A DNA stretch of 64,000 nucleotides from the sequence record AP019559. One strand, given 5' to 3'. The notes beneath the pieces were generated by a model that searched no databases, was not told where the DNA came from, and saw nothing but the letters and a program-made list of their open reading frames with translations. This document shows, piece after piece, positions 1-64,000 of this stretch. The DNA comes from Escherichia phage SP15. Positions within the stretch are counted from its first letter, which is position 1. Each line of letters opens with the position of its first letter. A program made the position numbers and the translations under genes.

Positions 1-64
1 AGGAATCGAACCTACCTCTTTCTAGCTTATGAGACTAGCGATCTCTACCAGAGATCTAACCCGC
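1..64 (-). tRNA. partial tRNA, anticodon CAU (Met or Ile-lysidine type); 3' acceptor strand cut by window edge
   Basis: Reverse complement gives GCGGGUU acceptor 5' strand, anticodon stem CUAGU/GCUAG with loop CUCAUAA, T-loop UUCGAUU; truncated at position 1. Confidence 0.5.
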
Positions 65-71
65 AATTGTT

Positions 72-147
72 TGGTCAGTGCGGCAGGACTCGAACCTGCG
101 ACCCGAAGCATCCAAGGCTCCCACGCTACCAACTGCGCTACGCACTG
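72..147 (-). tRNA. tRNA-Pro (anticodon UGG)
   Basis: 7-bp acceptor CAGUGCG/CGCACUG, D-stem GCGC/GCGU, anticodon stem GGAGC/GCUUC, loop CUUGGAU, T-arm GCAGG-UUCGAGU-CCUGC, encoded CCA. Confidence 0.7.
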
Positions 148-156
148 TTAATTCTT

Positions 157-354
157 TTATTGTGGGGGGATATTAATAATTCGTCCATCTACACAATAAA
201 CGGTACTAGGGATTGTACTGTATATGTAGAAATTCTTTATATTACTCTCTCCGCCACAGAAATTTTTAGCAAATTCATACTCTTTATTAATGGTTGAGTC
301 AAGTTTAAAACAACCAGTAAGTAGGAATACAGATAGCAATAAAACTTTCTTCAT
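157..354 (-). CDS. small putative lipoprotein (signal peptide with lipobox LLTGC)
   Basis: 65-aa ORF, N-terminal MKKVLLLSVFLLTGC, 3 further Cys in mature part; upstream TATAAT and AGAGAAGGAAA RBS on minus strand. Confidence 0.5.
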   Translation of the reverse strand: MKKVLLLSVFLLTGCFKLDSTINKEYEFAKNFCGGESNIKNFYIYSTIPSTVYCVDGRIINIPPQ

Positions 355-564
355 TTTGCTTTCCTTCTCTTCACTTTATAAAATATATTATACAGAGAAT
401 TAAGTAAAATAGCAAATGAATTTTTAATAAATTTACTTATTGTGTAGGCCACCTGGAGGCTATGAACCCCACGGCTGACAAAGAAGTTTGCGAGACTTCT
501 CTTAAAAGCCAGAATAGACCCGCCGATCTATCGGAACCTACATAATAAGTAAACTTTATAGTGT

Positions 565-685
565 CATTCTAGACAGGACTCGAACCTGTTATCACTTGTG
601 CGGACTTACGAGAACCATTCTTTCACTCGAATCGAACGAGCTTCTGCCCTAGCCAAGCTGGTTTCCCCATCAACCACGCTAGAAT
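565..685 (-). ncRNA. atypical tRNA-like RNA, about 121 nt, with two T-arm-like hairpins
   Basis: Perfect 7-bp terminal helix AUUCUAG/CUAGAAU, 3' T-arm ACAGG-UUCGAGU-CCUGU, internal hairpin GCUCG-UUCGAUU-CGAGU; too long for a canonical tRNA, no clean anticodon arm, no encoded CCA. Confidence 0.35.
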
Positions 686-807
686 GTTTGATTGTTTTCA
701 GTGCAAGAGTCCGAGTCTTGGACACGACCGCTTCGCAAGTACATAGGCAGCTTATCATGAGTCAGCACTTCCGAATTGCTAGCCCCGTGTTCTGCACTGA
801 AATTTTA

Positions 808-1155
808 TTAGTTTAACCGTAAAGTATTATCTACTTCACCATTAATTGTTCGGCATTCCTCTGGGATTGCTGGTGTAGCCTTGTATTCCCACCACTCAGC
901 ACCATCATATTCCCCACGTTCTAGCCAAGTTCCATCGGCAAACCATACATTACCATAAAGTAATTGTCCACCGTATCCAGAATCATATTCAAAGTCTAGG
1001 TTATTAAGAAACCCCTCAATGTCTTCTTCTGTATAACCTAAAGGTAATACCCAGACTTTTTTGTCCCCATAATACCCAAATTCTATTTTAATACACTTAA
1101 CTTTAGAATTGGTATTTTTTAAGGCGAGTAACAGCTCTTCTTTAGCATTACGCAT
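808..1155 (-). CDS. hypothetical protein
   Basis: 115-aa ORF between tRNA genes. Confidence 0.5.
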   Translation of the reverse strand: MRNAKEELLLALKNTNSKVKCIKIEFGYYGDKKVWVLPLGYTEEDIEGFLNNLDFEYDSGYGGQLLYGNVWFADGTWLERGEYDGAEWWEYKATPAIPEECRTINGEVDNTLRLN

Positions 1156-1180
1156 AGTATATTCTCATACTGAATTAAGT

Positions 1181-1257
1181 TGGCGCGACCGATGGGATTT
1201 GAACCCACATTCTCTCCCGTGACAGGGGAGTACCATTACCAAGCCAGCCCCGGTCGC
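1181..1257 (-). tRNA. tRNA-Asp (anticodon GUC)
   Basis: Acceptor GCGACCG/CGGUCGC, anticodon stem CUCCC/GGGAG, loop CUGUCAC, T-loop UUCAAAU, encoded CCA. Confidence 0.7.
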
Positions 1258-1266
1258 ATAATTCAT

Positions 1267-1452
1267 TTACTCAGCTTTGAGTTTTTCAATAGCTGCATTA
1301 AGTTCTTTAAGAAACTCTTTTCGTACATTAAGACGATTGAGACTTACTAGTATATCGTGTTTAAGTTCTTCGATGTATTTCTTTTCAACTTCAATATTGT
1401 TGATAGTGCTATCACGATGAACTTCTAGCTGCGCAATTACATTCTTGGACAT
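1267..1452 (-). CDS. hypothetical protein (coiled-coil-like)
   Basis: 61-aa ORF with GAGGAAAC RBS. Confidence 0.4.
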   Translation of the reverse strand: MSKNVIAQLEVHRDSTINNIEVEKKYIEELKHDILVSLNRLNVRKEFLKELNAAIEKLKAE

Positions 1453-1554
1453 GCTTGTTTCCTCAGTTATTAATGAAAATGGTATCTGTGGCTGAATTCG
1501 ATGTCAGCAATGATAGCTGGTTGGCTACCGGTTTACTTAACTCTACACAGAATT

Positions 1555-1637
1555 TGGCGGGCCGTGTAGGATTCGAACCTACGTTGTCTTTCGACATGGA
1601 TTAACAGTCCACCGCCAAACCGCTTGGCTAACGACCC
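1555..1637 (-). tRNA. tRNA-Asn (anticodon GUU) with unusually long 13-nt variable region
   Basis: Acceptor GGGUCGU/ACGGCCC (one G-U), D-stem GCCA/UGGC, anticodon stem GUGGA/UCCAU, loop CUGUUAA, variable GUCGAAAGACAAC, T-arm GUAGG-UUCGAAU-CCUAC, CCA. Confidence 0.6.
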
Positions 1638-1789
1638 TAAATTTATATTGCTGACTAGGATTTTCACCTAGACGGAGTTAGCACCGTAGCGTGTAGCGGC
1701 ATACCTCTCCAAACCGTGCCTCATCTTTCAATTACGGAGACAGTGTTCCTACGCGTGCCTGAATTGATTCAACAATTCTTCCAGCAAAT

Positions 1790-1865
1790 TGGACGACCGC
1801 ATGAGATTTGAACTCACATAAAAAGGATTTGCAATCCTTCGCCTAAGCCCTTCAGCCAACGGTCG
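1790..1865 (-). tRNA. tRNA-Cys (anticodon GCA)
   Basis: Acceptor CGACCGU/GCGGUCG, anticodon stem AAGGA/UCCUU, loop UUGCAAA, T-arm GUGAG-UUCAAAU-CUCAU, CCA. Confidence 0.65.
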
Positions 1866-1934
1866 GTTTATCTTGTTCTGTCATGTTGCTTCTCCAGTTC
1901 AATTTATGTAATTATTATACAGAACTTTTGGAAA

Positions 1935-2207
1935 CTAAGCAACTACATTTTTTAAGAATTTGATGCCTTTCTTTTTCTTCTTATATTTCCACGTTAATGG
2001 ATTCTGTCGATTATGAACGCTTGAGATCTTTGTCTCGTCAAAGTTCTTCAATATCATGTAATCACAGGATAATTGTTCTAGTAGAATGTGATCACCGTCA
2101 AAAGCGTATACATAAGGCTGTTGACTAACACGATAATGATAGACTTTGTTAATTCTACGTTTCAGCGACTTATCAGCGCAGTAAATAAAGAAGTTTTCAG
2201 GATGCAT
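1935..2207 (-). CDS. hypothetical protein
   Basis: ORF track 1935..2222 begins at TTG; internal ATG at 2207 follows AAGGAG with 6-nt spacing. Confidence 0.45.
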   Translation of the reverse strand: MHPENFFIYCADKSLKRRINKVYHYRVSQQPYVYAFDGDHILLEQLSCDYMILKNFDETKISSVHNRQNPLTWKYKKKKKGIKFLKNVVA

Positions 2208-2224
2208 CAGCAGCTCCTTCAATT

Positions 2225-2299
2225 TGGTGCACCCTGTTCGTATCGAACGAACCTCTCAAGCTCTTCAGGCAAGCGCTAATCCATCTCAGCTAAAGGTGC
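2225..2299 (-). tRNA. tRNA-like element, possible pseudo-tRNA (anticodon arm does not fold)
   Basis: Good 7-bp acceptor GCACCUU/AGGGUGC, T-arm GUUCG-UUCGAUA-CGAAC and CCA, D-stem GCUG/UAGC, but no 5-bp anticodon stem found. Confidence 0.35.
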
Positions 2300-2305
2300 A
2301 AATTT

Positions 2306-2382
2306 TGGCAAACCTACTAGGACTCGAACCTAGACCGTACGGTTTTGGAGACCGACATGCTGTCCAGTAACACTCTAGGAAT
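2306..2382 (-). tRNA. tRNA-Trp candidate (anticodon CCA), acceptor stem with two U-U mismatches
   Basis: Anticodon stem UCGGU/ACCGU, loop CUCCAAA, T-arm CUAGG-UUCGAGU-CCUAG, CCA; acceptor AUUCCUA/UAGGUUU imperfect. Confidence 0.5.
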
Positions 2383-2390
2383 GCAGAAAT

Positions 2391-2467
2391 TGGCGTCCTG
2401 TGCGGGGATCGAACCCGCAAATCCTACCTTGAAAGGGTAGTGACTTTACCAGTTTGTCTAACAGGAC
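2391..2467 (-). tRNA. tRNA-Glu (anticodon UUC)
   Basis: Acceptor GUCCUGU/ACAGGAC, anticodon stem CUACC/GGUAG, loop CUUUCAA, T-arm GCGGG-UUCGAUC-CCCGC, CCA. Confidence 0.7.
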
Positions 2468-2474
2468 TTAAATT

Positions 2475-2565
2475 TGGTGTTGGATGATGGAGTCGAACCA
2501 CCCGAGACCCTTCCGAGTCGGCAGATTTACAGTCTGCTTCGCTACCTCTACGATACTAATCCAAC
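2475..2565 (-). tRNA. tRNA-Tyr (anticodon GUA), type II with long variable arm
   Basis: Acceptor GUUGGAU/AUCCAAC, anticodon stem GCAGA/UCUGC, loop CUGUAAA, long variable arm, T-arm GGUGG-UUCGACU-CCAUC, CCA. Confidence 0.7.
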
Positions 2566-2695
2566 ATATTTAGAAGTATTCAAAAATTCTCATTTAAACA
2601 CTTTTAAATATGTTTTCAAATTAGGTAACTATTATACCAAGTTTTAAGGCACTGAGCAAGTCAAATTTTAAAGAACTTGCTCAGTGCTATATTAG

Positions 2696-2971
2696 TTAGT
2701 CGAACTTAGGAGTGACAGTTAAGGAGAACGGAAGTTCGAAAACTTCTTCACCCTCATTACTAACGGTAACTACACGACCTTTAAGTTCAGACATTAAAAT
2801 ATCAATATCAGCTTTTGCATCTGGAGCCATACCAGCTTCAACACATTTAGCTTTAACTTCCGGCAGAAGTTCGACATCGTAGAAATAAAGCCATTCAATC
2901 TCACCTTCCCAGCCTTCCCAGGATTTACAGATTGCACTTTCAATACCAGTTGCTACAACACGATTTTGCAT
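2696..2971 (-). CDS. hypothetical protein
   Basis: 91-aa ORF, GGAG RBS. Confidence 0.5.
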   Translation of the reverse strand: MQNRVVATGIESAICKSWEGWEGEIEWLYFYDVELLPEVKAKCVEAGMAPDAKADIDILMSELKGRVVTVSNEGEEVFELPFSLTVTPKFD

Positions 2972-3061
2972 TCGTTAACTCCTTCATCAATTTATACAAC
3001 TATTATATCAGAAATTTAAAGCAAAAGGCAAGTACATTTTTAAAAATTCTGTTTGGAGGAG

Positions 3062-3268
3062 CTAAACTCCAGATTCTTCAGCTAAGTCTAGGCTAATAAG
3101 AGTTATAGCCATAATTGCTGCACCGTGTTCTTTTTCTCCGGTGTTTTTAGCAGAGTCTATAATAGTCTTAATCTGTTCGTAATAGCCTTTTACTTCTTGT
3201 TCAATACCTGCCTCGGCTATCATGCCTTTAGTCATGATTCGTTGCATAGTAATTTCACGGTTAGCCAT
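3062..3268 (-). CDS. hypothetical protein
   Basis: 68-aa ORF, GGAGA RBS, start overlaps stop of upstream small ORF (TAATG-type coupling). Confidence 0.45.
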   Translation of the reverse strand: MANREITMQRIMTKGMIAEAGIEQEVKGYYEQIKTIIDSAKNTGEKEHGAAIMAITLISLDLAEESGV

Positions 3269-3428
3269 GATGTTTCTCCAGCTTCATTTTTAATAGTTTA
3301 CAAATGAAATCAACGTCTTCATCTGTACCTAGATCTCTATCTTCAAGAGTTGCCTTGAAGTTTTTAGTCAATTCCATGAGGATAACTTCTCTAGAACGAC
3401 GTGTTGGCGGAGGTGGATGTCTATACAT
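3261..3428 (-). CDS. small hypothetical protein (55 aa, Pro-rich N-terminus)
   Basis: Not in ORF track (below 60 aa); AAGGAA RBS 5 nt before ATG; translationally coupled to 3062..3268. Confidence 0.3.
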   Translation of the reverse strand: MYRHPPPPTRRSREVILMELTKNFKATLEDRDLGTDEDVDFICKLLKMKLEKHHG

Positions 3429-3443
3429 CTTATTTCCTTAGTT

Positions 3444-3520
3444 TGGTAGGGGTGGTGGGATTCGAACCCACAAAACCTGAATTTTAAGTCCAGTACCTAT
3501 GCCAATTCGATTACACCCCC
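3444..3520 (-). tRNA. tRNA with anticodon UAA (Leu-type anticodon but short variable loop)
   Basis: Acceptor GGGGGUG/CACCCCU, anticodon stem CUGGA/UUCAG, loop CUUAAAA, T-arm GUGGG-UUCGAAU-CCCAC, CCA; D-stem weak. Confidence 0.55.
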
Positions 3521-3527
3521 GTGTAGT

Positions 3528-3716
3528 TTAGTCAATTACTTTTGAGGCTTCAAGGTAGTCGATATAGTGTATGTTTTCTACCGTAATCATATAATCTGTC
3601 ACTTTATCCATAGCTTGGGCTTCAGAGGTAGCTCTGGCTAACCTATATCCTTTTTTATATTCATCCGGGTATTCTCTATCTTGGATAAACACAACATAAA
3701 CTATATATAGATCCAT
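3528..3716 (-). CDS. hypothetical protein
   Basis: 62-aa ORF. Confidence 0.4.
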   Translation of the reverse strand: MDLYIVYVVFIQDREYPDEYKKGYRLARATSEAQAMDKVTDYMITVENIHYIDYLEASKVID

Positions 3717-3725
3717 TTGTGACCT

Positions 3726-3803
3726 CTATTTAATTTGGTGGCTCCCCGAGGATTCGAACCTACGTACCTTCCGGTTATGAGCCGGGTGCTCATACCATAT
3801 GAG
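3726..3803 (-). tRNA. tRNA with anticodon CAU (Met/Ile type), weak T-stem
   Basis: Acceptor GGUUCUC/GGGAGCC, D-arm GCUC-AUAUGGUAU-GAGC, anticodon loop CUCAUAA, T-loop UUCGAAU but T-stem only 3 clean bp, CCA. Confidence 0.5.
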
Positions 3804-3809
3804 CTTGAG

Positions 3810-3898
3810 AACCAGAATTTGGCGGAAGAAGCGGGAATCGAACCCACAAGGCTATATTTCAAACCGACAGATTAGCAATCTGCTGCAATACCGTTATG
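3810..3898 (-). tRNA. tRNA-Ser (anticodon GCU), type II
   Basis: Acceptor GGAAGAA/UUCUUCC, anticodon stem GCAGA/UCUGU, loop UUGCUAA, long variable arm, T-loop UUCGAUU, CCA. Confidence 0.7.
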
Positions 3899-3929
3899 CT
3901 ATTCTTCCGAATTTATAAGATATATTATA

Positions 3930-4448
3930 TTAGAAATTTAGCTTCATAGCAAGAAAATTTTTCAAGTTTTCGGTAGACATCTCATCCACATCTACGGGAG
4001 AAACAAAGCCGTTTAATTTTCTAGCAAATTTTTCACCCGCAGGATCATTATCTCCGACAGCTACCAATTTAAAAGGTAGTAATTTCAGTTGCTTTAATAA
4101 CGCTTTTCCTGGAGAAGAACCCAACATTGCTAGGGCTGGATAACCAGCATTATGTAACGCAACTGCCTTAAATACAGATTCAGCAATCAATACTACTTTT
4201 TCATCTCCATTGAGAGTTTCTAGTCCCCATACACACTGGGTAGTAGAATAAGTAAAGTATTTAGCTTCAAAGGGGCACTTACCATGACCTTTTGGAGCAG
4301 AAGGATTATAAGTTTGATAGCCCCTCAACATCCCAGAGAAGTCATACAACGGGACTGTTAGCCATCCTTCCGGACTTAACCAGCAATGATATTTATCTGT
4401 ATCAAATCCTCTAGATAAGAGGTGCTGTGTTAGCTCATCAACATTCAT
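3930..4448 (-). CDS. stand-alone Toprim-domain protein (DnaG-like catalytic core)
   Basis: Motifs VVLIAESVFKAVALHNAGYPALAMLG and VAVGDNDPAGEKFARKL resemble the DnaG Toprim E...DxD core; start moved to ATG at 4448 (AGAGGA RBS), track extension reads through the promoter. Confidence 0.5.
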   Translation of the reverse strand: MNVDELTQHLLSRGFDTDKYHCWLSPEGWLTVPLYDFSGMLRGYQTYNPSAPKGHGKCPFEAKYFTYSTTQCVWGLETLNGDEKVVLIAESVFKAVALHNAGYPALAMLGSSPGKALLKQLKLLPFKLVAVGDNDPAGEKFARKLNGFVSPVDVDEMSTENLKNFLAMKLNF

Positions 4449-4623
4449 ATTTGGTTCCTCTTTCAAATTTATAGATATATTATACAGAGAATTTAGCATT
4501 CAAGCAATCAAATTTTTTAACTTTTTAGAGGAAAATCATAGGGCACTTAAGGATAGCAGATAAGTGGTGAGGACCAAAATTTGTGACCCCACTAAAAATT
4601 CAGGGGCAATTTTTAAAGACCCC

Positions 4624-4653
4624 TTGACATTTTCGCTGGGGTAGTGTAAAGTA
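4624..4653 (+). promoter_or_regulatory. sigma70-type promoter for the low-complexity cassette
   Basis: TTGACA (4624-4629), 17-nt spacer, TAAAGT; about 60 nt upstream of ATG 4714. Confidence 0.5.
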
Positions 4654-4713
4654 TATGTTATGGATGAGTGATCAAAGAGACACACATTTTCTATATACTA
4701 GGAGGTGTCAAAA

Positions 4714-5697
4714 ATGACAGAAGAAGTAGCTAAGAGTCCTGAGACCGTCGCTAGCGTTGCAGCAGAACTGCACCGTCACGAGGAATCAGATAAGAAAAAG
4801 TGGGAGAAGGTCAGAGCCTACGAAGAAAAACATCGTGAACACGATGATGAAGAAGATGACGATGAACATTGTCATAAATATGGAAAACATAAAATGCAAG
4901 AACCAGTAAACGTATTTACTAGTGGCTTCCCTGGCCTACTGGGTGGTTACCCAGCAAACGCAGGTGCTTTCGGTGGTGAAGGTATGGGACTATTCGGAGC
5001 TATCCTAATCGGTGCTCTATTAACAGGCGGATTCGGTGGTTTCGGTGGATTCGGTGGACGTGGTGTAGTTGGTGATGGTACCGCAGTTGATGCAGTACTT
5101 CAGAACCAAGATACCGCTAGTATTCTAGCAGCTATTAACACTACTCGTACAGAAGCTAACCAGGGTACTGGAGCTGTTTTAAGCGCAGTTAACAATGGGT
5201 TTAGCCAGACATCCCAAAACCAGAGCCGTGATACTCAGTCTGTACTAACTACGATCTATGGTACAGGTGCTAATCTGTCTAATCAGATCTGTCAGGAAAC
5301 TCGCAACGTTATTCAGGGTCAGTTCGATCTTTCTCGCCAGATTGATCAATCTTTCGCAGCTAATCAGATAGCTCGTGCACAAGATAAGTTTGATTCTGCA
5401 CAGATCGCTTTCCAGCAGACTTTACAAACTAATAACCAGTTTGCCGCTGTTCAGGCTCAGATGTGTGCTAACCAGAACTCTCTGGAACGTCAGATCGCTG
5501 AATGTTGCTGTGAACTTCAGACTGCTATCGCTGGTGTAACTACTGCTCGTATTCAGGATGAGTTAGATGCATGTCGCCTACGTGAAGCAATCGCTGCGGG
5601 TAACGGTGCTAACGGTCAGGTAATTAATCAAATCGCTGTAAGTCTTGGTGCTATCACTCAGACTCTGGCTGGTCTGCAGGCTAAACTGCCGGCTTAA
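4714..5697 (+). CDS. low-complexity membrane protein: His/acidic N-terminus, Gly-zipper TM segment, Q/N/S/T-rich C-terminal domain with CCC motif
   Basis: AGGAGG RBS 9 nt before ATG 4714; TM GLFGAILIGALLTGGFGGFGGFGG; codon usage rich in CGT/GGT/GCT/CTG. Confidence 0.6.
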   Translation: MTEEVAKSPETVASVAAELHRHEESDKKKWEKVRAYEEKHREHDDEEDDDEHCHKYGKHKMQEPVNVFTSGFPGLLGGYPANAGAFGGEGMGLFGAILIGALLTGGFGGFGGFGGRGVVGDGTAVDAVLQNQDTASILAAINTTRTEANQGTGAVLSAVNNGFSQTSQNQSRDTQSVLTTIYGTGANLSNQICQETRNVIQGQFDLSRQIDQSFAANQIARAQDKFDSAQIAFQQTLQTNNQFAAVQAQMCANQNSLERQIAECCCELQTAIAGVTTARIQDELDACRLREAIAAGNGANGQVINQIAVSLGAITQTLAGLQAKLPA

Positions 5698-5718
5698 TAT
5701 TAAGGGGAGGAGCCCATT

Positions 5719-6135
5719 ATGAGTAAATATGGTTTTGTAAATAACGGACTTAATCAAAGTATGGGCTCCCAGCAGCCCATTCCGGGTCTGGATAACCCCT
5801 ACTTACAACAATTGCAACAGCGTTTAGCAGAAGCGCAACAGATGCAACAACAACTCCAGCAAAACCCTGGAAGTGTGAGTCCTATGCAAATGATGCAGCA
5901 AATGAGCGGGCAGTCGCAAATGCCTCAACAAATGCAGCAACAGATGCCGCAGCAGCAAGTTCAGCAGCAAACCCAACAACCGCAGGTTTCTGCGGAAGGA
6001 CAGGCAGTACTAGCCCTTTTCGAAGACTTCACAAAGACAGAGGATGGGAAGCAGCTTGTATCACTTATGGGTAAGTTTAATAGCTTCTGCCAAAGCCAAG
6101 TTGCAAAAGCTCAAAATGGTGGTAATAACTCCTAA
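5719..6135 (+). CDS. Q-rich protein
   Basis: 138-aa ORF, RBS AGGGGAGGAG, about 30 percent Gln in central region. Confidence 0.55.
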   Translation: MSKYGFVNNGLNQSMGSQQPIPGLDNPYLQQLQQRLAEAQQMQQQLQQNPGSVSPMQMMQQMSGQSQMPQQMQQQMPQQQVQQQTQQPQVSAEGQAVLALFEDFTKTEDGKQLVSLMGKFNSFCQSQVAKAQNGGNNS

Positions 6136-6144
6136 GGAGAAATT

Positions 6145-6339
6145 ATGTGTTGCAGAAAACCTGTTTCGTGCTGCCCAATGCCTGTAGCACGTTGTTGCTC
6201 TCCAGCAATGTTTACACAAATACCGGCGTTCAATCCCTTTGCCTTTAAGCCTACTCTTATCCTGCCCCCTAGAGTAGATTTTCAGTCAAGATTGGCCTCC
6301 CGTATGGGTGGTTGCTGTACACCGAGAGTGTGGTTCTGA
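6145..6339 (+). CDS. Cys-rich small protein (paired CC motifs)
   Basis: 64-aa ORF, RBS TAAGGAGA, four CC pairs; followed by hairpin terminator. Confidence 0.5.
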   Translation: MCCRKPVSCCPMPVARCCSPAMFTQIPAFNPFAFKPTLILPPRVDFQSRLASRMGGCCTPRVWF

Positions 6340-6354
6340 AGAACCAAACAATAA

Positions 6355-6386
6355 AGCCCCTAGTCGAAAGACTTAGGGGCTTTTCT
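6355..6386 (+). terminator. rho-independent terminator after the low-complexity cassette
   Basis: Hairpin AGCCCCTAG...CTAGGGGCT followed by TTTTCTG. Confidence 0.65.
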
Positions 6387-6399
6387 GTATTTAAGATAA

Positions 6400-6436
6400 A
6401 AGAAAAGCCCTGCGCTCTCCAGGGAACGCAGGGCTT
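6400..6436 (-). terminator. rho-independent terminator after SPFH gene
   Basis: Hairpin GCCCTGCG...CGCAGGGC with U-run on minus strand. Confidence 0.6.
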
Positions 6437-6459
6437 ACTTCAGATGTTACATGCGGATA

Positions 6460-7407
6460 TTATTTATTACGCATATCCATGATCATTTGACCATCGTAGC
6501 CAGTACCTACCACAGTCTGTGGTACACCACCTTGATATTTCTGAGCACGAATCATTTCGACTTCCAGTTGTTTCCAACGAATCATCTCAGGAGTAATGGT
6601 ACGTTGCAGTGCGGCGTTAGCTTCAGCTTCTTTCTTAGCTGCGTACAGTTTAGCATCTGCGTCACGTTCATTAGCGATAGCTTGGTTGTTGCGAGCTTCA
6701 CGATCTGCTTCTGCTTGTTTAACTTTTTGCTGTGCTTCCTGTTCAACACGAGCTAATTCAGCTTTAGCAGCATTAACCTGTTCTTCACGAACTTTGGTAT
6801 TCTGTACCTGTTCCATGATTACCGGTGGCAAAGTAATATCCTGAAGGAATACCTGCTTAACTGTGTAACCATATGGGCGTGCATACTCTTCAACTTCCTG
6901 TTGAATTGCAGTTTGCAATTGAGCCTGAATTTTAGCATCAAACAAATCTTGTGCTTTAGGTACAGACTTACCAAACTCACGAATAGTAGACAGTAATTTT
7001 TCAGTTACATATTTGTCTAACGCTTGATCCTGAGTACCTGCGTTAATACGGTTAATTGGTGCCTTAGAACCATCAAACTGCAACATAACAGTCAGGTCAA
7101 CAGTGGATTTAAACTTATCCTGGCTAGGAACCTGAAGTTTATCTAATTTTACAGCAATATCTTTTGTACTAAAAGTGTCGAAAGATGCAAATGGGTTTAC
7201 AAGATGGAAACCTGGTAATACTGGGTTAGGATCTACTTTACCCAGAAATGTTTGGGTTTTAACCGTACCATCAGAAACAATAGTATATGAATTAAAGGCT
7301 AGAATCAAGCCTGCTAAACCAACTACAGCACCAATACCCCAACGTTTAATAGTACGAATTACTTTCTGCTCAGAAGTCAGTTCTTTCATATTTTTAGTAT
7401 TAAACAT
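6460..7407 (-). CDS. SPFH/band-7 (prohibitin/HflC-like) membrane protein
   Basis: N-terminal TM helix IGAVVGLAGLILAF, then band-7-like domain and Ala/Glu/Gln-rich coiled-coil typical of the SPFH family. Confidence 0.6.
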   Translation of the reverse strand: MFNTKNMKELTSEQKVIRTIKRWGIGAVVGLAGLILAFNSYTIVSDGTVKTQTFLGKVDPNPVLPGFHLVNPFASFDTFSTKDIAVKLDKLQVPSQDKFKSTVDLTVMLQFDGSKAPINRINAGTQDQALDKYVTEKLLSTIREFGKSVPKAQDLFDAKIQAQLQTAIQQEVEEYARPYGYTVKQVFLQDITLPPVIMEQVQNTKVREEQVNAAKAELARVEQEAQQKVKQAEADREARNNQAIANERDADAKLYAAKKEAEANAALQRTITPEMIRWKQLEVEMIRAQKYQGGVPQTVVGTGYDGQMIMDMRNK

Positions 7408-7440
7408 ATATTTCCTTTGTTTTAGTTACAGTTAATAAAA

Positions 7441-7515
7441 TTGGCCGAGGTGACAGGATTCGAACCTGCATAAAGGAATTTAGAAGACTCCTGCCTCTCC
7501 CTTAGACTACACCCC
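7441..7515 (-). tRNA. tRNA-Arg (anticodon UCU)
   Basis: Acceptor CGGGGUG/CACCUCG, anticodon stem GGAGU/AUUCC, loop CUUCUAA, T-arm GCAGG-UUCGAAU-CCUGU, CCA. Confidence 0.7.
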
Positions 7516-8029
7516 GTTTAAATATTTTTAAGAACTCTCGTAAAAACTCTTAAAAATACAGACGATACCGGGAGAGTCATAAGTCTCACTCATTAAGTAT
7601 TTCAAGACAAAATACAGTAACGTCTATTATTTTCCAGTTTAAGTCAGGGTGACTTAGTGGTTAGGTCCTGCGGTATATTGAGGACTCGGTTAGGCTTGGG
7701 GTCATGACTTCCCGCCTTTTGCTGCTACTCAACAGGAGTTATCGCGAATTACCTGTGCTATTGTGCACCATTAGTGACATCTCTCATGTCAGCATTTCCC
7801 ACTTTGTGGATAGCTTGAAAAACTACTCCGATATGGAGAAAAAACTTCACTATCCTAGAATACCTTCTAAAGTTCTTCTTTAGCCTGGACATAGTTAAAT
7901 CGTAATAAAACTATTCAGCAGACTGGTTGGTTAGCCTGGAACCAACTACCGCGTGGTTTAGGCAGTGCGCAACTAACCTCGGAAGCTTTTACGTTAAAAG
8001 CATCAGTTATCCAGTTCTTACCGACCGTA

Positions 8030-8100
8030 GGATTCGAACCTATATCTTCCACCAGTTACGGCTTGATAATACCAATTATACTAGGACGGCAGTGTTACTA
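8030..8100 (-). ncRNA. tRNA-like small RNA (acceptor and T-arm present, D and anticodon arms not canonical)
   Basis: Terminal helix GCCGUCC/GGUCGGU (one mismatch), T-arm AUAGG-UUCGAAU-CCUAC, no encoded CCA, about 71 nt. Confidence 0.35.
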
Positions 8101-8365
8101 CATAAGTGATTTCCACACCCCACTATTTATAAATTAGAGAAGAGTTTAGGGGAGAGGTTTCAGACGCCTCATTTTACACGTTCTAGCCACTAACCGGGAT
8201 TGCCGCCCCCTGTGTACTAGTTTTACAACTAACCTACCGACTCTATTCAACGAATCTTAGTGCTCGACGCATCTTACATTAAGACAAGTTCAGCGTAATC
8301 GGCTCGCTGTTCTCTAATTTATGAATATATTATACAGAATTTATAAGCATTTAGCAAATAAATTT

Positions 8366-8809
8366 TTAATTAAATTCACCAGCAATCTGAGCAGCAGTAC
8401 CACCATCATAACGCCCAGGAAATTCTTCCTTAATCGCTTTCATCAGCATACCTTTTGTAATTCCAGGGTTTAGCTTAACTAATTCTGCAAAGTATTTACG
8501 AATCTCAGTATCAGATAACTGAGGGGGCAGATACTCCTGCAACCACTTATTTAGAATGTACTCATACTGAGCGGACTGCAAGCTATAACTATCAAGATCT
8601 TGACCATGAAGTTTAGCTTTCATCTGGTTAATGCTTTTTAGTTGAGCTTTGAGATAAGACACAAATTGTTCAGAAGTGATGAAATCTTTATTAATACGCT
8701 GAAGATCCCCGATTATGGTCTGATAGCTTTTAGCGACTTCTTTATCAGAACCATTAAACTTAGAATCCTGCAAAGCTCTACGCAAAACATCTAAAATATT
8801 CTCTTCCAT
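8366..8809 (-). CDS. GatB/YqeY-domain protein
   Basis: C-terminal ITKGMLMKAIKEEFPGRYDGGTAAQIAGEF matches the YqeY family signature. Confidence 0.6.
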   Translation of the reverse strand: MEENILDVLRRALQDSKFNGSDKEVAKSYQTIIGDLQRINKDFITSEQFVSYLKAQLKSINQMKAKLHGQDLDSYSLQSAQYEYILNKWLQEYLPPQLSDTEIRKYFAELVKLNPGITKGMLMKAIKEEFPGRYDGGTAAQIAGEFN

Positions 8810-8979
8810 TATTTCATTCCTAACGCTTGGTTAAAAGATTGTTCTGTCATAACTGCTGAGACTTTGGCGAAATCAAACTTTTTAGGGTTCGTAGTGATCT
8901 CAGCAACGTTAGAAGTTTTAACAATTTTCGTAGTACGAATACCGCGAGTGTTAACACCAATAATTACAACTGATTTCAT
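8809..8979 (-). CDS. small hypothetical protein (56 aa)
   Basis: Not in ORF track; stop overlaps start of YqeY gene (TAATG). Confidence 0.3.
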   Translation of the reverse strand: MKSVVIIGVNTRGIRTTKIVKTSNVAEITTNPKKFDFAKVSAVMTEQSFNQALGMK

Positions 8980-9047
8980 ATTTCGCTTCCTCTCATTAAT
9001 TTATGGAAGTATTATACGGAAATTTAAGTATTTAAGCAAGTAAATTT

Positions 9048-9497
9048 TTAAGTTTTAGTGACAACAGGTTTATAAAACGTATGTCCCTTAATCTTAGTTG
9101 TTTTCTTAAACTTCTTTGTCCAGTAAGGTTTATCTTTACCACTATGGAAGTATAGTGCTCCATGTGTAGGATCTTGTGGTAAATCAACGTAGTATATCAC
9201 TCTAGCTAAATTCTTAGCGGTTTGCCAAGCCTCATCAGTTTTATCAACTTTTGGTCTCTTAGATACCCAAGAGAACTGGTTAGACTGATATACTACTTTA
9301 CAGTAGGAATCTGGGAATTTACCGGAGTTTACACGGTTTTTAGTAACGTGTGCAATCGCCGTCATTCCCTTTATGCCCTCACCACGACTTTCGAAATAGA
9401 TATTTTTAGCAATGCAATCTATTTCTTTTGCATCGTGCGATGCCTGACTACTAAAGCTGAAGGTAAGGGCAGCTACTAAAAGCAAAGCTGCCTTCAT
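9048..9497 (-). CDS. SleB-like cell-wall hydrolase (Hydrolase_2 family) with signal peptide
   Basis: Signal peptide MKAALLLVAALTFSFSSQA; motifs AIAHVTKNRV, FPDSYCKVVYQSNQFS, DPTHGALYFH; start at ATG 9497 after GCAGGAG RBS. Confidence 0.6.
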   Translation of the reverse strand: MKAALLLVAALTFSFSSQASHDAKEIDCIAKNIYFESRGEGIKGMTAIAHVTKNRVNSGKFPDSYCKVVYQSNQFSWVSKRPKVDKTDEAWQTAKNLARVIYYVDLPQDPTHGALYFHSGKDKPYWTKKFKKTTKIKGHTFYKPVVTKT

Positions 9498-9502
9498 TCT
9501 TT

Positions 9503-9820
9503 TTACTCCTGCCAATCATATTCAACACGATTGGGGTTTTCTTTGTACCCTAAGTCAAGCAAATCATTACGCATATGTTGCTTAGCTACTGGGTTCGAGG
9601 TTACTAGTACCACTTTCTTTGGTCTCTGCCCAAATTCTAAGAGTAAACGAAGAATTTGATAACCTTCCATACCATCTACAGCCAAGTCATTATCCATATA
9701 AACGAAGTGGCCTGTGGTATCAGTTTTATTCAGAAACTCGACAGCGGCTTCTGGGGTTCGAATGATAATGTCCATTCCGTGAAGATTACGCACATCATCA
9801 ATCAAAATATGAAAAGTCAT
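9503..9820 (-). CDS. receiver (REC)-like domain protein
   Basis: 105 aa; pattern IIRTPEAAVEFL...VYMDNDLAVDGMEGYQILRLL...KVVLVTS resembles a CheY-like fold. Confidence 0.4.
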   Translation of the reverse strand: MTFHILIDDVRNLHGMDIIIRTPEAAVEFLNKTDTTGHFVYMDNDLAVDGMEGYQILRLLLEFGQRPKKVVLVTSNPVAKQHMRNDLLDLGYKENPNRVEYDWQE

Positions 9821-10262
9821 AATAGCCTCGTTTCATCAATTTAAAAATATATTATACAGATAACTTAGTAAATTAGCAAATACATTTTTAAATTGTGAAA
9901 CTAGTAAACCGATAAACAGCCTAGAGGCGCCACAGGCCATATCTTATGAGCCATGTACCTTTGATCTAGGGTTTGAATCATCAACGAATACTTTGCATCT
10001 TTTAGCTTTAGAAGTTTAGAAGTTTGAGTTCTTTAAACTTTTCAGCTTTCATACTTAAATGTTGATCTTTGAAGTTGTGTCGGTAATATCAACGACGCTT
10101 TGTTCTTACGTGTCAGCTTAAAAGGCTGGTGTAATAAACATAATCTCCAATAGATTATACTTTATAGTATGGTCAGCGGTCTTATTTAACCTCGTATTTC
10201 AACCGCTGCTGCGAGGTAAGATGCTTGGGCTTTCGTCTACCGATTTACTAGCTTTTAAATTA

Positions 10263-10901
10263 TTACTCTACTTCAATGAAGGTAGAGGCGTTAGACTCGG
10301 ACAGAACAAAGTCAACATTTGTTGCAAAGTCCTGGTATTCCTCGTCATGCTGCTTAATCAGCTTTTCCAGTTCCAGCGGATCAATCAAGAATGGAGTATT
10401 CTTGAGTTCCAGCAGGTTGAGCTGCATTTTAACTTCATCTTCGGAAGTTTTCTTATCGCGGGTAGCCATGCTATCCTGCAAACGCTCATATTTAGCATCA
10501 AACTGTGCTTTCTGCGTATTAAACTTAACCGTAGCGGCATGGAACTGCTTACGCATGTTAGCCAGCAGTTGAGCTTTAAGTTCCATAGAACGCTTAGCTT
10601 CAATTGCTTCCGCAACAGTCATCTTACGAGAACCGATCTCAACGATTGTTTCTGCATTGCTCTTAATCAGAGCAGATTTAATACGATCACGCCGAGACAT
10701 CATATCCAGCAGAGATTGGAAATCAGTCTTAATACGAGTAGACAGATCAGCTACTTCGATTGCAGCGCCAACTACAACCTGGTTTTTATCCTTACCTTCA
10801 CCAACAGCAATCAGAAGATGTTGTTCAGTAGCTTTACGGATTTTAGCTTCCAGAGATTTGATAGTTGCCAGAGCGCGAGTTTTAGAAATACGAGTAGTCA
10901 T
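10263..10901 (-). CDS. hypothetical protein (coiled-coil rich)
   Basis: 212-aa ORF, AGGAAG RBS. Confidence 0.55.
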   Translation of the reverse strand: MTTRISKTRALATIKSLEAKIRKATEQHLLIAVGEGKDKNQVVVGAAIEVADLSTRIKTDFQSLLDMMSRRDRIKSALIKSNAETIVEIGSRKMTVAEAIEAKRSMELKAQLLANMRKQFHAATVKFNTQKAQFDAKYERLQDSMATRDKKTSEDEVKMQLNLLELKNTPFLIDPLELEKLIKQHDEEYQDFATNVDFVLSESNASTFIEVE

Positions 10902-10954
10902 TATTTGCTTCCTTATATGAAGTTTGAGATTTGAATTTGTTTAAAGTTGGCCTA

Positions 10955-11137
10955 TTACAGACCAATTGCCAGCAGAGTGCGCAGAACAGTATCATTACTG
11001 TTATCAATTTTAGGATTAGCACGATTTAGCAGATCAAAGATTTTCTGGATACCTGATTGACGTTCAGCCATACGACGGATACCAAGATTACGAGTAGCTT
11101 TCTTACCATTTTTACGAACATTTTTAGATACTGGCAT
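10955..11137 (-). CDS. hypothetical small basic protein
   Basis: 60-aa ORF, AGGAAA RBS. Confidence 0.4.
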   Translation of the reverse strand: MPVSKNVRKNGKKATRNLGIRRMAERQSGIQKIFDLLNRANPKIDNSNDTVLRTLLAIGL

Positions 11138-11207
11138 ATTTGTTTTCCTTTTATTGTTTTCTCAAATTTATGAATATATTATACAGAATTTTGGAGCCGG
11201 AAGCAAA

Positions 11208-11909
11208 TCAAATTTTCATTTTTTCGATCATAGCTGCAACACAATAGCTTTCAACTAAGGCATCAAATGCAGGATCATGCTTAACAGGATAGATCCCATA
11301 ACGAATAGTGTCCATCTTCTCCATTTTAGCTATTGCCCAGCTAATACCTTCGGTCTCTAGAGCCTTATAACTGTATCCAGCTTGCATCCAGAGATTACGG
11401 AGAGATCTAACATTACCCAAGTTCCAGAATTTCCACGGAACTATTTCTTCATTGGTTCCAGCATGGAAAGTGTTTGCAGAGTAGATAGTCATATCAAACT
11501 CTGGGCCATTGCCATAATACAAAGCATTTTCGCCTAGAGCCAACTCCATAATATTTTGAGCCATAGAGAAGGCAGCATGGTTAGAGCCAAGTTTATTAGT
11601 GCAATGATGTTTACCATTTTGGAAGGCAATCAGTTTTGGATTACGCTCATTCATAGCTTCCATAATGTGGATAGCAGACGGGCTATGTTTAGCCTGATCC
11701 ATCCAGAATGCTAGAGTAGGTGCTGTAACTTTGGCACCAGAATTAAGTTGATCTTGTACATCTAAAGTAACAAATACTAGATCAGGGTCTTTATCAATTC
11801 CATGCATAGCCACAAAAGCGAATGAAGGCATTACGATATGAGTAGTACCACAATCTCCTGGAGTTCCTAGAGATTCAATATCTAGCATACCAAATGGTTT
11901 TACTTTCAT
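11208..11909 (-). CDS. DEDD-type 3'-5' exonuclease (T4 DexA-like)
   Basis: N-terminal MLDIESLGT (Exo I D-x-E) and C-terminal H-x4-D (KHDPAFDA). Confidence 0.6.
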   Translation of the reverse strand: MKVKPFGMLDIESLGTPGDCGTTHIVMPSFAFVAMHGIDKDPDLVFVTLDVQDQLNSGAKVTAPTLAFWMDQAKHSPSAIHIMEAMNERNPKLIAFQNGKHHCTNKLGSNHAAFSMAQNIMELALGENALYYGNGPEFDMTIYSANTFHAGTNEEIVPWKFWNLGNVRSLRNLWMQAGYSYKALETEGISWAIAKMEKMDTIRYGIYPVKHDPAFDALVESYCVAAMIEKMKI

Positions 11910-11937
11910 AACTTATCCTTTATTGTGTAGAAAACTA

Positions 11938-12174
11938 TTAAAGAGCTGTCTCTTTAATAGACTCCCACTTCTTGGGGTCTTTAAAACCAGGGAGCATATC
12001 CTCACTGACATCCCAGTTCTCTTCCATAGAGAAGTCGGGCCATTCATTCCAGCTACCTTCCAGCTCTTCATAAGAGGTATCCATTACCTCATGACTAGAA
12101 AGTCGTGTATAATCCCTAGCTGACTTATGTGTGCTAGCACGGTTAAAATCATTCTTTGCTACAAAATTACGCAT
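11938..12174 (-). CDS. hypothetical protein
   Basis: 78-aa ORF, GGAGA RBS. Confidence 0.45.
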   Translation of the reverse strand: MRNFVAKNDFNRASTHKSARDYTRLSSHEVMDTSYEELEGSWNEWPDFSMEENWDVSEDMLPGFKDPKKWESIKETAL

Positions 12175-12215
12175 AGTTTCTCCAAATAAGAGGGGCTTTC
12201 GCCCCCTGATTTAAA

Positions 12216-12431
12216 TTACTTGCCCAGCAGTTTAAGGATATTTTCCATAATAGTTTGGGCAGATTTTTCACTCTTGTTGGTTTCAGCCAACTTTAAAGCG
12301 AGTTCTTCCTGCTGTTTCTGAATATCCGCAGCAATTTTTTGATCAGCCTCAATACGAGCTTGAAGCTCATCAGTGATAGTGGTAAAGGAAGCAACGATTT
12401 CAGTAACGGAACGTGGTTTCTTAGAGAACAT
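12216..12431 (-). CDS. hypothetical protein
   Basis: 71-aa ORF. Confidence 0.45.
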   Translation of the reverse strand: MFSKKPRSVTEIVASFTTITDELQARIEADQKIAADIQKQQEELALKLAETNKSEKSAQTIMENILKLLGK

Positions 12432-12496
12432 AAAAAAATATCCTTGATTAGTTAGAGAATCAGTAGATTGTAGGGGCTCTCGCCCCTATTTATCTG

Positions 12497-13012
12497 TTAC
12501 TTCGCTTTACGCTTGCGCGCTGGTTTAGCAGATTTACGAGCAGAATCACCCGTGAACTTAATGCCTACACCGTAACACAGAGCACGAACATTATCTTTAC
12601 TATACTCTACGCCAAAGATATTTGGCTTAACAGAGCCAAACTGTCCACGAGTATCACGCAATACATCTGCTGTTGGTTTACGCTTCTGGTTAACTGCCTT
12701 CTCATAGTCTTTCATAGACATACCATTACGAGAGAACAATTCAGCCCCAGCGTTGAAGCTCAGGGAAACTGGGACAGATTTGTGGCCGTAATTTTCTACA
12801 TACATAACCATTTTGTAGGATTTACGGGTAGCATTTTTAGCTTTAGGCTTCTGACGAATCGGAGCCGGATTATTCAGTGCTTGCGCAGCCTGAGCATCGG
12901 TAGGATGCTTACGCAGGTGACGTTCCAGGCGAGCTTTGCGATTAGCCTCAGTCTTCTGGAAAGTTTTAACTGCCGGAGCTGCTTGAGTTTTTGCGTTTTT
13001 CTGCTTAGCCAT
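12497..13012 (-). CDS. hypothetical basic protein (Lys/Arg-rich termini)
   Basis: 171-aa ORF, AGGAAA RBS. Confidence 0.55.
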   Translation of the reverse strand: MAKQKNAKTQAAPAVKTFQKTEANRKARLERHLRKHPTDAQAAQALNNPAPIRQKPKAKNATRKSYKMVMYVENYGHKSVPVSLSFNAGAELFSRNGMSMKDYEKAVNQKRKPTADVLRDTRGQFGSVKPNIFGVEYSKDNVRALCYGVGIKFTGDSARKSAKPARKRKAK

Positions 13013-13095
13013 TATTTGTTTTCCTTTTTGTTTATCAATTTATGAAGTATATTATACGAGAATTTGAAGCGTTTAGCAAATGAATTTTTTAAAAA

Positions 13096-13374
13096 TTATC
13101 TACCAACCATCTTAGCTTGTTCGGCATCTGAGACATATTGATACGCTCCTTTATTATATGCTGGAGCAGTACACATTTTCTTACGCTCAATCTCTTCTTG
13201 AGCTTTTCTTTCGCGTTCAGCTAATTCTTCGTCCAGATAAACTAAACGTTGTTCTGGAGGAGGTGGAAGACGTGTTTCTGGCTCACCAATATTAGCCTTT
13301 CTTATTTGACGAGGTGATTGTGCACGTTTTCTCAATGGTTTAAATCCTAATGAATTTGAGTTATAAATTCGCAT
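13096..13374 (-). CDS. hypothetical protein
   Basis: 92-aa ORF, GAGGGGG RBS. Confidence 0.45.
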   Translation of the reverse strand: MRIYNSNSLGFKPLRKRAQSPRQIRKANIGEPETRLPPPPEQRLVYLDEELAERERKAQEEIERKKMCTAPAYNKGAYQYVSDAEQAKMVGR

Positions 13375-13449
13375 AAAGCCCCCTCACTTTCAATACGAAT
13401 ATTATACTAAATTAGGGGGCTTTAAGCAAGTGAATTTTTAATTTATTTA

Positions 13450-13926
13450 TTACATCTCGGCCATTTCAGCTTCAGTAATAACTGTGTTACACAGTGCATC
13501 TACAGCTTCATTACCACTAATACCAGAATGCCCTTTAACCTTAATAAAGGTAGGATTAGTATTATGAAAGTTGATATACTGCTGTGTTAATTTAAATGCT
13601 TCCTGCCAAAGTTCTAGATTAAGAGGAACTTCACCATCTGCTTTCTTCCAGCCTTTCCTTTGCCAAGAAAACATCCAACTTTCCATACCATTTTTGCAAT
13701 AAGCAGAATCAGTATAGATAGCAATTGGTCTATTATCTTTTTTAACAGACCAACGTAGAGCTTCTATAATAGCTGTGAGTTCCATCTCATTATTTGTAGT
13801 TTTAGGATTATAACCAGATTTAGAACCTAAACGATCGTCGTTATCATCATAGACAATAAAACCCCAAGCACCTGGACCTGGATTAGACTTACAAGCACCA
13901 TCTGTGTAAATGTGGAAAACCGACAT
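13450..13926 (-). CDS. rnhA: ribonuclease H
   Basis: IYTDGACKSNPGPGAWGF and TDS...H..G motifs of the RNase HI family. Confidence 0.8.
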   Translation of the reverse strand: MSVFHIYTDGACKSNPGPGAWGFIVYDDNDDRLGSKSGYNPKTTNNEMELTAIIEALRWSVKKDNRPIAIYTDSAYCKNGMESWMFSWQRKGWKKADGEVPLNLELWQEAFKLTQQYINFHNTNPTFIKVKGHSGISGNEAVDALCNTVITEAEMAEM

Positions 13927-14189
13927 TATTTTTCACCTTCTGTTACAACTCTAGTTTTTGGCGGAGTAGGAGGCATTGGTGGAACTCTTGGGTACTCTCT
14001 TTGTGGACCATTTGATGCTAAAGACGGCTCAGGAGGCTTAGGTTTTATAACCTCTAATTCCCTATCCAAGAATTCCTCTATTGCTCTATCTACAAAGTAG
14101 TCATAAGGTAAATGATAGTATTCTGATAGAGTAAGAAGTTTGTGTTCTTGCCTTTCTGTTAAATAAATTTTCTTTCTAAAGAGTCCCAT
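13926..14189 (-). CDS. hypothetical protein (Pro-rich C-terminus)
   Basis: 87-aa ORF, GGAGG RBS. Confidence 0.5.
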   Translation of the reverse strand: MGLFRKKIYLTERQEHKLLTLSEYYHLPYDYFVDRAIEEFLDRELEVIKPKPPEPSLASNGPQREYPRVPPMPPTPPKTRVVTEGEK

Positions 14190-14254
14190 ATGTGTACCTC
14201 CAATTTATAAAATATATTATATTTAAATTTCACTAAATAAGCAAATGAAATTTA

Positions 14255-14283
14255 AATATAATAGCCCCGAAGGGCTATTTAAA
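14255..14283 (-). terminator. hairpin terminator downstream of thyA
   Basis: ATAGCCCCGAAGGGCTAT hairpin with T/A-rich tail. Confidence 0.4.
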
Positions 14284-15123
14284 TTAAGAAGACATTTTAG
14301 CTTTAAGAGCTGGATGCGGATCATATCCTTCAAGCTGGAAGGACCAAGCCGCAGTATTATTCTCTAATAAATCATAAAGGTCTACAAATTCTGGCATTAC
14401 TAGAGTTGGCAGATGACGTGGTTTACGTTTCAGTTGCTCCTCTACTTGCTCTATATGATCACTGTAAATGTGTGTATCTCCACCACTAAAGATGAGATAA
14501 CGAGGTTTTAGCCCAGTCAGTTTTGCCAGGATATGTGTTAATAAAGCATAACTAGCAATATTGAAAGGTAGGCCTAGAAAACAGTCTACAGAACGTTGTG
14601 TCCATTTAAGATCTAAGTATCCATCATTACTTACGTAGCACTGAAAACCATAATGACATGGTGGTAGTGCCATCTTATCCAGTTCAGCAACGTTCCATGC
14701 AGATACTAGGTGTCTACGACCATGTGGATTATTCTTGAGTCCCTCAATGAGTTCTAAAATCTGATCTCGTCCACCAAAGTTGCGCCATTGTTTACCATAT
14801 ACTGGTCCCAGATTACCCCTGTCATAACCCATGCTTATGGCTTGGTCTTCATAATTTGGAGTCCAGATAGTCCACTGTCCTTCGTCACGCCCAAATGTGA
14901 ATACTCGCAGATCATGGAGATTTGTAGATCCAGATAAAAACCATAAGAGTTCTCCAACTACCGATTTCCAAGCTAGACGTTTAGTGGTTACGGCAGGGAA
15001 CCCCTCACGTAGATCGAACTTAGCATAGGAATCAAAAATTGAAACTGTGCCTGTTCCTGTACGATCATTACGTGGTTCGCCTAGTAGAATTACATCTGTT
15101 AGAATTTTTAAATATTGTTGCAT
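14284..15123 (-). CDS. thyA: thymidylate synthase
   Basis: 279 aa with active-site LPPCH and conserved ThyA blocks. Confidence 0.9.
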   Translation of the reverse strand: MQQYLKILTDVILLGEPRNDRTGTGTVSIFDSYAKFDLREGFPAVTTKRLAWKSVVGELLWFLSGSTNLHDLRVFTFGRDEGQWTIWTPNYEDQAISMGYDRGNLGPVYGKQWRNFGGRDQILELIEGLKNNPHGRRHLVSAWNVAELDKMALPPCHYGFQCYVSNDGYLDLKWTQRSVDCFLGLPFNIASYALLTHILAKLTGLKPRYLIFSGGDTHIYSDHIEQVEEQLKRKPRHLPTLVMPEFVDLYDLLENNTAAWSFQLEGYDPHPALKAKMSS

Positions 15124-15656
15124 TAATAAGTAACCAATTCCTGTACAAATCGCAGGCTGTTATCACTGTTTGCGCCAGTTGCGTAAACTAAACGAGTAGA
15201 TTCATAGTTGTAATCTAGAATCGTATTATCCAGATGTACATCTGCCTCTAGTTTTTGATTACTAAAGATTGTGGATACAAAAGCACTTTCGATATGTCCA
15301 TGAATGTACATTTCGTACAGTAATGTTGCGCCACCTAAAACCACTGTCTGTTGATCTTTTAAGAATGTAGGTAATGTATCCCCAATCTTAGAAATTGGAG
15401 TGTAAATATCATGTGTAATATCGTCTGGCAGTGGACGATCAGCACGAATAAATAGGTCAGAAGCTCCAATCATACGTTCTCTAACGGCGTATGGAAGAGC
15501 TAAATAAGTACCCGCACCAATGATGATGTTATCTGGATTCAACACGTCCAGTTGAGAATAGAAAGCATCTAGTTCTTCTTTGAAGGAACCCCATGGAAGT
15601 TTACCACGGAGGCCGAACTCTCCATTCGGCCCAACTGCGTACATTGCTGTAATCAT
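15123..15656 (-). CDS. dihydrofolate reductase
   Basis: 177 aa, N-terminal MITAMYAVGPNGEFGLRGKLPW; translationally coupled to thyA. Confidence 0.75.
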   Translation of the reverse strand: MITAMYAVGPNGEFGLRGKLPWGSFKEELDAFYSQLDVLNPDNIIIGAGTYLALPYAVRERMIGASDLFIRADRPLPDDITHDIYTPISKIGDTLPTFLKDQQTVVLGGATLLYEMYIHGHIESAFVSTIFSNQKLEADVHLDNTILDYNYESTRLVYATGANSDNSLRFVQELVTY

Positions 15657-16798
15657 AAGAAATCTCCAAATTCATTACCCAGATCTTTCAGAGTATCAGT
15701 AGAGGTCTCAGTTACCTGACCTACACGGTAAGCTGCACCAATCTGGATTTCTTGTGGAGCAGGCTGTAAAGAAGTGGTATCCAACCAGTTCATGATCCAC
15801 GGAATAGGGTTTTTGGTGATTACTGGTAAATGACTAGGCCATTCTACACCAATGTGCATAAATGCATTACGCCCCACAAAGTACAGATATTCTTCTAGAA
15901 GTTCTGCATTCAAGCCAATCAGACTACGACCTTTGAAAATGAAATGACCCCATTCAATTTCAGTTTTCAGAGTTTTCAGGAGCTGTGCTGGTGCTTTAGC
16001 CACTGCTTCATCTACCAGATCTTTGTCAAACTGCTGGAACATAATCTGGATGATTGTTTTAGACATCTGAGTATGTAGGGCTTCATCTTTAGCAATCAAT
16101 TGCAGATTTTTAGCAATACCTTGCAGAATATCGTTCTCTGCTAACGCAAAGGTACATGCAAAGGATGCGTAAAACTGCATTGCTTCCAGACCATAGATAG
16201 CAAAGTAAGCGTCTAATAGTTTAGCCTGAGTTTCACGTTTAACTTCAGGGAACTCCGTTTCTGGGTATGTATTGTCGCCACGATGATCGCGTACTGCGAT
16301 GAAATACTGACCTAACTGGTATAGTTCATCGAATAGTTCAACAGAATCAGCGATGCGTGCGAATGCTTCTTGGTTTTTGGTTACAGAATCAATAAATTCT
16401 GCTGGATCAGTCAGAACATTACGAATAATATTGCTATAAGCACGACTATGCAGGTCTTCAAAATAGCTCCACTGTTTGAGCATACCTTCCAATTCTGGAC
16501 GACTTACAAGCGGCATAATAGCTGCTTCAGGGGCACGACTGATAAAGGAATCAGTTTGAGTCTGCCATGCTAAGTTCAGGAGTGTAATTTCCTGAATTTC
16601 ACGCGGGAGATTAGGCCATTGTTTCTTATCTGCTTCCAGACTGATTTCAGTTTCAGTCCAAAATTGAGAACGTTGCAGAAGTGCCAGACGTTCTAGTTCT
16701 GGATGTGCTACACGTACATAATCTGCGATACCGAGAGAATCTCCCAGGAAAAGGTCAGCGTTAGTATGATCCCAATTCAGGTTTAGTAAAGTAGTCAT
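15653..16798 (-). CDS. nrdB: ribonucleotide reductase class Ia beta subunit
   Basis: 381 aa with ferritin-like diiron motifs. Confidence 0.85.
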   Translation of the reverse strand: MTTLLNLNWDHTNADLFLGDSLGIADYVRVAHPELERLALLQRSQFWTETEISLEADKKQWPNLPREIQEITLLNLAWQTQTDSFISRAPEAAIMPLVSRPELEGMLKQWSYFEDLHSRAYSNIIRNVLTDPAEFIDSVTKNQEAFARIADSVELFDELYQLGQYFIAVRDHRGDNTYPETEFPEVKRETQAKLLDAYFAIYGLEAMQFYASFACTFALAENDILQGIAKNLQLIAKDEALHTQMSKTIIQIMFQQFDKDLVDEAVAKAPAQLLKTLKTEIEWGHFIFKGRSLIGLNAELLEEYLYFVGRNAFMHIGVEWPSHLPVITKNPIPWIMNWLDTTSLQPAPQEIQIGAAYRVGQVTETSTDTLKDLGNEFGDFL

Positions 16799-16904
16799 TG
16801 ATTTTCCTCTTTCTCACTATTTCAGGAATATTATAGCAAATCTGATAGCGATTAGCAAGTAAAATTTCAAAGAAAAAGGAGACCCGAAGATCTCCTTGTT
16901 TTTA

Positions 16905-19235
16905 TTAAATAGTACAACCACCTGATGCACAACCGGCTGCTTCTTCTCCAGCACCACCACCATTTGCGGTGTTGAAGTTAGCATAATACCAAGTTTTCCA
17001 CCCGTATTTAACAGCAGTCATGAAATCACGAACTACTACTGGGCCAGGAATAATTTCATTCTCAAACTTGGTGTAGTCGTAGTACATATTCGTACTGATA
17101 GACTGACTGAAGAATTTCTGCATAGTTGCTACCCATTTGATCCACTCGATACGATCTACATCATAAGCCAGTTTATAGCTCATTAAAGTTTCCCAATCGG
17201 TTGCACCTGGAGCAATTGCAATTACTTTATTCACTGCACTACCCTTGATAGACACAATCTTACGAGGTGGTTCAATAGAGTTAGTAACCCCTAACAGAAC
17301 GGAAGAACTTTCTCCCGGCATCTGCGCAGTCAGAACAGAGTTACGCATACCATATTTCAGAATATCTGCACGTAGAGACTCCCAATCCATTTCTAGACCT
17401 ACGGATACCAGTTCATCAACAGTTTTCTTGTATGTGTCGATTACCAGAATTCCTTTAGATGGTTTAGTACGATCAAACCACTCACATGCACCCTGTTCTT
17501 TAGCTAGGCGTACAGAGGCTTTATGCAGGAAGTAAGACAGTTTTTCAGCCTCACGGTGAATCCAGTTACGGGCTTCAATACCTTCATAAGCCAGACCTTC
17601 TGCTGCCATTGCACCTGCTGCGTTCATCAGGCCAATACCAACATTACGACGTTTCTTAGCCGTATATTCCATAGTTGGGAACGGATAATCCTGAATTTCA
17701 ATAATTGTATCAACGAATTTCAGGAGGATGTAGCAAGTTTTTTCCCACTCAGCCAGAGATTCCATGCGTCCAAGTACAACACCACCTAAGTTACATAGAG
17801 ATACTTCACCAATATCCTCCGGCTTCATTTGATCAAGTTGTTCTTTTGTTTTATACAGTTCCGTGATATGGTGGAACGGGCGTGTAGGCTGAGTAATCTC
17901 AACACAAAGGTTTGTCATACGGATCGGATCAAGGAAATTACCGTGACGATTAGATTCCCCGATGTGATGCGCATACATACGTCCTGTTTCCATTCGGATA
18001 CGTAGCCAAGTATCTAGGATTTCTTTTGCAGAGACTTTAGGAGCTGCTGGAACTGTTTTTCCTTCGTGGTCGATCTTTGTAAGAGATGCCACACGTTTCT
18101 CCGCTGCCACGTAGATTTCTTCAAATTTAGCCTCGTCATCACTATAAAACGCTTCATGAACTTCTGGAGCATAGAAGTATGACATTAGCGTAATATCTTC
18201 GTTTTTAAGATAACGTTTTAACAAAAGATTGTTGAAGCTCAGAGAATAATCCATCTTATCGATTTTATTCTCATCTGTAGCACGTTGTTGCTTAACCTGC
18301 ATCAATTGAATGATTTCAGGGTCGAAGTATGGATAAGATACTGTAGCAGAACCACCACGAGTTTGCTGAGTATTGGCCTTTACTGAGCGGTCAATGTGTC
18401 GATAATATGGCAGTTTTCCGGAATGCGGGAATGCCCCATTTCGCACCGGATCAGCAATTGATCGGCTTTCAAGATGATACCCGATTCCCGCTCTGGCTGC
18501 GACCATTTTGAAGACGATGTGCTCGGCGGTGTCGATTGAATCCAACGTGTCAGTGGAATCCACGAGACAGCAACTAGCAAATCCACGGTCACTAGAGCGC
18601 AGACCAACCAGTGGCGGCGTAGGAACGTTGATTTTGTGGAGTGACATTGCGTTGTAGAGGTCGATTGCATCTAGAATTGTCCAGTTAGGTTGAGAAAGCA
18701 TCGCCATTGCCATACCCATGTAGGCAAACTGCGGGGTTTCATAAATTTCACCAGTGGCTATATTACGACGGGAATACTTATCAAAGAACTGCTTCAGCCC
18801 ACCACTAGTAAAAAGACGGTCACGATCATGGTCGATAACCTGATTCAGAGCCTCAAATTGCTCATCGGTAATCCATGCACTCATGTCTTCCCATGCACCT
18901 ACGCTAACCATGTGGTCATGGAAGAAGCGTAGAGAAGGCGGTTCGAAAGAGTCATAAAGGCGTTTACGCATTTGCGCAAGACGTAATTCCTTTGCTGGCA
19001 CATCGTATGCTGGGTTATCTTTGATAAGACTTTCAGCAGCTTTAATTAATGCGTCCATCAGAGTGTCGGAATCTACAACCCCTTTAGGTAGAGTTTTTTG
19101 AGCAGCCATAGTAATGGCGGACCAACTTACATCAACTGTTTTGCAACCATACTCTGCCCAACCATTGAGTTTTTCAGGAGCAAAGTCTTCTACAGTACCG
19201 TCACGTTTAATTACTTTTTCAATGCGATGGCTCAT
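16905..19235 (-). CDS. nrdA: ribonucleotide reductase class Ia alpha subunit
   Basis: ATP-cone then RNR catalytic domain; start set at ATG 19235 (MSHRIEK, AGGAAAG RBS); track N-terminal extension reads through the promoter. Confidence 0.85.
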   Translation of the reverse strand: MSHRIEKVIKRDGTVEDFAPEKLNGWAEYGCKTVDVSWSAITMAAQKTLPKGVVDSDTLMDALIKAAESLIKDNPAYDVPAKELRLAQMRKRLYDSFEPPSLRFFHDHMVSVGAWEDMSAWITDEQFEALNQVIDHDRDRLFTSGGLKQFFDKYSRRNIATGEIYETPQFAYMGMAMAMLSQPNWTILDAIDLYNAMSLHKINVPTPPLVGLRSSDRGFASCCLVDSTDTLDSIDTAEHIVFKMVAARAGIGYHLESRSIADPVRNGAFPHSGKLPYYRHIDRSVKANTQQTRGGSATVSYPYFDPEIIQLMQVKQQRATDENKIDKMDYSLSFNNLLLKRYLKNEDITLMSYFYAPEVHEAFYSDDEAKFEEIYVAAEKRVASLTKIDHEGKTVPAAPKVSAKEILDTWLRIRMETGRMYAHHIGESNRHGNFLDPIRMTNLCVEITQPTRPFHHITELYKTKEQLDQMKPEDIGEVSLCNLGGVVLGRMESLAEWEKTCYILLKFVDTIIEIQDYPFPTMEYTAKKRRNVGIGLMNAAGAMAAEGLAYEGIEARNWIHREAEKLSYFLHKASVRLAKEQGACEWFDRTKPSKGILVIDTYKKTVDELVSVGLEMDWESLRADILKYGMRNSVLTAQMPGESSSVLLGVTNSIEPPRKIVSIKGSAVNKVIAIAPGATDWETLMSYKLAYDVDRIEWIKWVATMQKFFSQSISTNMYYDYTKFENEIIPGPVVVRDFMTAVKYGWKTWYYANFNTANGGGAGEEAAGCASGGCTI

Positions 19236-19377
19236 TTGGCTTTCCTTTTTATAGTTATCAGGATTTAAGGAATATTTTACTTTATTATCGGTCATTAGGC
19301 AAATAAAATTTTCTGATAGAAAAGGCCCGAGTATTTTCATACCCAGGCCCTGTATATTACCAGTCTAGCTTTTTAGC

Positions 19378-19599
19378 TTATTCAATTACTTTAGCTCTAG
19401 CTACTTCTTTTAATAGAATATCTATGGAGGTGCTCAGCTCGTTATAATTGAATGGTTTATTTGGATTTGAGGTTACAATTTTCCACGCTAGGGTTGTCTT
19501 AGGACTTTCTTCCCCTTCCTTACGTGTAATCATATTAGCAGCACTCAGTGAAGTACGATGTATTTTAGTTTTACGGCTCAGATGAACGACGTTTCCCAT
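19378..19599 (-). CDS. hypothetical protein
   Basis: Start moved to ATG 19599 (GGGGAAGGTG RBS) immediately after phoH stop. Confidence 0.4.
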   Translation of the reverse strand: MGNVVHLSRKTKIHRTSLSAANMITRKEGEESPKTTLAWKIVTSNPNKPFNYNELSTSIDILLKEVARAKVIE

Positions 19600-19600
19600 A

Positions 19601-20362
19601 TTACACCTTCCCCATGTCTTTAAAGATGTCATAGAATGCTTTAGACTCAACAGAACGAACGTTATCCATCAATTCGATCATTGAGAATGGGGCATTTTCG
19701 TATTTCTCATAGACTTCCATAAGGAGTGCTAGACCTGAGTCACCTTTAATGTCTTTCTGAGCTATATCTCCGCAGATAATTAAACGGCAGTCTTGTCCTA
19801 CACGAGTTAGGAGACAAATCATTGCCTCAACGGAAATATTCTGAGCTTCATCGACAATTACATAGGAGTTGTTGAAAGTTCTGCCACGAGCATGTTCGAT
19901 AGCCAAAAATTTAATTTTCTGACGTTCGACATATCCCTTATAGGCATGTTCGCCGATGGCCCATTTCATACCATCAGCTATTGGCTCCAACCAAGGCTCT
20001 AGCTTTTCTGCTAGATCACCAGGAAGCATACCAAGAGACTTACCTAGAGGTTCATTAGGACGTACGAGGATCACTTGCTCAATATCTGAGTGAATGTCTA
20101 CGAGTTCCTGAGCTGCAAGAACGGACGGAATAAAGGTTTTACCAGTACCTGGCTCACCGATACCCACAGTCACTGTGTTGTTCTTGATCATATTGATATA
20201 TGATTTTTGCTCGCGGTTTTTACCTACTAGGGATTTAGCAACTGGGTTAGCGTAATCATTAGAAAAATCAGCCTGAATTACGTTATTCTCATACTTGTTG
20301 CCACGCTTTCTTGAACCATTGCGGTTCTCTCTTTTTTGACGTGCTTTTCCCATAAATAACAC
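19601..20362 (-). CDS. phoH: PhoH-like ATPase
   Basis: Walker A GEPGTGKTF and PhoH family blocks. Confidence 0.85.
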   Translation of the reverse strand: MLFMGKARQKRENRNGSRKRGNKYENNVIQADFSNDYANPVAKSLVGKNREQKSYINMIKNNTVTVGIGEPGTGKTFIPSVLAAQELVDIHSDIEQVILVRPNEPLGKSLGMLPGDLAEKLEPWLEPIADGMKWAIGEHAYKGYVERQKIKFLAIEHARGRTFNNSYVIVDEAQNISVEAMICLLTRVGQDCRLIICGDIAQKDIKGDSGLALLMEVYEKYENAPFSMIELMDNVRSVESKAFYDIFKDMGKV

Positions 20363-20426
20363 TCCTATAGTGTACTTCGCTAACAGAGGATCAACAAAAA
20401 GATCTTGTTTATCAACTTACAAATAT

Positions 20427-20455
20427 ATTATACCAATATATACAGTAAAAAGCAA
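20427..20455 (-). promoter_or_regulatory. early promoter for phoH/nrd transcription unit
   Basis: On minus strand TTGCTT-17 nt-TATAAT. Confidence 0.55.
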
Positions 20456-20647
20456 CTACAATTTTAAATAAGCCTATGATATTGCATTTAAATAAAAAAT
20501 TTGCTTGCTTTTAACGTGAGATGTGTGATACTAGATAATCATTTTATATCGCGTGCACGAGTGCGTGATTATACAATTTTTAATAGAGATTGGCAAATAA
20601 AATTTTTTGACTCAGATCATGTTACAGAACTTTATAGTAAAATATTG

Positions 20648-20676
20648 TTGACATCCGCCCTCGAATGAGTTATAAT
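20648..20676 (+). promoter_or_regulatory. consensus sigma70 promoter for nrdD
   Basis: TTGACA-17 nt-TATAAT, then GAGAAGGAGA RBS. Confidence 0.65.
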
Positions 20677-20705
20677 AGTAGTCTTAGTTAGAGAAGGAGA
20701 GTATA

Positions 20706-22580
20706 ATGAATCGCAATGAAGAACTGAAGTATAAAGAAATGCAGGCGTTAATTAGAAACTGCAAAGAGATTATCGAAGGGTCAGCAGATGAAGAGCTGCT
20801 GTTTAATAATGCCAATAAACCCTCAGAACGTTTCCCTACACAAAGGGATATGCTTGCAGGTGAGTTGAGTAAGTATCTAATTCTAGAAGAAATGCCAATT
20901 CAGATTCGAAATGCTCATATGATTGGGGATATTCATTTCCATGATGCTGATTATGCTGCATTAGGCATGACTAACTGTTGCCTGGTAGCTCTGGAAGATA
21001 TGTTGAAGAATGGTATGAAGGTTGGTAATGCTGAAATTAGCACTCCAAACTCTATCACTACTGCGGCGGCTATCACTGCTCAGATTATCACTCAAGTTAG
21101 CTCCCATCAGTATGGCGGTACTTCTGTAGATCGCCTTGATGAAGTATTAGCCCCTTATGTTCGTAAATCCTATGACAAAAATCATGCGTTTGCAAAACGT
21201 TGGACTAAGGATGAAGCCAAAGCATCCGTAATGGCTACGGAGATGACTGAAAAAGAAGTCTATGATGCTTGTCAGGGTCTAGAGTATGAAATCAATACGA
21301 TGTTCAACTCTAATGGTCAGAGTCCGTTTATTACCTTTGGCTTTGGTCTGGGAACTTCTTGGGAGGCACGTCTAGTACAGAAAGCAATACTGAAAGTACG
21401 TATGGATGGTTTAGGTATCAATAAACGTACAGCTATCTTCCCGAAACTGGTATTTGTGCTTCGTGATGGCGTAAATATGAAACCAGGAGATGTTAATTAT
21501 GACATCAAGAAGTTAGCTATGAAATGTACTGCTGAACGTATGTATCCAGATTATATCAGCTATGACAAAGTTGTAGAAGTTACTGGAGACTACAAAGTTT
21601 CTATGGGCTGCCGTTCATTCCTAGCTGCTACAGAAGATGGTGAAACTGCCGGTCGTAATAACTTAGGTGTTGTTTCTGTAAACTTGCCTAGAATTGCTAT
21701 CGAAGCTGAAGGAAATATTGACCTATTCTTTGATTTGCTTGAGCTACGTGTGGATACAGCGTTAAAAGCATTGGAGTGGAGAGTTGATCGCTTAAAATAC
21801 ATTCAAGCTAAAGCTGCGCCCATCCTCTATATGTCAGGAGCCTTTGGACTGCGCTTGGAGCCTGATGAATATGTATTCGATCATTTCTATAACCGTGCTT
21901 CTGTATCTCTAGGGTATATTGGTTGCCATGAAATGCTACAGTTCATGTTTGGCAAAGATGTAGACACAATGTCCGAGACCTGCATCAAGTTTGTTCAGCG
22001 TGTATTGCAGTACATGCGGGATAGAGTAGATCAGAAGAAGGAAGAAACTAAGTTAGGTTATAGCCTGTATGCTACACCATCAGAGTCCCTGTGTGACCGT
22101 TTTTGTCGTCTAGACCGTGAATATTTCCCGGAGCATGAAGATATTCTGTCCAAAGGATACTACACTAACTCTCACCACCTTGATGTGGAACGTAAAGTTG
22201 CTCCTAACGTCAAATTTGATTATGAGTCTAACTTTACTCCTATTGCTTCTGGTGGGTGCATCTCCTATGTAGAATTACCGGATATGAAACGATTCCCAGA
22301 TGCACTGGAATGGGTTATTAATTATGCTGCTAGTAAGGTTCATTACTTCGGTATTAATACTCCAGTGGATTCTTGTGGTAAATGTGGATTCTTAGGTGAA
22401 ACAATAGCATCCGAAGATGGATTTAAGTGCCCTATCTGTGGTAATCATGACCCCGAAACTCTTGAAGTAACTCGCCGAGTTTGTGGGTATCTTGGAAATC
22501 CAGGTGCTCGTCCATTTAACCCCGGCAAACAGCACGAGGTGATGGGTAGAGTTAAGCATCAGGATATTCGAGCTAAGTAA
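20706..22580 (+). CDS. nrdD: anaerobic ribonucleoside-triphosphate reductase
   Basis: 624 aa; C-terminal Zn-ribbon CGKCGF...CPICG and glycyl-radical motif RVCGYLG. Confidence 0.85.
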   Translation: MNRNEELKYKEMQALIRNCKEIIEGSADEELLFNNANKPSERFPTQRDMLAGELSKYLILEEMPIQIRNAHMIGDIHFHDADYAALGMTNCCLVALEDMLKNGMKVGNAEISTPNSITTAAAITAQIITQVSSHQYGGTSVDRLDEVLAPYVRKSYDKNHAFAKRWTKDEAKASVMATEMTEKEVYDACQGLEYEINTMFNSNGQSPFITFGFGLGTSWEARLVQKAILKVRMDGLGINKRTAIFPKLVFVLRDGVNMKPGDVNYDIKKLAMKCTAERMYPDYISYDKVVEVTGDYKVSMGCRSFLAATEDGETAGRNNLGVVSVNLPRIAIEAEGNIDLFFDLLELRVDTALKALEWRVDRLKYIQAKAAPILYMSGAFGLRLEPDEYVFDHFYNRASVSLGYIGCHEMLQFMFGKDVDTMSETCIKFVQRVLQYMRDRVDQKKEETKLGYSLYATPSESLCDRFCRLDREYFPEHEDILSKGYYTNSHHLDVERKVAPNVKFDYESNFTPIASGGCISYVELPDMKRFPDALEWVINYAASKVHYFGINTPVDSCGKCGFLGETIASEDGFKCPICGNHDPETLEVTRRVCGYLGNPGARPFNPGKQHEVMGRVKHQDIRAK

Positions 22581-22587
22581 GATAATC

Positions 22588-22620
22588 AGCCGGGTTGCTA
22601 GTCGACCTGGCTTTTATTTT
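22588..22620 (+). terminator. rho-independent terminator after nrdD
   Basis: 7-bp stem AGCCGGG/CCTGGCT then TTTATTTT. Confidence 0.6.
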
Positions 22621-22622
22621 AT

Positions 22623-22651
22623 TTGCTTTCAGCCAAAAATTTATATATAAT
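22623..22651 (+). promoter_or_regulatory. T5-type early promoter
   Basis: TTGCTT-17 nt-TATAAT followed by conserved leader ATAAATTTGAGAGGAG. Confidence 0.6.
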
Positions 22652-22679
22652 AGATTTATAAATTTGAGAGGAGAAAGAT

Positions 22680-23060
22680 ATGGAATTAAAGCCCTATATA
22701 GTTGAGTCTACGTGTGGTAGTTTCCATCTGGGCGTGGATGATATTGCTGAAGCTGTCTTTGCTGCCACAGGTGATTACTCGCATATAGAGGGTGTTGCAT
22801 ACCCTACCATTATTGGCGATTGGGTGGGAACAAATCTAGATGTATCGCCTTATAACCCATATTGCTTGTTTGATGAAGACAGAGATGAAGTAAAATGTAA
22901 TCTTGAATTTGTGTATAATAGAGTGTTAAAAGTATACCAACGTAGCCCCAATGGATACGAAGATATTACTTGGAGTATTAAACAGTATCTTAAAGATGTA
23001 TACTCTAGTTTTTCTGACGAAGACCTAGAAACAGTTGCAGTGGAGTTTAATAATGACTAA
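22680..23060 (+). CDS. hypothetical protein
   Basis: 126-aa ORF with GAGAGGAG RBS. Confidence 0.55.
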   Translation: MELKPYIVESTCGSFHLGVDDIAEAVFAATGDYSHIEGVAYPTIIGDWVGTNLDVSPYNPYCLFDEDRDEVKCNLEFVYNRVLKVYQRSPNGYEDITWSIKQYLKDVYSSFSDEDLETVAVEFNND

Positions 23061-23259
23061 GAATGTAAAACATCTTAAATATCGCTTAATTTATAACGGA
23101 CGTATGGAAACAGAAGATCTGGCCCAGTTAGCTATTAATTCTAATGAGGTTACAGTGCGTGCGCTGGCAATTGAAAAGTTGCGTGCCTCTTATGAAAATC
23201 GTGTTATGGAACTAGAGGAGAAACTTTATGGCATTCTCGAAGCCGATGCTACCAGATAA
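23053..23259 (+). CDS. hypothetical protein
   Basis: ATG 23053 after GGAG; overlaps previous gene. Confidence 0.4.
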   Translation: MTKNVKHLKYRLIYNGRMETEDLAQLAINSNEVTVRALAIEKLRASYENRVMELEEKLYGILEADATR

Positions 23260-23449
23260 GGGTTTAAACGCCGCTTTGGAAAACGCATTAATGCAGCACT
23301 GGGAAACTGGCTATAAGGATGGTGTTGAATCCTGCGCTACTATGCTAGAAGTTATTGCTAATACCTTAATGGAGAAAGGCAATAAAGAATTAGCTGAGCT
23401 ATTAGACAGTATTGGGCAAAACTTCAGAGAACAGGTGAAAAATGCGTAG
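23228..23449 (+). CDS. hypothetical protein
   Basis: 73-aa ORF, GAGGAG RBS. Confidence 0.45.
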   Translation: MAFSKPMLPDKGLNAALENALMQHWETGYKDGVESCATMLEVIANTLMEKGNKELAELLDSIGQNFREQVKNA

Positions 23450-24260
23450 ATTAATTATTATTAGCGGTGCAGGTTTGAGTGTTGAAAGTGGTGTACGAGC
23501 TTTTCGTACTGATACTGCTAGTGGTAAAGCATTGTGGGATGATTATGATCTAGAAGAAGTATGTAATATTCATGCCTTTCGTGGTAATTTTTATCATAAA
23601 ACCCATATGTTTTACAACAAGCGTCGTGAAGAGCTAAAAACTGTTGAACCTAATCTTGCTCATTTGCGTATTGGTGAGTGGTATAAACAATATCCAGGTC
23701 AAGTAGTAAACTTGACTACCAACGTTGATGACCTTATTGAGCGTGCTGGCGTTCCACATAGTGACATTCTGCACATTCATGGGTACTTAAAAGAGGTTGT
23801 TGTGGCTGATAGTCACAATAGTAGTAATAAACGAGTTATTGATGTAGGATACAATTCTATTGATCCAGATGACTATAAATGGGTTAAACCTAATGTAATC
23901 TTCTTTGGGGAGCATGCTCCAGCATATGCAGAAATGTACAATATTTTTGATGGTATTACCAATCAAGATATGATCATTGTGGTTGGTTGCTCTAACCAAG
24001 TAATTAACTTCTACTGGGAATTATTTCCTATTCTTAACCGTACTGCTGCCAAGCTAATGGTAGTTAACTACTATGATAGTGCCCTAGCGGCAGAACCAGG
24101 CTATCAAGGTATGACTCGTAGTGAGATGTACCAGCTGGAAGAACGCGGTATCCCTTACTGGAGTAAAGGGGCTGTAGATGCCTTCAGTGATCCTGATTTT
24201 ATTGCTCGTGTAGAAGCTCATCTAGAGGGTAGACCTTATGTGTCAGGAAGTAAGAAATAA
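23442..24260 (+). CDS. Sir2-family NAD-binding protein lacking the zinc-ribbon module
   Basis: Motifs GAGLSVESGVRAFR, TTNVDDL, HIHGYL, VVGCSNQV; no CxxC...CxxC pair. Confidence 0.65.
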   Translation: MRRLIIISGAGLSVESGVRAFRTDTASGKALWDDYDLEEVCNIHAFRGNFYHKTHMFYNKRREELKTVEPNLAHLRIGEWYKQYPGQVVNLTTNVDDLIERAGVPHSDILHIHGYLKEVVVADSHNSSNKRVIDVGYNSIDPDDYKWVKPNVIFFGEHAPAYAEMYNIFDGITNQDMIIVVGCSNQVINFYWELFPILNRTAAKLMVVNYYDSALAAEPGYQGMTRSEMYQLEERGIPYWSKGAVDAFSDPDFIARVEAHLEGRPYVSGSKK

Positions 24261-24423
24261 TGAATGGGATATTTTCATAACTGAGTCTGGTACTTGGTGC
24301 TATAGATTTGCCTATAGGTTTCCTAGTGTAAGAAAACGGCTGGGGTACACATATAAAATTATCTACACTACAGATAATATATGGTTGTCCTCTGGAGATG
24401 AGGGGAAACAGATATGTCCATAG
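24238..24423 (+). CDS. small hypothetical protein (WCYR motif), paralog 1
   Basis: 61 aa; shares DIF..x..G.WCYR motif with the next ORF. Confidence 0.4.
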   Translation: MCQEVRNNEWDIFITESGTWCYRFAYRFPSVRKRLGYTYKIIYTTDNIWLSSGDEGKQICP

Positions 24424-24596
24424 TTAAATCTGTGTATACACATCCCGATGATATATTTGTATGGGCGGATGGTAGTTGGTGCTATCGATGTGAGCTATGG
24501 GAAATGGACTATAAATCTGATGACTATGGTGTCATATATGTTGATACGGTTGAGTATGATACGTTCTTAGAAAGGGACAAAAATGGAAATAAGTAA
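24414..24596 (+). CDS. small hypothetical protein (WCYR motif), paralog 2
   Basis: 60 aa, GAGGGGAAAC RBS. Confidence 0.45.
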   Translation: MSIVKSVYTHPDDIFVWADGSWCYRCELWEMDYKSDDYGVIYVDTVEYDTFLERDKNGNK

Positions 24597-25089
24597 TACT
24601 CCAATTATTTTTCTAGACATTGATGGGGTGCTTAATTCGAGCATCTCCCACCATCATGCACCTGATGATGAAAAGATTTTCTTTGGAAGTGACTGGGTTT
24701 TTAAGCCACTTCTCAAGGCTTTTCAGGACTTTATTCGTCCTTCTCCAATAATGATTGTTGGGGTATCTTCATGGTTCTCTGTCAGGAATGAGATGGAGAA
24801 CGTTCAGATTATGACCGGATTAGATCTTATCGATCGTTTTCTTGGTACAACGGATTTTACTGGTGGTGGGCTATCTAGGGGTAATTCTGTTCTTCGCTTC
24901 GTTGAAAAGCATAAGCTCAAACATTGGTGTGTGCTGGATGACGCTGGTGCTATGATGTATCAGTATCCAACTGTTATAGTCAATGGTAGAATTGGAATAA
25001 ATCTTCAAGATTTAAGAGCTGTTAGCTATATGTTAGAATTTAGTCCAGATCTTGAAATGTGTAAAGCCCTACAACAATTTAAGGTGTAA
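24583..25089 (+). CDS. HAD-superfamily phosphatase (possible deoxynucleotide 5'-monophosphatase)
   Basis: N-terminal IIFLDIDGVLN (HAD motif I) and downstream Asp-rich motif. Confidence 0.55.
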   Translation: MEISNTPIIFLDIDGVLNSSISHHHAPDDEKIFFGSDWVFKPLLKAFQDFIRPSPIMIVGVSSWFSVRNEMENVQIMTGLDLIDRFLGTTDFTGGGLSRGNSVLRFVEKHKLKHWCVLDDAGAMMYQYPTVIVNGRIGINLQDLRAVSYMLEFSPDLEMCKALQQFKV

Positions 25090-25091
25090 AT

Positions 25092-25520
25092 ATGTTCAAT
25101 AATGTGTTCTCTAAAGAAGCTAACCCAATATTAGTTAATTTTTGGCGTACTCTTCCAGCCAACCTGTACAATGAGGCTATTAATGCTCTGAAAATATGGT
25201 GTGAGAATAATGAAATCTCCTTTGCTTTTAAAGGCGAGGTTGAAGAGGCTCCCTGTATTGGTTTAATTGTGCAGGTGGAGGATGGTCTTGAAGAGATTGT
25301 CGGCTGGAAAGAGTTGGATGAAATGGGCTTGGTTTTTGCGTTAAACTATAAGCTGTTTATGCCCAATAAACACCGTATTGTTGTTAACTATAAAACCAAT
25401 GAATCTCCTGGTTTTCAAGTTAATGAACGGTATGGTTGGTCTTACTCACCGGAAGAGGTAAATGATGGTATCCAGAAACTTCGTCGTTTTGGTTATCAAA
25501 TTCCGGGTTTAACTGCCTAA
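25092..25520 (+). CDS. hypothetical protein, paralog A
   Basis: 142 aa; shares PCIG...W.EL...GL..ALN..LF.P...IPGL pattern with 25530..25922. Confidence 0.5.
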   Translation: MFNNVFSKEANPILVNFWRTLPANLYNEAINALKIWCENNEISFAFKGEVEEAPCIGLIVQVEDGLEEIVGWKELDEMGLVFALNYKLFMPNKHRIVVNYKTNESPGFQVNERYGWSYSPEEVNDGIQKLRRFGYQIPGLTA

Positions 25521-25529
25521 GGAGGCACA

Positions 25530-25922
25530 ATGGAACAAGTATATTGGCGTCAGATCGACCCTAGTTTGGTGAAGCGTGCAGAGAAGCTGCTACAACGTTG
25601 GTTGGGGGTAAGACAAGCCTCCTTCACTTTTCCGGAGCAGCAAATAGACGATCCCTGTATTGGTGTTTTCCTATCAGGCTACGCTAGGGAATGGGAATTG
25701 GATTGGAATGAATTGTCTGCTATGGGTTTAATTGTTGCACTAAATTTCTCTTTGTTCCATCCACGTGGTTTGGCCATATGTCGTGTGCCTGAGGACGGTT
25801 GTTCGCCCCATCTTTTACAGGTGGAAGATGATATTTGGGAGTACACTCCAGATATTCTCAAAGAAGCCAAAGAACAATTAAACCGTGTTGGAATTTATAT
25901 TCCAGGCCTGAATGATGAATGA
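25530..25922 (+). CDS. hypothetical protein, paralog B
   Basis: 130 aa, AGGAGG RBS. Confidence 0.5.
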   Translation: MEQVYWRQIDPSLVKRAEKLLQRWLGVRQASFTFPEQQIDDPCIGVFLSGYAREWELDWNELSAMGLIVALNFSLFHPRGLAICRVPEDGCSPHLLQVEDDIWEYTPDILKEAKEQLNRVGIYIPGLNDE

Positions 25923-26061
25923 TTTTTATTGGTTGACCTCTATAATCCGGGCTATTAGTGCTCGGATTATTGCCTAATCTTTCCAGCTAATTGACAGCAT
26001 GAATAAATTGTCATTGACAAATTGAATAGATTATGTAATAATATGTGTATTGGAGGTAAAG

Positions 26062-26514
26062 ATGTCGCTCACACAACAAGAACTTTTAGATAATTTCCGA
26101 TATGAAGATGGAAAATTATTTAGAACCACAGGAAGAAATGCAGGCAAGGAATGTTGTGTTTCAACGGGAAATGGGTATTATCGTATTTCTCTAGGTAGTA
26201 AAACTATGCTCCGACACAGAGCCATCTTCTTAATGCATCATGGTTATCTCCCTGATTTAGTAGATCATGAGAATACTATAAAAGGTGATGATCGTATTGA
26301 AAATCTTAGAGAGCAGACAGTATCCGGTAATCTAAGAAATATCAAATATAAGAAAGGAATGCATGTTTACCCTTCTGGTAGTAAGAACTGGCAAGTAGTA
26401 TTTACTATTAACCGTAAACGTATAGTTAAAGGAACATATGACAACTATGAGGTTGCATGTTCTATGGCCAAGATGTTTAGAGGTCAATTATACGGTAGGG
26501 AATCAATCCAGTAA
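26062..26514 (+). CDS. HNH homing endonuclease (HNH_3 plus AP2-like domain)
   Basis: HRAIFLMHHGYLPDLVDHENTIKGDDRIENLRE; GGAGG RBS before ATG 26062. Confidence 0.65.
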   Translation: MSLTQQELLDNFRYEDGKLFRTTGRNAGKECCVSTGNGYYRISLGSKTMLRHRAIFLMHHGYLPDLVDHENTIKGDDRIENLREQTVSGNLRNIKYKKGMHVYPSGSKNWQVVFTINRKRIVKGTYDNYEVACSMAKMFRGQLYGRESIQ

Positions 26515-27049
26515 AATTTCATTTGCAAGGGAGTATTATTTTATAGTATAATATTCCCATAAATGAGAGATATTAGTAAAAATTGATTTTGCTAATTTTT
26601 CTTGTTTACAATCCGCGATACGGAACAGTTAGGCTGCCCCATTAAGGGTTGTTTTAACTGTTACGTGTTAGTTTTTAAGCAAATAATTAATAGAATACTT
26701 AGCGATCTGCGTCCCGTAGGAACCCTGGTAAGGCCTCGAAGCAACCTAGATAGAGGTGGTTGTGAAGTGAGACGGGAGGAGTGAAAAACTCCGAGACGTG
26801 ATTCTGTAAGTTATATTGCATCTAGTATGAGCTAGTATATGAAGCATTAGGTGAGCAAATCTGGCTTAGCGGCCATCCTCAAGGATTTGTGCGGTATAGC
26901 AAAGCAGCAGCGCAGCGTGAAAGTGGAAGTTGCCACCCCACTTCAGTATTTGCGATTAATTTGTTGAGAAATTGACAGTAACAGTTGTTCTATTCTTTCT
27001 GAATAGTCCTAAAGAAAACTTATTTCATTTCCAACACAGGAGTATTGTT

Positions 27050-29839
27050 GTGTTTTCAATCCTACAAGGTCATGCAGGATTTCATCGCGATTTAGCCACA
27101 GGCAATTGGCGAGAAGTTAAGGCAGAAGATTATCTTTTTGCTAAAAGATTTTCCTCAAAGCATCCCGAAGGTAAACCAGCTTCAATGCCCTTCAAGTTTG
27201 ATGTAATTGATGAAGTTGATCCTCAAACCCTAGTAGAAATGCTTCCTCTTATGAGACGTTTAACGTCTGACCCTCATATCGTTGCGGTACGAGGTCGATG
27301 TCTTGCACCTAAAAATAATGTGCGACGTAAGAAGGGCAACTTTAATGTATCTAATCCAAGTCATATAATCGCAATGGATGTGGATGGTATTGTAGATACA
27401 GGAGGTTGTAACAAGTTTGATCTTGTTGGCATGGCGCGTCATATTATTAGGATGTTGAATAGTATTAGTGAGGATATGTTTCCTCTTGATGCAGGGTTTA
27501 TTGCTCATGCATCATCTTCGGCTGGCCTAAAACCAGGTATCCGAATGCACTTAATACTAGAATCTAATGTTAAAGTTACACAGGGTCAGATCAAGTTCTT
27601 ATTTACATCTATCAACGAAAGTAGTAGACAAAAGTATGGCTTTGATATTGCCGACTTAGCTTATTACTCTTCCGTACAGCTCCACTATTTTGCAGATCCT
27701 TTATTTACTGATGGTATAGTTGATCCGTTTAAAGCGGAGGGTGCTTCACGTCTGGTATTTGTTAAAGGCTCAAAAGTAAATTTACCTAATAATCTAGTTG
27801 ACTATGAAACAACTAGAGGAGAGTTTAAAGAGGAATTCTACTCTTTACTCGATCAAATTAAAGGTAAAAAAGCCGCCTCCGATAAAGTAGAGGAAACTAT
27901 CAGCGAACTAGAAGAAGCTGAGGATGGAGTGTATCTACGTATTATTCCTAAACTCTATCACAGGGCTTTAGAGGATGGTGTTGATTTTGCATGGCTAGAA
28001 AAAGAAATCCGCCCAGCCTTATCAGAGTATATTGCAACTAAAGATAATAGTCGTAATATTCAAGATTATTTTAACAACGGTAGAAAACAGGCTCTGAAAG
28101 CGTTTGTTAATAATTCTAAACGTGATATACCGGATGTTTTAAAAGGTATTCCACTTAAAAAGCTAGAAACTAACTCTCTAGAGACTGATAACTTCTTGAA
28201 ATTAAATACTGTACCACCAGAAGGTTATATGACTTTTGTAAAAGCAAGTCTAGGTACAGGTAAAACTACGGCGGTTGTGCGTTGGTTAGATTCAGGAGTT
28301 ATTAAGGGTAATTTCTTAGCAATTACCAATACTCGAGCACTGGTATCTTCAAATGCTAAGAAATTTAGTGCAGGACAATATGATAAGTCTGTAGATATGC
28401 TTAATTTTAAGCGTGGCGCTATTGACCGTATGTCCACAACTATACATTCTTTGCATAAGTTCAAGAGTTTTATTGGTCAAATCGATGCAATCTTTATCGA
28501 TGAATGTGACGCTGTAATGAATGACCTATTATTCGCCCCGGTTGTTAAACAACGTCGTGAATGTATTCAGGTTCTTCGGGATATTCTTGCAACTGCAAAA
28601 ATCATTATATTATCTGATGGTGATATTAGTGCTGAAACAATTGAAGCATATGGTTCTTTGATTGAGTTTGATAAACCGGTTGCATTTTATAATCATCACC
28701 GTAAGATGCTGTCAAAAGCTCATGCTTATGAGTTCCCTGATGAATCTAGTATTTGGGTTGCACTTCAGACCTCTCTAGAGATGGGTGAGAAATCTATTCT
28801 GGTATCTGATTGTGGGCCGGATGAGCTGAATGAGAAAGGTATGGCACTGCGTCGTAATACGGGTGCGTTAGTTAAGGAAATCCATTCAAACTCTACCTCA
28901 GATGTGGATATTAGACGTATTCTGGATTACACAACTAATGAACTAATTGATCAACAAATTGATTGTTTATTATGTAGTCCATCCGTAACGAGTGGTGTTG
29001 ACTTTAACTATTTTGATAACGTATTTGTTATTACTAGAACTAGTAATCAAGCGCCAAACATGCGTTTCCAAGCAATCAGGCGCGACCGTGGTGCTCAGAA
29101 TATCTATTATTTTATTGATAAATCCACTAGTGGATTCTCCGCAGGTTCTGAACAATATAATATTGATGAGGGTTGGCTGGAGTTAGCACAGCAATTATAC
29201 GCACGTCGCAGGGAGCTGGAATCTAGGAACTATACTAGTACTTTACGTTATTACTTACTTGATCAGGGTGCAACTATTGATATTTTCAGTGAAAGCTGGG
29301 GAACTATTGAAGGTGCTGGTAAAGAGTATACAGAAGAGCGAATCAAAGCTATTCTGCACTCAACTCCTGATTATTGTGCTCCACGTCATGCGGATGCGTA
29401 TGAAGCTAAACTACTTCTTGTTCGCTATTATCATCTGGAGTCTATTAAAGATGTAACCGTTGAGCATGTTGAACAATATATCAAAGATAAGCCGAATGAT
29501 CGAGCTGCATTCTTCCATAAGATGCATGAGATGTTCTGGGAAGATATTAAGAAGTGTTCAAATGTCACTATCAAACCTTTCATAGAAGCTCTGAAAGGTA
29601 AGAAGAAAGATTTCTTCCTTAAAACAGGTCAGAGTGCTAACCCAAAATATGCTAGAATGTATCTTGGTATGATGGGTATTGGTAAAGATATGAACACGGA
29701 GAATATCGTAGACTGGTACAGAACCTATTGTAAAATCGAGTGTATGCCAATTCCTTTCAAATTCATGACAGAGGAAGAACGTCAGATGCACGAGGAAGCA
29801 ATGTCAGAGCTAGGTGCTAGAAATGACAGTGAAGAATAA
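27050..29839 (+). CDS. large P-loop NTPase, putative replication initiation/origin-binding helicase-like protein
   Basis: Walker A SLGTGKTTAV and Walker B IFIDECDAV; likely GTG start 27050 after AGGAG (track start 26972 is TTG inside a TTGACA box). Confidence 0.6.
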   Translation: MFSILQGHAGFHRDLATGNWREVKAEDYLFAKRFSSKHPEGKPASMPFKFDVIDEVDPQTLVEMLPLMRRLTSDPHIVAVRGRCLAPKNNVRRKKGNFNVSNPSHIIAMDVDGIVDTGGCNKFDLVGMARHIIRMLNSISEDMFPLDAGFIAHASSSAGLKPGIRMHLILESNVKVTQGQIKFLFTSINESSRQKYGFDIADLAYYSSVQLHYFADPLFTDGIVDPFKAEGASRLVFVKGSKVNLPNNLVDYETTRGEFKEEFYSLLDQIKGKKAASDKVEETISELEEAEDGVYLRIIPKLYHRALEDGVDFAWLEKEIRPALSEYIATKDNSRNIQDYFNNGRKQALKAFVNNSKRDIPDVLKGIPLKKLETNSLETDNFLKLNTVPPEGYMTFVKASLGTGKTTAVVRWLDSGVIKGNFLAITNTRALVSSNAKKFSAGQYDKSVDMLNFKRGAIDRMSTTIHSLHKFKSFIGQIDAIFIDECDAVMNDLLFAPVVKQRRECIQVLRDILATAKIIILSDGDISAETIEAYGSLIEFDKPVAFYNHHRKMLSKAHAYEFPDESSIWVALQTSLEMGEKSILVSDCGPDELNEKGMALRRNTGALVKEIHSNSTSDVDIRRILDYTTNELIDQQIDCLLCSPSVTSGVDFNYFDNVFVITRTSNQAPNMRFQAIRRDRGAQNIYYFIDKSTSGFSAGSEQYNIDEGWLELAQQLYARRRELESRNYTSTLRYYLLDQGATIDIFSESWGTIEGAGKEYTEERIKAILHSTPDYCAPRHADAYEAKLLLVRYYHLESIKDVTVEHVEQYIKDKPNDRAAFFHKMHEMFWEDIKKCSNVTIKPFIEALKGKKKDFFLKTGQSANPKYARMYLGMMGIGKDMNTENIVDWYRTYCKIECMPIPFKFMTEEERQMHEEAMSELGARNDSEE

Positions 29840-30056
29840 AAAATGGGAAACAAGGAAGTTTCCAGTAAAAGAACGCAAAGTTCCTGTTTATGATACTTCG
29901 GAGAAGCTATGTAGGGTGGTACCGCATAGATTAGCTGGTATCCCTAACATATCCGAGTGGTTACTTAAACAACGGAGGACTAACGTATCTCTTCGCGTAG
30001 GGTTTGAGTTAGATAAAGTATATGCTGAACTTTCTTCTTTGCTCAAAGAATCATAA
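29823..30056 (+). CDS. hypothetical protein
   Basis: 77 aa from ATG 29823; overlaps end of preceding gene. Confidence 0.4.
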   Translation: MTVKNKKWETRKFPVKERKVPVYDTSEKLCRVVPHRLAGIPNISEWLLKQRRTNVSLRVGFELDKVYAELSSLLKES

Positions 30057-30065
30057 AAAATTTAT

Positions 30066-30094
30066 TTGCTTTCAGGAAAAATTTTCTGTATAAT
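30066..30094 (+). promoter_or_regulatory. T5 P_N25-like early promoter
   Basis: AAATTTATTTGCTTTCAGGAAAATTTTTCTGTATAATAGATTCATAAATTTGAGAGAGGAG matches the P_N25 sequence as I recall it. Confidence 0.75.
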
Positions 30095-30125
30095 AGATTC
30101 ATAAATTTGAGAGAGGAGTTTAAAT

Positions 30126-30830
30126 ATGGCTGGTTCTCGCAGAAAGAAACATATCCATGAAATCCCGGATGAAGTCTTTAAAAAAGTTATAGAGCACCTG
30201 GAGAACGGTGGTACTAAGAAAGCAGCATGTGAAATGCTCGGCGTATCATCCAATCCAACTATGGAAAGGATGATAGAAGAGTGGCAAGACCGGCAGATCC
30301 AAGTTGCCGAGATGAAGAAAAAGAAACGCGGTACACTCATTGAAGGCATTGAGTTGGCCAACGTTATTGAACAGTATCTATCTGGTGATTCCTTTGAGGA
30401 GATTGCCGATCGTAATTATCGTTCTGTAGCAATGGTTAAATCTGTTCTGGAACGCTATGGTGCTCTGCTTCGTTTGAACGATATTGTAGATCCATTGAAC
30501 CCACCAATTATTCCTGATGATGCTGTAGCAGAAGAATTTGAGGTAGGTGAGCTTGTTTGGGTTCCTGGATACCAGTGTATCGGTGAAATCAAAAAAGCAA
30601 TGGATAACCCTGTCGGTTGTTACCGTGTATGGCTTCTATCAGAAGGCAAACAACAGAACGTTCATTATATGAATTACGAGCTGGCTTCTGTTAAACATCT
30701 GGAAAAGTTAGGGGTTGATGTAAAGTCTCTGGGGTACAAATGGTCCCGGGAAGAAGTTATCACACTGATTAACGAAGCTGTTAAGGCTGCCCTGAAACTT
30801 GATAAAGAAAAAGGTAAACGTCGTGAGTAG
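30126..30830 (+). CDS. putative DNA-binding (HTH) early protein downstream of P_N25-like promoter
   Basis: 234 aa; strong promoter and GAGAGGAG RBS upstream. Confidence 0.6.
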   Translation: MAGSRRKKHIHEIPDEVFKKVIEHLENGGTKKAACEMLGVSSNPTMERMIEEWQDRQIQVAEMKKKKRGTLIEGIELANVIEQYLSGDSFEEIADRNYRSVAMVKSVLERYGALLRLNDIVDPLNPPIIPDDAVAEEFEVGELVWVPGYQCIGEIKKAMDNPVGCYRVWLLSEGKQQNVHYMNYELASVKHLEKLGVDVKSLGYKWSREEVITLINEAVKAALKLDKEKGKRRE

Positions 30831-31074
30831 ACTAACTGATTTACTTAAAGATGGGGAAGTAAAAACGCTATATCGTAGAAGCTGGGATAACGATAATAAC
30901 GGCTTAGTGTTACTAACTTTAGATGCTGACTCGGATGTAGCTACTCAGCATACCTGGGTAGCCGGTAACTATCCATATAGCGAGGTTGTTTCATTAACAG
31001 TATGCGAAGCTATTGCGGACGATTGGGAGGTTGCCAGCATTGATGATATGCTCGCTGTTGGCCTGGTGGAGTAA
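30799..31074 (+). CDS. hypothetical protein
   Basis: Start uncertain; GTG at 30823 follows an AAGGTA SD-like sequence. Confidence 0.4.
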   Translation: MIKKKVNVVSRLTDLLKDGEVKTLYRRSWDNDNNGLVLLTLDADSDVATQHTWVAGNYPYSEVVSLTVCEAIADDWEVASIDDMLAVGLVE

Positions 31075-31091
31075 CTACTTAAAAATTTCAG

Positions 31092-31120
31092 TTGCTTAAT
31101 CCTATAATTCTTGATATAAT
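31092..31120 (+). promoter_or_regulatory. T5-type early promoter
   Basis: TTGCTT-17 nt-TATAAT. Confidence 0.55.
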
Positions 31121-31177
31121 ATTCTCATAGTTTGAAAGAACTATTCTGTTTAATTCTTAATTAAGGAAATATAAAAT

Positions 31178-31588
31178 ATGACTACTCCAACTCAGTGGAC
31201 TGATGAACTGTTTGAAAAAATGTCTTCCGAATATGTTGCTCGTATGGAGCAATTCCCAGAGGATGAACGTCCGGGTGTTAGCATGGAAATTGTTAGCGAA
31301 ATTGCCCAGGAAAATGGTGTAACTCCGAACGGTTTTCGTATGAAGCTGACTAAAGCAGGTTTGTATATCAAGAAAGCTGCTGGTTCTACTTCGAAATCTA
31401 GCGCATCTACTGGAGAAAAAGCTTCCGGTGGTTCTCGTACCTCCAAAGCTCAAGCCCATGCCGACCTTCGTTCAGCTTTCTCTGATGCTGGCTTAGCACC
31501 AGATTTTCTGGATGATGCAATTATCGACAAACTGACCGGTAAAGCGGCTGCTCATCTGGCAGAAGCAATCCGAGCTATCACTAAGTAA
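31178..31588 (+). CDS. hypothetical protein
   Basis: 136-aa ORF, AAGGAAA RBS. Confidence 0.55.
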   Translation: MTTPTQWTDELFEKMSSEYVARMEQFPEDERPGVSMEIVSEIAQENGVTPNGFRMKLTKAGLYIKKAAGSTSKSSASTGEKASGGSRTSKAQAHADLRSAFSDAGLAPDFLDDAIIDKLTGKAAAHLAEAIRAITK

Positions 31589-31625
31589 TATTTAGATAAA
31601 TCCACCAACAAAAGGAACTATAGCT

Positions 31626-31922
31626 ATGACTAAAGCTGAAATTATTGCACAGTGCGAAAAATTTGGTGAGTTTTATCTTCATTACGAGAAACTTCGTCAG
31701 AAAGGAACCACGTACCTTCAGGGTACAATGGAATTTGATCCAGCCCAAGATAAATATCTGGCTGAGCGTATTAAACGTGAACGTATTCGTAAAGCGAAAG
31801 ATGATGAAATCCTTGTCTTCTCTCGTACTAATGATAGCTTCCGTTTTATTCCTGTCGAGAAAGTTCGTCGTGTGACTAGCCTCCAATCAGAGTTAGATCG
31901 TGCTTCTCCAGTAGGCCGATAA
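31626..31922 (+). CDS. hypothetical protein
   Basis: 98-aa ORF followed by hairpin terminator. Confidence 0.55.
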   Translation: MTKAEIIAQCEKFGEFYLHYEKLRQKGTTYLQGTMEFDPAQDKYLAERIKRERIRKAKDDEILVFSRTNDSFRFIPVEKVRRVTSLQSELDRASPVGR

Positions 31923-31924
31923 GA

Positions 31925-31952
31925 AAACAATTAGCCCCTATATGGGGCTTTT
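31925..31952 (+). terminator. rho-independent terminator
   Basis: AGCCCCTATATGGGGCT hairpin then TTTTTGTG. Confidence 0.6.
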
Positions 31953-31972
31953 TGTGTATTTGGGATATGTAA

Positions 31973-32281
31973 ATGAGCGAACAGGTAAATCAAAACTATG
32001 AAGGACACGTTGATGACCAGTCCATCATACTTTGGGAGAAGGAGGGGGAACAAGTAAGATTAACAGTATCTGAATTTCGTGGGAATCTATACATGGGTAT
32101 TCGTTACTGGCTTCTTGATATTAATGATGAATGGTTTCCAACGAAATCTGGCTTCTCTTTTCCTTACACCCTAGAAACAACATCACAGCTTTTCTATGCG
32201 TTTACACAGATTCTTAGCGAATCTGAGGTTTTACATGAAGTACAGAAACGAGCTGAAGAACTCAAAGCCAAGAATGCCTAG
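31973..32281 (+). CDS. PC4-like ssDNA-binding protein
   Basis: VRLTVSEFRGNLYMGIRYW...PTKSGFSF resembles the PC4/YdbC fold signature. Confidence 0.45.
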   Translation: MSEQVNQNYEGHVDDQSIILWEKEGEQVRLTVSEFRGNLYMGIRYWLLDINDEWFPTKSGFSFPYTLETTSQLFYAFTQILSESEVLHEVQKRAEELKAKNA

Positions 32282-32308
32282 TTCTTGGCTTTTTCTTTAT
32301 AAATGTAT

Positions 32309-32337
32309 TTGCTTTCAACTCAGTTTTGTTATATAAT
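32309..32337 (+). promoter_or_regulatory. T5-type early promoter
   Basis: TTGCTT-17 nt-TATAAT, conserved leader. Confidence 0.55.
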
Positions 32338-32367
32338 ATTTATATAAATTAATGAGAGGATTGCAAA

Positions 32368-32640
32368 GTGAAAAAGATAAATATAAGTACACTTAAACCT
32401 TTTCCATATATCGGACAGCCTCTCATCCTCATGTGGGAGGAAAAGATTAATGGGGAAAAGTATACTAAAACTAGAATTGGGTATAAACTGATTTCACTTT
32501 ATTACGAAAAAGAAGTATTAATAGCTGAAATATACTCTCCATTATCGGATAGGCTAGTAAAAACTACATATTTGCATCTTTGCAAAAATTATACGTGGCA
32601 CGGATCTACCAGACAACCCACGTACTATGAGGCAGAATAA
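32368..32640 (+). CDS. hypothetical protein
   Basis: 90-aa ORF, GTG start. Confidence 0.45.
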   Translation: MKKINISTLKPFPYIGQPLILMWEEKINGEKYTKTRIGYKLISLYYEKEVLIAEIYSPLSDRLVKTTYLHLCKNYTWHGSTRQPTYYEAE

Positions 32641-33612
32641 ATGACTAATGTAAAAGAATTTATTAAACGCTGTCAAGAAGCATATTATCGGGGTATGTCT
32701 TTAATCTCTGATGAGGAGTATGATTGCCTGGTAAAACGCTTCCCGTTAGAAGAAGAGATCGGGCCTAAGGGTGATATTCCACATCTGTACCGTATGTATT
32801 CTTTACAGAAAGTTTATTATAATCGTGGGGATAAACCACCATTTAATCCTTTAGGTCAGGTAGAAACTGATAAGTTAGATGGTTGTGCAATTTCTCTGCT
32901 ATATATTAACGGCGAATTTGTTCAAGCACTAACTCGTGGTAATGGTATTCTAGGGAATGATGTCACAAGCAACGTAAGACTGCTGAATATCCCTAAAAAG
33001 ATTTCCCAAAAAGTACCAACTCAAATCACTGGTGAAGTTCTAATTACAAAAGAAGTAGAAAATAAACGTAACTTTGCCTCTGGTGCTATTAACCTCAAAG
33101 ATAGTGATGATTTCGTACAACGTATCGGGGAAGGTGGTTTAATCTTCGTTGCATACGGTATCCAGTGTTCTGCCGAATCTGTAGGTATTACAGAAGCATA
33201 CTTAAAAGATATGCTTTGGCTAGAGAATGAGAACTTCTTAACAGTTGTTAATGTGCGTTCCTTCTTTAAATGGATTCCGACGGACGGTAAAGTTGTTCGT
33301 ATTAATGACAACAACAAATTCTTCCGAGAAGGCTGGACTAATAAATTCCCTCGCGGGGCGTTCGCTATTAAAGAGGATGAAGAAGGCGAGATTACAACTC
33401 TTACTAAAGTTGAATGGCAGGTAGGGGCTTCTGGTAAAGTAACTCCAGTTGGTTATTTCGAACCGGTAATTATTGATGATGCTACAATTGTTAAAGCGAC
33501 TCTTAATAACGTTGATTATATTAACTCTCTCGATCTAGAGATCGGTTGCCAGATTCGAGTGATTCGTGCTGGTGGTGTAATCCCGTGCATAGTAGAGCGA
33601 GTATACGATTAA
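32641..33612 (+). CDS. NAD-dependent DNA ligase, adenylation/OB-fold part (split ligase subunit A)
   Basis: Adenylation motif TDKLDG (KxDG), RGDG-like and OB-fold blocks. Confidence 0.75.
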   Translation: MTNVKEFIKRCQEAYYRGMSLISDEEYDCLVKRFPLEEEIGPKGDIPHLYRMYSLQKVYYNRGDKPPFNPLGQVETDKLDGCAISLLYINGEFVQALTRGNGILGNDVTSNVRLLNIPKKISQKVPTQITGEVLITKEVENKRNFASGAINLKDSDDFVQRIGEGGLIFVAYGIQCSAESVGITEAYLKDMLWLENENFLTVVNVRSFFKWIPTDGKVVRINDNNKFFREGWTNKFPRGAFAIKEDEEGEITTLTKVEWQVGASGKVTPVGYFEPVIIDDATIVKATLNNVDYINSLDLEIGCQIRVIRAGGVIPCIVERVYD

Positions 33613-33755
33613 CTAACAACCCTTTGCTACCCATCTACCATATCGGAATTATAAAGTGGTTATTGACATTTTCGCCGCTTAGGTATATACTATTATCATT
33701 CAGTTGAGGGATAGAAAGTTATGGCGAGGGTAAGCAAAGTTAGTTAAAATTGTAG

Positions 33756-33784
33756 TTGCTAAATGCTTAAATACTTGCTATAAT
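33756..33784 (+). promoter_or_regulatory. T5-type early promoter for ligase subunit B
   Basis: TTGCTA-17 nt-TATAAT. Confidence 0.55.
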
Positions 33785-33814
33785 ATTTATATAAATTGAT
33801 AAGGAAGAAATTTG

Positions 33815-34594
33815 ATGAAAATCGAAATTCCAACACAATGTCCCTCTTGTGGTTCTAAGCTCGATCTTGTCAACGGACAATTATTCTGTCGTAATAAGTC
33901 CAACTGTCCAGCACAATCAAGTAAGTTAATTGAGAACTTCTGTACAAAAATGAAGTTAAAGGGTTTTGGCCCAAAAACTATTGAGAAGCTGGAGCTGACG
34001 AAGATTTCAGAACTATTTTACCTAACCGAAGAAGATTTGGTTAGAGCCGTGGGTAGCAAGGTTGCCGCTAAGTTAATTAGCGAATTAAATACTAAAGTTC
34101 GCGGAGACATTGACTTTGGTTCAGTTCTCGGTTCTTTAGGAATCCCTCTAATTGGAGAGGTTGCAGCAAAGAAATTATCCCAAAATTGCACTAGCTTCCA
34201 CGATGTGAAGGCTGACGGCAAGGCTGGAGAAAACTATAAAGCCTGGCTAAATTCCACACAAGGCAAGGATGTTATCGAATTACCGTGGAAATTCACAACT
34301 GGTATTAAAGGTGCTAAAGCCGAGGTCATCATTACTGATGGTCTAGTAGCCCAACCAAATGGAATAACGGTATGTATTACCGGATCTTTGCAAGATTTTG
34401 CAAATAGAACGGATGCAACAAACTATCTAGAAGGTCTAGGGTATACTGTTAAAAAATCAGTTACCAAAGACGTTAAATACCTAATCTGTGAGGATGAATC
34501 TAAGCGTTCTTCCTCATCTTATAAGAAAGCCGAAACGAATGGGATAGAAATCCTGTCGATTAAAGAACTATTGGAGAAAAATAATAATGTCTAA
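33815..34594 (+). CDS. NAD-dependent DNA ligase, Zn-finger/HhH/BRCT part (split ligase subunit B)
   Basis: CPSCGSKL...CRNKSNCPAQ Zn-finger, HhH-like GIPLIGEV, C-terminal BRCT-like region; ATG 33815. Confidence 0.7.
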   Translation: MKIEIPTQCPSCGSKLDLVNGQLFCRNKSNCPAQSSKLIENFCTKMKLKGFGPKTIEKLELTKISELFYLTEEDLVRAVGSKVAAKLISELNTKVRGDIDFGSVLGSLGIPLIGEVAAKKLSQNCTSFHDVKADGKAGENYKAWLNSTQGKDVIELPWKFTTGIKGAKAEVIITDGLVAQPNGITVCITGSLQDFANRTDATNYLEGLGYTVKKSVTKDVKYLICEDESKRSSSSYKKAETNGIEILSIKELLEKNNNV

Positions 34595-35354
34595 ACTGAA
34601 CTGGAACGTAGAGGGTGTAACCGAGTCTCTGAAAGCAAAAGCCACTGCTCTGGGTGTTGATGTAATCTCTCAAGAACAAGTAGCTGCTATCGCTGCTGAA
34701 CTGGCTGCTGAAACTGGCAAAGACGTTACCGCTCGCTCTGTTGGCTCTAAGCTGCGTAAAGAAGGTTTCGAAGTACAGAAAGCTAACGAAGTACAGAAAT
34801 CCCCGTGGACTCCTGAGCAGGAAGCTGAACTGGTTGATTTCCTGAACGCTCATGCTGGTCAGTATACTTATGCTGAAATCGCTGCTGCTGTAGCTGGTGG
34901 TCAGTTCGGTGCTAAACAGGTACAGGGTAAGATCCTGAGTCTGGAAATGACCGCTTCTGTTAAACCAACTGAAAAAGCTGCTGCTGTTCGTTCCTTCACC
35001 CCTGATGAAGAAACTGATTTTGTTAACCAGGTTGTTGCTGGTGCTACTATTGAAGCTATCGCTGCTCACTTCGGTCGCAATATTAAGCAGATCCGTGGTA
35101 AAGCTCTGAGTCTGCTTCGTGAAGGTCGTATCGCCGCTATGCCGGTACAGGAAACTTCAAGTGCTAAAACTCGTGAAGATCTGTTAGAAGGTCTGGATCT
35201 GGCTAACATGACCGTTGCTGAGATTGCTGAGAAAACTGGTAAGTCTGAGCGTGGTGTTAAATCTATGCTGTCTCGTCGTGGTCTGGTTGCTAAGGACTAT
35301 GATGGTGCCGCTAAGCGTGCTAAACTGGATGCAAAAGCTGCGGCTGCTGAATAA
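34587..35354 (+). CDS. putative DNA-binding protein with three tandem HTH-like repeats; highly expressed codon usage
   Basis: Repeats TYAEIAAAVAG, TIEAIAAHFGRNIKQIRGKALSL, TVAEIAEKTGKSERGVKSMLSRRGL; strong CTG/CGT/GCT/GGT bias. Confidence 0.55.
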   Translation: MSKLNWNVEGVTESLKAKATALGVDVISQEQVAAIAAELAAETGKDVTARSVGSKLRKEGFEVQKANEVQKSPWTPEQEAELVDFLNAHAGQYTYAEIAAAVAGGQFGAKQVQGKILSLEMTASVKPTEKAAAVRSFTPDEETDFVNQVVAGATIEAIAAHFGRNIKQIRGKALSLLREGRIAAMPVQETSSAKTREDLLEGLDLANMTVAEIAEKTGKSERGVKSMLSRRGLVAKDYDGAAKRAKLDAKAAAAE

Positions 35355-35372
35355 TCTGGTAAATTAAACCTA

Positions 35373-35403
35373 AGGGGAGGGGGCTATGCTCCTTCCCCTT
35401 TTT
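35373..35403 (+). terminator. rho-independent terminator after the HTH-repeat protein gene
   Basis: 8-bp stem GGGGAGGG/CCTTCCCC then TTTTT. Confidence 0.6.
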
Positions 35404-35436
35404 GCATTTAGAAGGCACGAAAGCGTGCAAAGGAGA

Positions 35437-36909
35437 ATGACCTTGTTTAACGTGCAAGCTGTAGTGTTGAAGATGCTTCTAGCTTCCGAACAGAAGCAAA
35501 TAGCATTGGAAACATTCTCAAAACTGCATAAAGATCATTTTAATGACGCTTTCTCCTCAATTTACCAAGCCGTCCAGAATTATTATAAAAAATATAACAC
35601 AATGCCGTCCATTGACGCACTGATGCTTGAGGCTAATAGGAACGCCCGCCTTTCTCAAGCTCTAGTCGTTTTAGCTAACACTCAAATTCCAGAAGTTAGC
35701 ATGGAACAGGCACTTGAAGTCCTAGAAGCCGAGTATACACAGGATTTATTCCTGAAGCTTCTAGAAACAGACGTGCTTCAAGATTTAACAATGCTGGATC
35801 AGGGAGAAATTCTTAACCGAGTTGCCTCCCTTCACTTAAAATTAGAAGAGAAAGTAACGAATACTGGAAAAGTATTCAACGCAGATAACATGCGTATTTT
35901 CCAGAGAGAAGAAGATACCAAACTGAACTTAATCGCTCTTGGTATCTGTAATGAGTTCGACGCTCAAATTGGTTTAGCTCGCACAGAAACGTTACTGCTT
36001 GGTGGTTGGCGTGGTACTGGTAAATCCATTATCTGTTCAAACATACAGGTTCAGCAATATTTGAATGGGGATATTGCTCCATACTTCTCAATTGAGATGA
36101 AAGAACATGAAGTATTTAGACGTAATCTAGCCATGTTAGCTGGTGTATCCGCACTAGCAATGCGTAATAATACTCTAGAAGGCGCAGCTCTGTTGAGATT
36201 AGCCAGAACTAGAGCTAGGATGTTTAATGGTGGTGAAGAGCTTTTCGATAACTTCGTTAAACAGTACACAATGGCTAAGATGAGTGATTTCTACGATATG
36301 GAAAGTAAGCTAATAGAAGGGTATGAACTACATACTCCTATGATTATTGTTTATGATCCTGAGCTGTCTATTACAACAGTTGACGTAGAATTAAATAAAT
36401 TAGTTGCTAGATATGGGGATAAAGTTACAGTAGCTTTACTGGACTATATTAACCAAACCCGACTTCCAGATTCTAAAACCATTGATATGTATGACTGGAA
36501 AGAACAGATGGTTGTTAGCTCGTCTTTCAAATCTATCTGCCAGAAACATAACGTGGCTGGCGTAGCTCCTTACCAGATCGATCAAGATGGTAGAACACGT
36601 ATGTCAAAAGGGATTCTTGATTCCGCAGACATGGCTGCTAATCTTAATGCTGCAAAAGCTGATAATGGTCAAGGTGCTATTATGTTTGACTTCGTTAAGA
36701 CTCGTTCTTCTGATAGCGTGAAGTTTATGCCTAAAATGAACTGGGAAACCCTGCGGATGGATAATACTACCAACCTAGCAATGGAAGATATATCTCAAAT
36801 GGAAGCTGAGTTCGTTATCCCTATTGAGAAGGATAAGCCGGCTCAATCTAAACGTGCTAAGAAAGACAAAGCTGAAAATTCAACAGGTGAACAGGCCAGC
36901 GATATATGA
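35437..36909 (+). CDS. DnaB-like replicative helicase
   Basis: RecA-fold Walker A GGWRGTGKS and Walker B-like block; start uncertain (ATG 35437 or TTG 35443) because the track start lies in the upstream terminator hairpin. Confidence 0.65.
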   Translation: MTLFNVQAVVLKMLLASEQKQIALETFSKLHKDHFNDAFSSIYQAVQNYYKKYNTMPSIDALMLEANRNARLSQALVVLANTQIPEVSMEQALEVLEAEYTQDLFLKLLETDVLQDLTMLDQGEILNRVASLHLKLEEKVTNTGKVFNADNMRIFQREEDTKLNLIALGICNEFDAQIGLARTETLLLGGWRGTGKSIICSNIQVQQYLNGDIAPYFSIEMKEHEVFRRNLAMLAGVSALAMRNNTLEGAALLRLARTRARMFNGGEELFDNFVKQYTMAKMSDFYDMESKLIEGYELHTPMIIVYDPELSITTVDVELNKLVARYGDKVTVALLDYINQTRLPDSKTIDMYDWKEQMVVSSSFKSICQKHNVAGVAPYQIDQDGRTRMSKGILDSADMAANLNAAKADNGQGAIMFDFVKTRSSDSVKFMPKMNWETLRMDNTTNLAMEDISQMEAEFVIPIEKDKPAQSKRAKKDKAENSTGEQASDI

Positions 36910-37439
36910 TAACACAGGAAAGGCTAAAAGAGTTATTTGATTACTCCCCAGAAACTGGGGAGTTTACTAGAAAAGTATCTAGAGGTAATCAGAAAGCTGG
37001 TAGTATAATAACCAGAAAAGACTCTAACGGTTATATAATTATTGGTATAGATGGCAAGGGTTACAAAGCCCATCGGATGGCTTTTCTATTTATGGAAAAT
37101 ACATTGCCGGAAAAAGTAGACCATGTAAACAGAATACCTTTTGATAATAGGTGGTGTAATCTAAGAGACGCCACAGCTCAGGAAAATAGTAGAAATAAAA
37201 CCGCATGTAGTAAGTCTGGATATTTGGGAGTTGCTTGGGATATCGAAAAACAAAGATGGAGAGTTCAAGTAAGAGACTCTAATAGCACTCTTAAAAATGG
37301 TGGCAGATTTAAGTATGAAGAGCTAGAGCTAGCTGTAAATTCAGCAAATATATTAAGGACTAAGTTACATGGAGAACGTGCTGTTATAGAAATTTTTGAT
37401 ACATCCAATTATCCTTCACTGGAGGAGTTAAATTCATGA
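36906..37439 (+). CDS. HNH homing endonuclease (HNH_3 plus AP2-like domain)
   Basis: YKAHRMAFLFMENTLPEKVDHVNRIPFDNRWCNLR; paralogous to 26062..26514. Confidence 0.65.
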   Translation: MITQERLKELFDYSPETGEFTRKVSRGNQKAGSIITRKDSNGYIIIGIDGKGYKAHRMAFLFMENTLPEKVDHVNRIPFDNRWCNLRDATAQENSRNKTACSKSGYLGVAWDIEKQRWRVQVRDSNSTLKNGGRFKYEELELAVNSANILRTKLHGERAVIEIFDTSNYPSLEELNS

Positions 37440-38326
37440 GTCGAATAACAGAATTACTTGATCTTAAGGGAATTGAGTATAAAGATACTGGTGGAGATAT
37501 TTTAATCTGTTGTCTCAATCCAGATCATGACGATAAACACCCAAGTTTGCGTATTGACCCTGAAACAGGTATTATGCACTGCTTGAGTTGTGGCTTCGGT
37601 AAAGGTATACCGAGCATTTACCATTATTTTAATGAGACTCAGTACCGACAGTCCCCAAGGCTATCACAAGTACGTAAAAAGATTTCAGAGATTAGGAATG
37701 GATCAACGAATCTTGCAATTCCTGAATCTGCTTACCTTTTTGAAGGTGATTTCCGAGGTATAAGTTCTAAGACCTTGAAGAAATATTTTGCTTTCCAACA
37801 CCAAGCAGACTGGGAAGGCAGAATCGTATTCCCAATCACAGATGCTGTTGGACGCAATATCCTATTTTTGGGTCGTTCTATAAACAGTTCTGCCCCTCCT
37901 AAATACTTAGTAAAACCAAAACAAGTTTCACCGCCAATTTTTCCTGTACGATATAATACTCCAGTTCTTATTCTAGTTGAAGGCATCTTTGATATGCTGA
38001 ACCTAGAGGATAATGGTATAGACTACGCTTCTTGCTGCTTTGGTACACATCAGTTTACTTCGGATAACATTGCAGATAAGTTCAGTCCTTATATTATTGC
38101 CGGTGTAAAAGTTGTTGTTATCTTACTAGATAATGATGCTTCTGGTAATAAAGCTGCACAAGCATTGGCCAAGCTAATTCGTACAAAAACGCGTTTAACA
38201 CCTGTAGTTGCTAACTTTCTTCTGCCTGAAGGTAAAGACCCGGGTGACTTAAATAAAGAAGAGATTGATATGTTAGCAAAACGTATTGAAATTTTAGTTG
38301 CTGAATCGCTTAAAGATTTGGTATAA
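37436..38326 (+). CDS. DNA primase (Zn-ribbon plus Toprim)
   Basis: CCLNPDHDDKHPSL...CLSCGFGKG Zn-binding; Toprim LILVEGIFDML...LLDNDASGNKAA. Confidence 0.8.
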   Translation: MSRITELLDLKGIEYKDTGGDILICCLNPDHDDKHPSLRIDPETGIMHCLSCGFGKGIPSIYHYFNETQYRQSPRLSQVRKKISEIRNGSTNLAIPESAYLFEGDFRGISSKTLKKYFAFQHQADWEGRIVFPITDAVGRNILFLGRSINSSAPPKYLVKPKQVSPPIFPVRYNTPVLILVEGIFDMLNLEDNGIDYASCCFGTHQFTSDNIADKFSPYIIAGVKVVVILLDNDASGNKAAQALAKLIRTKTRLTPVVANFLLPEGKDPGDLNKEEIDMLAKRIEILVAESLKDLV

Positions 38327-38352
38327 TAGTCCTAAATAACTGAGGAGCTACT

Positions 38353-38682
38353 ATGGAATATGTATATATTTACGAGGATGTTCCAGTATACGATAGTATA
38401 ACACACGAAGAGGTTAAACTAGAGCTGTTTACAGTACTAGAGTCCCTTAATAAACGGAAGGATTTTCATTTATTTGGTGATCCTAAATTACCTGCATCTT
38501 ATATTTTCTTTAAAGTAAAAGATACAGGTCAAGAGGTGTATCTAACTTATGATTGGGCTGTTGTAGAAAATACTGAGCAATCTATGAAAGTGTTAGGTGC
38601 TTTTCTGCGTATAGTTGAAGAATTTCAGGCACTAGAAAAGCAGCGCAATGAAATGCGTAAATTACTACATACCTATAAATAG
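38353..38682 (+). CDS. hypothetical protein
   Basis: 109-aa ORF. Confidence 0.5.
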   Translation: MEYVYIYEDVPVYDSITHEEVKLELFTVLESLNKRKDFHLFGDPKLPASYIFFKVKDTGQEVYLTYDWAVVENTEQSMKVLGAFLRIVEEFQALEKQRNEMRKLLHTYK

Positions 38683-38685
38683 TAT

Positions 38686-38714
38686 TTGCTATTATCCCAA
38701 TATTTTGATATAAT
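38686..38714 (+). promoter_or_regulatory. T5-type early promoter for DNA polymerase gene
   Basis: TTGCTA-17 nt-TATAAT. Confidence 0.55.
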
Positions 38715-38717
38715 ATA

Positions 38718-38762
38718 TTGGTAAGTTAGAGAAGAAACACTGAAGTTATACTTACTTACCAA
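38718..38762 (+). promoter_or_regulatory. 5' UTR stem-loop immediately upstream of the DNA polymerase SD (candidate translational operator)
   Basis: Perfect 9-bp stem TTGGTAAGT/ACTTACCAA, 27-nt loop, ends 1 nt before AGAGGAG and the TTG start. Confidence 0.45.
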
Positions 38763-38775
38763 GAGGAGATTAAAT

Positions 38776-41343
38776 TTGAAAATCGCAGTAGTTGATAAAG
38801 CCCTAAATAACACTCGTTATGATAAACATTTCCAGCTATACGGCGAGGAAGTTGATGTATTCCATATGTGTAACGAGAAGTTGTCCGGTCGTTTGCTCAA
38901 AAAGCATATTACTATCGGGACTCCGGAAAACCCATTTGACCCGAATGATTATGATTTTGTTATACTGGTAGGTGCCGAACCTTTCCTGTACTTTGCAGGT
39001 AAAAAAGGTATTGGTGATTATACCGGTAAACGTGTAGAGTATAATGGGTATGCTAACTGGATTGCGAGTATCAGCCCAGCCCAGTTACACTTTAAACCTG
39101 AAATGAAACCAGTTTTTGATGCAACAGTAGAGAATATCCACGATATTATCAATGGTCGTGAGAAGATTGCAAAAGCTGGTGATTACCGTCCTATTACTGA
39201 CCCTGATGAGGCAGAAGAATATATCAAGATGGTGTATAATATGGTTATCGGACCTGTCGCATTCGACTCCGAAACCTCAGCACTATACTGTCGAGATGGT
39301 TATCTGCTTGGTGTTTCTATTTCTCACCAAGAGTATCAGGGTGTATATATCGATTCTGATTGTCTCACAGAGGTTGCAGTATATTACCTCCAGAAAATTC
39401 TGGATAGTGAAAACCACACTATTGTTTTTCACAACTTGAAGTTTGATATGCACTTTTATAAGTACCATCTGGGACTTACTTTTGATAAAGCACATAAAGA
39501 ACGCAGGCTCCATGATACCATGTTGCAGCACTATGTTCTAGATGAACGTCGGGGTACTCATGGCTTGAAATCTCTAGCAATGAAGTATACCGATATGGGT
39601 GACTATGACTTCGAACTAGATAAGTTCAAAGATGATTACTGCAAAGCACATAAAATCAAGAAAGAAGATTTCACCTATGATTTAATTCCGTTTGATATTA
39701 TGTGGCCTTACGCTGCGAAAGATACAGATGCCACCATACGTTTGCACAACTTCTTCTTACCAAAAATTGAGAAGAATGAAAAACTTTGCAGTCTGTATTA
39801 CGATGTTTTGATGCCTGGTTGCGTATTCTTGCAACGTGTTGAAGATCGTGGTGTACCTATTTCTATTGATCGTTTAAAAGAAGCTCAATATCAGTTAACC
39901 CATAATCTGAATAAGGCCCGTGAGAAACTGTACACTTATCCAGAAGTTAAACAGCTAGAACAAGATCAGAATGAAGCATTTAACCCAAACTCTGTTAAGC
40001 AGCTACGTGTTCTTCTGTTTGATTACGTTGGCTTAACTCCAACAGGTAAACTGACGGATACTGGAGCAGATTCTACGGATGCAGAAGCTCTAAATGAACT
40101 GGCTACGCAGCATCCAATTGCTAAAACTCTGCTAGAGATTCGTAAGCTGACTAAGCTGATCTCTACTTATGTTGAGAAGATTCTACTGAGTATTGATGCA
40201 GATGGTTGCATTCGTACTGGTTTCCATGAACATATGACTACTTCTGGTCGTCTGAGTTCTTCTGGTAAACTGAACCTGCAACAGTTACCTCGTGATGAAT
40301 CTATTATCAAGGGTTGTGTAGTAGCTCCTCCGGGGTATCGTGTAATCGCATGGGACTTAACAACTGCGGAAGTTTATTATGCTGCTGTTCTATCTGGGGA
40401 TAGAAATATGCAACAAGTATTTATCAACATGAGAAATGAACCTGATAAATACCCTGACTTCCACTCTAACATCGCACACATGGTATTTAAGCTCCAATGC
40501 GAACCTCGTGATGTTAAAAAGTTATTCCCAGCTCTGCGTCAAGCAGCTAAAGCAATTACCTTTGGTATTTTGTATGGTTCTGGCCCAGCTAAAGTAGCTC
40601 ATTCTGTTAACGAAGCTCTTCTGGAGCAGGCTGCTAAGACAGGCGAACCGTTTGTAGAGTGTACTGTTGCAGATGCTAAAGAGTACATTGAAACTTACTT
40701 CGGTCAGTTCCCGCAGCTTAAGCGTTGGATTGATAAGTGCCACGATCAGATCAAGAATCATGGATTTATCTACAGTCACTTTGGTCGTAAACGTCGTCTG
40801 CATAATATCCACTCCGAAGACCGTGGTGTTCAGGGTGAAGAAATCCGTTCTGGATTTAACGCAATCATTCAGTCTGCTTCTTCTGATAGTCTCCTTTTAG
40901 GTGCTGTAGATGCAGATAATGAGATCATTTCTCTTGGCCTAGAACAAGAGATGAAGATTGTTATGCTGGTTCATGACTCCGTAGTTGCTATTGTTCGTGA
41001 AGACTTGATTGATCAATACAATGAAATCCTGATTCGTAATATTCAGAAAGACCGTGGTATCAGTATTCCTGGCTGTCCGATTGGTATTGATTCAGATTCT
41101 GAAGCTGGAGGTTCTCGTGACTATTCTTGCGGTAAGATGAAGAAACAGCACCCATCAATCGCTTGTATTGATGATGATGAATATACTCGTTATGTTAAAG
41201 AAATGCTACTTGATGCAGATTTCGAGTATAAGAAATTAGCTGCAATGGATAAAGAGCATCCAGATCATAGCAAGTACAAGGATGATAAGTTTATTGCTGT
41301 ATGTAAAGATCTGGATAACGTGAAAAGGATTCTCGGTGCTTAA
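38776..41343 (+). CDS. DNA polymerase, family A, with 3'-5' exonuclease domain
   Basis: Exo motif VAFDSETSALY, Pol A motifs; TTG start 38776 after AAGAGGAG. Confidence 0.9.
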   Translation: MKIAVVDKALNNTRYDKHFQLYGEEVDVFHMCNEKLSGRLLKKHITIGTPENPFDPNDYDFVILVGAEPFLYFAGKKGIGDYTGKRVEYNGYANWIASISPAQLHFKPEMKPVFDATVENIHDIINGREKIAKAGDYRPITDPDEAEEYIKMVYNMVIGPVAFDSETSALYCRDGYLLGVSISHQEYQGVYIDSDCLTEVAVYYLQKILDSENHTIVFHNLKFDMHFYKYHLGLTFDKAHKERRLHDTMLQHYVLDERRGTHGLKSLAMKYTDMGDYDFELDKFKDDYCKAHKIKKEDFTYDLIPFDIMWPYAAKDTDATIRLHNFFLPKIEKNEKLCSLYYDVLMPGCVFLQRVEDRGVPISIDRLKEAQYQLTHNLNKAREKLYTYPEVKQLEQDQNEAFNPNSVKQLRVLLFDYVGLTPTGKLTDTGADSTDAEALNELATQHPIAKTLLEIRKLTKLISTYVEKILLSIDADGCIRTGFHEHMTTSGRLSSSGKLNLQQLPRDESIIKGCVVAPPGYRVIAWDLTTAEVYYAAVLSGDRNMQQVFINMRNEPDKYPDFHSNIAHMVFKLQCEPRDVKKLFPALRQAAKAITFGILYGSGPAKVAHSVNEALLEQAAKTGEPFVECTVADAKEYIETYFGQFPQLKRWIDKCHDQIKNHGFIYSHFGRKRRLHNIHSEDRGVQGEEIRSGFNAIIQSASSDSLLLGAVDADNEIISLGLEQEMKIVMLVHDSVVAIVREDLIDQYNEILIRNIQKDRGISIPGCPIGIDSDSEAGGSRDYSCGKMKKQHPSIACIDDDEYTRYVKEMLLDADFEYKKLAAMDKEHPDHSKYKDDKFIAVCKDLDNVKRILGA

Positions 41344-41833
41344 TTTCAAATTGCCCGTCTATGCGTTACGGGCGTTTGTATCAATTGAGCAAGAAGGTGA
41401 TTATTCCGTAATTACAACAAGATATAATAAATATGTGCTAGATAACAGGAAGTTGCCTGGCACGTTTTCTCAACGTAGGCTTATTCTATTTGAGAAACGG
41501 AAAGAATTACCATACAAGCTCTATCCTATTAGAGGTAGAATATCAATGTTGTCTCAATTAGTTGGGTCAAAGCGTAACCAATTTATAGATTCTGATGGAA
41601 ATCTTATTAATTGGAAGAAAACTACGTTCTACGATGTTGTCACCTCTAAAGTTTTGCATTCAGCTAGAATTTATAATGGAAAATACCAATGCTATGTGGC
41701 TAAAGTCCCTTATCCATTTGTATTATCCTATGTTCCAGCTTATATAAGCTATATTCTGGTAAATAATAGCCCTGTTATTTATCAAGTCCATCAAGAGGAG
41801 CCTGAAATTCCTAGACTTAGAATAAAATTATGA
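41336..41833 (+). CDS. hypothetical protein (no in-frame ATG until codon 69; GTG start)
   Basis: GTG 41336 after AAAGGA; translationally coupled to downstream helicase (ATGA overlap). Confidence 0.4.
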   Translation: MLNFKLPVYALRAFVSIEQEGDYSVITTRYNKYVLDNRKLPGTFSQRRLILFEKRKELPYKLYPIRGRISMLSQLVGSKRNQFIDSDGNLINWKKTTFYDVVTSKVLHSARIYNGKYQCYVAKVPYPFVLSYVPAYISYILVNNSPVIYQVHQEEPEIPRLRIKL

Positions 41834-43182
41834 AGGTTGTTATATCTAATAAAGCCTATTTCAAGCCCGATGATGAACTTTGGGATTATTGTAGTAAGCA
41901 AACCACTTATCACATAGAGACAATGACTAGTAAATACCCTATTATGTATAAGAATAGTGGTGTTGTTGCCAAAGAGATTAAGTGGATTCCTATTACGCGT
42001 CTGGACTTACTAGATGCTAAAGGAGTAAAATACGAATTAGTCGATAAACGCACATTAGCTCCGGTAGATATACCAAAACCTAAGTTCAAACTGCGTGAAG
42101 AAGATCAGCTTCCAATATATGAAGAATGCGATGATACCTGTATTATTAATGGTAAGCCTGGATTTGGTAAGACTATTCTAGCCCTTGCACTTGCGTATAA
42201 ATTTGGCCAGAAAACTTTGGTAATCTGTACGAATACATCCATTCGTGAAATGTGGGCGGCAGAAGTTCGTAAATGGTTTGGGTTTGAACCAGGCATCATA
42301 GGTTCTGGGAAATACAATATTGATCCACCAATTGTAGTCAGTAATATTCAAACAGTGAATAAACATGCGAATAATCTTTCTAAAGTATTTGGTACTGTTA
42401 TAGTTGATGAAGTTCACCATTGTGTGGCTACAACTTTCACTAACTTCCTAGAAATATCATGTGCTCGCTATAAAATTGGACTATCCGGCACACTAAAACG
42501 AAAAGATGGTTTACAAGTTATGTTCAAAGATTTCTTTGGATATAAGATATTTAGCCCGCCGGTTAATAATACTGTTGCACCTACAATCCATAGGTACTCC
42601 GTGCCTGTTGAGCTATCAGGAAACCAAAACGTGCCGTGGGCATTACGTGCTAACGATGTGTATAATCATCCTGAATATCGAGAGACTATTATAAACCTAG
42701 CACATTTATATGTGAATATGGGACATAAAGTACTCATTGTAAGTGATAGAACAGAGTTAATCCAAACAGTACTAGAAGCACTATCTCAGCGAGGAGTCAC
42801 AACCTATGAGATTATTGGCGCAACCCACTTAGATAACCGATTAAAAATTCAGGAAGATATAGCAAAAGGTGGCCCTTGTGTACTTGCAGCAGCTCAAAGT
42901 ATCTTCTCTGAAGGTATTTCCCTTAATGAGCTATCTTGTTTAATAATGGGAAGCCTCATTAATAATGAATCTCTCATTGAACAGCTTGCAGGCCGTGTTC
43001 AACGTATTGTCGATGGTAAACTCGACCCTATTGTTGTAGATCTAATTATGAAAGGTGGCACTGGACTAAGGCAGGCTTCTGGACGGATGGCAGTATATCG
43101 TAACAATGGGTGGAAAACTATTACTATGACTCCTGAGAAAGCAGTTCAATTAGCTAAAATTGCATTTGGCAACAGCTCATAA
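41830..43182 (+). CDS. SF2 DNA helicase (T5 D10-like)
   Basis: Walker A GKPGFGKT, DEAH-like VDEVHH, helicase C-terminal motifs. Confidence 0.8.
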   Translation: MKVVISNKAYFKPDDELWDYCSKQTTYHIETMTSKYPIMYKNSGVVAKEIKWIPITRLDLLDAKGVKYELVDKRTLAPVDIPKPKFKLREEDQLPIYEECDDTCIINGKPGFGKTILALALAYKFGQKTLVICTNTSIREMWAAEVRKWFGFEPGIIGSGKYNIDPPIVVSNIQTVNKHANNLSKVFGTVIVDEVHHCVATTFTNFLEISCARYKIGLSGTLKRKDGLQVMFKDFFGYKIFSPPVNNTVAPTIHRYSVPVELSGNQNVPWALRANDVYNHPEYRETIINLAHLYVNMGHKVLIVSDRTELIQTVLEALSQRGVTTYEIIGATHLDNRLKIQEDIAKGGPCVLAAAQSIFSEGISLNELSCLIMGSLINNESLIEQLAGRVQRIVDGKLDPIVVDLIMKGGTGLRQASGRMAVYRNNGWKTITMTPEKAVQLAKIAFGNSS

Positions 43183-43194
43183 ATGATGTATAAT
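43166..43194 (+). promoter_or_regulatory. promoter copy 1 (no ORF immediately downstream)
   Basis: TTGGCA-17 nt-TATAAT followed by conserved leader ATATACATAAATTTGAGAGAG. Confidence 0.45.
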
Positions 43195-43265
43195 ATATAC
43201 ATAAATTTGAGAGAGAAAGTTTCGGATTGATAAGAAAGTCCGAAGCAGAAAAATAAAAATTTTAG

Positions 43266-43295
43266 TTGCTAAATTCTCTCGAAATCTAGTATAAT
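43266..43295 (+). promoter_or_regulatory. promoter copy 2 upstream of SSB-like gene region
   Basis: TTGCTA-18 nt-TATAAT followed by ATATACATAAATTCGAGGAG. Confidence 0.5.
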
Positions 43296-43402
43296 ATATA
43301 CATAAATTCGAGGAGAAAACAAAAATTAAATTCTTCGATTATGAAAAGCTATACTTACTAGCTAGAGGAAATTCCGACCTAATTATTAAGTTATTCAAAA
43401 GA

Positions 43403-43687
43403 ATGCTTATAGAGCCTGATGCTCACCAATTATTGGTCGGTTCCTCATTCATTTTGAATGAGTCAACAATAGTTGATAATCCAAATAAATTGTCTAATAG
43501 ACAACTGGCAGAATATCTAGGAATTTTAAGTCTACGAAATTATGCCGAATACAAGTTTACAAACGATCCTAGTTTGAACATACAATATGTTCCAGTATGG
43601 ATACCACGTTTAGTAATCGACACTAACCCACTAATCGCAATTAACAAATCGAAATTAATCTTTAAAGAGGAAATAAAATATGGCTAA
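43403..43687 (+). CDS. hypothetical protein (weak; may be 5' UTR)
   Basis: 94-aa ORF without recognisable RBS. Confidence 0.25.
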   Translation: MLIEPDAHQLLVGSSFILNESTIVDNPNKLSNRQLAEYLGILSLRNYAEYKFTNDPSLNIQYVPVWIPRLVIDTNPLIAINKSKLIFKEEIKYG

Positions 43688-44453
43688 GTCTTGGGGCGAA
43701 ACTACTGGCGGTTCTAACGATAAAATCGAATTCCTGAAGTTCAACAACGGTATCACTCGTGTTCGTATCGTTTCTGGTGTTCTTCCACGTTATGTCTATT
43801 GGCTGACTAATAAAGAGGGTAACGTAGCTCCTTTCGAATGTCTCCGTTTTAACCGTGACAAAGAGAGCTTTGTTCGTGGTAAAGCTGATCCAGTTCATGA
43901 GATGGGCTTCTTCGAGAAAGAGCTGGATAAAGATGGTAATCGTGTTCCGCTGAAACCGAAGAAAAACTATATCGCTTTTGTTATCGACCGTTCTGATAAC
44001 AAACTGAAAGTAATGGAAGTCAAGGCTACTATTCTGAAAGGCATCCAGTCTATCATGAAGCAGTTGAATCTGGCAACTCCGTTTGATATTGATATTTCTA
44101 TCGAGAAAAAAGGTAAAGGTTTCGATACTGAGTATGATGTGCAGCAGATTGCTGCTATGCAGTTCCAGATTAAGCTGCAAGACCCTAACAGTGCGGAATC
44201 TAAGCAATATGCTGCGGATGTAGATCTGATCGGTGAAGCTATGTGTGATGAAGATGGCGACATCATTAAGTTCGAAAAAGTTCCTTCTCTGGAACAAACC
44301 TATCCGGTTCCTACCTATGAAGAGCAGAAAGAAGCAATTCAAGCCTTCATGGAAGGTCGTGAGAATAAAGATGATGATGCCAAATCTGGTAATAGCAATG
44401 CAGGCTCCCAGAAAGGTATTGACACAGAAGCTGCAAGCGATCTGGACGACTAA
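43680..44453 (+). CDS. putative ssDNA-binding protein with acidic C-terminal tail; highly expressed codon usage
   Basis: 257 aa, AAGAGGA RBS, acidic tail ending ASDLDD, strong codon bias. Confidence 0.45.
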   Translation: MAKSWGETTGGSNDKIEFLKFNNGITRVRIVSGVLPRYVYWLTNKEGNVAPFECLRFNRDKESFVRGKADPVHEMGFFEKELDKDGNRVPLKPKKNYIAFVIDRSDNKLKVMEVKATILKGIQSIMKQLNLATPFDIDISIEKKGKGFDTEYDVQQIAAMQFQIKLQDPNSAESKQYAADVDLIGEAMCDEDGDIIKFEKVPSLEQTYPVPTYEEQKEAIQAFMEGRENKDDDAKSGNSNAGSQKGIDTEAASDLDD

Positions 44454-44458
44454 TAAAT

Positions 44459-44486
44459 AGAGGGGCTTCGGCCCCTTTCTTTTTAA
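44459..44486 (+). terminator. rho-independent terminator after SSB-like gene
   Basis: AGGGGCTTCGGCCCCT then TTCTTTTT. Confidence 0.65.
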
Positions 44487-44489
44487 CAA

Positions 44490-45467
44490 ATGAGAATATT
44501 ATTTAGTGCTGATCATCATATCAAACTAGGACAAGATAAAGTTCCAAAGGAATGGCAGAAGCGTCGCTTCCTGATGCTAGGAGAACGGTTAAATGATATA
44601 TTCCATAATCATAACTGTGATCTTCATATTGCTGGTGGTGATATACTTGATGTTGCCGACCCGTCGTCAGAAGAAATAGAACTGCTTGAACAGTTCATGT
44701 CAAGACTTGACCATCCAGGCAAAATCTTTACTGGAAATCATGAAATGTTAACGAAAACCATTTCATGCCTATATCATTATGCAGGAGTTATTAATAAAGT
44801 AACGAGTGGGAAGTGGGAGGTAGTTACCAAACCATATCGTTCCCCTGAATTTGATATTGTTCCGTATGATGAAATCCATAAGTCTAAGTGGAAACCATCT
44901 GAATCAAAACTATGTTTCACGCATGTTCGTGGTGAAATCCCTCCACATGTAAAACCAGAAATTGATCTAACTAAGTACAACTGTTATGATACTGTAATTG
45001 CTGGCGATTTACACTCTTATACTAATAGCCAGACTATCGGATCTACCAGACTCCTCTACCCAGGGTCTCCATTAACTACATCGTTCCATAGAGAACGCAC
45101 AAAAGGTACAAATGGTTGCTTTATCGTTGATACCGACACATTAAAAGTAGAATGGATTGAACTAGGTGATTTACCACAACTGATTCGTAAAACAATCGGA
45201 GCGGGTGAAGAGATGGAACCTAGTGATTATGATCGTGTAGTCTATGAAGTTACTGGTGACGTTGTTCAATTAAAGTCTATCAAAGACTCTGATTTATTAG
45301 ATAAGAAGATTAACCATCGAGTTACTAAAGACGCTAAGTTAAATCTTGTTGATCTTGATATGTTAGGTGAACTTGAACTTTACTTCCGTGAAGTTGAGAA
45401 GCTATCTCAAGGTGACATTGATAGAATCTTGGCTAGAGCTGCGAAATATGTCAAAGATTACAATTAA
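44490..45467 (+). CDS. SbcD/Mre11-like nuclease (T5 D12-like)
   Basis: Calcineurin-like phosphoesterase motifs DHH, GD..D, GNHE. Confidence 0.75.
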   Translation: MRILFSADHHIKLGQDKVPKEWQKRRFLMLGERLNDIFHNHNCDLHIAGGDILDVADPSSEEIELLEQFMSRLDHPGKIFTGNHEMLTKTISCLYHYAGVINKVTSGKWEVVTKPYRSPEFDIVPYDEIHKSKWKPSESKLCFTHVRGEIPPHVKPEIDLTKYNCYDTVIAGDLHSYTNSQTIGSTRLLYPGSPLTTSFHRERTKGTNGCFIVDTDTLKVEWIELGDLPQLIRKTIGAGEEMEPSDYDRVVYEVTGDVVQLKSIKDSDLLDKKINHRVTKDAKLNLVDLDMLGELELYFREVEKLSQGDIDRILARAAKYVKDYN

Positions 45468-47286
45468 GACACTAAAATTTAGTAACGTTATGTCTTACGG
45501 TAAGGACATCGTAATTCATTTCGACAAGAATCCAGTTACTCAACTAATTGGTGGCAATGGGCTAGGGAAATCCACCATCGCTACGGTTATCGAGGAATTG
45601 TTTTATAACAAGAACTCACGGGGTATTAAGAAAGATGCTCTGTTCTCTTGGTCTTCTCCGAAAAAAGAGTATGATATGCACGCTTATTTCTCGAAAGATG
45701 AAGATGAGTATGAATTGCATAAAGTAGTTAAGTCAACTGCTAAAGTAACTCTTATTAAGAATGGGGAAGATATTAGTGGACACACGGCAACCCAAACATA
45801 CAAGATGATTGAGGAGATTATGGGCGGTGACTTCCAAACATTCACCAAACTAATTTATCAATCAGTGGGTTCCAATCTAGACTTTCTAAAAGCAACAGAT
45901 GCAACACGTAAGGCTTTTCTTGTCAACTTGTTCAATCAAGAACAGTATAAAGAAATGTCAGAAACTATTAAGGCTGATCGTAAAGAAATAGCAAATACCT
46001 TAAATAATTTGCAGGGCCAAATGGCTGTAATTACGAAAATCCTTAATGGAAAGAATAATCTGGGAACTTTGCAGGAACCTGTAGAAGTACCAGAGTTTGA
46101 TGAAGAGCCATTAGCACAAGAACTTACTGAATCGAAAATTAAGGCGGCATTAGCCAAGTCTCAAGAGGCTAATATTACTAAATTGCGTAATTTGGACAAA
46201 GCTGTACAAGTTGCCGAACAATCTTTCGAGCCTTTCAAAAATTTACCCGCGCCCACTGACCAAAATGAAGAGATCTCGAGTGTTACGCGTGACCTAACGA
46301 TTGTGACCTCACGTGCGAGCGAAGTTAAGAAACGTTATCAGAAGTTCAAGCAAGAGGCTTCAAATACTGAATGTCCTACCTGTGGTACTCATCTGGATAC
46401 AACTGCTGCGCAAAAAGCAATGGATATGGCTAGAACAGAATATGATCCTCTGTTCAAAGAGAAGCAATCTCTTGAAGCTAAGCTAGAACAGTTGAAGAAA
46501 GAACAACTTGAGTACGTTGCATATACTAGAGCAAGGGATGCTTTGGATAAGGCAGTAGCATCTAGAGACGAATTCAAAAATTCAATGAGTGATACTTCTT
46601 TTGAAGAACTCAATGTGCAAAACCTACAGGTGCAAATCCGACAACTAGAACAGGAAATCGCTGATGGCCGTTCTAAGGTTGCAATTGCCAAAGAGCATAA
46701 TGCAAATGTTGAATTAGCCAATGCAAAATATAAAGCGAAACTAGAACAGATTGAGAAAGCTGAGGCAGAAATGTCTGAGATTACTTCCAAACTGGATGGA
46801 GTATCAGAAGCTGTTGCTGATCTCGATATTCTGATTGCTGCATTGAAGAATCTAGTAGGATATAAACTAGAGCATAGTGTGAAAGTATTTGAAGAGCTTA
46901 TCAATAAATACCTTTCTATTATGACTGGCGGTAAATTCGCACTTGGATTTGAACTTGATGAAACAAAATTACAAGTAGTAATCTTCAATGATGGAAATCG
47001 TACCAGTATGGAGAACTGCTCTACTGGTCAACAGAGTCGAATTAACCTAGCAACCCTGTTAGCTATTCGGATGCTGTTAACATCTATTAGTAAAGTTAAT
47101 ATTAATCTTCTATTCCTTGATGAAGTAATTAGCTTTATTGATACAAAAGGACTTGATACTCTTGTTGAATTATTAAATGAGGAAGAAAGTCTAAATTCTA
47201 TCATTGTTTCTCATGGGCATACGCATCCATTAGCCCATAAGATTACTGTCAAAAAAGATGCAGAAGGATTTTCCTACTTAGAATAA
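45448..47286 (+). CDS. SbcC/Rad50-like ATPase (T5 D13-like)
   Basis: Walker A GGNGLGKST, coiled-coil, Walker B LLFLDEV; start at ATG 45448 overlapping the SbcD-like stop by 20 nt. Confidence 0.75.
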   Translation: MSKITIKTLKFSNVMSYGKDIVIHFDKNPVTQLIGGNGLGKSTIATVIEELFYNKNSRGIKKDALFSWSSPKKEYDMHAYFSKDEDEYELHKVVKSTAKVTLIKNGEDISGHTATQTYKMIEEIMGGDFQTFTKLIYQSVGSNLDFLKATDATRKAFLVNLFNQEQYKEMSETIKADRKEIANTLNNLQGQMAVITKILNGKNNLGTLQEPVEVPEFDEEPLAQELTESKIKAALAKSQEANITKLRNLDKAVQVAEQSFEPFKNLPAPTDQNEEISSVTRDLTIVTSRASEVKKRYQKFKQEASNTECPTCGTHLDTTAAQKAMDMARTEYDPLFKEKQSLEAKLEQLKKEQLEYVAYTRARDALDKAVASRDEFKNSMSDTSFEELNVQNLQVQIRQLEQEIADGRSKVAIAKEHNANVELANAKYKAKLEQIEKAEAEMSEITSKLDGVSEAVADLDILIAALKNLVGYKLEHSVKVFEELINKYLSIMTGGKFALGFELDETKLQVVIFNDGNRTSMENCSTGQQSRINLATLLAIRMLLTSISKVNINLLFLDEVISFIDTKGLDTLVELLNEEESLNSIIVSHGHTHPLAHKITVKKDAEGFSYLE

Positions 47287-47289
47287 AAC

Positions 47290-47772
47290 ATGGCTGTAGA
47301 TAGTAGAGAGAAAGGTAAACGTGGTGAATATCAGGTAAGAGATATTCTACGTGAGCGTACAGGTCTTGAGTGGGAACGTGTTCCTGGCTCTGGTGCTTTT
47401 GGCCAGAGCCACGGATTGAAGGGTGACATCTACCTTCCACCACAAAGCGGACACATTAGTAAATACTGCTTCGAAGTTAAGTGGTATAAAGATGATAATA
47501 TATCAAGTAATTTATTTAATGTTGGTGAATCCACTCTAGAGAAGTGGTGGCAGCAGTGCTCACGTGAAGGCGAGCAGATGAACTCCAAACCTGCATTAAT
47601 ATTCAAAAAAGACAGAGGACAGTGGTTAATAGCTTTGGATAGCTCAGACCCGATGGTTGACAACTTAATGAGTCGTACCCATATGGTGTTAAATAAGAAA
47701 GACATGGAAATCGTAATTGGTTTATTTGAACCGTGGCTACATCATGCATCTGTTGAGGACTTAATTAAATAA
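47290..47772 (+). CDS. putative PD-(D/E)xK nuclease / Holliday-junction resolvase-like protein
   Basis: 160 aa with GKRGE...D...E.K-like pattern. Confidence 0.4.
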   Translation: MAVDSREKGKRGEYQVRDILRERTGLEWERVPGSGAFGQSHGLKGDIYLPPQSGHISKYCFEVKWYKDDNISSNLFNVGESTLEKWWQQCSREGEQMNSKPALIFKKDRGQWLIALDSSDPMVDNLMSRTHMVLNKKDMEIVIGLFEPWLHHASVEDLIK

Positions 47773-48647
47773 TGAGTAAATCCTGGGGAAAATTTATTGA
47801 AGAAGAGGAAGCTGAAATGGCTTCCCGTCGTAACCTAATGATTGTTGATGGAACTAACTTAGGCTTTCGCTTCAAGCATAACAATAGTAAAAAACCCTTT
47901 GCCTCAAGTTATGTTTCTACAATTCAATCTCTAGCAAAATCTTATTCTGCTAGAACTACAATAGTTTTAGGGGATAAAGGAAAGTCTGCATTCCGCTTAG
48001 AGCATCTTCCCGAGTATAAAGGGAATCGAGATGAGAAATACTCTCAGCGCACGGAAGAGGAGAAGGCGTTAGATGAGCAGTTCTTCGAGTATTTGAAAGA
48101 TGCTTTCGAACTATGTGAAACTACATTCCCAACCTTCACTATTCGTGGCGTAGAAGCAGATGATATGGCAGCTTATATTGTTAAGCTGATTGGGCATCTA
48201 TATGATCATGTTTGGCTAATTTCTACCGATGGTGACTGGGATACTTTATTAACTGATAAAGTTTCTCGCTTCTCTTTCACAACACGTCGTGAATATCATC
48301 TTCGTGATATGTACGAGCATCATAATGTTGACGATGTAGAGCAGTTTATCTCTCTGAAAGCAATTATGGGTGATTTAGGAGATAATATCCGTGGTGTTGA
48401 GGGCATTGGGGCAAAACGCGGGTATAACATTATTCGTGAATTTGGTAACGTTCTGGATATTATTGATCAGCTTCCACTGCCTGGAAAACAGAAATATATA
48501 CAGAATTTAAATGCTTCGGAAGAGTTGCTTTACCGAAACCTAATTCTGGTTGATTTACCTACCTACTGTGTGGATGCTATTGCTGCTGTAGGTCAAGATG
48601 TATTAGATAAGTTTACAAAAGATATTTTGGAGATTGCAAAACAATGA
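47772..48647 (+). CDS. 5'-3' exonuclease / flap endonuclease (T5 D15 exonuclease)
   Basis: 291 aa; sequence matches T5 exonuclease as I recall it (MSKSWGKFIEEEEAEMASRRNL...), FEN motifs. Confidence 0.9.
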   Translation: MSKSWGKFIEEEEAEMASRRNLMIVDGTNLGFRFKHNNSKKPFASSYVSTIQSLAKSYSARTTIVLGDKGKSAFRLEHLPEYKGNRDEKYSQRTEEEKALDEQFFEYLKDAFELCETTFPTFTIRGVEADDMAAYIVKLIGHLYDHVWLISTDGDWDTLLTDKVSRFSFTTRREYHLRDMYEHHNVDDVEQFISLKAIMGDLGDNIRGVEGIGAKRGYNIIREFGNVLDIIDQLPLPGKQKYIQNLNASEELLYRNLILVDLPTYCVDAIAAVGQDVLDKFTKDILEIAKQ

Positions 48648-49090
48648 TTAAAATTAAACTAACTCATCCAGATTGTATGCCTAAGATTGGTTCCGAAGAT
48701 GCCGCAGGTATGGATCTGCGAGCATTCTTTGGTACTAACCCTGCCGCAGATTTACGCGCTATTGCACCAGGCAAATCCTTAATGATTGACACCGGTGTCG
48801 CGGTAGAAATTCCGCGAGGTTGGTTCGGTTTGGTAGTTCCTCGCAGTTCTTTAGGTAAACGCCATTTGATGATTGCAAATACCGCAGGAGTGATTGACTC
48901 AGACTATCGTGGAACTATTAAGATGAACTTGTTCAATTACGGTTCTGAAATTCAAACTCTGGAGAATTTTGAAAGACTTTGTCAGTTAGTAGTAGTACCG
49001 CACTATTCAACTCATAATTTTGAAATCGTTGACGAACTAGGGGAGACTGATCGTGGGGAAGGCGGATTTGGAAGCTCAGGAAGTAAATAA
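48644..49090 (+). CDS. dut: dUTPase
   Basis: Motifs AGMDLRA, PRSSL, GVIDSDYRG, RGEGGFGSSG. Confidence 0.9.
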   Translation: MIKIKLTHPDCMPKIGSEDAAGMDLRAFFGTNPAADLRAIAPGKSLMIDTGVAVEIPRGWFGLVVPRSSLGKRHLMIANTAGVIDSDYRGTIKMNLFNYGSEIQTLENFERLCQLVVVPHYSTHNFEIVDELGETDRGEGGFGSSGSK

Positions 49091-49109
49091 TCTACGTATC
49101 AAATAAATA

Positions 49110-49146
49110 ATAAACCCCAGTGGATTTTGTCCACTGGGGTTTTCTT
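49110..49146. terminator. bidirectional terminator between convergent early (dut) and late (tail fibre) units
   Basis: 10-bp stem CCCCAGTGGA/TCCACTGGGG flanked by A-run and T-run. Confidence 0.7.
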
Positions 49147-49149
49147 ACA

Positions 49150-50898
49150 TTACTGCACTAGGTTTGCTCTTAATTGCTTGAGTTCTTCCTCTAAGTCTTC
49201 AACCCTTTTAATAAGATCCTGCACAACATGCATAGTATCAAGAAGCATTGGAGTTGTATCTAATTCCTTTTGCTCCTGTTCTACTCCGTCATCATTATAG
49301 AATCTTCTAGTCTTTACATAGAGTGGCTCTATAGTCTCTACTTGCTGTGCAATAACCCCACGTCGGATACGAGATTTTTCATCGTTATTATATATAAAGG
49401 ACTGGAATTCTAATCCTTTTAATACCTCGATGGACTTAGTTGCATCTATAGCTTTAATATCATGCTTTAAACGAGAATCAGATATAGCATTTAACTGCAG
49501 AGTATACGTTGCTGCGCCATTGGGCCACCAAGAATAGAAATAAATACTATTATTGTTCGGTTGAATTTTTAAACGTACACCATATCTGTTATCCGCGTCT
49601 CCCGATACGTGCCAGCAAGAATCAGCAAAGGAACCTAAGTCATTATGAATTAATCCAAAATGTGCAGATGTTTTATACCCCGCATTAGAATACTGGGAAC
49701 CACTCAAAATACTGTTAAAAGCGTAATTTGTTCCAATAGCCTGTTCTTCTGTACTAAATGTACCTTTAACAAGACCTGTTTCACTCCAAGCCATCATAGT
49801 CCCATAGCGGGCGCTATATCTATCAGAGTTTAATGTACCTGTGTCATCAAAGGCAAGGTCTTTTGTCACCCCTTTTGTCTTGTTGTATACAGACAGAATC
49901 GCATAATAAAGGCCATCCATGTACGCATCGCAACGAAGGCCAGCATCAGCTTCAACAACGGTGCCGATTTTGTATTGCGCCTTTACCTGCCCAGAGTATG
50001 CTCTTACTCCAGAACCTGGGCGAACAGCATCACCATTGATCACACTCCAAGAGGTATTCGCAGCAACAAATCCACCAGATGCACGAATCACCCAGACGCC
50101 GACAAAGTTTCGTGTAAGGATTTCGTCATTTGATGCCCCGTAGATCGGGCTTGAGCGTGACGCATCAATCTCAAGGGTGTTGTAGCGCCCAGATATTGAA
50201 ATTGCACCCGTCATTGGGATTGCATCACCTGCCGCAGCAGGGTATAGATCATTACTTGTTCTAAATGCACCTTGATTGATATCGCTGAATACCTGAGCAT
50301 ATGACGAGCCAGAATAACTAGCAATACGCCCATAGATATTAGGCGCAGCGGATTCAAAAACACGCCCGTTAGCGTCGGACATACCACCATCTCCACGGCC
50401 ATAAAGAGCACGTATTGATCCCTCCTGCACCCCATTCTTATCTGGAACACGAAAAGTTGTTGCTCCGTCACCATTAGAGTATTTGCCACGCTGGAATTTA
50501 TCAGCTAACCATACCGAATCCTCTATAACACCAACCATTTGAGCGTACGCCCAAAGCTCCGGCCAGTCGGCTCTATTAAGAAGTTGTCCATCAGAAACCA
50601 CTTCGTACGGTTGGATATACGCACGACTATCTCGAAGGTGGAAATCACCAACCCCGTAATTCATAACGCCGTTCATAGTAGGACCGACTGTGCCAGTATT
50701 AATCTTATTCTCCACCCAACGTTTAGTTGCAGCGTCATAGTCTCTCACAGGATCCCCCGCAAGAGGGGTAGACCCAATAGGACGTACATTTAGCCATGCT
50801 GCTGCACGGTCCGCAAGATCGGATAAGTTATTACTTTTATCCATCTTTTCATCTTTAAGTTTTGTAATGTCCCGAGGGATATTAGTATAAGTAGTCAT
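49150..50898 (-). CDS. tail fibre protein with C-terminal intramolecular chaperone domain (LtfB-like receptor-binding fibre)
   Basis: C-terminal S74-type chaperone signature (SDSRLKHDI...GLEF...GVIAQQVE) and coiled-coil end; GAGGTG RBS. Confidence 0.65.
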   Translation of the reverse strand: MTTYTNIPRDITKLKDEKMDKSNNLSDLADRAAAWLNVRPIGSTPLAGDPVRDYDAATKRWVENKINTGTVGPTMNGVMNYGVGDFHLRDSRAYIQPYEVVSDGQLLNRADWPELWAYAQMVGVIEDSVWLADKFQRGKYSNGDGATTFRVPDKNGVQEGSIRALYGRGDGGMSDANGRVFESAAPNIYGRIASYSGSSYAQVFSDINQGAFRTSNDLYPAAAGDAIPMTGAISISGRYNTLEIDASRSSPIYGASNDEILTRNFVGVWVIRASGGFVAANTSWSVINGDAVRPGSGVRAYSGQVKAQYKIGTVVEADAGLRCDAYMDGLYYAILSVYNKTKGVTKDLAFDDTGTLNSDRYSARYGTMMAWSETGLVKGTFSTEEQAIGTNYAFNSILSGSQYSNAGYKTSAHFGLIHNDLGSFADSCWHVSGDADNRYGVRLKIQPNNNSIYFYSWWPNGAATYTLQLNAISDSRLKHDIKAIDATKSIEVLKGLEFQSFIYNNDEKSRIRRGVIAQQVETIEPLYVKTRRFYNDDGVEQEQKELDTTPMLLDTMHVVQDLIKRVEDLEEELKQLRANLVQ

Positions 50899-50908
50899 TA
50901 ATCACCTC

Positions 50909-51175
50909 TTATGCCCAGTTACGTACACGGGGATTCTTAATAATAAATTGTTCAAGATTTGATAAGTCCACATCGTCCCCTATTATTCTTATGTTTATAT
51001 AATACCCCTCTTTGCCAATGACAACTGGAGTCTTACTTTTAGGGTCATCTACTAGGAGGACAAAACCAATTTCATCTACAAACACTTTACCATAGTTTGT
51101 CTTAAGCCACTCACTATCAATGACAACATCCCGATAATGTTTTTCGTCTTTAAATTGCAAATTAATATCTTTCAT
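50909..51175 (-). CDS. hypothetical protein inside tail-fibre locus
   Basis: 88 aa, GAGGGAGAAAG RBS, start overlaps ltfA stop (TAAAATG). Confidence 0.5.
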   Translation of the reverse strand: MKDINLQFKDEKHYRDVVIDSEWLKTNYGKVFVDEIGFVLLVDDPKSKTPVVIGKEGYYINIRIIGDDVDLSNLEQFIIKNPRVRNWA

Positions 51176-52639
51176 TTTAAACTTTCTCCCTCATTTGATT
51201 ATCCGTTAATACTCGATTCCATATTCTAAGGTTACGAATATGACCGTACAATTTTGACGGATCAGTTGGTCTTCCACCTATTTCCACTAGCGAGTCCGAG
51301 TCCGTTCCTTTCCATGTAAAACCGTGTGAGGTCCCACCTTTATTCCCATTAACAAACGATGTGACATCCCCATTACCACTAAAAATAAAACCAAATATAT
51401 GTGGAGAAAATTTATTTTCAAACGAATAACCTCTAGACAACGTAGCTGATTCATCCTCATTTAGTACATACGTGTAAGGTGTCACGGAGATTATGTCAAA
51501 TTCCGCAATAAATGCTTTTCCTCCTACATTGTATTGATTATTATCAATTATCATTGGGTATATATTATTTAATTGAAAGCTATCCCAGTTAACGCTCACT
51601 TCAGCAAGGAATGAAATATTCGTCCCCGAGAAATTATTTCTTGCAGGTATAGTAACATAATCCAGAGTCCTTGTTGCAGGCGTGCTTCCCGTAATAATGA
51701 AGGAGGATGCACAAAAGCCCTTTTCAAATTGCGGAGTACAAAATGATATTGTATCCCCAACTTGCACAGGTTGATCATTATTTCGACAATAATTTACAGA
51801 TCCAATAGAACTACCTCCACGTTCTACAAATTTACACATAGCTTCAACTTTCAACCATCCGTTGTCTTCTCTATATATTCTATGTGTTATAGTCCCTCTC
51901 CCTTCTACTACAGAAGAAACTTCGCCGGTTTCGCAATTTATGAAAGATCTAGCGCCGAGAATAAGACCTCCATCCTCACCTACTAAATAAAATTGTGGGG
52001 TGATATAGATATCCAAGTTTGCCTTTACTCGTATAGATAAAGAAACGTATTCATTTTGCTGACAGTTGATTGCATTTACTGTTTCACAATAAAATAATGA
52101 AGGATACTCACCTTGTGAATTTTCGTTTGCTGTTGCGGTTGCATATGCAAAACCATACTTATCAATATTATAAGTAACATCACTACGGTATTTATCTGTA
52201 TTTAATGAAGCGGGGTCATTACTGAAAGTAATGTGATTTGTCCGCTGGCCTTCAATTAAGAGTCCTTGCTTTTCAAATCTAGGTTCATCGATATTAGCAA
52301 TACAAAATTCACCATGCTTATTTATATATGTTGCGTTTGATGCACGCGAGAAACTAACAACCTTATCAGAAGGCATTGTAATAACATCTTCACCAACTGT
52401 TATTTTCTTATAGCCTGGTGAATAACCTGCAAGCATATCAAGCGAGTCATTAAATGGAATCCATACGTCAGGGAATGGTTGAAGATCCGGAGCCCTGTTA
52501 GCTGCAACTTCCGCACGGTCTGCTTCTGTTTTTGCACGGTCTGCTTCTGCTTTAGAGCTGTTTGCACTACCAGCAGCATTGCTAGCTTGTTGCCCGGCCT
52601 CAATAGCACTATTACCAGCTTGTGTAGCAGAAGCAGCAG

Positions 52640-52870
52640 CTTGGTTTTTTAAAGCTGTTGTATCAGATACCGCGCTATCCTTAATACCTTGTGTATCCGT
52701 TTTTAATTGCTCAACATCTGCTTTTAAAGTTGTTATCTCGGATACCGAGCTATTTTTAATGGCCTGGGTATCAGATTTTAACTGTTCTACATCTGCTTTT
52801 AAAGCTGTTGTCTCTGTTACAGCACTATTTTTAATGGACTGGGTATCAGATTTTAACTGTTCGACATCTG
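52640..52870. repeat. three in-frame 66-bp tandem repeats encoding 22-aa fibre shaft repeats
   Basis: Protein repeats KADVEQLKSDTQ.IKNS.VS..T.L x3 in ltfA. Confidence 0.7.
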
Positions 52871-53023
52871 ATTTAAGTCCTTGAATAGCAGCTACAGATT
52901 GGCTGGCAGAAGTTGCAGATCCCGCAGCATTAGTTTCACTAGCCTTAGCTTTTGTTTCCGAGGTTTTTGCATTGGTTTCAGAGATTTTTGCCGCAGATGC
53001 CGATGCAGCAGCTTGCCCAGAAA

Positions 53024-53211
53024 ATATTTCCGCCTCATTCCTAAAACCGCTAGAATCAGCCGCTGATTGAGCTGCATTAGTCTCACTTGCCTTTGCGTTA
53101 CCCTCGCTAAGTTTTGCATATTTCCGCCTCATTCCTAAAACCGCTAGAATCAGCCGCTGATTGAGCTGCATTAGTCTCACTTGCCTTTGCGTTACCCTCG
53201 CTAAGTTTTGC
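53024..53211. repeat. perfect 94-bp direct tandem duplication (2 copies) inside ltfA
   Basis: Units 53024-53117 and 53118-53211 are identical; unit length is not a multiple of 3. Confidence 0.9.
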
Positions 53212-53717
53212 ATCAGCCGCTGATTGAGCTGCATTAGTCTCACTTGCCTTTGCGTTACCCTCGCTAAGTTTTGCAGCAGTAGCTGATGCGTCAGCGTTAG
53301 TTTCACTAGTCTTTGCATTAGTTTCACTAGCCTTTGCGTTAGTTTCACTAGTTTTTGCGTTAGTCTCAGATATTTTTGCAGCCGCCGCTGATTCTGCAGA
53401 TCTATCCGCGGATGCAGCAGATTGAGTAGCAGATGTAGCGGATTGAGTAGCAGAAGTTTCAGAAGCTCCAGCAGAAATAGCAGCTTCCTGTTCAGAGTTC
53501 TTAGCGTTAAGTTCCGAAGTCTTAGCAGCTATCTCAGAATCTTTTGCAGCTGCAGCAGACTTAGCTGCTGCCTCAATAGAAGATACTAACTCACTTGCAG
53601 TAATAGAACTAATAGAGTTACCAAGAGTTACTGTATATCTAGGAAATTTACTCGCAGTAGCCTTAGTATCATCAATATTTAATATCTGTTGTACAATAAT
53701 TTTAGTAGTTACTGCCA

Positions 53718-54140
53718 TTATTTAGTTACCCCATCACTGATAAATACTTTACCCTCCATTATACGAAAGGAGCTAATTGCAGATCCTATAACATCTCTAG
53801 TCATAATTATATCATAGTATCCTGCGAATCGCTGACGAGGATTATACTTATCTCTATCTTTAGATGCTTTAGCTCCTATATTTTCCACGGATTCTACGGG
53901 TAAACTTATAGCTACAGCTCCTTGAGCAGCATCAATAATATTAGTAGTAAAGGATGCTAATATCTCCGCATTCTCATCTAGGCTACTTTTTATAGTGCCC
54001 CTTAAAGAATACCCAGTTAAGTTAACGGGGGTATTTGTAGGTGGATAAGCACTATCATCAACGTCTAAGAACTGCATCATTAGACCATATGGTACATTTT
54101 CGTCTATTACTAAATCTATAACTCTATTTTCAGTACTCAT
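53718..54140 (-). CDS. tail collar protein (T5 p132-like)
   Basis: 140 aa at the position of p132 between pb4 and ltf. Confidence 0.6.
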
Positions 54141-54143
54141 TAT

Positions 54144-56201
54144 TTACCTTATATGAATGTACCCGTTTTGCAGGTCTATCTTCATTCTATAATAGGCTTC
54201 CGGATTATCAGATAATGCAGCGTTTCTATCATAAATAACGTTAACACCGATCTGAGATAAGAAGGCATTATTTGCTACAATCTTACTGGCGGTTACCGTA
54301 CCGTTAACTATCATATCGCCATGCAGTACCATTGCAGGGTTAATCCAACCGGAACCATTCCATTGACGAGTAAATGCAGATTGCGGAGCATTACTATTAA
54401 ACTCAGTCAATACATCATATCTAACTGGTGGACTACCAAAGTTATTCTGGAAGAAGGCATTAGCTTGTCCATCATCCCAGCCTCCAAGACCTGGAATACC
54501 TAAGGAGTACATGCCAGGCCCCCTTTGACCATCTGCACCAATAGTACCTTCAGTACCGCTCCACTGAACTACATCAGACCAGCTAGTACCTTCAAGAAGT
54601 TTGTTAGTAACTGGATCAAGTGTACCCGTAGTCGCATAAATATTTTGAGTCATATCTGTGCGGTTAGGTGGGGTTTTAGACCAACCAGGAGGTGGGTAAT
54701 CTTGTTCTAGTGGTTTAGCAGGTAGAGATGTTGCTAACTTATAAACAAATACTGTTTGCTTACCTTGCATACCAGTACCTAGATCTACATCGCCATTAGG
54801 AGTTCCAATAACTACTCCACTAGAAATACGTAGCACATCACCATCATAACGAATCCACTGTGTGGCATTACCAATGTCTAATTTAGCTTTGGCAGAGGTA
54901 TTATCCATACCCATCCAAATACCAGAGTTATTATCTCCCCAAGATTTACCTTGAGTGTAAATTGCTGGGTTATCCTTACCAGATAAGTTAGTCATGATAA
55001 AGTTCGCAGCATTAATATCTCTAGTAATTACTTTACCATCAACGTTAACAACACGGTTTATAGGGTCGAAAGAAATAGGTGCTTTTCCTTCTTCATCTAG
55101 CAGACCAATGTTAATAGCACCAGTAGCTGCGTCGATTAAGAATGTCTGTCTCCAGATTTCTCCATCTTTCATGCTGCCCTTAATAAAGGCATAATTAACA
55201 TCAATACCCGTCTCATTGACAAAGCTGTTGTCTAGAGGAGTATCTTCATTCAATATAAATGTTACAGGAGCTGATTCTGTTATATCTTGCTTATTTGGTC
55301 CCCAGGCAATTGATGATACCTTAAAAGTATGCTCAACTTTCCATGGGAATGATATAATTGTTGCAGCTCTAGCAGCCCCAACGTTTATCTTTTGAGCTTT
55401 AGCCCAACCAGTCTTAGCGTATTCTTCAGAGTTTATATAAGTAACCAGAAATTCACGGACATTAGCACCAGCACCACGTTCCCAGTCCCATTCTATTCTA
55501 ACATCATATCGTTCCTTACCGTCTGCGATTCGTGCAGCTTTAAAGGCAATGTTAGTAGGTGCAGTAGGTGGTACGAAATTATAAGCTACAGTGAAAACGC
55601 TAGGATATTCATAATAACCAGATGAGTCAACTGTAACACCATCTGGCATCGTAACTTGACCAGATATTCTGATCTTATAGTCACCAACAGGAACACCACC
55701 AAATTTGATAGTAGGTCCCAGTGCGCCTATATAATATTTAACCCATTCACTATCTTCTGATGCAGTACTTTTTAATTCAATAGTGCAGTAATTAGCTTCA
55801 CCAGCAGTCTCTACAACAACTATTGGAGCACCAACACCAACGTCAACGGGTTCTGATTCAGATCTTGCTGCAGTAATTATTGGCTTTTCCTTTGTTCTAA
55901 AGTTAGTTTCATTAGAGAGGTTGATACCAATCTTAGCTTCCAGTAACTCTGAGTCAATAATTGAGTCATAGAAAGCCCCCTGAATCTCATAGGAGGTAGA
56001 GGGGGTTAGATTATTAATCATTACGAAGAAAGTATCTATACCGGTGTAATCACGTCTATCTATACTTTCTCCTATTTTTAACCAAAAAGATCTACCAATA
56101 ACATCATAATCAGTATAAATGGAGTGCTGGACATAAGCCAAAGTATATCCAGTCATTATACTATTTAAGACCATTTTGGCTGGTGCATTATTTGAAATCA
56201 T
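54144..56201 (-). CDS. pb4: central straight-fibre/baseplate protein (T5 pb4-like)
   Basis: Size and position match pb4; start at ATG 56201 (MISNNAPAK) overlapping pb3 stop (TAATG). Confidence 0.7.
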   Translation of the reverse strand: MISNNAPAKMVLNSIMTGYTLAYVQHSIYTDYDVIGRSFWLKIGESIDRRDYTGIDTFFVMINNLTPSTSYEIQGAFYDSIIDSELLEAKIGINLSNETNFRTKEKPIITAARSESEPVDVGVGAPIVVVETAGEANYCTIELKSTASEDSEWVKYYIGALGPTIKFGGVPVGDYKIRISGQVTMPDGVTVDSSGYYEYPSVFTVAYNFVPPTAPTNIAFKAARIADGKERYDVRIEWDWERGAGANVREFLVTYINSEEYAKTGWAKAQKINVGAARAATIISFPWKVEHTFKVSSIAWGPNKQDITESAPVTFILNEDTPLDNSFVNETGIDVNYAFIKGSMKDGEIWRQTFLIDAATGAINIGLLDEEGKAPISFDPINRVVNVDGKVITRDINAANFIMTNLSGKDNPAIYTQGKSWGDNNSGIWMGMDNTSAKAKLDIGNATQWIRYDGDVLRISSGVVIGTPNGDVDLGTGMQGKQTVFVYKLATSLPAKPLEQDYPPPGWSKTPPNRTDMTQNIYATTGTLDPVTNKLLEGTSWSDVVQWSGTEGTIGADGQRGPGMYSLGIPGLGGWDDGQANAFFQNNFGSPPVRYDVLTEFNSNAPQSAFTRQWNGSGWINPAMVLHGDMIVNGTVTASKIVANNAFLSQIGVNVIYDRNAALSDNPEAYYRMKIDLQNGYIHIR

Positions 56202-59050
56202 TAAATGGATGCCCACTCCACAGACTGTTCTCCATCATCCCCTTCTGCCCTAATACGAAAATACAATTTTCTATTTATACCTAGAGCACCGCTGTTCTGG
56301 AGAGCAAAGTCTGCCTTATTATATGTTAATAAATAGTCATAAGTATACTGATTTTCAATACGTACACTTCTTAACATCCTATTTTGCGAATCGTGTATTT
56401 CAAGGGTATAAAATATACTCTCTATTATATCTTCTTCAGGTATTCTATCCCAGGCTAGTTTCACATCTGGGCCAACAAACTCAGTTACATCTCCAGAAGC
56501 AGTATTAGTTACCCTAAAATTAGATACTACACTAAGGTTTTTAGCAGAGTTAAGTTCTATAGACAGAGTCACCGGGGAACTTCTTCTACCATTAATATCT
56601 ACTGCCCTTATCTCAAATATAGCCAGACCTGCTGGTTCCCCAATTATTTCTTGGATCATACGTTCGTTAGGATTGGTCTCTAACTGTTGTATTATGTAAG
56701 GTTCAGCATGACCGGAATGCACGATAGAGTAATAAACTACATTATTGGTTAGACTCGGAAGCCAGGATAACTCACCATTTTTACCTATAGAACCAACTAA
56801 GCCACCGGGTGTAGGAGTATACTTAAAATCTCTAGGAGGAAGAACATTGTTACTAATATCTGGTATATCATTACCGCTATTATCAACCTGCTCAGAGTTG
56901 ATGAATACATCTTCTCCATACTCCTGTAGAGTAACATTTATCTTACCCTCTCTAGAGTTTTCAACCTCATCAACTAGGAAATACTTTTTGTCCCATCCAT
57001 AACGATCATATGTGAATGCAATAGCATCATTAGGCTCAATACCAATGAATTGATATGGCAATGAAAAAGAAAGTGTTCTTGAGTATCTGGATTTCTTAAG
57101 TTCTCTATCCGCAAAACTTCTTGCAGTATAGTAATTAGTAATATTAGCAAAAGATAGTTGTAATTTTTTATCCAGGTTCTTGTCCTGTTCCTTATACTTG
57201 GAGTTATAGAATGTAATGGAATTAGTTTTCCAGCTAAGGGCTGGGTCTACGATAGATGCTTGAACTGAGTTGAATTTATTTCTACCAGTAGTATCTGATA
57301 GCTCCAAATCACCATAAGTATCTAGAAAATTAATCTCTAATGGAGTATTAGAGTATTTTTCTACAGTAACCCTGTACTGGCCAGATAAGTTGTTAATAGC
57401 CCCACCGTAGGACTCTAATAAACCTTGCACATTTTTAAATACTGATTCAGATGTATCCAGAATAGTATTCATTTGTACTATTTGTCTATTTTCTGCTAGT
57501 GGATCAGTCCACCCAACGTATCTCCAATATGGCTGCCAAGATACCTGATAGGATTCATCTATAATATCTAAAATAGCTGCTTCCTGTATTAATTGCTGAA
57601 GAGGGAACTGATCAATGGTAATATTAGCACCGTATCTATCAGAGGTTAAGTAATCAAGTGTTTGCCAAATACCATTTAAACTAGTACTATTAGCAGTTAC
57701 TCTACCATCAGAATGATAGACTTTTACTTTTTTACCTTGAATTTCAGCACTAACTTCAGGAATCTCAGTCCTATTTTCATTAATAGTGAAGCGCACCACT
57801 GCGTATGCAGTATCTAGTAGTTTATATCTAGCATCCCAGTACTCCGGTCCATTGCCATTCATATTCTGAAGGTAGAACCCACGTTCTTTAGCTATATCTA
57901 CTAGTACTTCAGAAGCCGTTTGATCAGATTTTCCATGATACGTCCAGATTCTTATATCACCATTACCATCATTATACTTATACTCCTGCCCATGCATAGA
58001 AGGACTACTAGAAGGTGTTCCTGACGCTATTCTTTGCATGGTATCTCCGGCTACTTTTTTAACACCGAAACAGGTTCTAGCAGAGCTATCATTAGAGTCC
58101 ATACAAATCATGGGGTTATCCCCAAATGAAAAGTCAAGAAAACCGTCTATCTCTCCTTCAGCAAAAGCATATACTACGTAAACTATATTAGGATTGTGTA
58201 ATTCCGTATCCGCAAAAATAGGTATTCCCGGTATTTTTTGAACTCCATAAACCACCGGTATATATTTAGCAGCAAGGTTAAAATCTATATCTACTTCTTT
58301 AGTAACAGTCTCATAGTACTTTTTAAGACTATAGCTTCTAGATAGACCAAATAGTTTTTTCTTAGACTTTAGCTTGTATCTTTCTTCCTGTACCTGATAT
58401 TTTGCTAGGATAGAGATACTTTTATTAGAGTGGAAGAATCCATAGTCTTCTTGGTACTCAGGTCTTTTAGCCCCATTAGATGGTACTAACTGTCCAGCTA
58501 CAACTTCAAGCCCCCTATGGGAAGCGTCATCAGTATATCTGCCATTAACTCTATCAAAGTCATAGAATTGGTTAGAACAATTCCAGGTAATTATAGAGGT
58601 TCCTACTCCAGAGGTACTAATGTTATCTTTAATGCCCCCTCCAGTAATCCTCCCCCTAAAATATAGTAAAGGACCATTTGTATCTGGGTCTACTGGTAGA
58701 ATAGAACCATCTTCAGTAATAATTGCTTGATGAATTGATACGGTTCTATCTAAGAAGGATACACCATTTTGTACTAGTTTTAGTACTTCATCCTGTGCTG
58801 TACCAGTAATAGTAAAAGATAGACTACCAATAGATAAATCTCTATTTTGTTTGTGTGAGCTAATAGACTTAACTTTACCCGCCTGGTATAAGATGCCATT
58901 ATATAGTACATCCCTAAAATAATCAGTTAAATAAATAAAAGCAGTACTAGTACCAGTAGAGCCAGGTAACTCTAGAGAAATTAGACTAGCAGTTTTTATT
59001 CTGCTATTATTTTTTAAGTAGTTTCTAGCACTATCTAGTATTTTTTTCAT
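56201..59050 (-). CDS. pb3: baseplate hub protein (T5 pb3-like)
   Basis: 949 aa, position between pb9 and pb4. Confidence 0.7.
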   Translation of the reverse strand: MKKILDSARNYLKNNSRIKTASLISLELPGSTGTSTAFIYLTDYFRDVLYNGILYQAGKVKSISSHKQNRDLSIGSLSFTITGTAQDEVLKLVQNGVSFLDRTVSIHQAIITEDGSILPVDPDTNGPLLYFRGRITGGGIKDNISTSGVGTSIITWNCSNQFYDFDRVNGRYTDDASHRGLEVVAGQLVPSNGAKRPEYQEDYGFFHSNKSISILAKYQVQEERYKLKSKKKLFGLSRSYSLKKYYETVTKEVDIDFNLAAKYIPVVYGVQKIPGIPIFADTELHNPNIVYVVYAFAEGEIDGFLDFSFGDNPMICMDSNDSSARTCFGVKKVAGDTMQRIASGTPSSSPSMHGQEYKYNDGNGDIRIWTYHGKSDQTASEVLVDIAKERGFYLQNMNGNGPEYWDARYKLLDTAYAVVRFTINENRTEIPEVSAEIQGKKVKVYHSDGRVTANSTSLNGIWQTLDYLTSDRYGANITIDQFPLQQLIQEAAILDIIDESYQVSWQPYWRYVGWTDPLAENRQIVQMNTILDTSESVFKNVQGLLESYGGAINNLSGQYRVTVEKYSNTPLEINFLDTYGDLELSDTTGRNKFNSVQASIVDPALSWKTNSITFYNSKYKEQDKNLDKKLQLSFANITNYYTARSFADRELKKSRYSRTLSFSLPYQFIGIEPNDAIAFTYDRYGWDKKYFLVDEVENSREGKINVTLQEYGEDVFINSEQVDNSGNDIPDISNNVLPPRDFKYTPTPGGLVGSIGKNGELSWLPSLTNNVVYYSIVHSGHAEPYIIQQLETNPNERMIQEIIGEPAGLAIFEIRAVDINGRRSSPVTLSIELNSAKNLSVVSNFRVTNTASGDVTEFVGPDVKLAWDRIPEEDIIESIFYTLEIHDSQNRMLRSVRIENQYTYDYLLTYNKADFALQNSGALGINRKLYFRIRAEGDDGEQSVEWASI

Positions 59051-59661
59051 AAACTTTCCCGTAAATTTAATGAGATGCCGGAGTATGTTCCGTTATTATT
59101 TAATGTAGATCCGAAAGCATCACCATTCATGAGTTTTGTTCTAAATAATATCCCATTAAATACTGGTTTTTCAGCTCCAGTAGTAGTTACAAATAAATCA
59201 GGATATACGTTAATAGACCATGAATTACCAGATCTATTAAATGATGTTATTTTATAAACTTTTGGGTGATTGGATAACTTAAATAAATCACCTGGTTTAG
59301 GAATACCGGTAAGAACACCTTTTGTATCCATAGTAATATTGGAACCTTTCTGTCCAGCAGGTATACTTACTAAGTTAGTATTGCCACTAACCCTAAAAGC
59401 CTCATACTGAGGTAATATAACATCAATGTAGCCTCCTGTCCTCTTATACTCTAGAATAAAGGAATCTAGAACACTGAATTCATCAGGAAACAATTCTGGG
59501 TAAGAAATGTTTATACCCCAGTACTGAGCGGATACCTTAACTTCGTTAACTTTACCATTAGGTAACTCATCACGAATTACTGGGTCATTATCAATCAGGT
59601 TAACACTTTCGAATCCTAAGCCTGAAAGTTCTGGATTCGTGTATGGGTCTGGTAATCTCAT
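59047..59661 (-). CDS. pb9: distal tail protein (T5 pb9-like, Dit)
   Basis: 204 aa directly downstream of the tape measure gene; GGAGA RBS. Confidence 0.7.
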   Translation of the reverse strand: MRLPDPYTNPELSGLGFESVNLIDNDPVIRDELPNGKVNEVKVSAQYWGINISYPELFPDEFSVLDSFILEYKRTGGYIDVILPQYEAFRVSGNTNLVSIPAGQKGSNITMDTKGVLTGIPKPGDLFKLSNHPKVYKITSFNRSGNSWSINVYPDLFVTTTGAEKPVFNGILFRTKLMNGDAFGSTLNNNGTYSGISLNLRESL

Positions 59662-59734
59662 AGTTAATTTCTCCTCTTTAATAACAATATTATAATAGTA
59701 TTAGAAAATTTTATCAAGAAATTTTTATTTTTCC

Positions 59735-59765
59735 ATAAAGAAAAGGAGGACTCAAAGTCCTCCTC
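59735..59765 (-). terminator. terminator-like hairpin between tape measure and distal tail protein genes
   Basis: GGAGGACTCAAAGTCCTCC hairpin with U-run on minus strand. Confidence 0.45.
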
Positions 59766-59770
59766 CAGTT

Positions 59771-62700
59771 TTAAGAATTTCCTAATGTTTTCAGACTAGC
59801 ACCGTTCTCATTCAGAGCTAGTTCTACTGCGTCTCTTAGAGCACTACTATTACTAGAGGCAAACTCTCTAAAACTTGCAGCATCCATAGCACTAATATTC
59901 AGGATGATAGGTCTTCCTGAAGTTGAGTTAGACGAGGTTTTTAGCTCATCATTAGGTGTAGCTTTCATAGGAATCATAGGTGTAATTACTTCTGTACCAT
60001 GTTCTCCCATCTGGTAGCTAACCCCGGGGTACATATTACCACCTTCGGCACGCGGCACAAATGAATTAGCGTTACCAATACCTTGATCGCCACGAATATA
60101 AGATAGTTCACCTGCATTAGCAGACATGGACACATCAATGTTCTTCTGTCGCTCCCCTAAGGTTAAGTAACTAGTTGTATCTGCCCCAGAATCCGCAATA
60201 CTTGACATACTAGATGCAGAGGATGCCTGAGCAAGAGCTAATGCACCTGCCAAACCTGCCGCTACCATTAGAGGAATAGAGAACGGGTAAGGTACAGCTG
60301 TTGCTGCCTGCATAACTGCTACTGCAGTTTGGATGATAATCTGCTTCTTAGCTGCATCTTGTTGAATCTTCAGCTTTTCAGCTTCTAGCTTCTTCAATTT
60401 AGCTTTAGATGCTTCTGATTTACCATCACGTTTCTGCTCCGCTGCGATAGCTGCATCAATAGCACTAACCTGTTGACTAGTACTATACTGAATCATAGAA
60501 GATACAGTTTGCATGCCAGAAGCAATCAAGGAGGTAGTATCTAGTGATCCCTGAGAGAACTGGATCATAGCGTTAGTTAAGTTACCCATACTTTGAGCCA
60601 CAGCGGTTGCTTCAGAATTTAATTCAGATAGCTTAGAGATTGCCTGATCATAAGAAGCCATTCTATTTTGCATATCTGCAAAATCTTTGTCTTCCCCAGA
60701 TAGTCCAGTTGTAGGAGTGTACACAGCACCCACAGAAGATCCTACCTGTTGCTGCATTTGGCCTTCTCTTTGCTTTCTAAGTTGCTCTAGAGCAGCAGCA
60801 GTTTTATAGATCTCATTACGATACTTGATCTCTTCTTCGGTATTGCCCTTAGATAGTTCTAGCTGTTCTTGCAAAACAGATAATCTTTCCGTAAGAATCT
60901 GAGCTTGGCCAGTAACATTTCTTTGTGTTTGGCTGACTTCTAGTGCATCCATGAGAGCTGATACATGTGAGGCAGTTGCCTGCTTCTCCGTTTCCCATAG
61001 TTCCCTGCTTATTTGTGCTTGAGCACGTCTAGACTGTTCCGCCTCTTTCTGTTTGTCCGCTTGTTTTGTATACCATTCGTACTTCTCTTTCTCTACAGTT
61101 AGTTCTAGTTTTAGCTGAGCTAATCTATATTGAGTAGTAGTCATAGTACGGTCATTCAGAAGAGCTATCTCACGATCTACACCAAGAATTTTATCTGTGT
61201 AATCCTTGACCTTCTTCTGAGCTTCCATACCCTGATTGGTAAGTTTAAGTTTCTCCAGCTGAATTTTTTCAATTTCTTTCTCAACAGCTTTATTCCCCTG
61301 GTTTGTTTGAAGAACACGGCGTAAAGCAGCTTCTTGCTCTTCTAACTGTTGCAACTCTAAACGTCTACCAGCTTCCTGAGCCTTTTCCTTATCCTTAGTT
61401 TGATTGTATACATCAGCTATCTTCTGTTGAACTGCTAACTGATTTTTAGTTTCATTACCAGTTAGTTTAACATACTCAGATAGAGCCTGAGATGCAGTTT
61501 TCATTTCAGACAGGGTGTTATAACCCAGATTAAGGTTTTTAACATATTCATCAGCACTCTTACCAGTACCTAGAGATAGAGATTCTATGTTTTTTATAGC
61601 ATCTGCTAAAGTAGCACTAGTTTTAGCAGCAGTATCTGTATTCTGAGCAACGTTCTGTATGTCATTAGCTAAGTCACTAGCCGTTTTCTTAGTCTGATTG
61701 TACGCTTTCTGCTGCTCAGTTAGTCCTTTTAATACAGTAGAGTTAAAATCGTATACAGCATCAGGATCAGTAGTATCTCTCTGTAGATTAATTTGCTTCT
61801 GAAACTCTGGACTAGCCTTTGCAGCAGCGGCCCCAGCAGCTTGATACGCTGATTTCCAAGCATTGAGATTCTCTGTAGAATCCTCTACTTCCTTACCAAG
61901 TCTAGTTACTTGTAAACCCATAGCTGCAGTTTCTGCTACAAATTGCTTATTGGCCTCCGAAGCACCTGCTGCTGCAAGACCAACAGGAATACCTTCACCA
62001 ACTTGACGTATAGCTAATTTTGTATAGAAATCTGCTTGTTCCATTCGTTTATCGAACTCAGATTTTAGCTTATTACGCTTATCAAGAGATTCCTTATACA
62101 TATCTAGAGCTTTATTATACCCTTCTTCAGAAGCGGCTAAACTTAAAGCAACAGCACCAACGTTGGTAGGATCTATCTGTCTATTAGTTTTTTCTTGAGC
62201 TCTAGCTGCTTCAGCAGATACAGAAGCCTGAGAAGTATAAAATACTGTGTTGATAGCATCAATTACGGGCCCTAAGTATTTAGCAGCAGCCTGCTGAATC
62301 TTTCTCAGTGCGGCATCAGCATTAGCGGCAAATTGCTCCCACGGAGTAGCACGTAAAACTTCATCTAAGTAGCCAAAACGTTTAGTAGACTCTGCTATAA
62401 CAGCATTAGCATACGCCTGCTGTTTCTGGAAAGTAGTAAGGCTGTTAATATTATATGTTATACCTGTGTTTGCAGCATTTAACTGCTTAACGTAATCAGC
62501 ATAAGCATCATTAAGACGAATAGTAACACCAAGTTCATCCAGAAGTTCGATTTCTTGTTTAGATACACCCTTAATTACACGGTTAAGTGCATCAGTCATA
62601 TCAACGCCAAGAACAGCAGCAGCACGACGAGCTACTAAACCAAATTTATTAAGTTGTTCGGCGTCAAATCCATAAGCGGACGCTGAGGATGCTTGCCTCA

Positions 62701-63451
62701 TAGCTTCTTCAAAAGAGATTGCATAGCCAGCTGCCTCTTGTAGTGATCTAGCAAGGGACTGAACAGGAGTACCTGTCTGAGTACCTACTATAACACCAAA
62801 TTTTTCTAGACGATTTAGCTGATCACCTAGTTTAAGTTGCTCGAATGCAGATTGCAAAACGAAGATGTTGGAAGCAAGAGCTGCGTACATAATAGGTAAA
62901 CTACCACCGATCTTAGCCATTGCTGCAAAATCACGAGTTGCACCGCGTGCCGAACCAGAAGTATTACCGATAGCTCTGGAAGCTCTTCCAGCAGCACCAG
63001 TAGTATCATTAAAGCCCTTAGCTGTACCACCTAAAGCTCTATTAGTATCGTATAACCTATCTTGAACTTTCTCTGTTGCAGCTGCAACATCATTGCCCAT
63101 TGTTTTAACAGATCTAGAAACTCCATCGAATCCAACTTCTAGTTTATCTGCTACTTCAATCATTGTAATAGCTAGGTCATCCAGCTTAGTCCCTATATCA
63201 TTAATAGATTTAGTAATACTAAGCATGCCCCTACTAGCCTGCATTTTAGTAAGACTTTTCGCTGCTCTATCTGCTGCCCTCTCAATGGAGTATAGAGTTT
63301 TGGGCATTTTACCTAACTGTTCATTCGTTAGCTCAGAAGCCGCAGCAGCATTCTCTAATGCATCAGATACGTTTTCAATAGACTTTGCAGTACGAGTTGC
63401 CCCCTTCTGTTTAACGTCTATCAGTAATTCTCGTATTAGCTTATCAGTCAT
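59771..63451 (-). CDS. pb2: tail tape measure protein (T5 pb2-like)
   Basis: 1226 aa, extended coiled-coil, Ala/Gly-rich hydrophobic stretch near C-terminus. Confidence 0.85.
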   Translation of the reverse strand: MTDKLIRELLIDVKQKGATRTAKSIENVSDALENAAAASELTNEQLGKMPKTLYSIERAADRAAKSLTKMQASRGMLSITKSINDIGTKLDDLAITMIEVADKLEVGFDGVSRSVKTMGNDVAAATEKVQDRLYDTNRALGGTAKGFNDTTGAAGRASRAIGNTSGSARGATRDFAAMAKIGGSLPIMYAALASNIFVLQSAFEQLKLGDQLNRLEKFGVIVGTQTGTPVQSLARSLQEAAGYAISFEEAMRQASSASAYGFDAEQLNKFGLVARRAAAVLGVDMTDALNRVIKGVSKQEIELLDELGVTIRLNDAYADYVKQLNAANTGITYNINSLTTFQKQQAYANAVIAESTKRFGYLDEVLRATPWEQFAANADAALRKIQQAAAKYLGPVIDAINTVFYTSQASVSAEAARAQEKTNRQIDPTNVGAVALSLAASEEGYNKALDMYKESLDKRNKLKSEFDKRMEQADFYTKLAIRQVGEGIPVGLAAAGASEANKQFVAETAAMGLQVTRLGKEVEDSTENLNAWKSAYQAAGAAAAKASPEFQKQINLQRDTTDPDAVYDFNSTVLKGLTEQQKAYNQTKKTASDLANDIQNVAQNTDTAAKTSATLADAIKNIESLSLGTGKSADEYVKNLNLGYNTLSEMKTASQALSEYVKLTGNETKNQLAVQQKIADVYNQTKDKEKAQEAGRRLELQQLEEQEAALRRVLQTNQGNKAVEKEIEKIQLEKLKLTNQGMEAQKKVKDYTDKILGVDREIALLNDRTMTTTQYRLAQLKLELTVEKEKYEWYTKQADKQKEAEQSRRAQAQISRELWETEKQATASHVSALMDALEVSQTQRNVTGQAQILTERLSVLQEQLELSKGNTEEEIKYRNEIYKTAAALEQLRKQREGQMQQQVGSSVGAVYTPTTGLSGEDKDFADMQNRMASYDQAISKLSELNSEATAVAQSMGNLTNAMIQFSQGSLDTTSLIASGMQTVSSMIQYSTSQQVSAIDAAIAAEQKRDGKSEASKAKLKKLEAEKLKIQQDAAKKQIIIQTAVAVMQAATAVPYPFSIPLMVAAGLAGALALAQASSASSMSSIADSGADTTSYLTLGERQKNIDVSMSANAGELSYIRGDQGIGNANSFVPRAEGGNMYPGVSYQMGEHGTEVITPMIPMKATPNDELKTSSNSTSGRPIILNISAMDAASFREFASSNSSALRDAVELALNENGASLKTLGNS

Positions 63452-63535
63452 ATTTTATTTTTCCCAATAAAAAAAGGCTCTGGGCAAATCACCCAGAGCC
63501 AAGCCTCATCGTGGAACGCCCATTGGAGGAAACTT

Positions 63536-63904
63536 TTATCGCGCCCGAGATCTAGCATGTGGCTTAACGTTAGGTATTCTACCGTTTTGCGGCTTATGCT
63601 TCTCAGCACGTTTACGTGCAGCGTCTACAGCTTTAGCATCAAATATATTGATAATGTGTAGAACAAATTCTTTCTCTATAGGATCGGTAATCCCATAAAT
63701 ATCAAATAAAACACCTAGAGCAGCTTTATCTTTGCCTATAAAGATAGGAAAGTCACCCGGTATGAAACAGTCAACTAGACTATTATAAATATTCATACTA
63801 ATAGCTACAATAGGTGGAAAATCTTCAAGTTCAACAGGCATAGCCTTAGGATCAGGTTCTATACCCATTGACTCGCAAAGTATTAGATATTGTTGTTTAG
63901 TCAT
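63536..63904 (-). CDS. hypothetical protein upstream of tape measure (possible tail assembly chaperone)
   Basis: 122 aa; position typical of tail assembly chaperones. Confidence 0.45.
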   Translation of the reverse strand: MTKQQYLILCESMGIEPDPKAMPVELEDFPPIVAISMNIYNSLVDCFIPGDFPIFIGKDKAALGVLFDIYGITDPIEKEFVLHIINIFDAKAVDAARKRAEKHKPQNGRIPNVKPHARSRAR

Positions 63905-64000
63905 TTTAGACGCTGAGCTTTTAATACATTTATCAGCAAAGTCGGCAACAGCATCTAGTAGTTCTTTACGCTTTTGAGCTACGAAAAGTGTCTAAGTGGA

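What the first reader, a model, noticed from the sequence alone, without database searches (positions are those of the whole stretch)
4600..6440. Plus-strand three-gene low-complexity cassette embedded in the minus-strand tRNA region
Three consecutive plus-strand genes (4714-5697, 5719-6135, 6145-6339) have their own TTGACA-type promoter, strong RBSs and a hairpin terminator, and are oriented opposite to all neighbours. Products are unusual: an acidic/His-rich protein with a Gly-zipper transmembrane segment and a Q/N-rich coiled region containing a CCC motif; a Gln-rich protein; and a 64-aa peptide with four CC pairs. The first gene uses CGT/GGT/GCT/CTG-rich codons, which suggests high expression. 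I do not recognise this trio as a known module; membrane targeting plus prion-like low complexity could indicate a host-envelope or host-takeover function.
Basis: partly seen in the sequence, partly recalled or inferred. Interest (0 to 1): 0.65.

Follow-up and report, generated by a model that had tools for sequence, protein, structure and literature searches.

The report
Mobile three-gene phage accessory operon
The three plus-strand genes are a real, self-contained but dispensable operon of T5-like phages (T5 genes T5.077-079) that also travels as a unit among unrelated phages. Its main protein belongs to a large, unstudied phage family marked by an invariant triple-cysteine motif, and its function is still unknown.

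Summary
Three tightly packed plus-strand genes (4714-5697, 5719-6135, 6145-6339) sit between a consensus-like sigma-70 promoter and a strong hairpin terminator, opposite to all their neighbours. They are orthologues of T5.077, T5.078 and T5.079. The T5 record already annotates this unit with promoter P12 and a bidirectional terminator, and calls all three genes hypothetical.

All three are under purifying selection, including the often unannotated 64-aa peptide. The operon is accessory:
- The viable T5 st0 deletion removes it.
- A published knock-down screen scored all three genes "Not Fit".
- About half of T5-like phages lack it.

New here:
- The same triad occurs in lambdoid-type, N4-like and Pseudomonas siphovirus genomes.
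- ORF1 belongs to a wide uncharacterised phage superfamily (PHROGs 8119, 16490 and 9288, including crAss-like and Clostridium phages). Members share a Gly-rich hydrophobic segment, a helical rod and an invariant CCC motif.
- Some relatives carry an ORF3-like Cys tail fused to their C-terminus.

Function remains inferred. My best guess is a membrane-anchored, cysteine-linked complex that acts on the host envelope. The prion-like and high-expression readings are not supported. AlphaFold gave no usable model.

The parts
4624..4652 (+). Sigma-70-type promoter: -35 TTGACA (4624-4629), 17-nt spacer, -10 TAAAGT (4647-4652). It corresponds to the annotated T5 promoter P12.
   Evidence: the only promoter-like site in 4400-6600, 10 of 12 consensus matches. 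T5 annotates 'promoter P12' at the equivalent place upstream of T5.077.
4714..5697 (+). ORF1 (327 aa), orthologue of T5.077 and member of PHROG 8119. Order of regions: variable acidic/His-rich N-terminus, Gly-rich hydrophobic segment, N/Q/A/T-rich helical rod with an invariant CCC.
   Evidence: (E = 4e-203). dN/dS 0.14-0.19.
4912..5073 (+). Codons 67-120 of ORF1: Gly-rich, aromatic hydrophobic segment (GMGLFGAILIGALLTGGFGGFGGFGG). Putative membrane anchor; topology unresolved.
   Evidence: 21 Gly in 54 residues, 19-residue Kyte-Doolittle maximum 1.72. The same G-rich / hydrophobic / GGFGGFGG plan is seen in distant relatives.
5503..5511 (+). Codons for Cys264-Cys265-Cys266 of ORF1, the invariant CCC motif inside 'LERQIAECCCELQ'.
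   Evidence: Invariant in alignments A1, A4, A5 and A6. It is the sharpest shared feature of the 70 profile hits.
5719..6135 (+). ORF2 (138 aa), orthologue of T5.078 and member of PHROG 7894. It has a conserved N-proximal helix (YLQQLQQRLAEAQ), a Q/P/M-rich linker of variable length, and a conserved C-terminal domain (about nt 5989-6099) with one invariant Cys.
   Evidence: (E = 1e-79). dN/dS 0.11-0.18. It follows ORF1 in every lineage that has the cassette.
6145..6339 (+). ORF3 (64 aa), orthologue of T5.079. A basic (+7), Pro/Phe-rich peptide that starts MCC and has four CC pairs. Gene callers often miss it.
   Evidence: (220 records, at least 80% aa identity, many unannotated); 7 synonymous against 2 non-synonymous changes versus phage STG2, dN/dS 0.075. 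A small ORF starting MCC or MCGCC sits at the same position in L005, L006, L008 and L041.
6353..6390 (+). Intrinsic terminator of the operon: 13-bp G+C-rich stem, GAAA loop and T-run. It also folds on the minus strand, so it can act in both directions.
   Evidence: -23.2 kcal/mol, z = -5.9; minus strand -22.3, z = -5.0. T5 annotates an 'efficient bidirectional rho-independent terminator' here. Terminators also follow ORF3 directly in L006 and L041.

Best explanation
Shown. This is a self-contained, horizontally mobile accessory operon of the moron type. Host RNA polymerase would read it from its own sigma-70 promoter to its own terminator, against the flow of the surrounding tRNA/early region. 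All three genes code for protein, and the phage does not need them to grow in laboratory E. coli.

Inferred mechanism.
1. ORF1 is held at the cytoplasmic membrane by its Gly-rich hydrophobic segment.
2. Its long N/Q/A-rich helical region forms an oligomeric rod.
3. The invariant CCC cluster on that rod is a docking or cross-linking site.
4. The Cys-pair-rich peptide ORF3 binds that site, through disulfides or a shared metal ion. In related phage proteins an ORF3-like segment is the covalently attached C-terminal tail.
5. ORF2 is a soluble partner: an adaptor or assembly factor acting through its conserved C-terminal domain.
6. The resulting envelope-associated complex gives a conditional advantage. 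The most likely roles are exclusion of or competition with other phages, or modulation of envelope integrity or lysis. It is not a core step of replication.
For: Operon anatomy. The T5 reference already annotates promoter P12 and the terminator.

Coding: PHROG E-values; dN/dS 0.07-0.19.

Accessory and dispensable:
- The viable T5 st0 deletion removes T5.072-T5.080.
- T5.077, T5.078 and T5.079 were scored 'Not Fit' in CRISPRi-ART (PMC11879866 supplement).
- The operon is absent from Epseptimavirus smaug at the same locus but present in STG2.
- About 430 T5-like records have the neighbouring SPFH gene, against about 221 with the cassette.

Mobile as a unit:
- The same triad occurs in lambdoid-type contigs, between the Q antiterminator gene and the lysis genes.
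- It occurs in N4-like contigs, a distant Demerecviridae-sized contig and Pseudomonas phage RSP/KPP23.
- In the lambdoid-type, N4-like and distant Demerecviridae-sized contigs it again lies on the strand opposite to the genes on both sides. In Pseudomonas phage RSP it sits at a point where transcription diverges.
- Its G+C content is 46-49% against 39% for the window.

Membrane anchor: hydropathy, and conservation of the G-rich hydrophobic plan in distant relatives.

Rod: predicted all-helical, though at low confidence.

CCC site: invariant across the superfamily.

ORF1-ORF3 link:
- The two genes co-occur almost perfectly (221 against 220 records).
- Relatives have C-terminal tails such as 'PVPAFAVPNPF...GGCCNS', 'CCTPAQIRVP' and 'PIPAY...GCGCG'. 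These resemble ORF3's 'IPAFNPFAF' and 'GGCCTPRVWF'.
Against: - Nothing here tests function.
- Topology is ambiguous. The 66-residue N-terminus has 12 Lys/Arg, which argues for N-in/C-out and a periplasmic rod. ORF2 and ORF3 have no export signal, so they would be cytoplasmic and could not reach a periplasmic rod.
- The hydrophobic core is short in the lambdoid-type homologue P0026.
- The ORF3-tail resemblance rests on short motifs with no statistical test.
- AlphaFold2 gave no confident model for ORF1 or for a compact relative (pLDDT 46.8 and 47.3).
- No PADLOC, Pfam or NCBIfam family supports any envelope or exclusion role.
- Some superfamily members lack the hydrophobic segment altogether, for example P0104 in a T7-like contig.
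Confidence: 0.4

Rival explanations
1. Lysis-associated module. ORF1 would act as a lysis regulator or spanin-like envelope-spanning rod (anchor plus coiled coil with cysteines), and the Pro-rich, Cys-rich ORF3 would be its small partner. Together they would tune or assist envelope disruption.
For: - The design resembles Rz/Rz1 (my own knowledge of spanins): a membrane anchor plus a helical domain with conserved Cys, and a small Pro-rich Cys-containing partner (10 Pro and 8 Cys in 64 aa).
- Relatives sit next to lysis genes. In lambdoid-type contigs the cassette abuts holin, lysozyme and Rz genes. In crAss-like phages the homologue follows holin and LysB-like genes. In contig L013 it lies just upstream of an M15 endolysin.
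Against: - ORF3 has no signal peptide or lipobox.
- ORF2 separates ORF1 from ORF3.
- There are no Pfam or PHROG lysis hits. The only one is a holin match for relative P0032 at E = 0.0097.
- The lambdoid-type contigs already carry an Rz gene (PF03245).
- In T5-like, N4-like and T7-like genomes the gene lies in early or replication regions on the opposite strand.
- Knock-down in T5 has no fitness effect, and the st0 deletion lyses normally enough to be a standard laboratory strain.
Confidence: 0.15
2. Counter-defence or inter-phage competition effector without any structural cysteine cross-linking. The operon would neutralise a host immune system, or block rival phages, by an unrelated mechanism.
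For: - It lies in the deletable accessory region next to T5.076. The CRISPRi-ART re-annotation lists T5.076 as anti-defence, subverting retron defence.
- It shows presence/absence polymorphism and horizontal spread among virulent and lambdoid-type phages.
- It is dispensable on laboratory K-12. This is typical of genes needed only on particular hosts.
Against: - No similarity to any known defence component in PADLOC. PADLOC does not cover anti-defence proteins.
- The superfamily spans phages of Gram-negative hosts, Clostridium and Bacteroidales-associated crAss-like phages. This argues for a very general target rather than one specific immune system.
Confidence: 0.2
3. Cytoplasmic metal-binding or metal-handling set. 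The His/acid-rich N-terminus, the CCC motif and the CC-pair peptide would bind Zn, Cu or another metal, in the manner of a metallothionein or metallochaperone.
For: - ORF1's N-terminus is His/Asp/Glu-rich and expands to runs such as HHYHHHHHEH in some T5-like phages.
- Cysteines are invariant in all three proteins.
- ORF2 and ORF3 lack export signals, so their cysteines would be reduced in the cytoplasm.
- Non-T5 cassettes add a small Zn-ribbon protein.
Against: - The His-rich stretch is not conserved outside close T5 relatives.
- There are no classical CxxC or CxC metal motifs and no Pfam metal-binding hit.
- ORF3 is only 12.5% Cys.
- It is unclear what a virulent phage would gain.
Confidence: 0.1
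4. Virion-associated fibre or decoration protein, as the 'spike protein/glycoprotein' and 'outer capsid protein/viral fiber' labels on crAss-like homologues suggest.
For: - crAss-like homologues carry those labels and lie beside virion structural genes.
- The protein is a long helical rod.
- In Clostridium-phage modules the next gene encodes a beta-rich protein with an N-terminal Cys cluster.
Against: - The labels are remote-similarity annotations, not experiments.
- There is a strongly hydrophobic segment.
- The operon is read against the early region from a host-type promoter.
- T5 remains infectious without it.
- To my knowledge published T5 virion inventories do not list T5.077-079 (not checked here).
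Confidence: 0.05

Closest known systems
T5 genes T5.077, T5.078, T5.079 with promoter P12 and the bidirectional terminator (NC_005859)
   Same: Direct orthologues. ORF1 is about 80-87% identical by the two searches run, ORF2 95% and ORF3 92%. Order, spacing, promoter and terminator positions are the same.
   Different: Nothing substantive differs. T5 has the alternative ORF3 C-terminus NKSIWF where this window has TPRVWF. All three genes are annotated only as hypothetical.
Phage morons (autonomous accessory transcription units, as described for lambdoid phages)
   Same: Own promoter and terminator, a presence/absence difference between close relatives, occurrence in unrelated phages, and G+C content above the host phage. 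In lambdoid-type contigs it occupies the classical slot between Q and the lysis genes.
   Different: Most carriers here are virulent phages, so lysogenic conversion is not the rationale. It has three co-inherited genes rather than one.
Two-component spanins (Rz/Rz1)
   Same: Works-like resemblance only: an anchored helical rod with conserved cysteines, plus a small Pro-rich Cys-containing partner.
   Different: No lipoprotein signal on ORF3, an 80-residue N-terminal extension before the anchor, an intervening ORF2, no sequence similarity, and dispensable in T5.
PHROG 16490 and PHROG 9288 (uncharacterised phage proteins, including crAss-like 'spike protein/glycoprotein', Clostridium phage CPD1_039 and a Butyrivibrio phage Ceridwen protein)
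   Same: Same plan of Gly-rich hydrophobic segment, N/Q-rich helices and invariant CCC. The three PHROGs are linked by HMM matches, by the profile search and by hhalign at the motif.
   Different: These relatives are shorter. They usually carry the Cys/Gly tail on the same polypeptide, have different neighbouring genes, and mostly lie co-oriented with their neighbours.

Membership tests
Phage moron / autonomous accessory operon | Own promoter and own terminator flanking the gene(s) | tested here: met
   Promoter 4624-4652. Terminator about 6353-6390. Both are annotated in T5.
Phage moron / autonomous accessory operon | Present in some and absent from other closely related genomes at the same locus, and shared with unrelated phages | tested here: met
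   STG2 against smaug. About 221 against about 430 T5-like records. Lambdoid-type, N4-like and Pseudomonas phages.
Phage moron / autonomous accessory operon | Dispensable for lytic growth | tested here: met
   The T5 st0 deletion removes it. CRISPRi-ART scored the genes 'Not Fit' (PMC11879866).
Phage moron / autonomous accessory operon | Actually transcribed independently of the phage programme | not testable with these tools
   No transcriptome data were found. Only the promoter consensus and the T5 promoter annotation are available.
PHROG 8119 / PHROG 7894 | Full-length HMM match | tested here: met
   E = 4.1e-203 over 1-327 and E = 1.2e-79 over 1-138. ORF3 is a PHROG singleton.
CCC-motif helical superfamily (defined here: PHROGs 8119 + 16490 + 9288) | Invariant CCC inside a helix of the form 'L..Q(I/L)(A/S)(E/D/N)CCC', in most members followed by a 'R(L/V/I)(R/Q)D(E/A)L' helix | tested here: met
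   ORF1 'LERQIAECCCELQ...ARIQDELDACRL'. 70 profile hits. Alignments A5 and A6. hhalign probability 98% at the motif.
CCC-motif helical superfamily (defined here) | Gly-rich, aromatic hydrophobic segment N-terminal to the rod | tested here: met
   Residues 67-120. Shared with P0027-P0032, P0057, P0089, P0091, P0099 and the P0120 group. Absent from the PHROG 9288 type.
Two-component spanin (Rz/Rz1) | Outer-membrane lipoprotein partner with signal peptide and lipobox Cys | tested here: not met
   ORF3 starts MCCRKP and has no hydrophobic signal (Kyte-Doolittle maximum 0.85).
Two-component spanin (Rz/Rz1) | Sequence family match (Pfam Phage_lysis/Rz or a PHROG lysis category) | tested here: not met
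   No such hits. The lambdoid-type contigs have a separate PF03245 gene.
Holin | Small membrane protein with a holin family match, next to an endolysin | tested here: not met
   ORF1 is 327 aa with one hydrophobic segment and no holin hits. There is no endolysin adjacent in the window.
Anti-phage defence system component (PADLOC) | Match to a known defence protein model | tested here: not met
   No hits for any of the three proteins or for the SPFH neighbour.
Endospore appendage (Ena, DUF3992)-like disulfide-linked fibre subunits (a lead recalled from memory) | DUF3992 jellyroll domain with an N-terminal Cys connector | tested here: not met
   Neither ORF3 nor the Cys-headed neighbours in Clostridium-phage modules give a Pfam or PDB-sequence match. 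Only the N-terminal Cys cluster resembles the family.
Prion-like / Q/N-rich low-complexity domain | Compositionally biased, poorly conserved, disordered Q/N tract | tested here: inconclusive
   The ORF1 rod is Q/N-rich but position-specifically conserved and predicted helical. The ORF2 linker is variable in length and Q-rich. No prion predictor was available.

The most novel reading that the evidence does not exclude
The cassette is the Gram-negative, split-gene form of a previously unrecognised pan-phage system. This system would be a membrane-anchored helical rod whose invariant triple cysteine is covalently or metal-linked to Cys-cluster partners (ORF3 here; fused tails or Cys-headed neighbours in Firmicutes and crAss-like phages). 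It would build a cross-linked assembly at the infected cell's envelope, with a role in phage-phage or phage-host conflict not yet described.
Probability: 0.25. Interest if true: 0.75.

Novelty: new variant of a known kind. Interest (0 to 1): 0.5.

Why it matters
T5 is a classical model phage, and these three genes sit in its long-known deletable region with no assigned role. The triad moves as a unit between unrelated phage lineages. Its main protein belongs to a family that reaches crAss-like gut phages and Clostridium phages. Together these facts turn three "hypothetical proteins" into a defined target for experiments.

If the cysteine-linked envelope complex is real, it would be a new and widespread accessory function of phages. 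Knowing that function would matter when choosing or engineering T5-like phages for therapy or biocontrol. If the operon proves merely dispensable, the result still corrects several misleading annotations: "spike protein/glycoprotein", "alpha/beta hydrolase like protein", and the frequently missing ORF3.

Tried and rejected
- Structure. AlphaFold2 on ORF1 with 16 homologues gave pLDDT 46.8. On the compact relative P0120 with 39 homologues it gave pLDDT 47.3. Both are unusable, so I ran no fold search.
- PDB by sequence. Profiles A1 and A5 and a neighbouring protein gave nothing below E = 0.4.
- Family libraries. Pfam, NCBIfam and PADLOC gave only sub-threshold low-complexity hits such as RIFIN and Apolipoprotein.
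- ORF2 against the Q/M-rich proteins next to Firmicutes-phage homologues: no homology (hhalign probability 2.4%). The resemblance is compositional only.
- Ena/DUF3992 and BhlA-like ideas for neighbouring genes in Clostridium-phage modules: no Pfam support.
- Prophage or host origin. There is no relative in one genome per GTDB species or in 5,426 complete E. coli genomes. The IMG/VR pattern scan returned only T5-like phages.
- TM-less relative P0104: no match among cultured phages.
- Literature. No paper mentions T5.077-079 or the PHROG numbers in its main text. Accession searches gave only false prefix matches. The AKFV33 proteome paper does not mention the T5 gene names or the locus tags I guessed for its orthologues. 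No T5 time-course transcriptome was found.
- High expression from codon usage: rejected after comparison with 31 long ORFs of the window.
Full report
**1. What is in the window**

The window is a T5-like phage (Tequintavirus). Positions 4500-6500 are 97-99% identical to phages NBEco001, phiLLS and FFH_1.

- ORF1, 4714-5697, 327 aa
- ORF2, 5719-6135, 138 aa
- ORF3, 6145-6339, 64 aa

Each follows a strong Shine-Dalgarno sequence. The gaps between the genes are 21 and 9 nt.

The only sigma-70-like site in 4400-6600 is TTGACA-17-TAAAGT at 4624-4652. Downstream, a 13-bp G+C-rich hairpin with a T-run folds at -23.2 kcal/mol, z = -5.9, and it also folds on the other strand. A second hairpin at 6405-6436 on the minus strand terminates the convergent SPFH gene. 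All 11 tRNA genes and all flanking genes are on the minus strand.

**2. It is already annotated, but only as "hypothetical"**

The T5 reference (NC_005859) carries the same unit as T5.077, T5.078 and T5.079. It sits between "promoter P12" and an [quoted passage not shown]. Many other records omit ORF3.

ORF1 and ORF2 are full-length members of PHROG 8119 and PHROG 7894, both of unknown function. Nothing reaches threshold in Pfam, NCBIfam, PADLOC or PDB sequences.

**3. The genes are real**

Against T5, VEc33 and the Epseptimavirus STG2:
- ORF1 has dN/dS 0.14-0.19.
- ORF2 has dN/dS 0.11-0.18.
- ORF3 differs from STG2 by 7 synonymous and 2 non-synonymous changes, dN/dS 0.075.

ORF3 is at least 80-90% identical at the protein level in about 220 records. 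It is therefore more conserved than ORF1.

The high ratios for ORF3 against T5-type alleles come from one clustered swap at the C-terminus (TPRVWF against NKSIWF). Synonymous divergence falls along the operon: 0.73, 0.64 and 0.18 against STG2. I cannot explain this. It could reflect a recombination mosaic or an extra constraint on the ORF3 DNA.

**4. The operon is accessory**

- The viable T5 st0 deletion mutant joins a truncated gene next to tRNA-Asp to a truncated T5.081. This removes T5.072-T5.080, the cassette included.
- In the transcriptome-wide CRISPRi-ART screen, T5.077, T5.078 and T5.079 are all "Not Fit" with "unknown function" (PMC11879866 supplementary files 8 and 16).
- Epseptimavirus smaug lacks the cassette at the same locus, where the SPFH gene is followed directly by the NadR-like and PnuC-like genes. 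Its relative STG2 has the cassette there.
- About 430 T5-like records carry the SPFH neighbour at 90% identity or more. Only about 221 carry ORF1 and about 220 carry ORF3.

**5. The operon is mobile as a unit**

Homologues at 36-46% identity lie in quite different genomes:
- Lambdoid-type contigs, between the Q antiterminator and the holin/lysozyme/Rz genes, on the opposite strand.
- N4-like contigs that encode a virion RNA polymerase, again on the opposite strand.
- A distant Demerecviridae-sized contig.
- The 63-kb Pseudomonas phages RSP and KPP23.

In each case ORF1 is followed by an ORF2 homologue. Its conserved C-terminal domain reads 'LF(E/D)E(F/Y)..T(E/D)(D/E)GKQL...(I/M).KF..(F/Y)CQ'. 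Next comes a 49-69-aa ORF that starts MCC or MCGCC and has further CC pairs.

A terminator follows ORF3 directly in the lambdoid-type and Pseudomonas versions. The non-T5 versions add a small Zn-ribbon gene transcribed divergently upstream. That gene is absent from the window.

The cassette's G+C content (46-49%) exceeds that of the window (39%). No copy was found in one genome per GTDB species or in complete E. coli genomes.

**6. ORF1 belongs to a large uncharacterised superfamily**

A profile of the helical C-domain, searched against 1.84 billion representative proteins, found 70 proteins at E = 1e-3 or better.

Beyond close relatives, these share a sharp motif. It reads 'L(A/S)(R/K)Q(L/I/M)(A/S)(E/D)CCCE(L/I/V)K' and is followed 20-25 residues later by 'R(L/V/I)RD(A/E)L'. 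This matches ORF1's 'LERQIAECCCELQ...ARIQDELDACRL'. None has a name or a Pfam domain.

HMM matches connect PHROGs 8119, 16490 and 9288. hhalign gives 98% probability, although only over the 17 columns around CCC.

Members occur in:
- temperate gut Firmicutes phages;
- Clostridium perfringens and Butyrivibrio phages;
- many crAss-like Suoliviridae, where they are labelled "spike protein/glycoprotein" or "outer capsid protein/viral fiber";
- a T7-like contig, again on the opposite strand and lacking the hydrophobic segment.

Most share the plan [quoted passage not shown].

**7. A link between ORF1 and ORF3**

Many relatives end in a 'P.PA(F/Y)..P' motif followed by a Cys/Gly tail such as CGCGCA, CCCGTNNGCGCNG, GGCCNSNGFNF or CCTPAQIRVP.

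ORF1 stops at '...LQAKLPA', just where those tails begin. ORF3 contains 'IPAFNPFAF' and 'GGCCTPRVWF'. Together with the near-perfect co-occurrence of the two genes, this suggests that ORF3 is the detached equivalent of that tail and works with the CCC rod.

The motifs are short and I have no statistic for them, so I treat this as a lead only.

**8. Mechanism**

Shown: the operon is autonomous, accessory and mobile, and it encodes three conserved proteins.

Inferred: ORF1 is membrane-anchored. Its 19-residue Kyte-Doolittle maximum is 1.72. It forms an oligomeric helical rod. AlphaFold2 predicts an all-helical protein with one 150-residue helix, but at pLDDT 46.8.

Also inferred: the CCC cluster is where the Cys-pair peptide ORF3 docks, by disulfide or metal, and ORF2 is a soluble partner. 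The complex would act on the envelope for a conditional benefit.

Topology is the main weakness. The charged N-terminus argues for a periplasmic rod, whereas ORF2 and ORF3 have no export signal.

Rival readings are a lysis-associated role, a counter-defence role, metal binding and a virion fibre. Each is weighed in its own section of this report.

**9.

- The CGT/GGT/GCT preference matches the background of 31 long ORFs in the window (CGT 0.48, GGT 0.55, GCT 0.49). The neighbouring SPFH gene shows the same preference, so it says nothing specific about expression.
- "Prion-like" does not fit ORF1, whose Q/N-rich region is position-specifically conserved. It could describe only the variable linker of ORF2.
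- An essential host-takeover role is excluded by dispensability.

**10. Verdict**

The feature is real and already annotated, and its function is unknown. It is best described as a moron-type accessory operon built from uncharacterised protein families. That is a new variant of a known kind rather than a demonstrably new system. Interest is moderate, at 0.5. The breadth of the CCC-motif family and the conserved triad make it a good target for experiments, but nothing here shows what it does.

Noticed in passing
window 3930-4499 (-): The upstream neighbour is a Toprim/primase-like protein, the T5.076 orthologue (PHROG 849). The CRISPRi-ART re-annotation of T5 lists it as 'anti-defense, subverts retron-mediated defense' and scores it Semi-Fit. 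The cassette therefore sits beside a reported counter-defence gene.
   Followed up: partly
window 6460-7407 (-): The convergent neighbour is an SPFH/band-7 protein, the T5.080 orthologue, often annotated 'lipoprotein'. About 710 phage records carry it, including T4-like Klebsiella, Citrobacter and Aeromonas phages at 60-80% identity. It is far more widespread than the cassette and is not linked to it in other lineages.
   Followed up: partly
window 6405-6436, GCGC at 6412-6415: The SPFH terminator hairpin contains GA-GCGC-A on the minus strand. By offset this matches the 'major DNA single-chain interruption' (nick consensus Pu-GCGC) annotated in T5 between the terminator and T5.080.
   Followed up: no
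L006 3716-3919 (-), L008 3756-3911 (-), L041 2263-2409 (-): In the lambdoid-type, N4-like and Pseudomonas versions of the cassette, a conserved 48-67-aa Zn-ribbon protein with a basic tail (CP.CG...C..CG..F...R.D...C.P.CR.RK.R) is encoded divergently just upstream of ORF1. It is absent from the window and from T5-like phages. It may be a regulator of the cassette.
   Followed up: partly
window 6145-6339 compared with L029/L035: Synonymous divergence drops along the operon (ORF1 0.73, ORF2 0.64, ORF3 0.18 against STG2). ORF3 has two C-terminal alleles, TPRVWF and NKSIWF, that differ by clustered changes. This suggests a recombination mosaic or an extra constraint on the ORF3 DNA.
   Followed up: partly
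L013 7580-7957, L016 5496-5873, L038 4014-4391: In gut and Clostridium phage modules, the gene after the CCC-motif protein encodes a beta-rich protein of about 125 aa that starts with a Cys cluster (MTCNCCNN..., MTCNRRCNCCNRR...). This echoes ORF3's MCC...CC start. There is no Pfam, PHROG or PDB-sequence match.
   Followed up: partly
L015 4680-5657, L039 3171-4091 (crAss-like); L042 4729-4911 (phage RSP): Probable over-annotations. The crAss-like CCC-motif homologues are labelled 'outer capsid protein/viral fiber' or 'spike protein/glycoprotein'. The ORF3 homologue of Pseudomonas phage RSP is labelled 'alpha/beta hydrolase like protein'.
   Followed up: no
window about 1260-8700: By comparison with T5 st0, the classical viable st0 deletion corresponds to the stretch from just after tRNA-Asp (1181-1257) to within the YqeY-like gene (8366-8809). 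Everything in between is dispensable in T5, including several tRNAs, the T5.076 orthologue, the cassette and the SPFH gene.
   Followed up: partly
P0049, P0050, P0056, P0092 (remote profile hits): Some remote CCC-motif proteins have long apolipoprotein-like helical repeats, RS-rich tails (RSRSRSRSPRRRRDRD) or an unrelated N-terminal domain. This hints that the motif may also occur outside tailed phages. Their sources could not be looked up.
   Followed up: no

Follow-up and report, generated by a model that had tools for sequence, protein, structure and literature searches.

The probable RNAX ortholog of Escherichia phage SP15: a long multi-domain RNA with an embedded tRNA-like module

The stable RNA species rnaC and rnaD of the phage T4 tRNA cluster are probably comparable to the stable RNAs of phage T5, of which eight without an assigned function are annotated in the T5 tRNA region. 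In the T5 reference genome (NC_005859/AY543070) and in the partial record AY734508, the interval homologous to the one described here is a misc_RNA feature, rnaX or RNAX (T5s08), with the comment 'stable RNA with unknown functions'; its standing as a stable RNA is taken from this GenBank note. According to GenBank, T5 rnaX measures 719 nt and lies between promoter P16-17 and a tRNA-Arg gene. An rnaX feature is annotated in phages DT57C and DT571/2 too. A search of the accessible literature library found no paper on bacteriophage T5 RNAX or T5 'stable RNA(s)' and gave nothing useful on the T5 transcriptome. The locus as such is already known, while the domain anatomy of RNAX and the breadth of its conservation are apparently uncharacterised.

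Other points of reference are larger RNAs that contain or accompany tRNA-like structures. GOLLD and ROOL are phage RNAs found near tRNA islands which assemble through kissing loops; in GOLLD the 5′ part varies, the 3′ part is conserved and tRNAs are sometimes held in the linker (PMC12286853). The bacterial Y RNAs YrlA and Yrn1 carry a tRNA-like module with T and D arms inside a larger non-coding RNA. The 'anticodon' loop of Yrn1 has 6 nt, the tRNA-like domain of YrlA is permuted (T arm, closed 'acceptor' stem-loop, D arm) and placed on the Ro60-binding stem, and YrlA of M. smegmatis is cleaved by RNase P and receives CCA (PMC4201824).

The window analysed here is a stretch of 64,000 nt from Escherichia phage SP15 (AP019559), a T5-like phage of the genus Tequintavirus, in which the local genes are on the minus strand. 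Neighbouring genes at the locus are a YqeY-like gene, an SPFH/band-7 gene and a cell-wall hydrolase gene. A sequence-only reading had singled out the ORF-poor sequence between tRNA-Arg and the YqeY gene as a candidate for undescribed small RNAs. The features of this stretch, all on the minus strand and listed roughly from 5′ to 3′, are as follows.

8366-8809, minus: YqeY-like ORF (ORF listing)
8329-8357, minus: sigma-70-type promoter TTGCTA-17-TATAAT, homolog of T5 early promoter P16-17 (promoter scan, 10/12 matches)
7517-8315, minus: probable RNAX ortholog, a non-coding RNA of ~799 nt reaching the 5′ end of tRNA-Arg (alignment to T5 rnaX)
8147-8310, minus: 5′ domain D1, 163 nt, absent from T5 (alignment)
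8291-8309, minus: invariant D1 hairpin CAGCG-AGCCGAUUA-CGCUG
7981-8114, minus: central three-way junction, helix P0 and hairpin Hp enclosing the tRNA-like element (covariation, alignment A7)
8102-8114, minus: P0 5′ strand, GGAA-AUCA-C-UUAU
8091-8096, minus: invariant leader AACACU, 5′ of the tRNA-like element
8019-8090, minus: tRNA-like element with acceptor, D and T arms (Rfam tRNA, covariation, model R1)
8050-8063, minus: hairpin replacing the anticodon arm within the tRNA-like element, loop GUAACU
8002-8010 and 7981-7984, minus: P0 3′ strands, AUAA-C-UGAU and UUCC
7985-8001, minus: hairpin Hp, GCUUUUA-ACG-UAAAAGC, which covaries
7804-7980, minus: variable linker with lineage-specific hairpins (alignment)
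7656-7803, minus: CB2 five-way junction, P1 (AGUGG/CCACU), then P2, P3a/b, P4 and P5 (covariation)
7702-7709, minus: invariant P4 hairpin loop AGUCAUGA with the 6-nt palindrome UCAUGA
7527-7653, minus: 3′ modules as a set (read from alignments)
7643-7653, minus: small hairpin GUCACCCUGAC (alignments)
~7559-7625, minus: domain closed by AGACG/CGUCU (alignments)
7527-7554, minus: AU-rich hairpin UUUAAGAG...UUCUUAAA, before tRNA-Arg (alignments)
7442-7516, minus: tRNA-Arg(UCU), CCA encoded, directly 3′ of RNAX (ARAGORN; Rfam 49.3 bits)

The 5′ end of the RNAX interval was set by alignment to the annotated T5 rnaX start, and the 3′ end was made to abut tRNA-Arg, as in the T5 annotation. The gene order of T5 rnaX is found here as well, with a P16-17-type promoter downstream of a YqeY-like gene and tRNA-Arg(UCU) on the same strand. 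The promoter, whose T5 homolog is annotated as 'promoter P16-17', is invariant across the alignment with T5, bastian, SP76 and TrudiGerster, and equivalent promoters are present in AAS21 and PSTCR5. T5 rnaX and the gene-free stretch share 93% DNA identity over 81% of the query, in three pieces, and identity to the records that annotate rnaX is 93-99% at the DNA level. Models R1 and R2 match T5 at 138 and 149.5 bits. Positions 7400-8450 show 99% identity to Escherichia phage FFH1, NBEco001 and others, with 441 matching phage records. Synteny and this identity make the stretch very probably a T5 rnaX ortholog, and its nature as a structured RNA without coding function is equally probable.

The proposal of the sequence-only reading that the stretch encodes non-coding RNA rather than genes is borne out by the lack of a conserved ORF and by several helices with compensatory changes. 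Conservation across related phages, which it had named beforehand as the test that could refute it, was also found: 536 phage records match the gene-free stretch in a nucleotide search. Its term 'undescribed' has to be dropped because rnaX is already annotated in the T5 reference genome and AY734508, and the comparative data speak for a single long RNA of several domains, with the tRNA-like element embedded as one of them, and not for additional small RNAs. The tRNA-Arg gene is present as stated, one base away from the position given for it (7441-7515).

The tRNA-like element is real, although it lies at 8019-8090 and not at 8030-8100, where it had been placed earlier. It scores 28.3 bits with the Rfam tRNA family (RF00005), just short of the gathering score of 29, and its orthologs reach 29-38 bits (29.3-38.3). 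The lower score of the window copy is explained by a private G to A change, which leaves A-C as the first pair of the T stem. The Rfam search that had been suggested as a check returned no family other than this borderline tRNA match: scans at E ≤ 1 over 12 kb and at E ≤ 10 over 901 nt, and of 10 related loci, gave tRNA only, with no GOLLD, ROOL, Y RNA, tmRNA or ribozyme. Nor did ARAGORN detect a tmRNA in the window.

The acceptor stem of the element has 7 bp and the T arm is GGUUCGAAUCC. The earlier description of an acceptor helix, a T arm and an abnormal anticodon arm is correct, but a D arm, of which no canonical form had been recognised, is present: it consists of 3-4 bp with a canonical AAUUGGUA loop and shows compensatory changes in relatives. 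The alignment shows no variation in the T loop GGUUCGA or in the GG of the D loop, and a U5-U mismatch is conserved. The 3′ tail is AAGA, with no encoded CCA, and both this tail and the leader AACACU are conserved. Among 19 distinct sequences 86% of the cells in the cloverleaf are paired, as compared to 26-46% in slid controls. Eleven of its 20 pairs are changed on both sides, which none of 500 shuffles reached; such shuffle statistics overstate significance, here and below, because the sequences are phylogenetically related.

The part of the element that varies is the hairpin at the anticodon position, where the Rfam alignment leaves 18 nt unaligned. It has 3-4 bp and a 6-nt loop that reads GUAACU, in some lineages UUCACC or GUAAAU, and elsewhere the loop is GAGA (AAS21) or GCGAA (phiR2-01), or a long stem is capped by GCUA (Roth50). 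None of these is a 5-bp stem with a 7-nt loop: the window has 3-4 bp and 6 nt, the relatives have loops of 4-5 nt or the long stem. Since this hairpin differs by lineage, ARAGORN assigns contradictory identities to the orthologs (Ser-act, SeC-tca, Ser-cga, Leu-tag, undetermined). The element is annotated as tRNA-OTHER in many other records and as tRNA-Ser or tRNA-Sec in some. In GenBank the RNAX locus is often overlain by such 'tRNA-OTHER' calls or by spurious 'hypothetical protein' CDSs. As a decoding anticodon loop is absent, the module is a tRNA mimic and not a tRNA gene, one that keeps the 'top half' and elbow of a tRNA. The element occurs in Tequintavirus, Epseptimavirus, Sugarlandvirus (Klebsiella phages), Hongcheonvirus (DU_PP_V, My1) and Pantoea phage AAS21. 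Model R1 scores orthologs at 71-138 bits. The same model found no second strong copy of the module in the T5 tRNA region.

The tRNA-like element is clamped by helix P0, which is formed between its own flanks. The AUCA-C-UUAU and AUAA-C-UGAU strands are 99.2% paired in 16 sequences, with four of the eight pairs changed on both sides; AUCA/UGAU is replaced by CUGA/UCGG and by CUCG/UGAG. As read from alignment A7, the closing helix of 3-4 bp is GGAA/UUCC or, in other lineages, CGA/UCG, and the alignment also shows a G-C to C-G swap in P0a. The minimum free energy fold of the sense strand reproduces the P0 and Hp helices. Providencia phage PSTCR5, PR1 and Proteus phage PM135 retain the junction with the AACAC/AAGA internal loop but have a short hairpin in place of the cloverleaf. 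The sequence GGUGU could pair with the AACACU leader; both are invariant, so that covariation cannot appear. The 5′ domain D1 is present in Epseptimavirus, the Klebsiella phages, AAS21 and PSTCR5. The loop of its invariant hairpin could possibly pair with AGUCGGU (8236-8242) as a pseudoknot. This pairing is found in 96-98% of cases and includes one compensatory change, but 101 of 500 shuffles do as well, so the covariation is not significant.

Downstream of the junction, the variable linker is shared by Tequintavirus and bastian and is replaced in SP76 and TrudiGerster. As the linker length varies, the CB2 loop motif lies 283-495 nt downstream of the tRNA-like element. In 11 sequences CB2 is 92% paired, and 10 of its 34 pairs show changes on both sides (0 of 500 shuffles). 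Including distant members raises this to 21 of 33 pairs, in an alignment (A6) that was itself fitted to the covariance model. The covariance model built from the 11 sequences recovers bobsandoy, the Klebsiella phages and phiR2-01, and constrained folds give the same CB2 architecture in 16 lineages. The P1 helix AGUGG/CCACU becomes UGUGG/CCACA in AAS21 and CACGG/CCGUG in DU_PP_V. There is one copy of CB2 per genome and no second copy in the T5 tRNA region.

The P4 loop of CB2 has 8 nt, two purines followed by the palindrome UCAUGA, and is invariant in every CB2-bearing lineage, while the stems enclosing it covary. In all Markadamsvirinae, Sugarlandvirus and Hongcheonvirus loci with enough downstream sequence, the tRNA-like element is followed downstream by the motif AGTCATGACC; it was not found in Priunavirus PSTCR5. 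Pairing of the P4 loop with the apex of P2 (CAUGA) was considered and rejected, as the complement is missing from T5 P2. Among the 3′ modules the closing helix AGACG/CGUCU is replaced elsewhere by CUGACGG/CCGUCGG, CUGACUG/CAGUCGG or CUGACAG/CUGUCGG, as read by eye from the alignments.

The conserved promoter, the compensatory changes that link positions 120-150 nt apart (P0, P1) and the many helix G-U pairs of the minus-strand reading, which would be A-C mismatches on the other strand, together point to a minus-strand RNA. Folding energies do not differ from those of shuffles or of the antisense strand (z-scores: whole RNA, -0.16; junction, -1.1; CB2, -0.3), and it is covariation that carries the whole of the structural support.

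No single module of RNAX is universal. T5 is without D1, and Priunavirus and Novosibvirus are without the full tRNA mimic and a CB2 detectable by model R2. ORFs of 0.5-1.2 kb, homing-endonuclease or other, part RNAX from tRNA-Arg in S147, bobsandoy, phiR2-01, AAS21 and the Klebsiella phages. Homing-endonuclease ORFs are also inserted in variable parts of RNAX in several relatives. Pattern scans of IMG/VR yielded matches in Demerecviridae genomes of ~100-123 kb only. The pattern AGTCATGACC...TAACCR gave at least 120 loci, mostly by chance, and no R1 match among the loci screened resembled more than an ordinary tRNA. A stricter pattern (T arm, acceptor 3′ strand, AAGA tail) gave 27 Demerecviridae loci and none additional. 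A metagenome scan with the conserved 5′-flank pattern gave 42 loci, against some 35 expected by chance on a rough estimate, and none was confirmed by R1 or R2. Because these matches are at chance level, the RNAX family is unsupported outside the Demerecviridae.

RNAX is a chain of domains made up of an optional 5′ domain, a clamping three-way junction, a variable linker, CB2 and 3′ hairpins, and we suggest that it may act in trans as an accessory RNA. RNase P release of the adjacent tRNA-Arg would create its 3′ end. The mimic itself could be an RNase P site, given the U at -1, the coaxial stack of 7+5 bp and the intact elbow. RNAX would present the top half of a tRNA to a partner that reads tRNA shape and not the anticodon, together with a loop able to form a kissing contact; a candidate partner is a processing or modification enzyme or a tRNA-directed host factor. 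The trans-acting function was suggested by other genes of the T5 tRNA region that counter tRNA-directed immunity: tRNA-Tyr and ORF75 counter retron Eco7 (PMC11555353), and PARIS is countered by tRNA-Lys (PMC11464382). It was tRNA-Tyr and ORF75, and not RNAX, that accounted for the retron rescue of mutants with deletions in the tRNA region (PMC11555353). The st0 deletion annotated in AY734508 (33667-41891) covers rnaX at 40848-41566, so RNAX is probably dispensable for growth in laboratory hosts. Taken as a whole, with identity and function blended, this explanation has a probability of about 0.55; the trans-acting mimic function, considered by itself, is a tentative proposal with the odds against it.

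Several other explanations should be considered. A coding function of the region, for one or several small proteins as annotated in some GenBank records, would agree with the ORFs of 34-60 aa on both strands and with the hypothetical proteins annotated in Baret, TrudiGerster and Uniso31. The ORFs between tRNA-Arg and the YqeY-like ORF are all ≤60 aa, as expected from the earlier description of an ORF-poor stretch, and they are spurious as it had said, although not restricted to the plus strand. Their frames, starts and stops are not kept in T5, bastian, SP76 or TrudiGerster, indels of 1 nt or more between the window and T5 fall within them and shift frames, and substitutions track helix pairing instead of codon position. 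The small ORFs were rejected as genes on account of their unconserved boundaries and the frame-shifting indels, and we give almost no credence to a coding function. Hardly better placed is an element that acts at the DNA level, for example an origin of replication, the target of a homing endonuclease or a palindrome bound by a protein. The 8-bp DNA palindrome GTCATGAC and the repeated insertion of homing-endonuclease genes in the region would fit such an element; compensation across 120-150 nt, G-U pairs that are found in the minus-strand reading only and a conserved promoter that faces into the region make it very improbable. A decaying tRNA pseudogene within junk spacer, the remains of an eroded tRNA cluster, would account for the pseudo-tRNA flag on the element in AY587007, for the window copy with its broken T-stem pair and sub-threshold Rfam score, and for the annotated T5 deletion mutants that lack the region. 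Decay is hard to reconcile with compensatory changes that maintain the cloverleaf across several genera, all of which share one non-decoding architecture. Conservation of the flanks and CB2 also exceeds that of the neighbouring YqeY gene, with ~93% DNA identity for RNAX and 49% protein-level identity for YqeY. The pseudogene explanation is therefore highly unlikely.

The two remaining explanations accept a structured RNA and differ in its role. RNAX could be a long cis-acting leader that drives, processes or stabilises the transcript of tRNA-Arg and the SPFH gene, in which the mimic would serve as RNase P/RNase E punctuation. The arrangement of a strong promoter upstream and tRNA-Arg downstream with no terminator detected between them, the features of the mimic that are used by RNase P and the conserved AU-rich hairpin directly before tRNA-Arg are in line with this role. 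However, a length of some 800 nt, a five-way junction that covaries and a loop that is invariant far exceed the needs of a leader. The RNAX domains are moreover kept in the relatives where ORFs separate them from tRNA-Arg, which argues that RNAX is more than a leader of tRNA-Arg and that the tRNA-like element is independent of that gene; a purely cis-acting role is quite unlikely. Alternatively, RNAX could be a self-assembling 'ornate' RNA like GOLLD and ROOL, in which the palindromic P4 loop mediates dimer or oligomer formation and the tRNA-shaped module sits in the linker. In agreement with the properties of those RNAs described above, RNAX is phage-encoded, 0.7-1.2 kb long, multi-domain and located beside a tRNA island, it varies in its 5′ part and is conserved in a 3′ domain, and a 6-nt palindrome stands behind two purines in its invariant 8-nt loop. 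On the other hand, no Rfam GOLLD or ROOL match was obtained even at E ≤ 10, an invariant loop cannot covary, and the palindrome is equally possible as a protein site. We regard self-assembly as a low-probability explanation.

If RNAX does act in trans, through its clamped anticodon-less tRNA mimic together with CB2 and the self-complementary loop of that domain, it may be the founder of an uncatalogued class of multi-domain Demerecviridae RNAs of 0.7-1.2 kb that would work as a trans-acting decoy or sponge or as a self-assembling particle. As a decoy or sponge its target would be a host factor that recognises tRNA shape, for example an immune tRNase or a sensor thereof; as a particle RNAX would assemble in the manner of GOLLD and ROOL. 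We consider this broader proposal speculative and rather unlikely. T5-like phages serve widely as models and are candidates for therapy, and the deletable T5 tRNA region was recently found to carry counter-defence functions. Among the non-coding elements of that region RNAX is the largest, and its sequence identity exceeds that of the adjacent protein gene. The domain map, with tRNA mimic, clamp helix, five-way junction and palindromic loop, makes the function of a T5 stable RNA directly testable and would permit correct annotation of several hundred phage genomes.

A comparison with known systems shows where RNAX resembles them and where it departs from them. In common with a canonical tRNA (RF00005), its module has acceptor, D and T arms and conserved elbow nucleotides; unlike a tRNA, it lacks a 5-bp/7-nt anticodon arm, a consistent anticodon and CCA (the tail is AAGA), and its flanks pair into a helix that clamps it. 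It differs from tRNA pseudogenes in being kept under structural selection. The bacterial Y RNAs likewise embed a tRNA-like module in a larger RNA, with a 6-nt 'anticodon' loop in Yrn1 as in the window, but compared to YrlA the arm order in RNAX is canonical, its open acceptor stem continues into P0, and there is no Rfam Y-RNA match. GOLLD and ROOL are, like RNAX, large multi-domain phage RNAs beside tRNA genes. This is a resemblance in kind and not homology, as no Rfam model of these RNAs matches and the domain architectures are unrelated as far as visible; homo-oligomerisation of the GOLLD/ROOL type is hinted at solely by the invariant palindromic loop. The closest of these systems is T5 rnaX, which agrees with the copy in the window in position, strand, tRNA-like element and CB2, with the 93% identity applying to the common parts. 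It differs in the absence of the 163-nt 5′ domain (8147-8310) and in an 87-nt insertion after CB2, and the window copy differs from it by the private G to A change in the T stem. Within T5, the stable RNAs RNA1, RNA2 and RNA3 (all three 'tRNA-like'), RNAI, RNAIII, RNAIV and RNA2H lie among the tRNA genes as RNAX does, but these are RNAs of 73-172 nt, whereas RNAX measures 719-800 nt or more and is built from multiple domains.

The YqeY-like protein (window 8366-8809, minus strand) shares just 49% identity with T5.081 of T5, whereas the neighbouring DNA of RNAX, the structured non-coding RNA orthologous to T5 rnaX, is about 93% identical to that of T5. This difference places a mosaic (recombination) boundary approximately at the promoter between the two.

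In relatives, ORFs are inserted in variable parts of RNAX or in the interval between RNAX and tRNA-Arg, and the conserved RNAX domains are left undisrupted. One is annotated as an HNH endonuclease (JLBYU43) and the rest carry no annotation. The inserted ORFs, in the coordinates of each related-phage locus, are:

L005 276-785 and 1373-1870, inserted ORFs
L011 1803-2285, inserted ORF
L013 200-709, inserted ORF
L008, ORF between RNAX and tRNA-Arg

T5 itself (L003) has an 87-nt insertion at about 7255-7345, equivalent to window position about 7640, 3' of CB2, the five-way-junction domain of RNAX; this insertion is bordered by the direct repeat AGTCACCTTGAC(T/A)TAAACTGGAA.

GenBank also places short 'hypothetical protein' CDSs over RNAX:

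L001 1805-1984, plus strand; 2247-2351, minus strand
L009 1277-1955, plus strand
L007 1093-1706, minus strand

One CDS over RNAX is labelled 'putative tail protein'. Conservation of the short ORFs was looked for and was absent, and they are probably annotation artefacts.

T5-like phages of Providencia and Proteus retain a non-coding locus, about 750 nt long, that carries no annotation:

L173 4228-4972
L219 601-1340
L218 570-1400

It has the 5' hairpin and AACAC junction found in RNAX, together with a separate T-arm-like hairpin. The full tRNA mimic (the tRNA-like element of RNAX) is missing from these three loci and CB2 is not detectable in them; the order of modules appears to be rearranged.

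Two further tRNA signals were found in the window:

3739-3813, minus strand, tRNA (Rfam, 40.3 bits; no ARAGORN call)
1-65, minus strand, partial tRNA (Rfam, 28.9 bits; 3' end cut off by the window edge)

The former adjoins tRNA-Ser(gct), in the same place as tRNA-Ile2(CAU) of T5. In the T5 reference (L175, T5 26000-42200), the tRNA region includes seven more stable RNAs whose function is listed as unknown: RNAIII, RNAI, RNA1, RNA2H, RNAIV, RNA2 and RNA3. Three of them are labelled tRNA-like. Homologs of the seven are expected within window 1-4000 or immediately upstream.

Follow-up and report, generated by a model that had tools for sequence, protein, structure and literature searches.

Organization of the locus

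The 64,000-nt stretch of DNA analyzed here (the window) is from a T5-like phage (Tequintavirus) and is closest to phage phiLLS, with 99.7% identity. The gene pair named in the preliminary description proved to be real, with both ORFs on the minus strand (Table 1). The two genes are the already known T5.084/T5.083 (T5p082/T5p081) pair, which has been in the T5 annotation since 2005, T5.083 (T5p081) carrying the label 'cell wall hydrolase homolog'. The SleB-like hydrolase was 97.3% identical to that of T5 st0, and the cREC protein was about 96% identical to the one from a T5 contig. Gene order, spacing and flanking promoters were identical to those of T5 (AY692264), and there was no difference of substance. 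Being near-identical to annotated T5 genes, the two genes of the window are nothing new in themselves.

The stop codon of the cREC gene (TAA, 9503-9505) and the ATG of the SleB-like gene (9495-9497) were separated by a gap of 5 nt. An alternative upstream start, TTG at 9515, is used in neither the RefSeq nor the GenBank records. The SleB-type precursor is 149 aa long, and processing as predicted would leave a mature protein of 130 aa and pI 9.7. Directly downstream of the pair lies a tRNA cluster, with tRNA-Arg at 7442-7516 and a total of eleven or twelve tRNAs within 72-7516.

Table 1. Features of the cREC/SleB-type locus, listed in the direction of transcription
Feature	Position in window	Strand	Remarks
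Sigma-70-type early promoter of the cREC/SleB-like bicistron	9851..9879	-	TTGCTA, 17 nt, TATAAT; 10 of 12 consensus matches
cREC gene	9503..9820	-	105 aa, pI 5.1, no Cys, no signal peptide; orthologue of T5.084/T5p082
Ribosome-binding site of the SleB-like gene	9506..9509	-	GGAG, read from the sequence; within the final cREC codons
SleB-type (Hydrolase_2) gene	9048..9497	-	ATG start; orthologue of T5.083/T5p081
Signal-peptide part, residues 1-19	9441..9497	-	MKAALLLVAALTFSFSSQA; predicted cleavage before Ser20
Cys28 codon	9414..9416	-	Conserved in 35 of the 35 homologues covering the position; Leu in Bacillus SleB
Glu36 codon	9390..9392	-	Stands opposite the first Glu of YGESRGE in SleB; invariant in 36 homologues
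Cys66 codon	9300..9302	-	Invariant; Ser in Bacillus SleB
Next promoter	9011..9039	-	TTGCTT, 17 nt, TATAAT; AY692264 promoter P-D/E 33 at the homologous place

The hexamers and the 17-nt spacing of the bicistron promoter were kept as a footprint in all of the 25 Markadamsvirinae loci while the spacer sequence varied, and the T5 record AY692264 has a putative promoter annotated at the equivalent position. The next promoter delimits the bicistron on its 3' side and heads a unit of DUF7616 and YqeY-like genes. The SleB-like gene had been described as early. The sigma-70-type promoter is of the early type and agrees with this, but early position does not discriminate the gene from the lysis genes, since the canonical T5 holin and endolysin likewise lie in the early region (PMC3326045).

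The SleB-type hydrolase

The assignment of the downstream product to the Hydrolase_2 (SleB-like) family was in accordance with Pfam, PHROG, and both sequence and fold matches in the PDB. Hydrolase_2 (PF07486) matched with 89.5 bits (cutoff 27; 2.4e-25) over profile positions 1-100 of 100, and phrog_938, labeled 'endolysin', matched at 4.7e-30. The PDB sequence matches were the SleB catalytic domains 4f55 and 4fet (2.6e-8), in which YGESRGE stands opposite YFESRGE of the phage protein. With the AF2 model (pLDDT 90.6), 4f55 and 4fet were the sole significant Foldseek matches (TM 0.71-0.75 on the target, 28% identity). The protein is a Hydrolase_2 member with, as modeled, the SleB catalytic fold.

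The first Glu of YGESRGE, we assume, is the catalytic Glu of SleB (E151 in B. anthracis and E157 in B. cereus; 4FET, 4F55). The conservation of Glu36, Cys28 and Cys66 spanned 36 homologues with identities down to 30%. Cys28 and Cys66 are the only two cysteines of the protein and would form a disulfide in the periplasm. The SleB equivalog TIGR02869 (NCBIfam) scored 50.3 bits, below its cutoff of 236.5, and aligned at profile positions 79-201 only; a Pfam search found no PG_binding_1 domain in the protein. By the equivalog test, the phage enzyme does not appear to be the spore cortex-lytic SleB proper. SleB domains have been placed among the lytic transglycosylases (PMC6403190). The 'second endolysin far from holin' has already been mentioned in print, and our literature search found T5-family SleB-like proteins only in genome annotations and reviews, with no enzymatic, localization or expression reports.

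A signal peptide had also been claimed for this protein. As indications of a Sec signal we took a positive n-region, a hydrophobic core 7-15 residues long, small amino acids at -3 and -1, and no lipobox. All of these were found in MKAALLLVAALTFSFSSQA ahead of Ser20, which divides into MK, AALLLVAALTFSF and SSQA before the Ser; the core has 13 residues, and the top 11-residue Kyte-Doolittle window of the segment reached 2.61. A hydrophobic stretch at the N-terminus with a small-x-small site behind it was present in 33 of the 36 aligned homologues and in 64 of 65 distinct further IMG/VR genes; of the three homologues without it, two are truncated at the N-terminus. We infer from these features that the SleB-like protein is exported by Sec to the periplasm. 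Two other readings of the N-terminus were set aside, namely a lipoprotein, as there is no lipobox Cys, and a SAR anchor, as the segment is short and seems to run into a consensus cleavage site.

The cREC protein

The upstream product had been described as CheY-like. In profile and fold searches, the receiver-like fold stood, and membership in PF00072 was not seen. The protein had no PF00072 match at E<=1 in Pfam, and the similarity was to cREC_REC (PF20274), above the cutoff (54.8 bits versus 27; 1.5e-14; profile positions 2-86 of 88). It is therefore a full-length member of the cREC family and belongs to phrog_1479. In 58 relatives, D8, D9, R21, D43, D45 and G53 were invariant and N76 and P77 near-invariant, so that the equivalents of the acidic residues of the receiver active site are invariant. 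The AF2 model (pLDDT 95.8) found response-regulator receiver domains as its best PDB fold matches, which were weak (E 3.5e-3, TMq about 0.56). A PDB sequence search gave only noise, such as designed beta-trefoils, with CheY at E 0.9. No bacterial relatives were found in a profile scan of genome contigs with a 10-sequence alignment, and the longer homologues (130-210 aa) contained no second Pfam domain. A 273-aa protein of MSP1 was uninformative, because an HNH_3 homing endonuclease is fused ahead of cREC.

The cREC protein is, as judged from its model, a divergent receiver-fold protein that keeps the acidic active-site residues. Like CheY (PF00072), it displays the alpha/beta receiver topology, with strands 1, 3 and 4 followed by Asp-Asp, Asp and Thr/Ser, respectively. 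Unlike CheY, it has a loop in place of helix 1, lacks helix 5 and the conserved Lys, and has no partner kinase. No kinase was annotated among the cREC neighbors, and the describers of the family stated that it never occurs in two-component systems. The protein is thus not a two-component response-regulator receiver.

The name cREC stands for cyclic-phosphate-processing Receiver, and its describers predicted a phosphoesterase acting on cyclic-phosphate nucleotides or RNA ends (Iyer et al., 2021) and linked the family to NAD/ADP-ribose and RNA-ligase contexts (PMC7824862). Unlike these contexts, the T5-like locus places neither an RNA ligase nor an NAD-processing enzyme beside cREC. NAD/ADP-ribose-processing enzymes, RNA ligases and WYL were found neither near the cREC gene of the window nor among the 114 neighbors of 19 other viral cREC genes, and no neighbor family was recurrent in these 19 loci. 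In T5-like phages, the neighbors were an exoribonuclease-fold protein, a YqeY-like protein and tRNA genes, and in relatives also DUF4326 and Sequestin. A literature search on cREC returned annotations and reviews but no experimental paper.

Gene order of the pair

The order cREC then Hydrolase_2 was found in 25 of 25 IMG/VR Markadamsvirinae loci as well as in T5, phiLLS and MSP1, and T5-like relatives with as little as about 57% identity shared it. Some relatives carried an HNH endonuclease or Sequestin gene inserted between the two, and both genes were retained. In a Klebsiella T5-like phage the hydrolase was present without cREC, in My1 the two genes were 2.7 kb apart, and KVP40-like phages contained cREC only. 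Among 73 other SleB-like phage loci, none had cREC within 3 kb. Conversely, Hydrolase_2 lay beside cREC in 1 of the 19 other cREC loci, which is from an unrelated PolB phage and has the reverse order. This recurrence and the full conservation in Markadamsvirinae count against the independence of the two genes and may not be wholly a matter of chance.

The preliminary description had pointed to the neighborhood of the two genes. A functional meaning of this neighborhood was not borne out, because the products would belong to different compartments, cREC being cytoplasmic as it lacks a signal peptide, and because the adjacency was gone outside Markadamsvirinae. The adjacency is a lineage-specific gene order and not a two-part system.

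Position relative to the lysis genes

The gene had been described as separate from the lysis cassette, and the annotation of phiLLS agreed. There, the SleB-like gene is at 42.2 kb, the holin (gp095) and endolysin (gp096) genes are at 62.6-63.6 kb and the Rz-like spanins (gp091/092) at 60.3-61.1 kb, a separation of about 20 kb. By synteny with phiLLS, the canonical cassette would lie past the left end of the window. The holin-adjacent endolysin of T5-like phages is a Peptidase_M15 enzyme (PMC11180984). In a tblastn search with a T5 endolysin query, neither the window nor 26 kb of phiLLS gave a match; the query sequence was unvalidated, and the result was given no weight.

The secreted SleB-type subfamily is widespread, with at least 583 relatives in IMG/VR. 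In the 73 other SleB-like phage loci, the neighbors included a gp33-type late-transcription coactivator (8 loci), ThyX (3), a PD-(D/E)XK nuclease (3), gp59, RNR and Metallophos, and no holin, spanin or endolysin family was among the 25 commonest neighbor families. Genes of this subfamily sit amid replication and early genes, outside lysis cassettes, and by its position the SleB-like gene is not a member of a canonical holin-endolysin-spanin cassette.

Published screens and virion proteins

In the CRISPRi-ART tables for T5, both T5.083 and T5.084 are 'Not Fit' (PMC11879866, supplementary file 16); knockdown of neither gene affected fitness in the laboratory host of this screen. The supplementary note of that study gives T5.084 as Fit, at odds with its own table (PMC11879866). 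These negatives are weak because the true endolysin gene lys (T5.040) is also scored 'Not Fit' (PMC11879866). HIDEN-SEQ covered T4, Bas37 and Bas54, and no T5-like phage (bioRxiv 2025.11.20.689424). The virion proteins listed for AKFV33 do not include the SleB-like protein; as only four bands were analyzed, this says little about its absence from the virion (PMC3326045).

Possible roles of the hydrolase

On balance, we lean towards regarding the pair as two unrelated accessory early genes under one promoter, with the hydrolase providing an auxiliary and dispensable cleavage of murein in the periplasm rather than acting as the lysis endolysin. What was computed are the families and folds of the proteins, their conserved residues, the signal sequence, the footprint of the promoter and the distribution of the adjacency; from these we infer export, the disulfide, the specificity for a bond, the timing and the physiological role. 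The SleB-like protein would be made from the early sigma-70 promoter and exported by Sec, with the signal peptide cut after Ser-Gln-Ala. Oxidation in the periplasm would close the Cys28-Cys66 bridge, giving a 15-kDa basic single-domain enzyme with the predicted SleB catalytic fold. By analogy with the lytic transglycosylase SleB, it would use Glu36 to cleave the MurNAc-GlcNAc backbone of the host sacculus. The wall may thereby be pre-weakened or remodeled, or the breakdown of glycan may be finished after the peptidase endolysin has acted. The cREC protein would stay in the cytoplasm and exert no regulation on the hydrolase.

Accessory, holin-independent cleavage of periplasmic murein is the likely role of the hydrolase, and envelope remodeling instead of terminal lysis is plausible. 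A lysis endolysin is not what we expect here because murein would be reached without the holin and because the gene lies about 20 kb from the cassette of holin, M15 endolysin and spanins. An exported muramidase that is early and constitutively active should be harmful, and some restraint on its activity or substrate must therefore exist. SleB proper requires muramic-delta-lactam, which is absent from E. coli murein, and the bond and substrate specificity of SleB is therefore not simply transferable to the phage enzyme.

It is possible, if on the unlikely side, that the protein is a second, latent endolysin that is exported early by Sec, stays inactive in the energized periplasm until the holin collapses the membrane potential, and then aids the M15 peptidase in terminal lysis. 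The Sec-exported Lys44 of oenophage fOg44 and the SAR endolysins are precedents for latency after export. The N-terminal export signal, which makes holin-mediated release unnecessary, and the 'endolysin' label in PHROGs and many records are consistent with such a role, and cleavage of glycan would complement a peptidase of the peptide stems. However, the 13-residue core with its good signal-peptidase site does not resemble the Gly/Ala-rich SAR anchors, none of the 73 diverse loci sampled places the gene beside a holin or spanin, and knockdown was without fitness effect, though the same holds for lys. Quite improbable, in our view, is an envelope-directed competition or exclusion, in which murein or the septum is altered against superinfecting phages or cell division without lysis. 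The early promoter, the periplasmic targeting and the dispensability in single-phage laboratory infection would all fit it, as would the location in an accessory block that takes up anti-defense genes in relatives; but T5 has a known exclusion factor in the lipoprotein Llp (listed as T5.158 by CRISPRi-ART), and the very broad occurrence of the family across phage types points to a general housekeeping role.

A functional two-gene module, in which cREC for example processes a cytoplasmic murein-breakdown product or signal, or controls the production of the hydrolase, is very improbable. The shared promoter, the 5-nt gap between stop and start, the gene order kept throughout Markadamsvirinae and in relatives to about 57% identity, and the independent reverse-order adjacency in the PolB phage argue for it. 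They are opposed by the separation of a cytoplasmic cREC from a Sec-exported hydrolase and by the distribution outside the lineage, where cREC was seen in 0 of 73 SleB-like loci and Hydrolase_2 was missing from 18 of 19 cREC loci. Also against it are the Klebsiella phage without cREC, the distance in My1, the insertion of mobile genes between the pair with neither lost, the lack of a recurrent family among cREC neighbors, and the tie of cREC to NAD/ADP-ribose and RNA-ligase contexts made by its describers (PMC7824862). A role in DNA entry, raised in the preliminary description, has hardly any probability left. A peptidoglycan-cleaving enzyme encoded outside the lysis cassette might serve as an entry or virion-associated factor helping DNA to cross murein. 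Yet the gene is on second-step-transfer DNA behind an early promoter, the cleavable Sec signal would direct the protein away from the assembly site and is ill-suited to a virion protein, and the protein is absent from the four analyzed bands of AKFV33. Moreover, the muralytic entry activity of T5 is assigned to the tail protein pb2, as cited in a later paper (Boulanger, 2008; reference 20 in PMC3326045).

Wider meaning

A murein enzyme of SleB type, predicted to be exported by Sec, is encoded away from the lysis cassette in a model phage and in several hundred or more lineages of environmental phages. An explanation of its role would close a gap in the well-worked view of lysis by holin, endolysin and spanin. 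We also considered two linked speculations, which are rather unlikely, namely that cREC is an anti-defense enzyme and that the SleB-type enzymes form a holin-independent periplasmic murein class of large virulent phages. Such a class might be marked by signal peptide and disulfide, be widespread, and be expressed alongside replication genes. The cREC protein (T5.084) might destroy immune signals of the cyclic ADP-ribose or 2',3'-cyclic-phosphate type, or repair cleaved tRNA ends.

The accessory block around cREC is centered on RNA and nucleotides, with the exoribonuclease-fold protein, the YqeY-like protein and the tRNA genes, joined in relatives by DUF4326. Two Sequestin genes, which encode a 3'cADPR sponge, have entered the locus of one T5-like relative and flank its cREC on both sides. 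The enzymatic nature of cREC is a prediction. Where the gene lies in T5-like phages, and the sponge genes next to it in that relative, lead to a concrete hypothesis that is cheap to address in a tractable phage.

Comparison with known systems

The hydrolase resembles the 'second endolysin' or cell-wall hydrolase that is encoded by further large virulent phages, namely Phapecoctavirus and rV5-like phages and PAK_P3 (gp151); these are Hydrolase_2 proteins present beyond a canonical lysozyme (PMC10793346, PMC12031403). The identity with these putative enzymes was 33-41% over the catalytic core, and gp151 was proposed to account for a build-up of wall precursors in infected cells (PMC4933390). With Bacillus SleB/CwlJ, the spore-cortex lytic transglycosylase (4F55/4FET), the phage enzyme shares the fold of the catalytic domain and the Glu of the ESRGE motif. 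Unlike SleB, it has no N-terminal PG_binding_1 domain and displays Cys28 and Cys66 in place of Leu and Ser; it is phage-encoded and would be exported to the periplasm of a Gram-negative host, which has no muramic-delta-lactam cortex.

The Sec- and SAR-exported endolysins, such as Lys44 of fOg44, Lyz of P1 and R21 of phage 21, are the sole lysis endolysins of their phages and are encoded beside a holin or pinholin. Like these, the SleB-type protein is predicted to be muralytic and to gain access to the wall by way of the Sec system of the host and not through holin holes. Unlike these, it is a second enzyme, encoded about 20 kb from the cassette, and its N-terminus looks cleavable and not like a releasable anchor.

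Layout of the cREC and hydrolase genes

Over the 2-kb region around the two genes, the closest record was Escherichia phage phiLLS (Tequintavirus; 99.7% identity), and 444 phage records matched, nearly all from T5-like phages infecting Escherichia or Salmonella. The G+C content of the window is about 39%. A minus-strand tRNA gene cluster occupies its first 7.5 kb, where ARAGORN detected 11 genes and Rfam the same 11 plus one (40.3 bits), for which there was no ARAGORN call. The preliminary description had reported a secreted SleB-like hydrolase beside a CheY-like protein, and this is confirmed: both ORFs are real genes at the positions listed in the table.

Features of the window and of related loci
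Sequence	Position	Strand	Feature
Window	3739-3813	-	Additional Rfam tRNA
Window	6460-7407	-	SPFH/Band 7 protein, 315 aa
Window	8366-8809		YqeY-like gene
Window	directly after hydrolase stop		Second promoter (P-D/E 33 in T5)
Window	9048-9497	-	SleB-like hydrolase (Hydrolase_2)
Window	9503-9820	-	cREC protein
Window	9851-9879	-	Promoter TTGCTA-17-TATAAT, upstream of cREC
Window	10221-10934	+	T5p083 ORF
Window	10263-10901	-	212-aa ORF
Window	11208-11909	-	Rv2179c-like protein, 233 aa
L006 (phage MSP1)	1985-2806		HNH_3 domain fused in frame upstream of cREC
L032	4324-4788		154-aa ORF between cREC and hydrolase
L040	3763-3993		PF21825 gene
L040	4331-4546		PF21825 gene
L091	2468-3213		Hydrolase_2 and frameshifted cREC

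Across 25 Markadamsvirinae loci, the hexamers and spacing of the promoter upstream of cREC were constant and the spacer was substituted, a pattern that marks a working promoter. Between the cREC stop and the ATG of the hydrolase the distance is 5 nt, and a GGAG lies within the 3' end of cREC. The second promoter drives DUF7616 and the YqeY-like gene, a pair running up to tRNA-Arg. By this layout cREC and the hydrolase gene make up one bicistron, which belongs to the early promoter class. The unit showed no terminator-like site.

The SPFH/Band 7 gene (Pfam 2e-17; phrog_200 'lipoprotein') adjoins tRNA-Arg and keeps its position in distant T5-like contigs (L041). The 212-aa ORF (phrog_1491) is labeled 'tail fiber protein' in many records; this label looks wrong, because the ORF lies in an early block centred on RNA and nucleotides and has no supporting Pfam match. 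In its place, the T5 st0 record AY692264 annotates the overlapping T5p083. The 233-aa protein matches the Rv2179c-like 3'-5' exoribonuclease domain (4e-7; phrog_255 'exonuclease'); its names in the records vary between peptidase M14, metallopeptidase and recombination exonuclease. With this gene, the YqeY-like gene and the tRNA cluster side by side, the surroundings have a flavour of RNA maintenance.

Identity of the two proteins

Public records place the start of the hydrolase at ATG 9497 and not at TTG 9515, so that the protein has 149 aa. It matched the whole Pfam Hydrolase_2 model (89.5 bits, cutoff 27) and phrog_938 'endolysin', but failed the SleB equivalog model (50 bits, cutoff 236.5), as the peptidoglycan-binding domain is missing. 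A PDB sequence search matched nothing but the two SleB catalytic domains of known structure (2.6e-8), and these same structures were the only significant fold neighbours (TM 0.71-0.75) of its AlphaFold2 model (36 homologues, pLDDT 90.6). In its YFESRGE motif, Glu36 is invariant in the family and stands opposite the first Glu of SleB YGESRGE, which is reported to be the catalytic Glu of SleB (4FET and 4F55). The N-terminus (MKAALLLVAALTFSFSSQA, then predicted cleavage before SHD) is built like a cleavable Sec signal and contains no lipobox. The full-model match and this N-terminus agree with the signal-peptide-bearing enzyme described earlier.

A pattern scan of IMG/VR yielded at least 583 relatives. 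A hydrophobic N-terminal segment precedes the catalytic core in 33 of the 36 aligned homologues and in 64 of 65 further distinct genes. Cys28 and Cys66, the sole cysteines of the hydrolase, are kept in every homologue covering both positions, whereas the corresponding residues of Bacillus SleB are Leu and Ser; a periplasmic disulfide would be the simplest reading.

The 105-aa protein matched Pfam cREC_REC (54.8 bits, cutoff 27), and the ordinary Response_reg model gave no match in the Pfam search. Its model (pLDDT 95.8) is nearest, weakly, to response-regulator receiver domains (best E 3.5e-3, TM about 0.56), from which it is predicted to differ by a loop in place of helix 1 and the absence of helix 5. 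D8, D9, R21, D43, D45 and G53 are invariant in 58 relatives. Because of this profile, the weak fold similarity and the invariant residues, the 'CheY-like pattern' was rightly perceived and reflects a receiver fold that has diverged. The cREC domain was defined by Iyer et al. as receiver-derived and never found in two-component systems, and was predicted to be a phosphoesterase for cADPR or 2',3'-cyclic phosphates (PMC7824862). The name cREC is already used in some sequence records.

Conservation of the adjacency

The adjacency was examined from both sides, searching cREC loci for Hydrolase_2 and SleB-like loci for cREC. In Markadamsvirinae the order cREC then Hydrolase_2 was universal (all 25 IMG/VR loci examined, and also T5, phiLLS and MSP1), and it was retained in metagenomic T5-like relatives whose cREC shares just 57-69% identity. 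These relatives carry a stable block of DUF7022, Rv2179c-like exoribonuclease, 212-aa protein, cREC, Hydrolase_2, DUF7616, YqeY-like and sometimes DUF4326. Elsewhere the pair separates. In a Klebsiella T5-like phage that lacks cREC, the exonuclease gene is followed at once by the hydrolase, Pectobacterium phage My1 has cREC followed by DUF7022 with the hydrolase 2.7 kb further on, and KVP40-like vibriophages have cREC without a hydrolase partner. A Hydrolase_2 neighbour was detected in one of 19 distinct non-T5 cREC loci, and no cREC within 3 kb of the SleB-like gene in 73 non-T5 loci (65 distinct genes). The junction also tolerates insertions, namely a Sequestin gene in L040 (a 92.4-kb T5-like contig, Logan SRR11036332) and an ORF read from its sequence as HNH/AP2-like in L032. 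Homing endonuclease genes have inserted at the locus in L006, where an HNH_3 domain is fused to cREC, and apparently in L032. The products would occupy different compartments, since the hydrolase has an export signal and cREC has none. From the lost adjacency, the insertions and the compartments we conclude that the pairing is an inherited gene order and not a module or system.

The exception is L091 (IMG/VR UViG 3300038652_000127), a phage with a family-B DNA polymerase, in which Hydrolase_2 is followed after 6 nt by a frameshifted cREC. This second, independent adjacency has the reverse order, and its Hydrolase_2 has the Cys pair and no signal peptide. This unexplained case, one in 19, is as a rough estimate about what chance could give.

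Role of the hydrolase

In phiLLS, holin and endolysin (gp095/096) and Rz-like spanins (gp091/092) lie within 60.3-63.6 kb and the SleB-like gene at 42.2 kb; by synteny, the lysis cassette of the present phage would lie outside the window, past its left end. The hydrolase was therefore rightly described as separate from the lysis cassette. The holin-adjacent endolysin of T5-like phages is a Peptidase_M15 enzyme (PMC11180984). Neighbours of SleB-like genes in the 73 loci mostly served replication, nucleotide metabolism or transcription (gp33-type coactivator, ThyX, PD-(D/E)XK nuclease, gp59, RNR, Metallophos), and holin and spanin families were absent from the 25 commonest neighbour families; location outside the cassette therefore characterises the subfamily in general and is not peculiar to T5. 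The term 'early' agrees with the promoter class but does not discriminate, because canonical lysis genes share the early region (PMC3326045).

The best supported mechanism would be a holin-independent auxiliary activity, in which the gene would be transcribed early, the product exported by Sec, its signal peptide removed, a disulfide formed and the glycan backbone cut in a Glu36-dependent manner, as would be expected from SleB, an enzyme classed among the lytic transglycosylases (PMC6403190). This mechanism faces one main problem: a muramidase made early and exported without restraint should be harmful, so either latent activity or a restricted substrate is needed. The enzyme could be a second endolysin held back until the membrane is de-energised. 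Alternatively, because SleB requires a stem-peptide-free muramic lactam, the enzyme might conceivably favour glycan that is denuded or has been trimmed by a peptidase, but this is pure speculation. The proposed role in DNA entry is unlikely, since the gene reaches the cell only at second-step transfer, its product would go to the periplasm and the muralytic activity of T5 entry is ascribed to pb2 in work cited as reference 20 of PMC3326045. Overall, the earlier interpretation is partly supported.

One source of functional data was found in the literature, namely the CRISPRi-ART knockdown screen of T5 in E. coli DH10b (PMC11879866). Its supplementary file 16 scores T5.083 (fitness -3.97, p 0.73) and T5.084 (-4.20, p 0.88) as 'Not Fit', a negative to be read with caution because the true endolysin lys is likewise 'Not Fit'. 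The paper is inconsistent across its supplementary files 1 and 16: T5.084 and T5.090 count as 'Fit' unknowns in the supplementary note, and the data tables give 'Not Fit' for both. T5.076 in the tRNA region is flagged there as a known anti-defence gene.

Possible function of cREC

The cREC gene lies between the exoribonuclease-fold gene and the YqeY-like gene, close to the tRNA cluster. DUF4326, an additional neighbour in relatives (further downstream in L040 and the related locus L042), was tied to NAD/ADP-ribose systems by the describers of cREC (PMC7824862). In L040, PF21825 genes flank cREC, one on each side. PF21825 is Sequestin, experimentally shown to be a 3'cADPR sponge blocking Thoeris (bioRxiv 10.1101/2025.07.12.664507). 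This single locus fits the predicted cREC chemistry as a hypothesis and not a finding; the 19 other viral cREC genes had no recurrent neighbour family.

Comparison with known systems

Both genes are known from earlier records and papers, at the level of annotation. The 2005 T5 st0 record contains them as T5p082, with a noted similarity to KVP40.0304, and T5p081, labeled 'cell wall hydrolase homolog' (PF07486, COG3773); they are T5.084 and T5.083 in the reference numbering. The SleB-type gene was named alongside lysozyme and holin in a T5-like phage paper (PMC3326045), and a second 'endolysin' distant from the holin has been remarked on, together with the question of which of the two is put to use (PMC11180984). 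The main points of interest are the unexplained breadth with which exported SleB-type enzymes occur among virulent phages and a possible, testable part of cREC in anti-defence or RNA repair. Wall precursors accumulate during infection by the related Pseudomonas phage PAK_P3, and its homologous 'cell wall hydrolase' was put forward as an explanation (PMC4933390).
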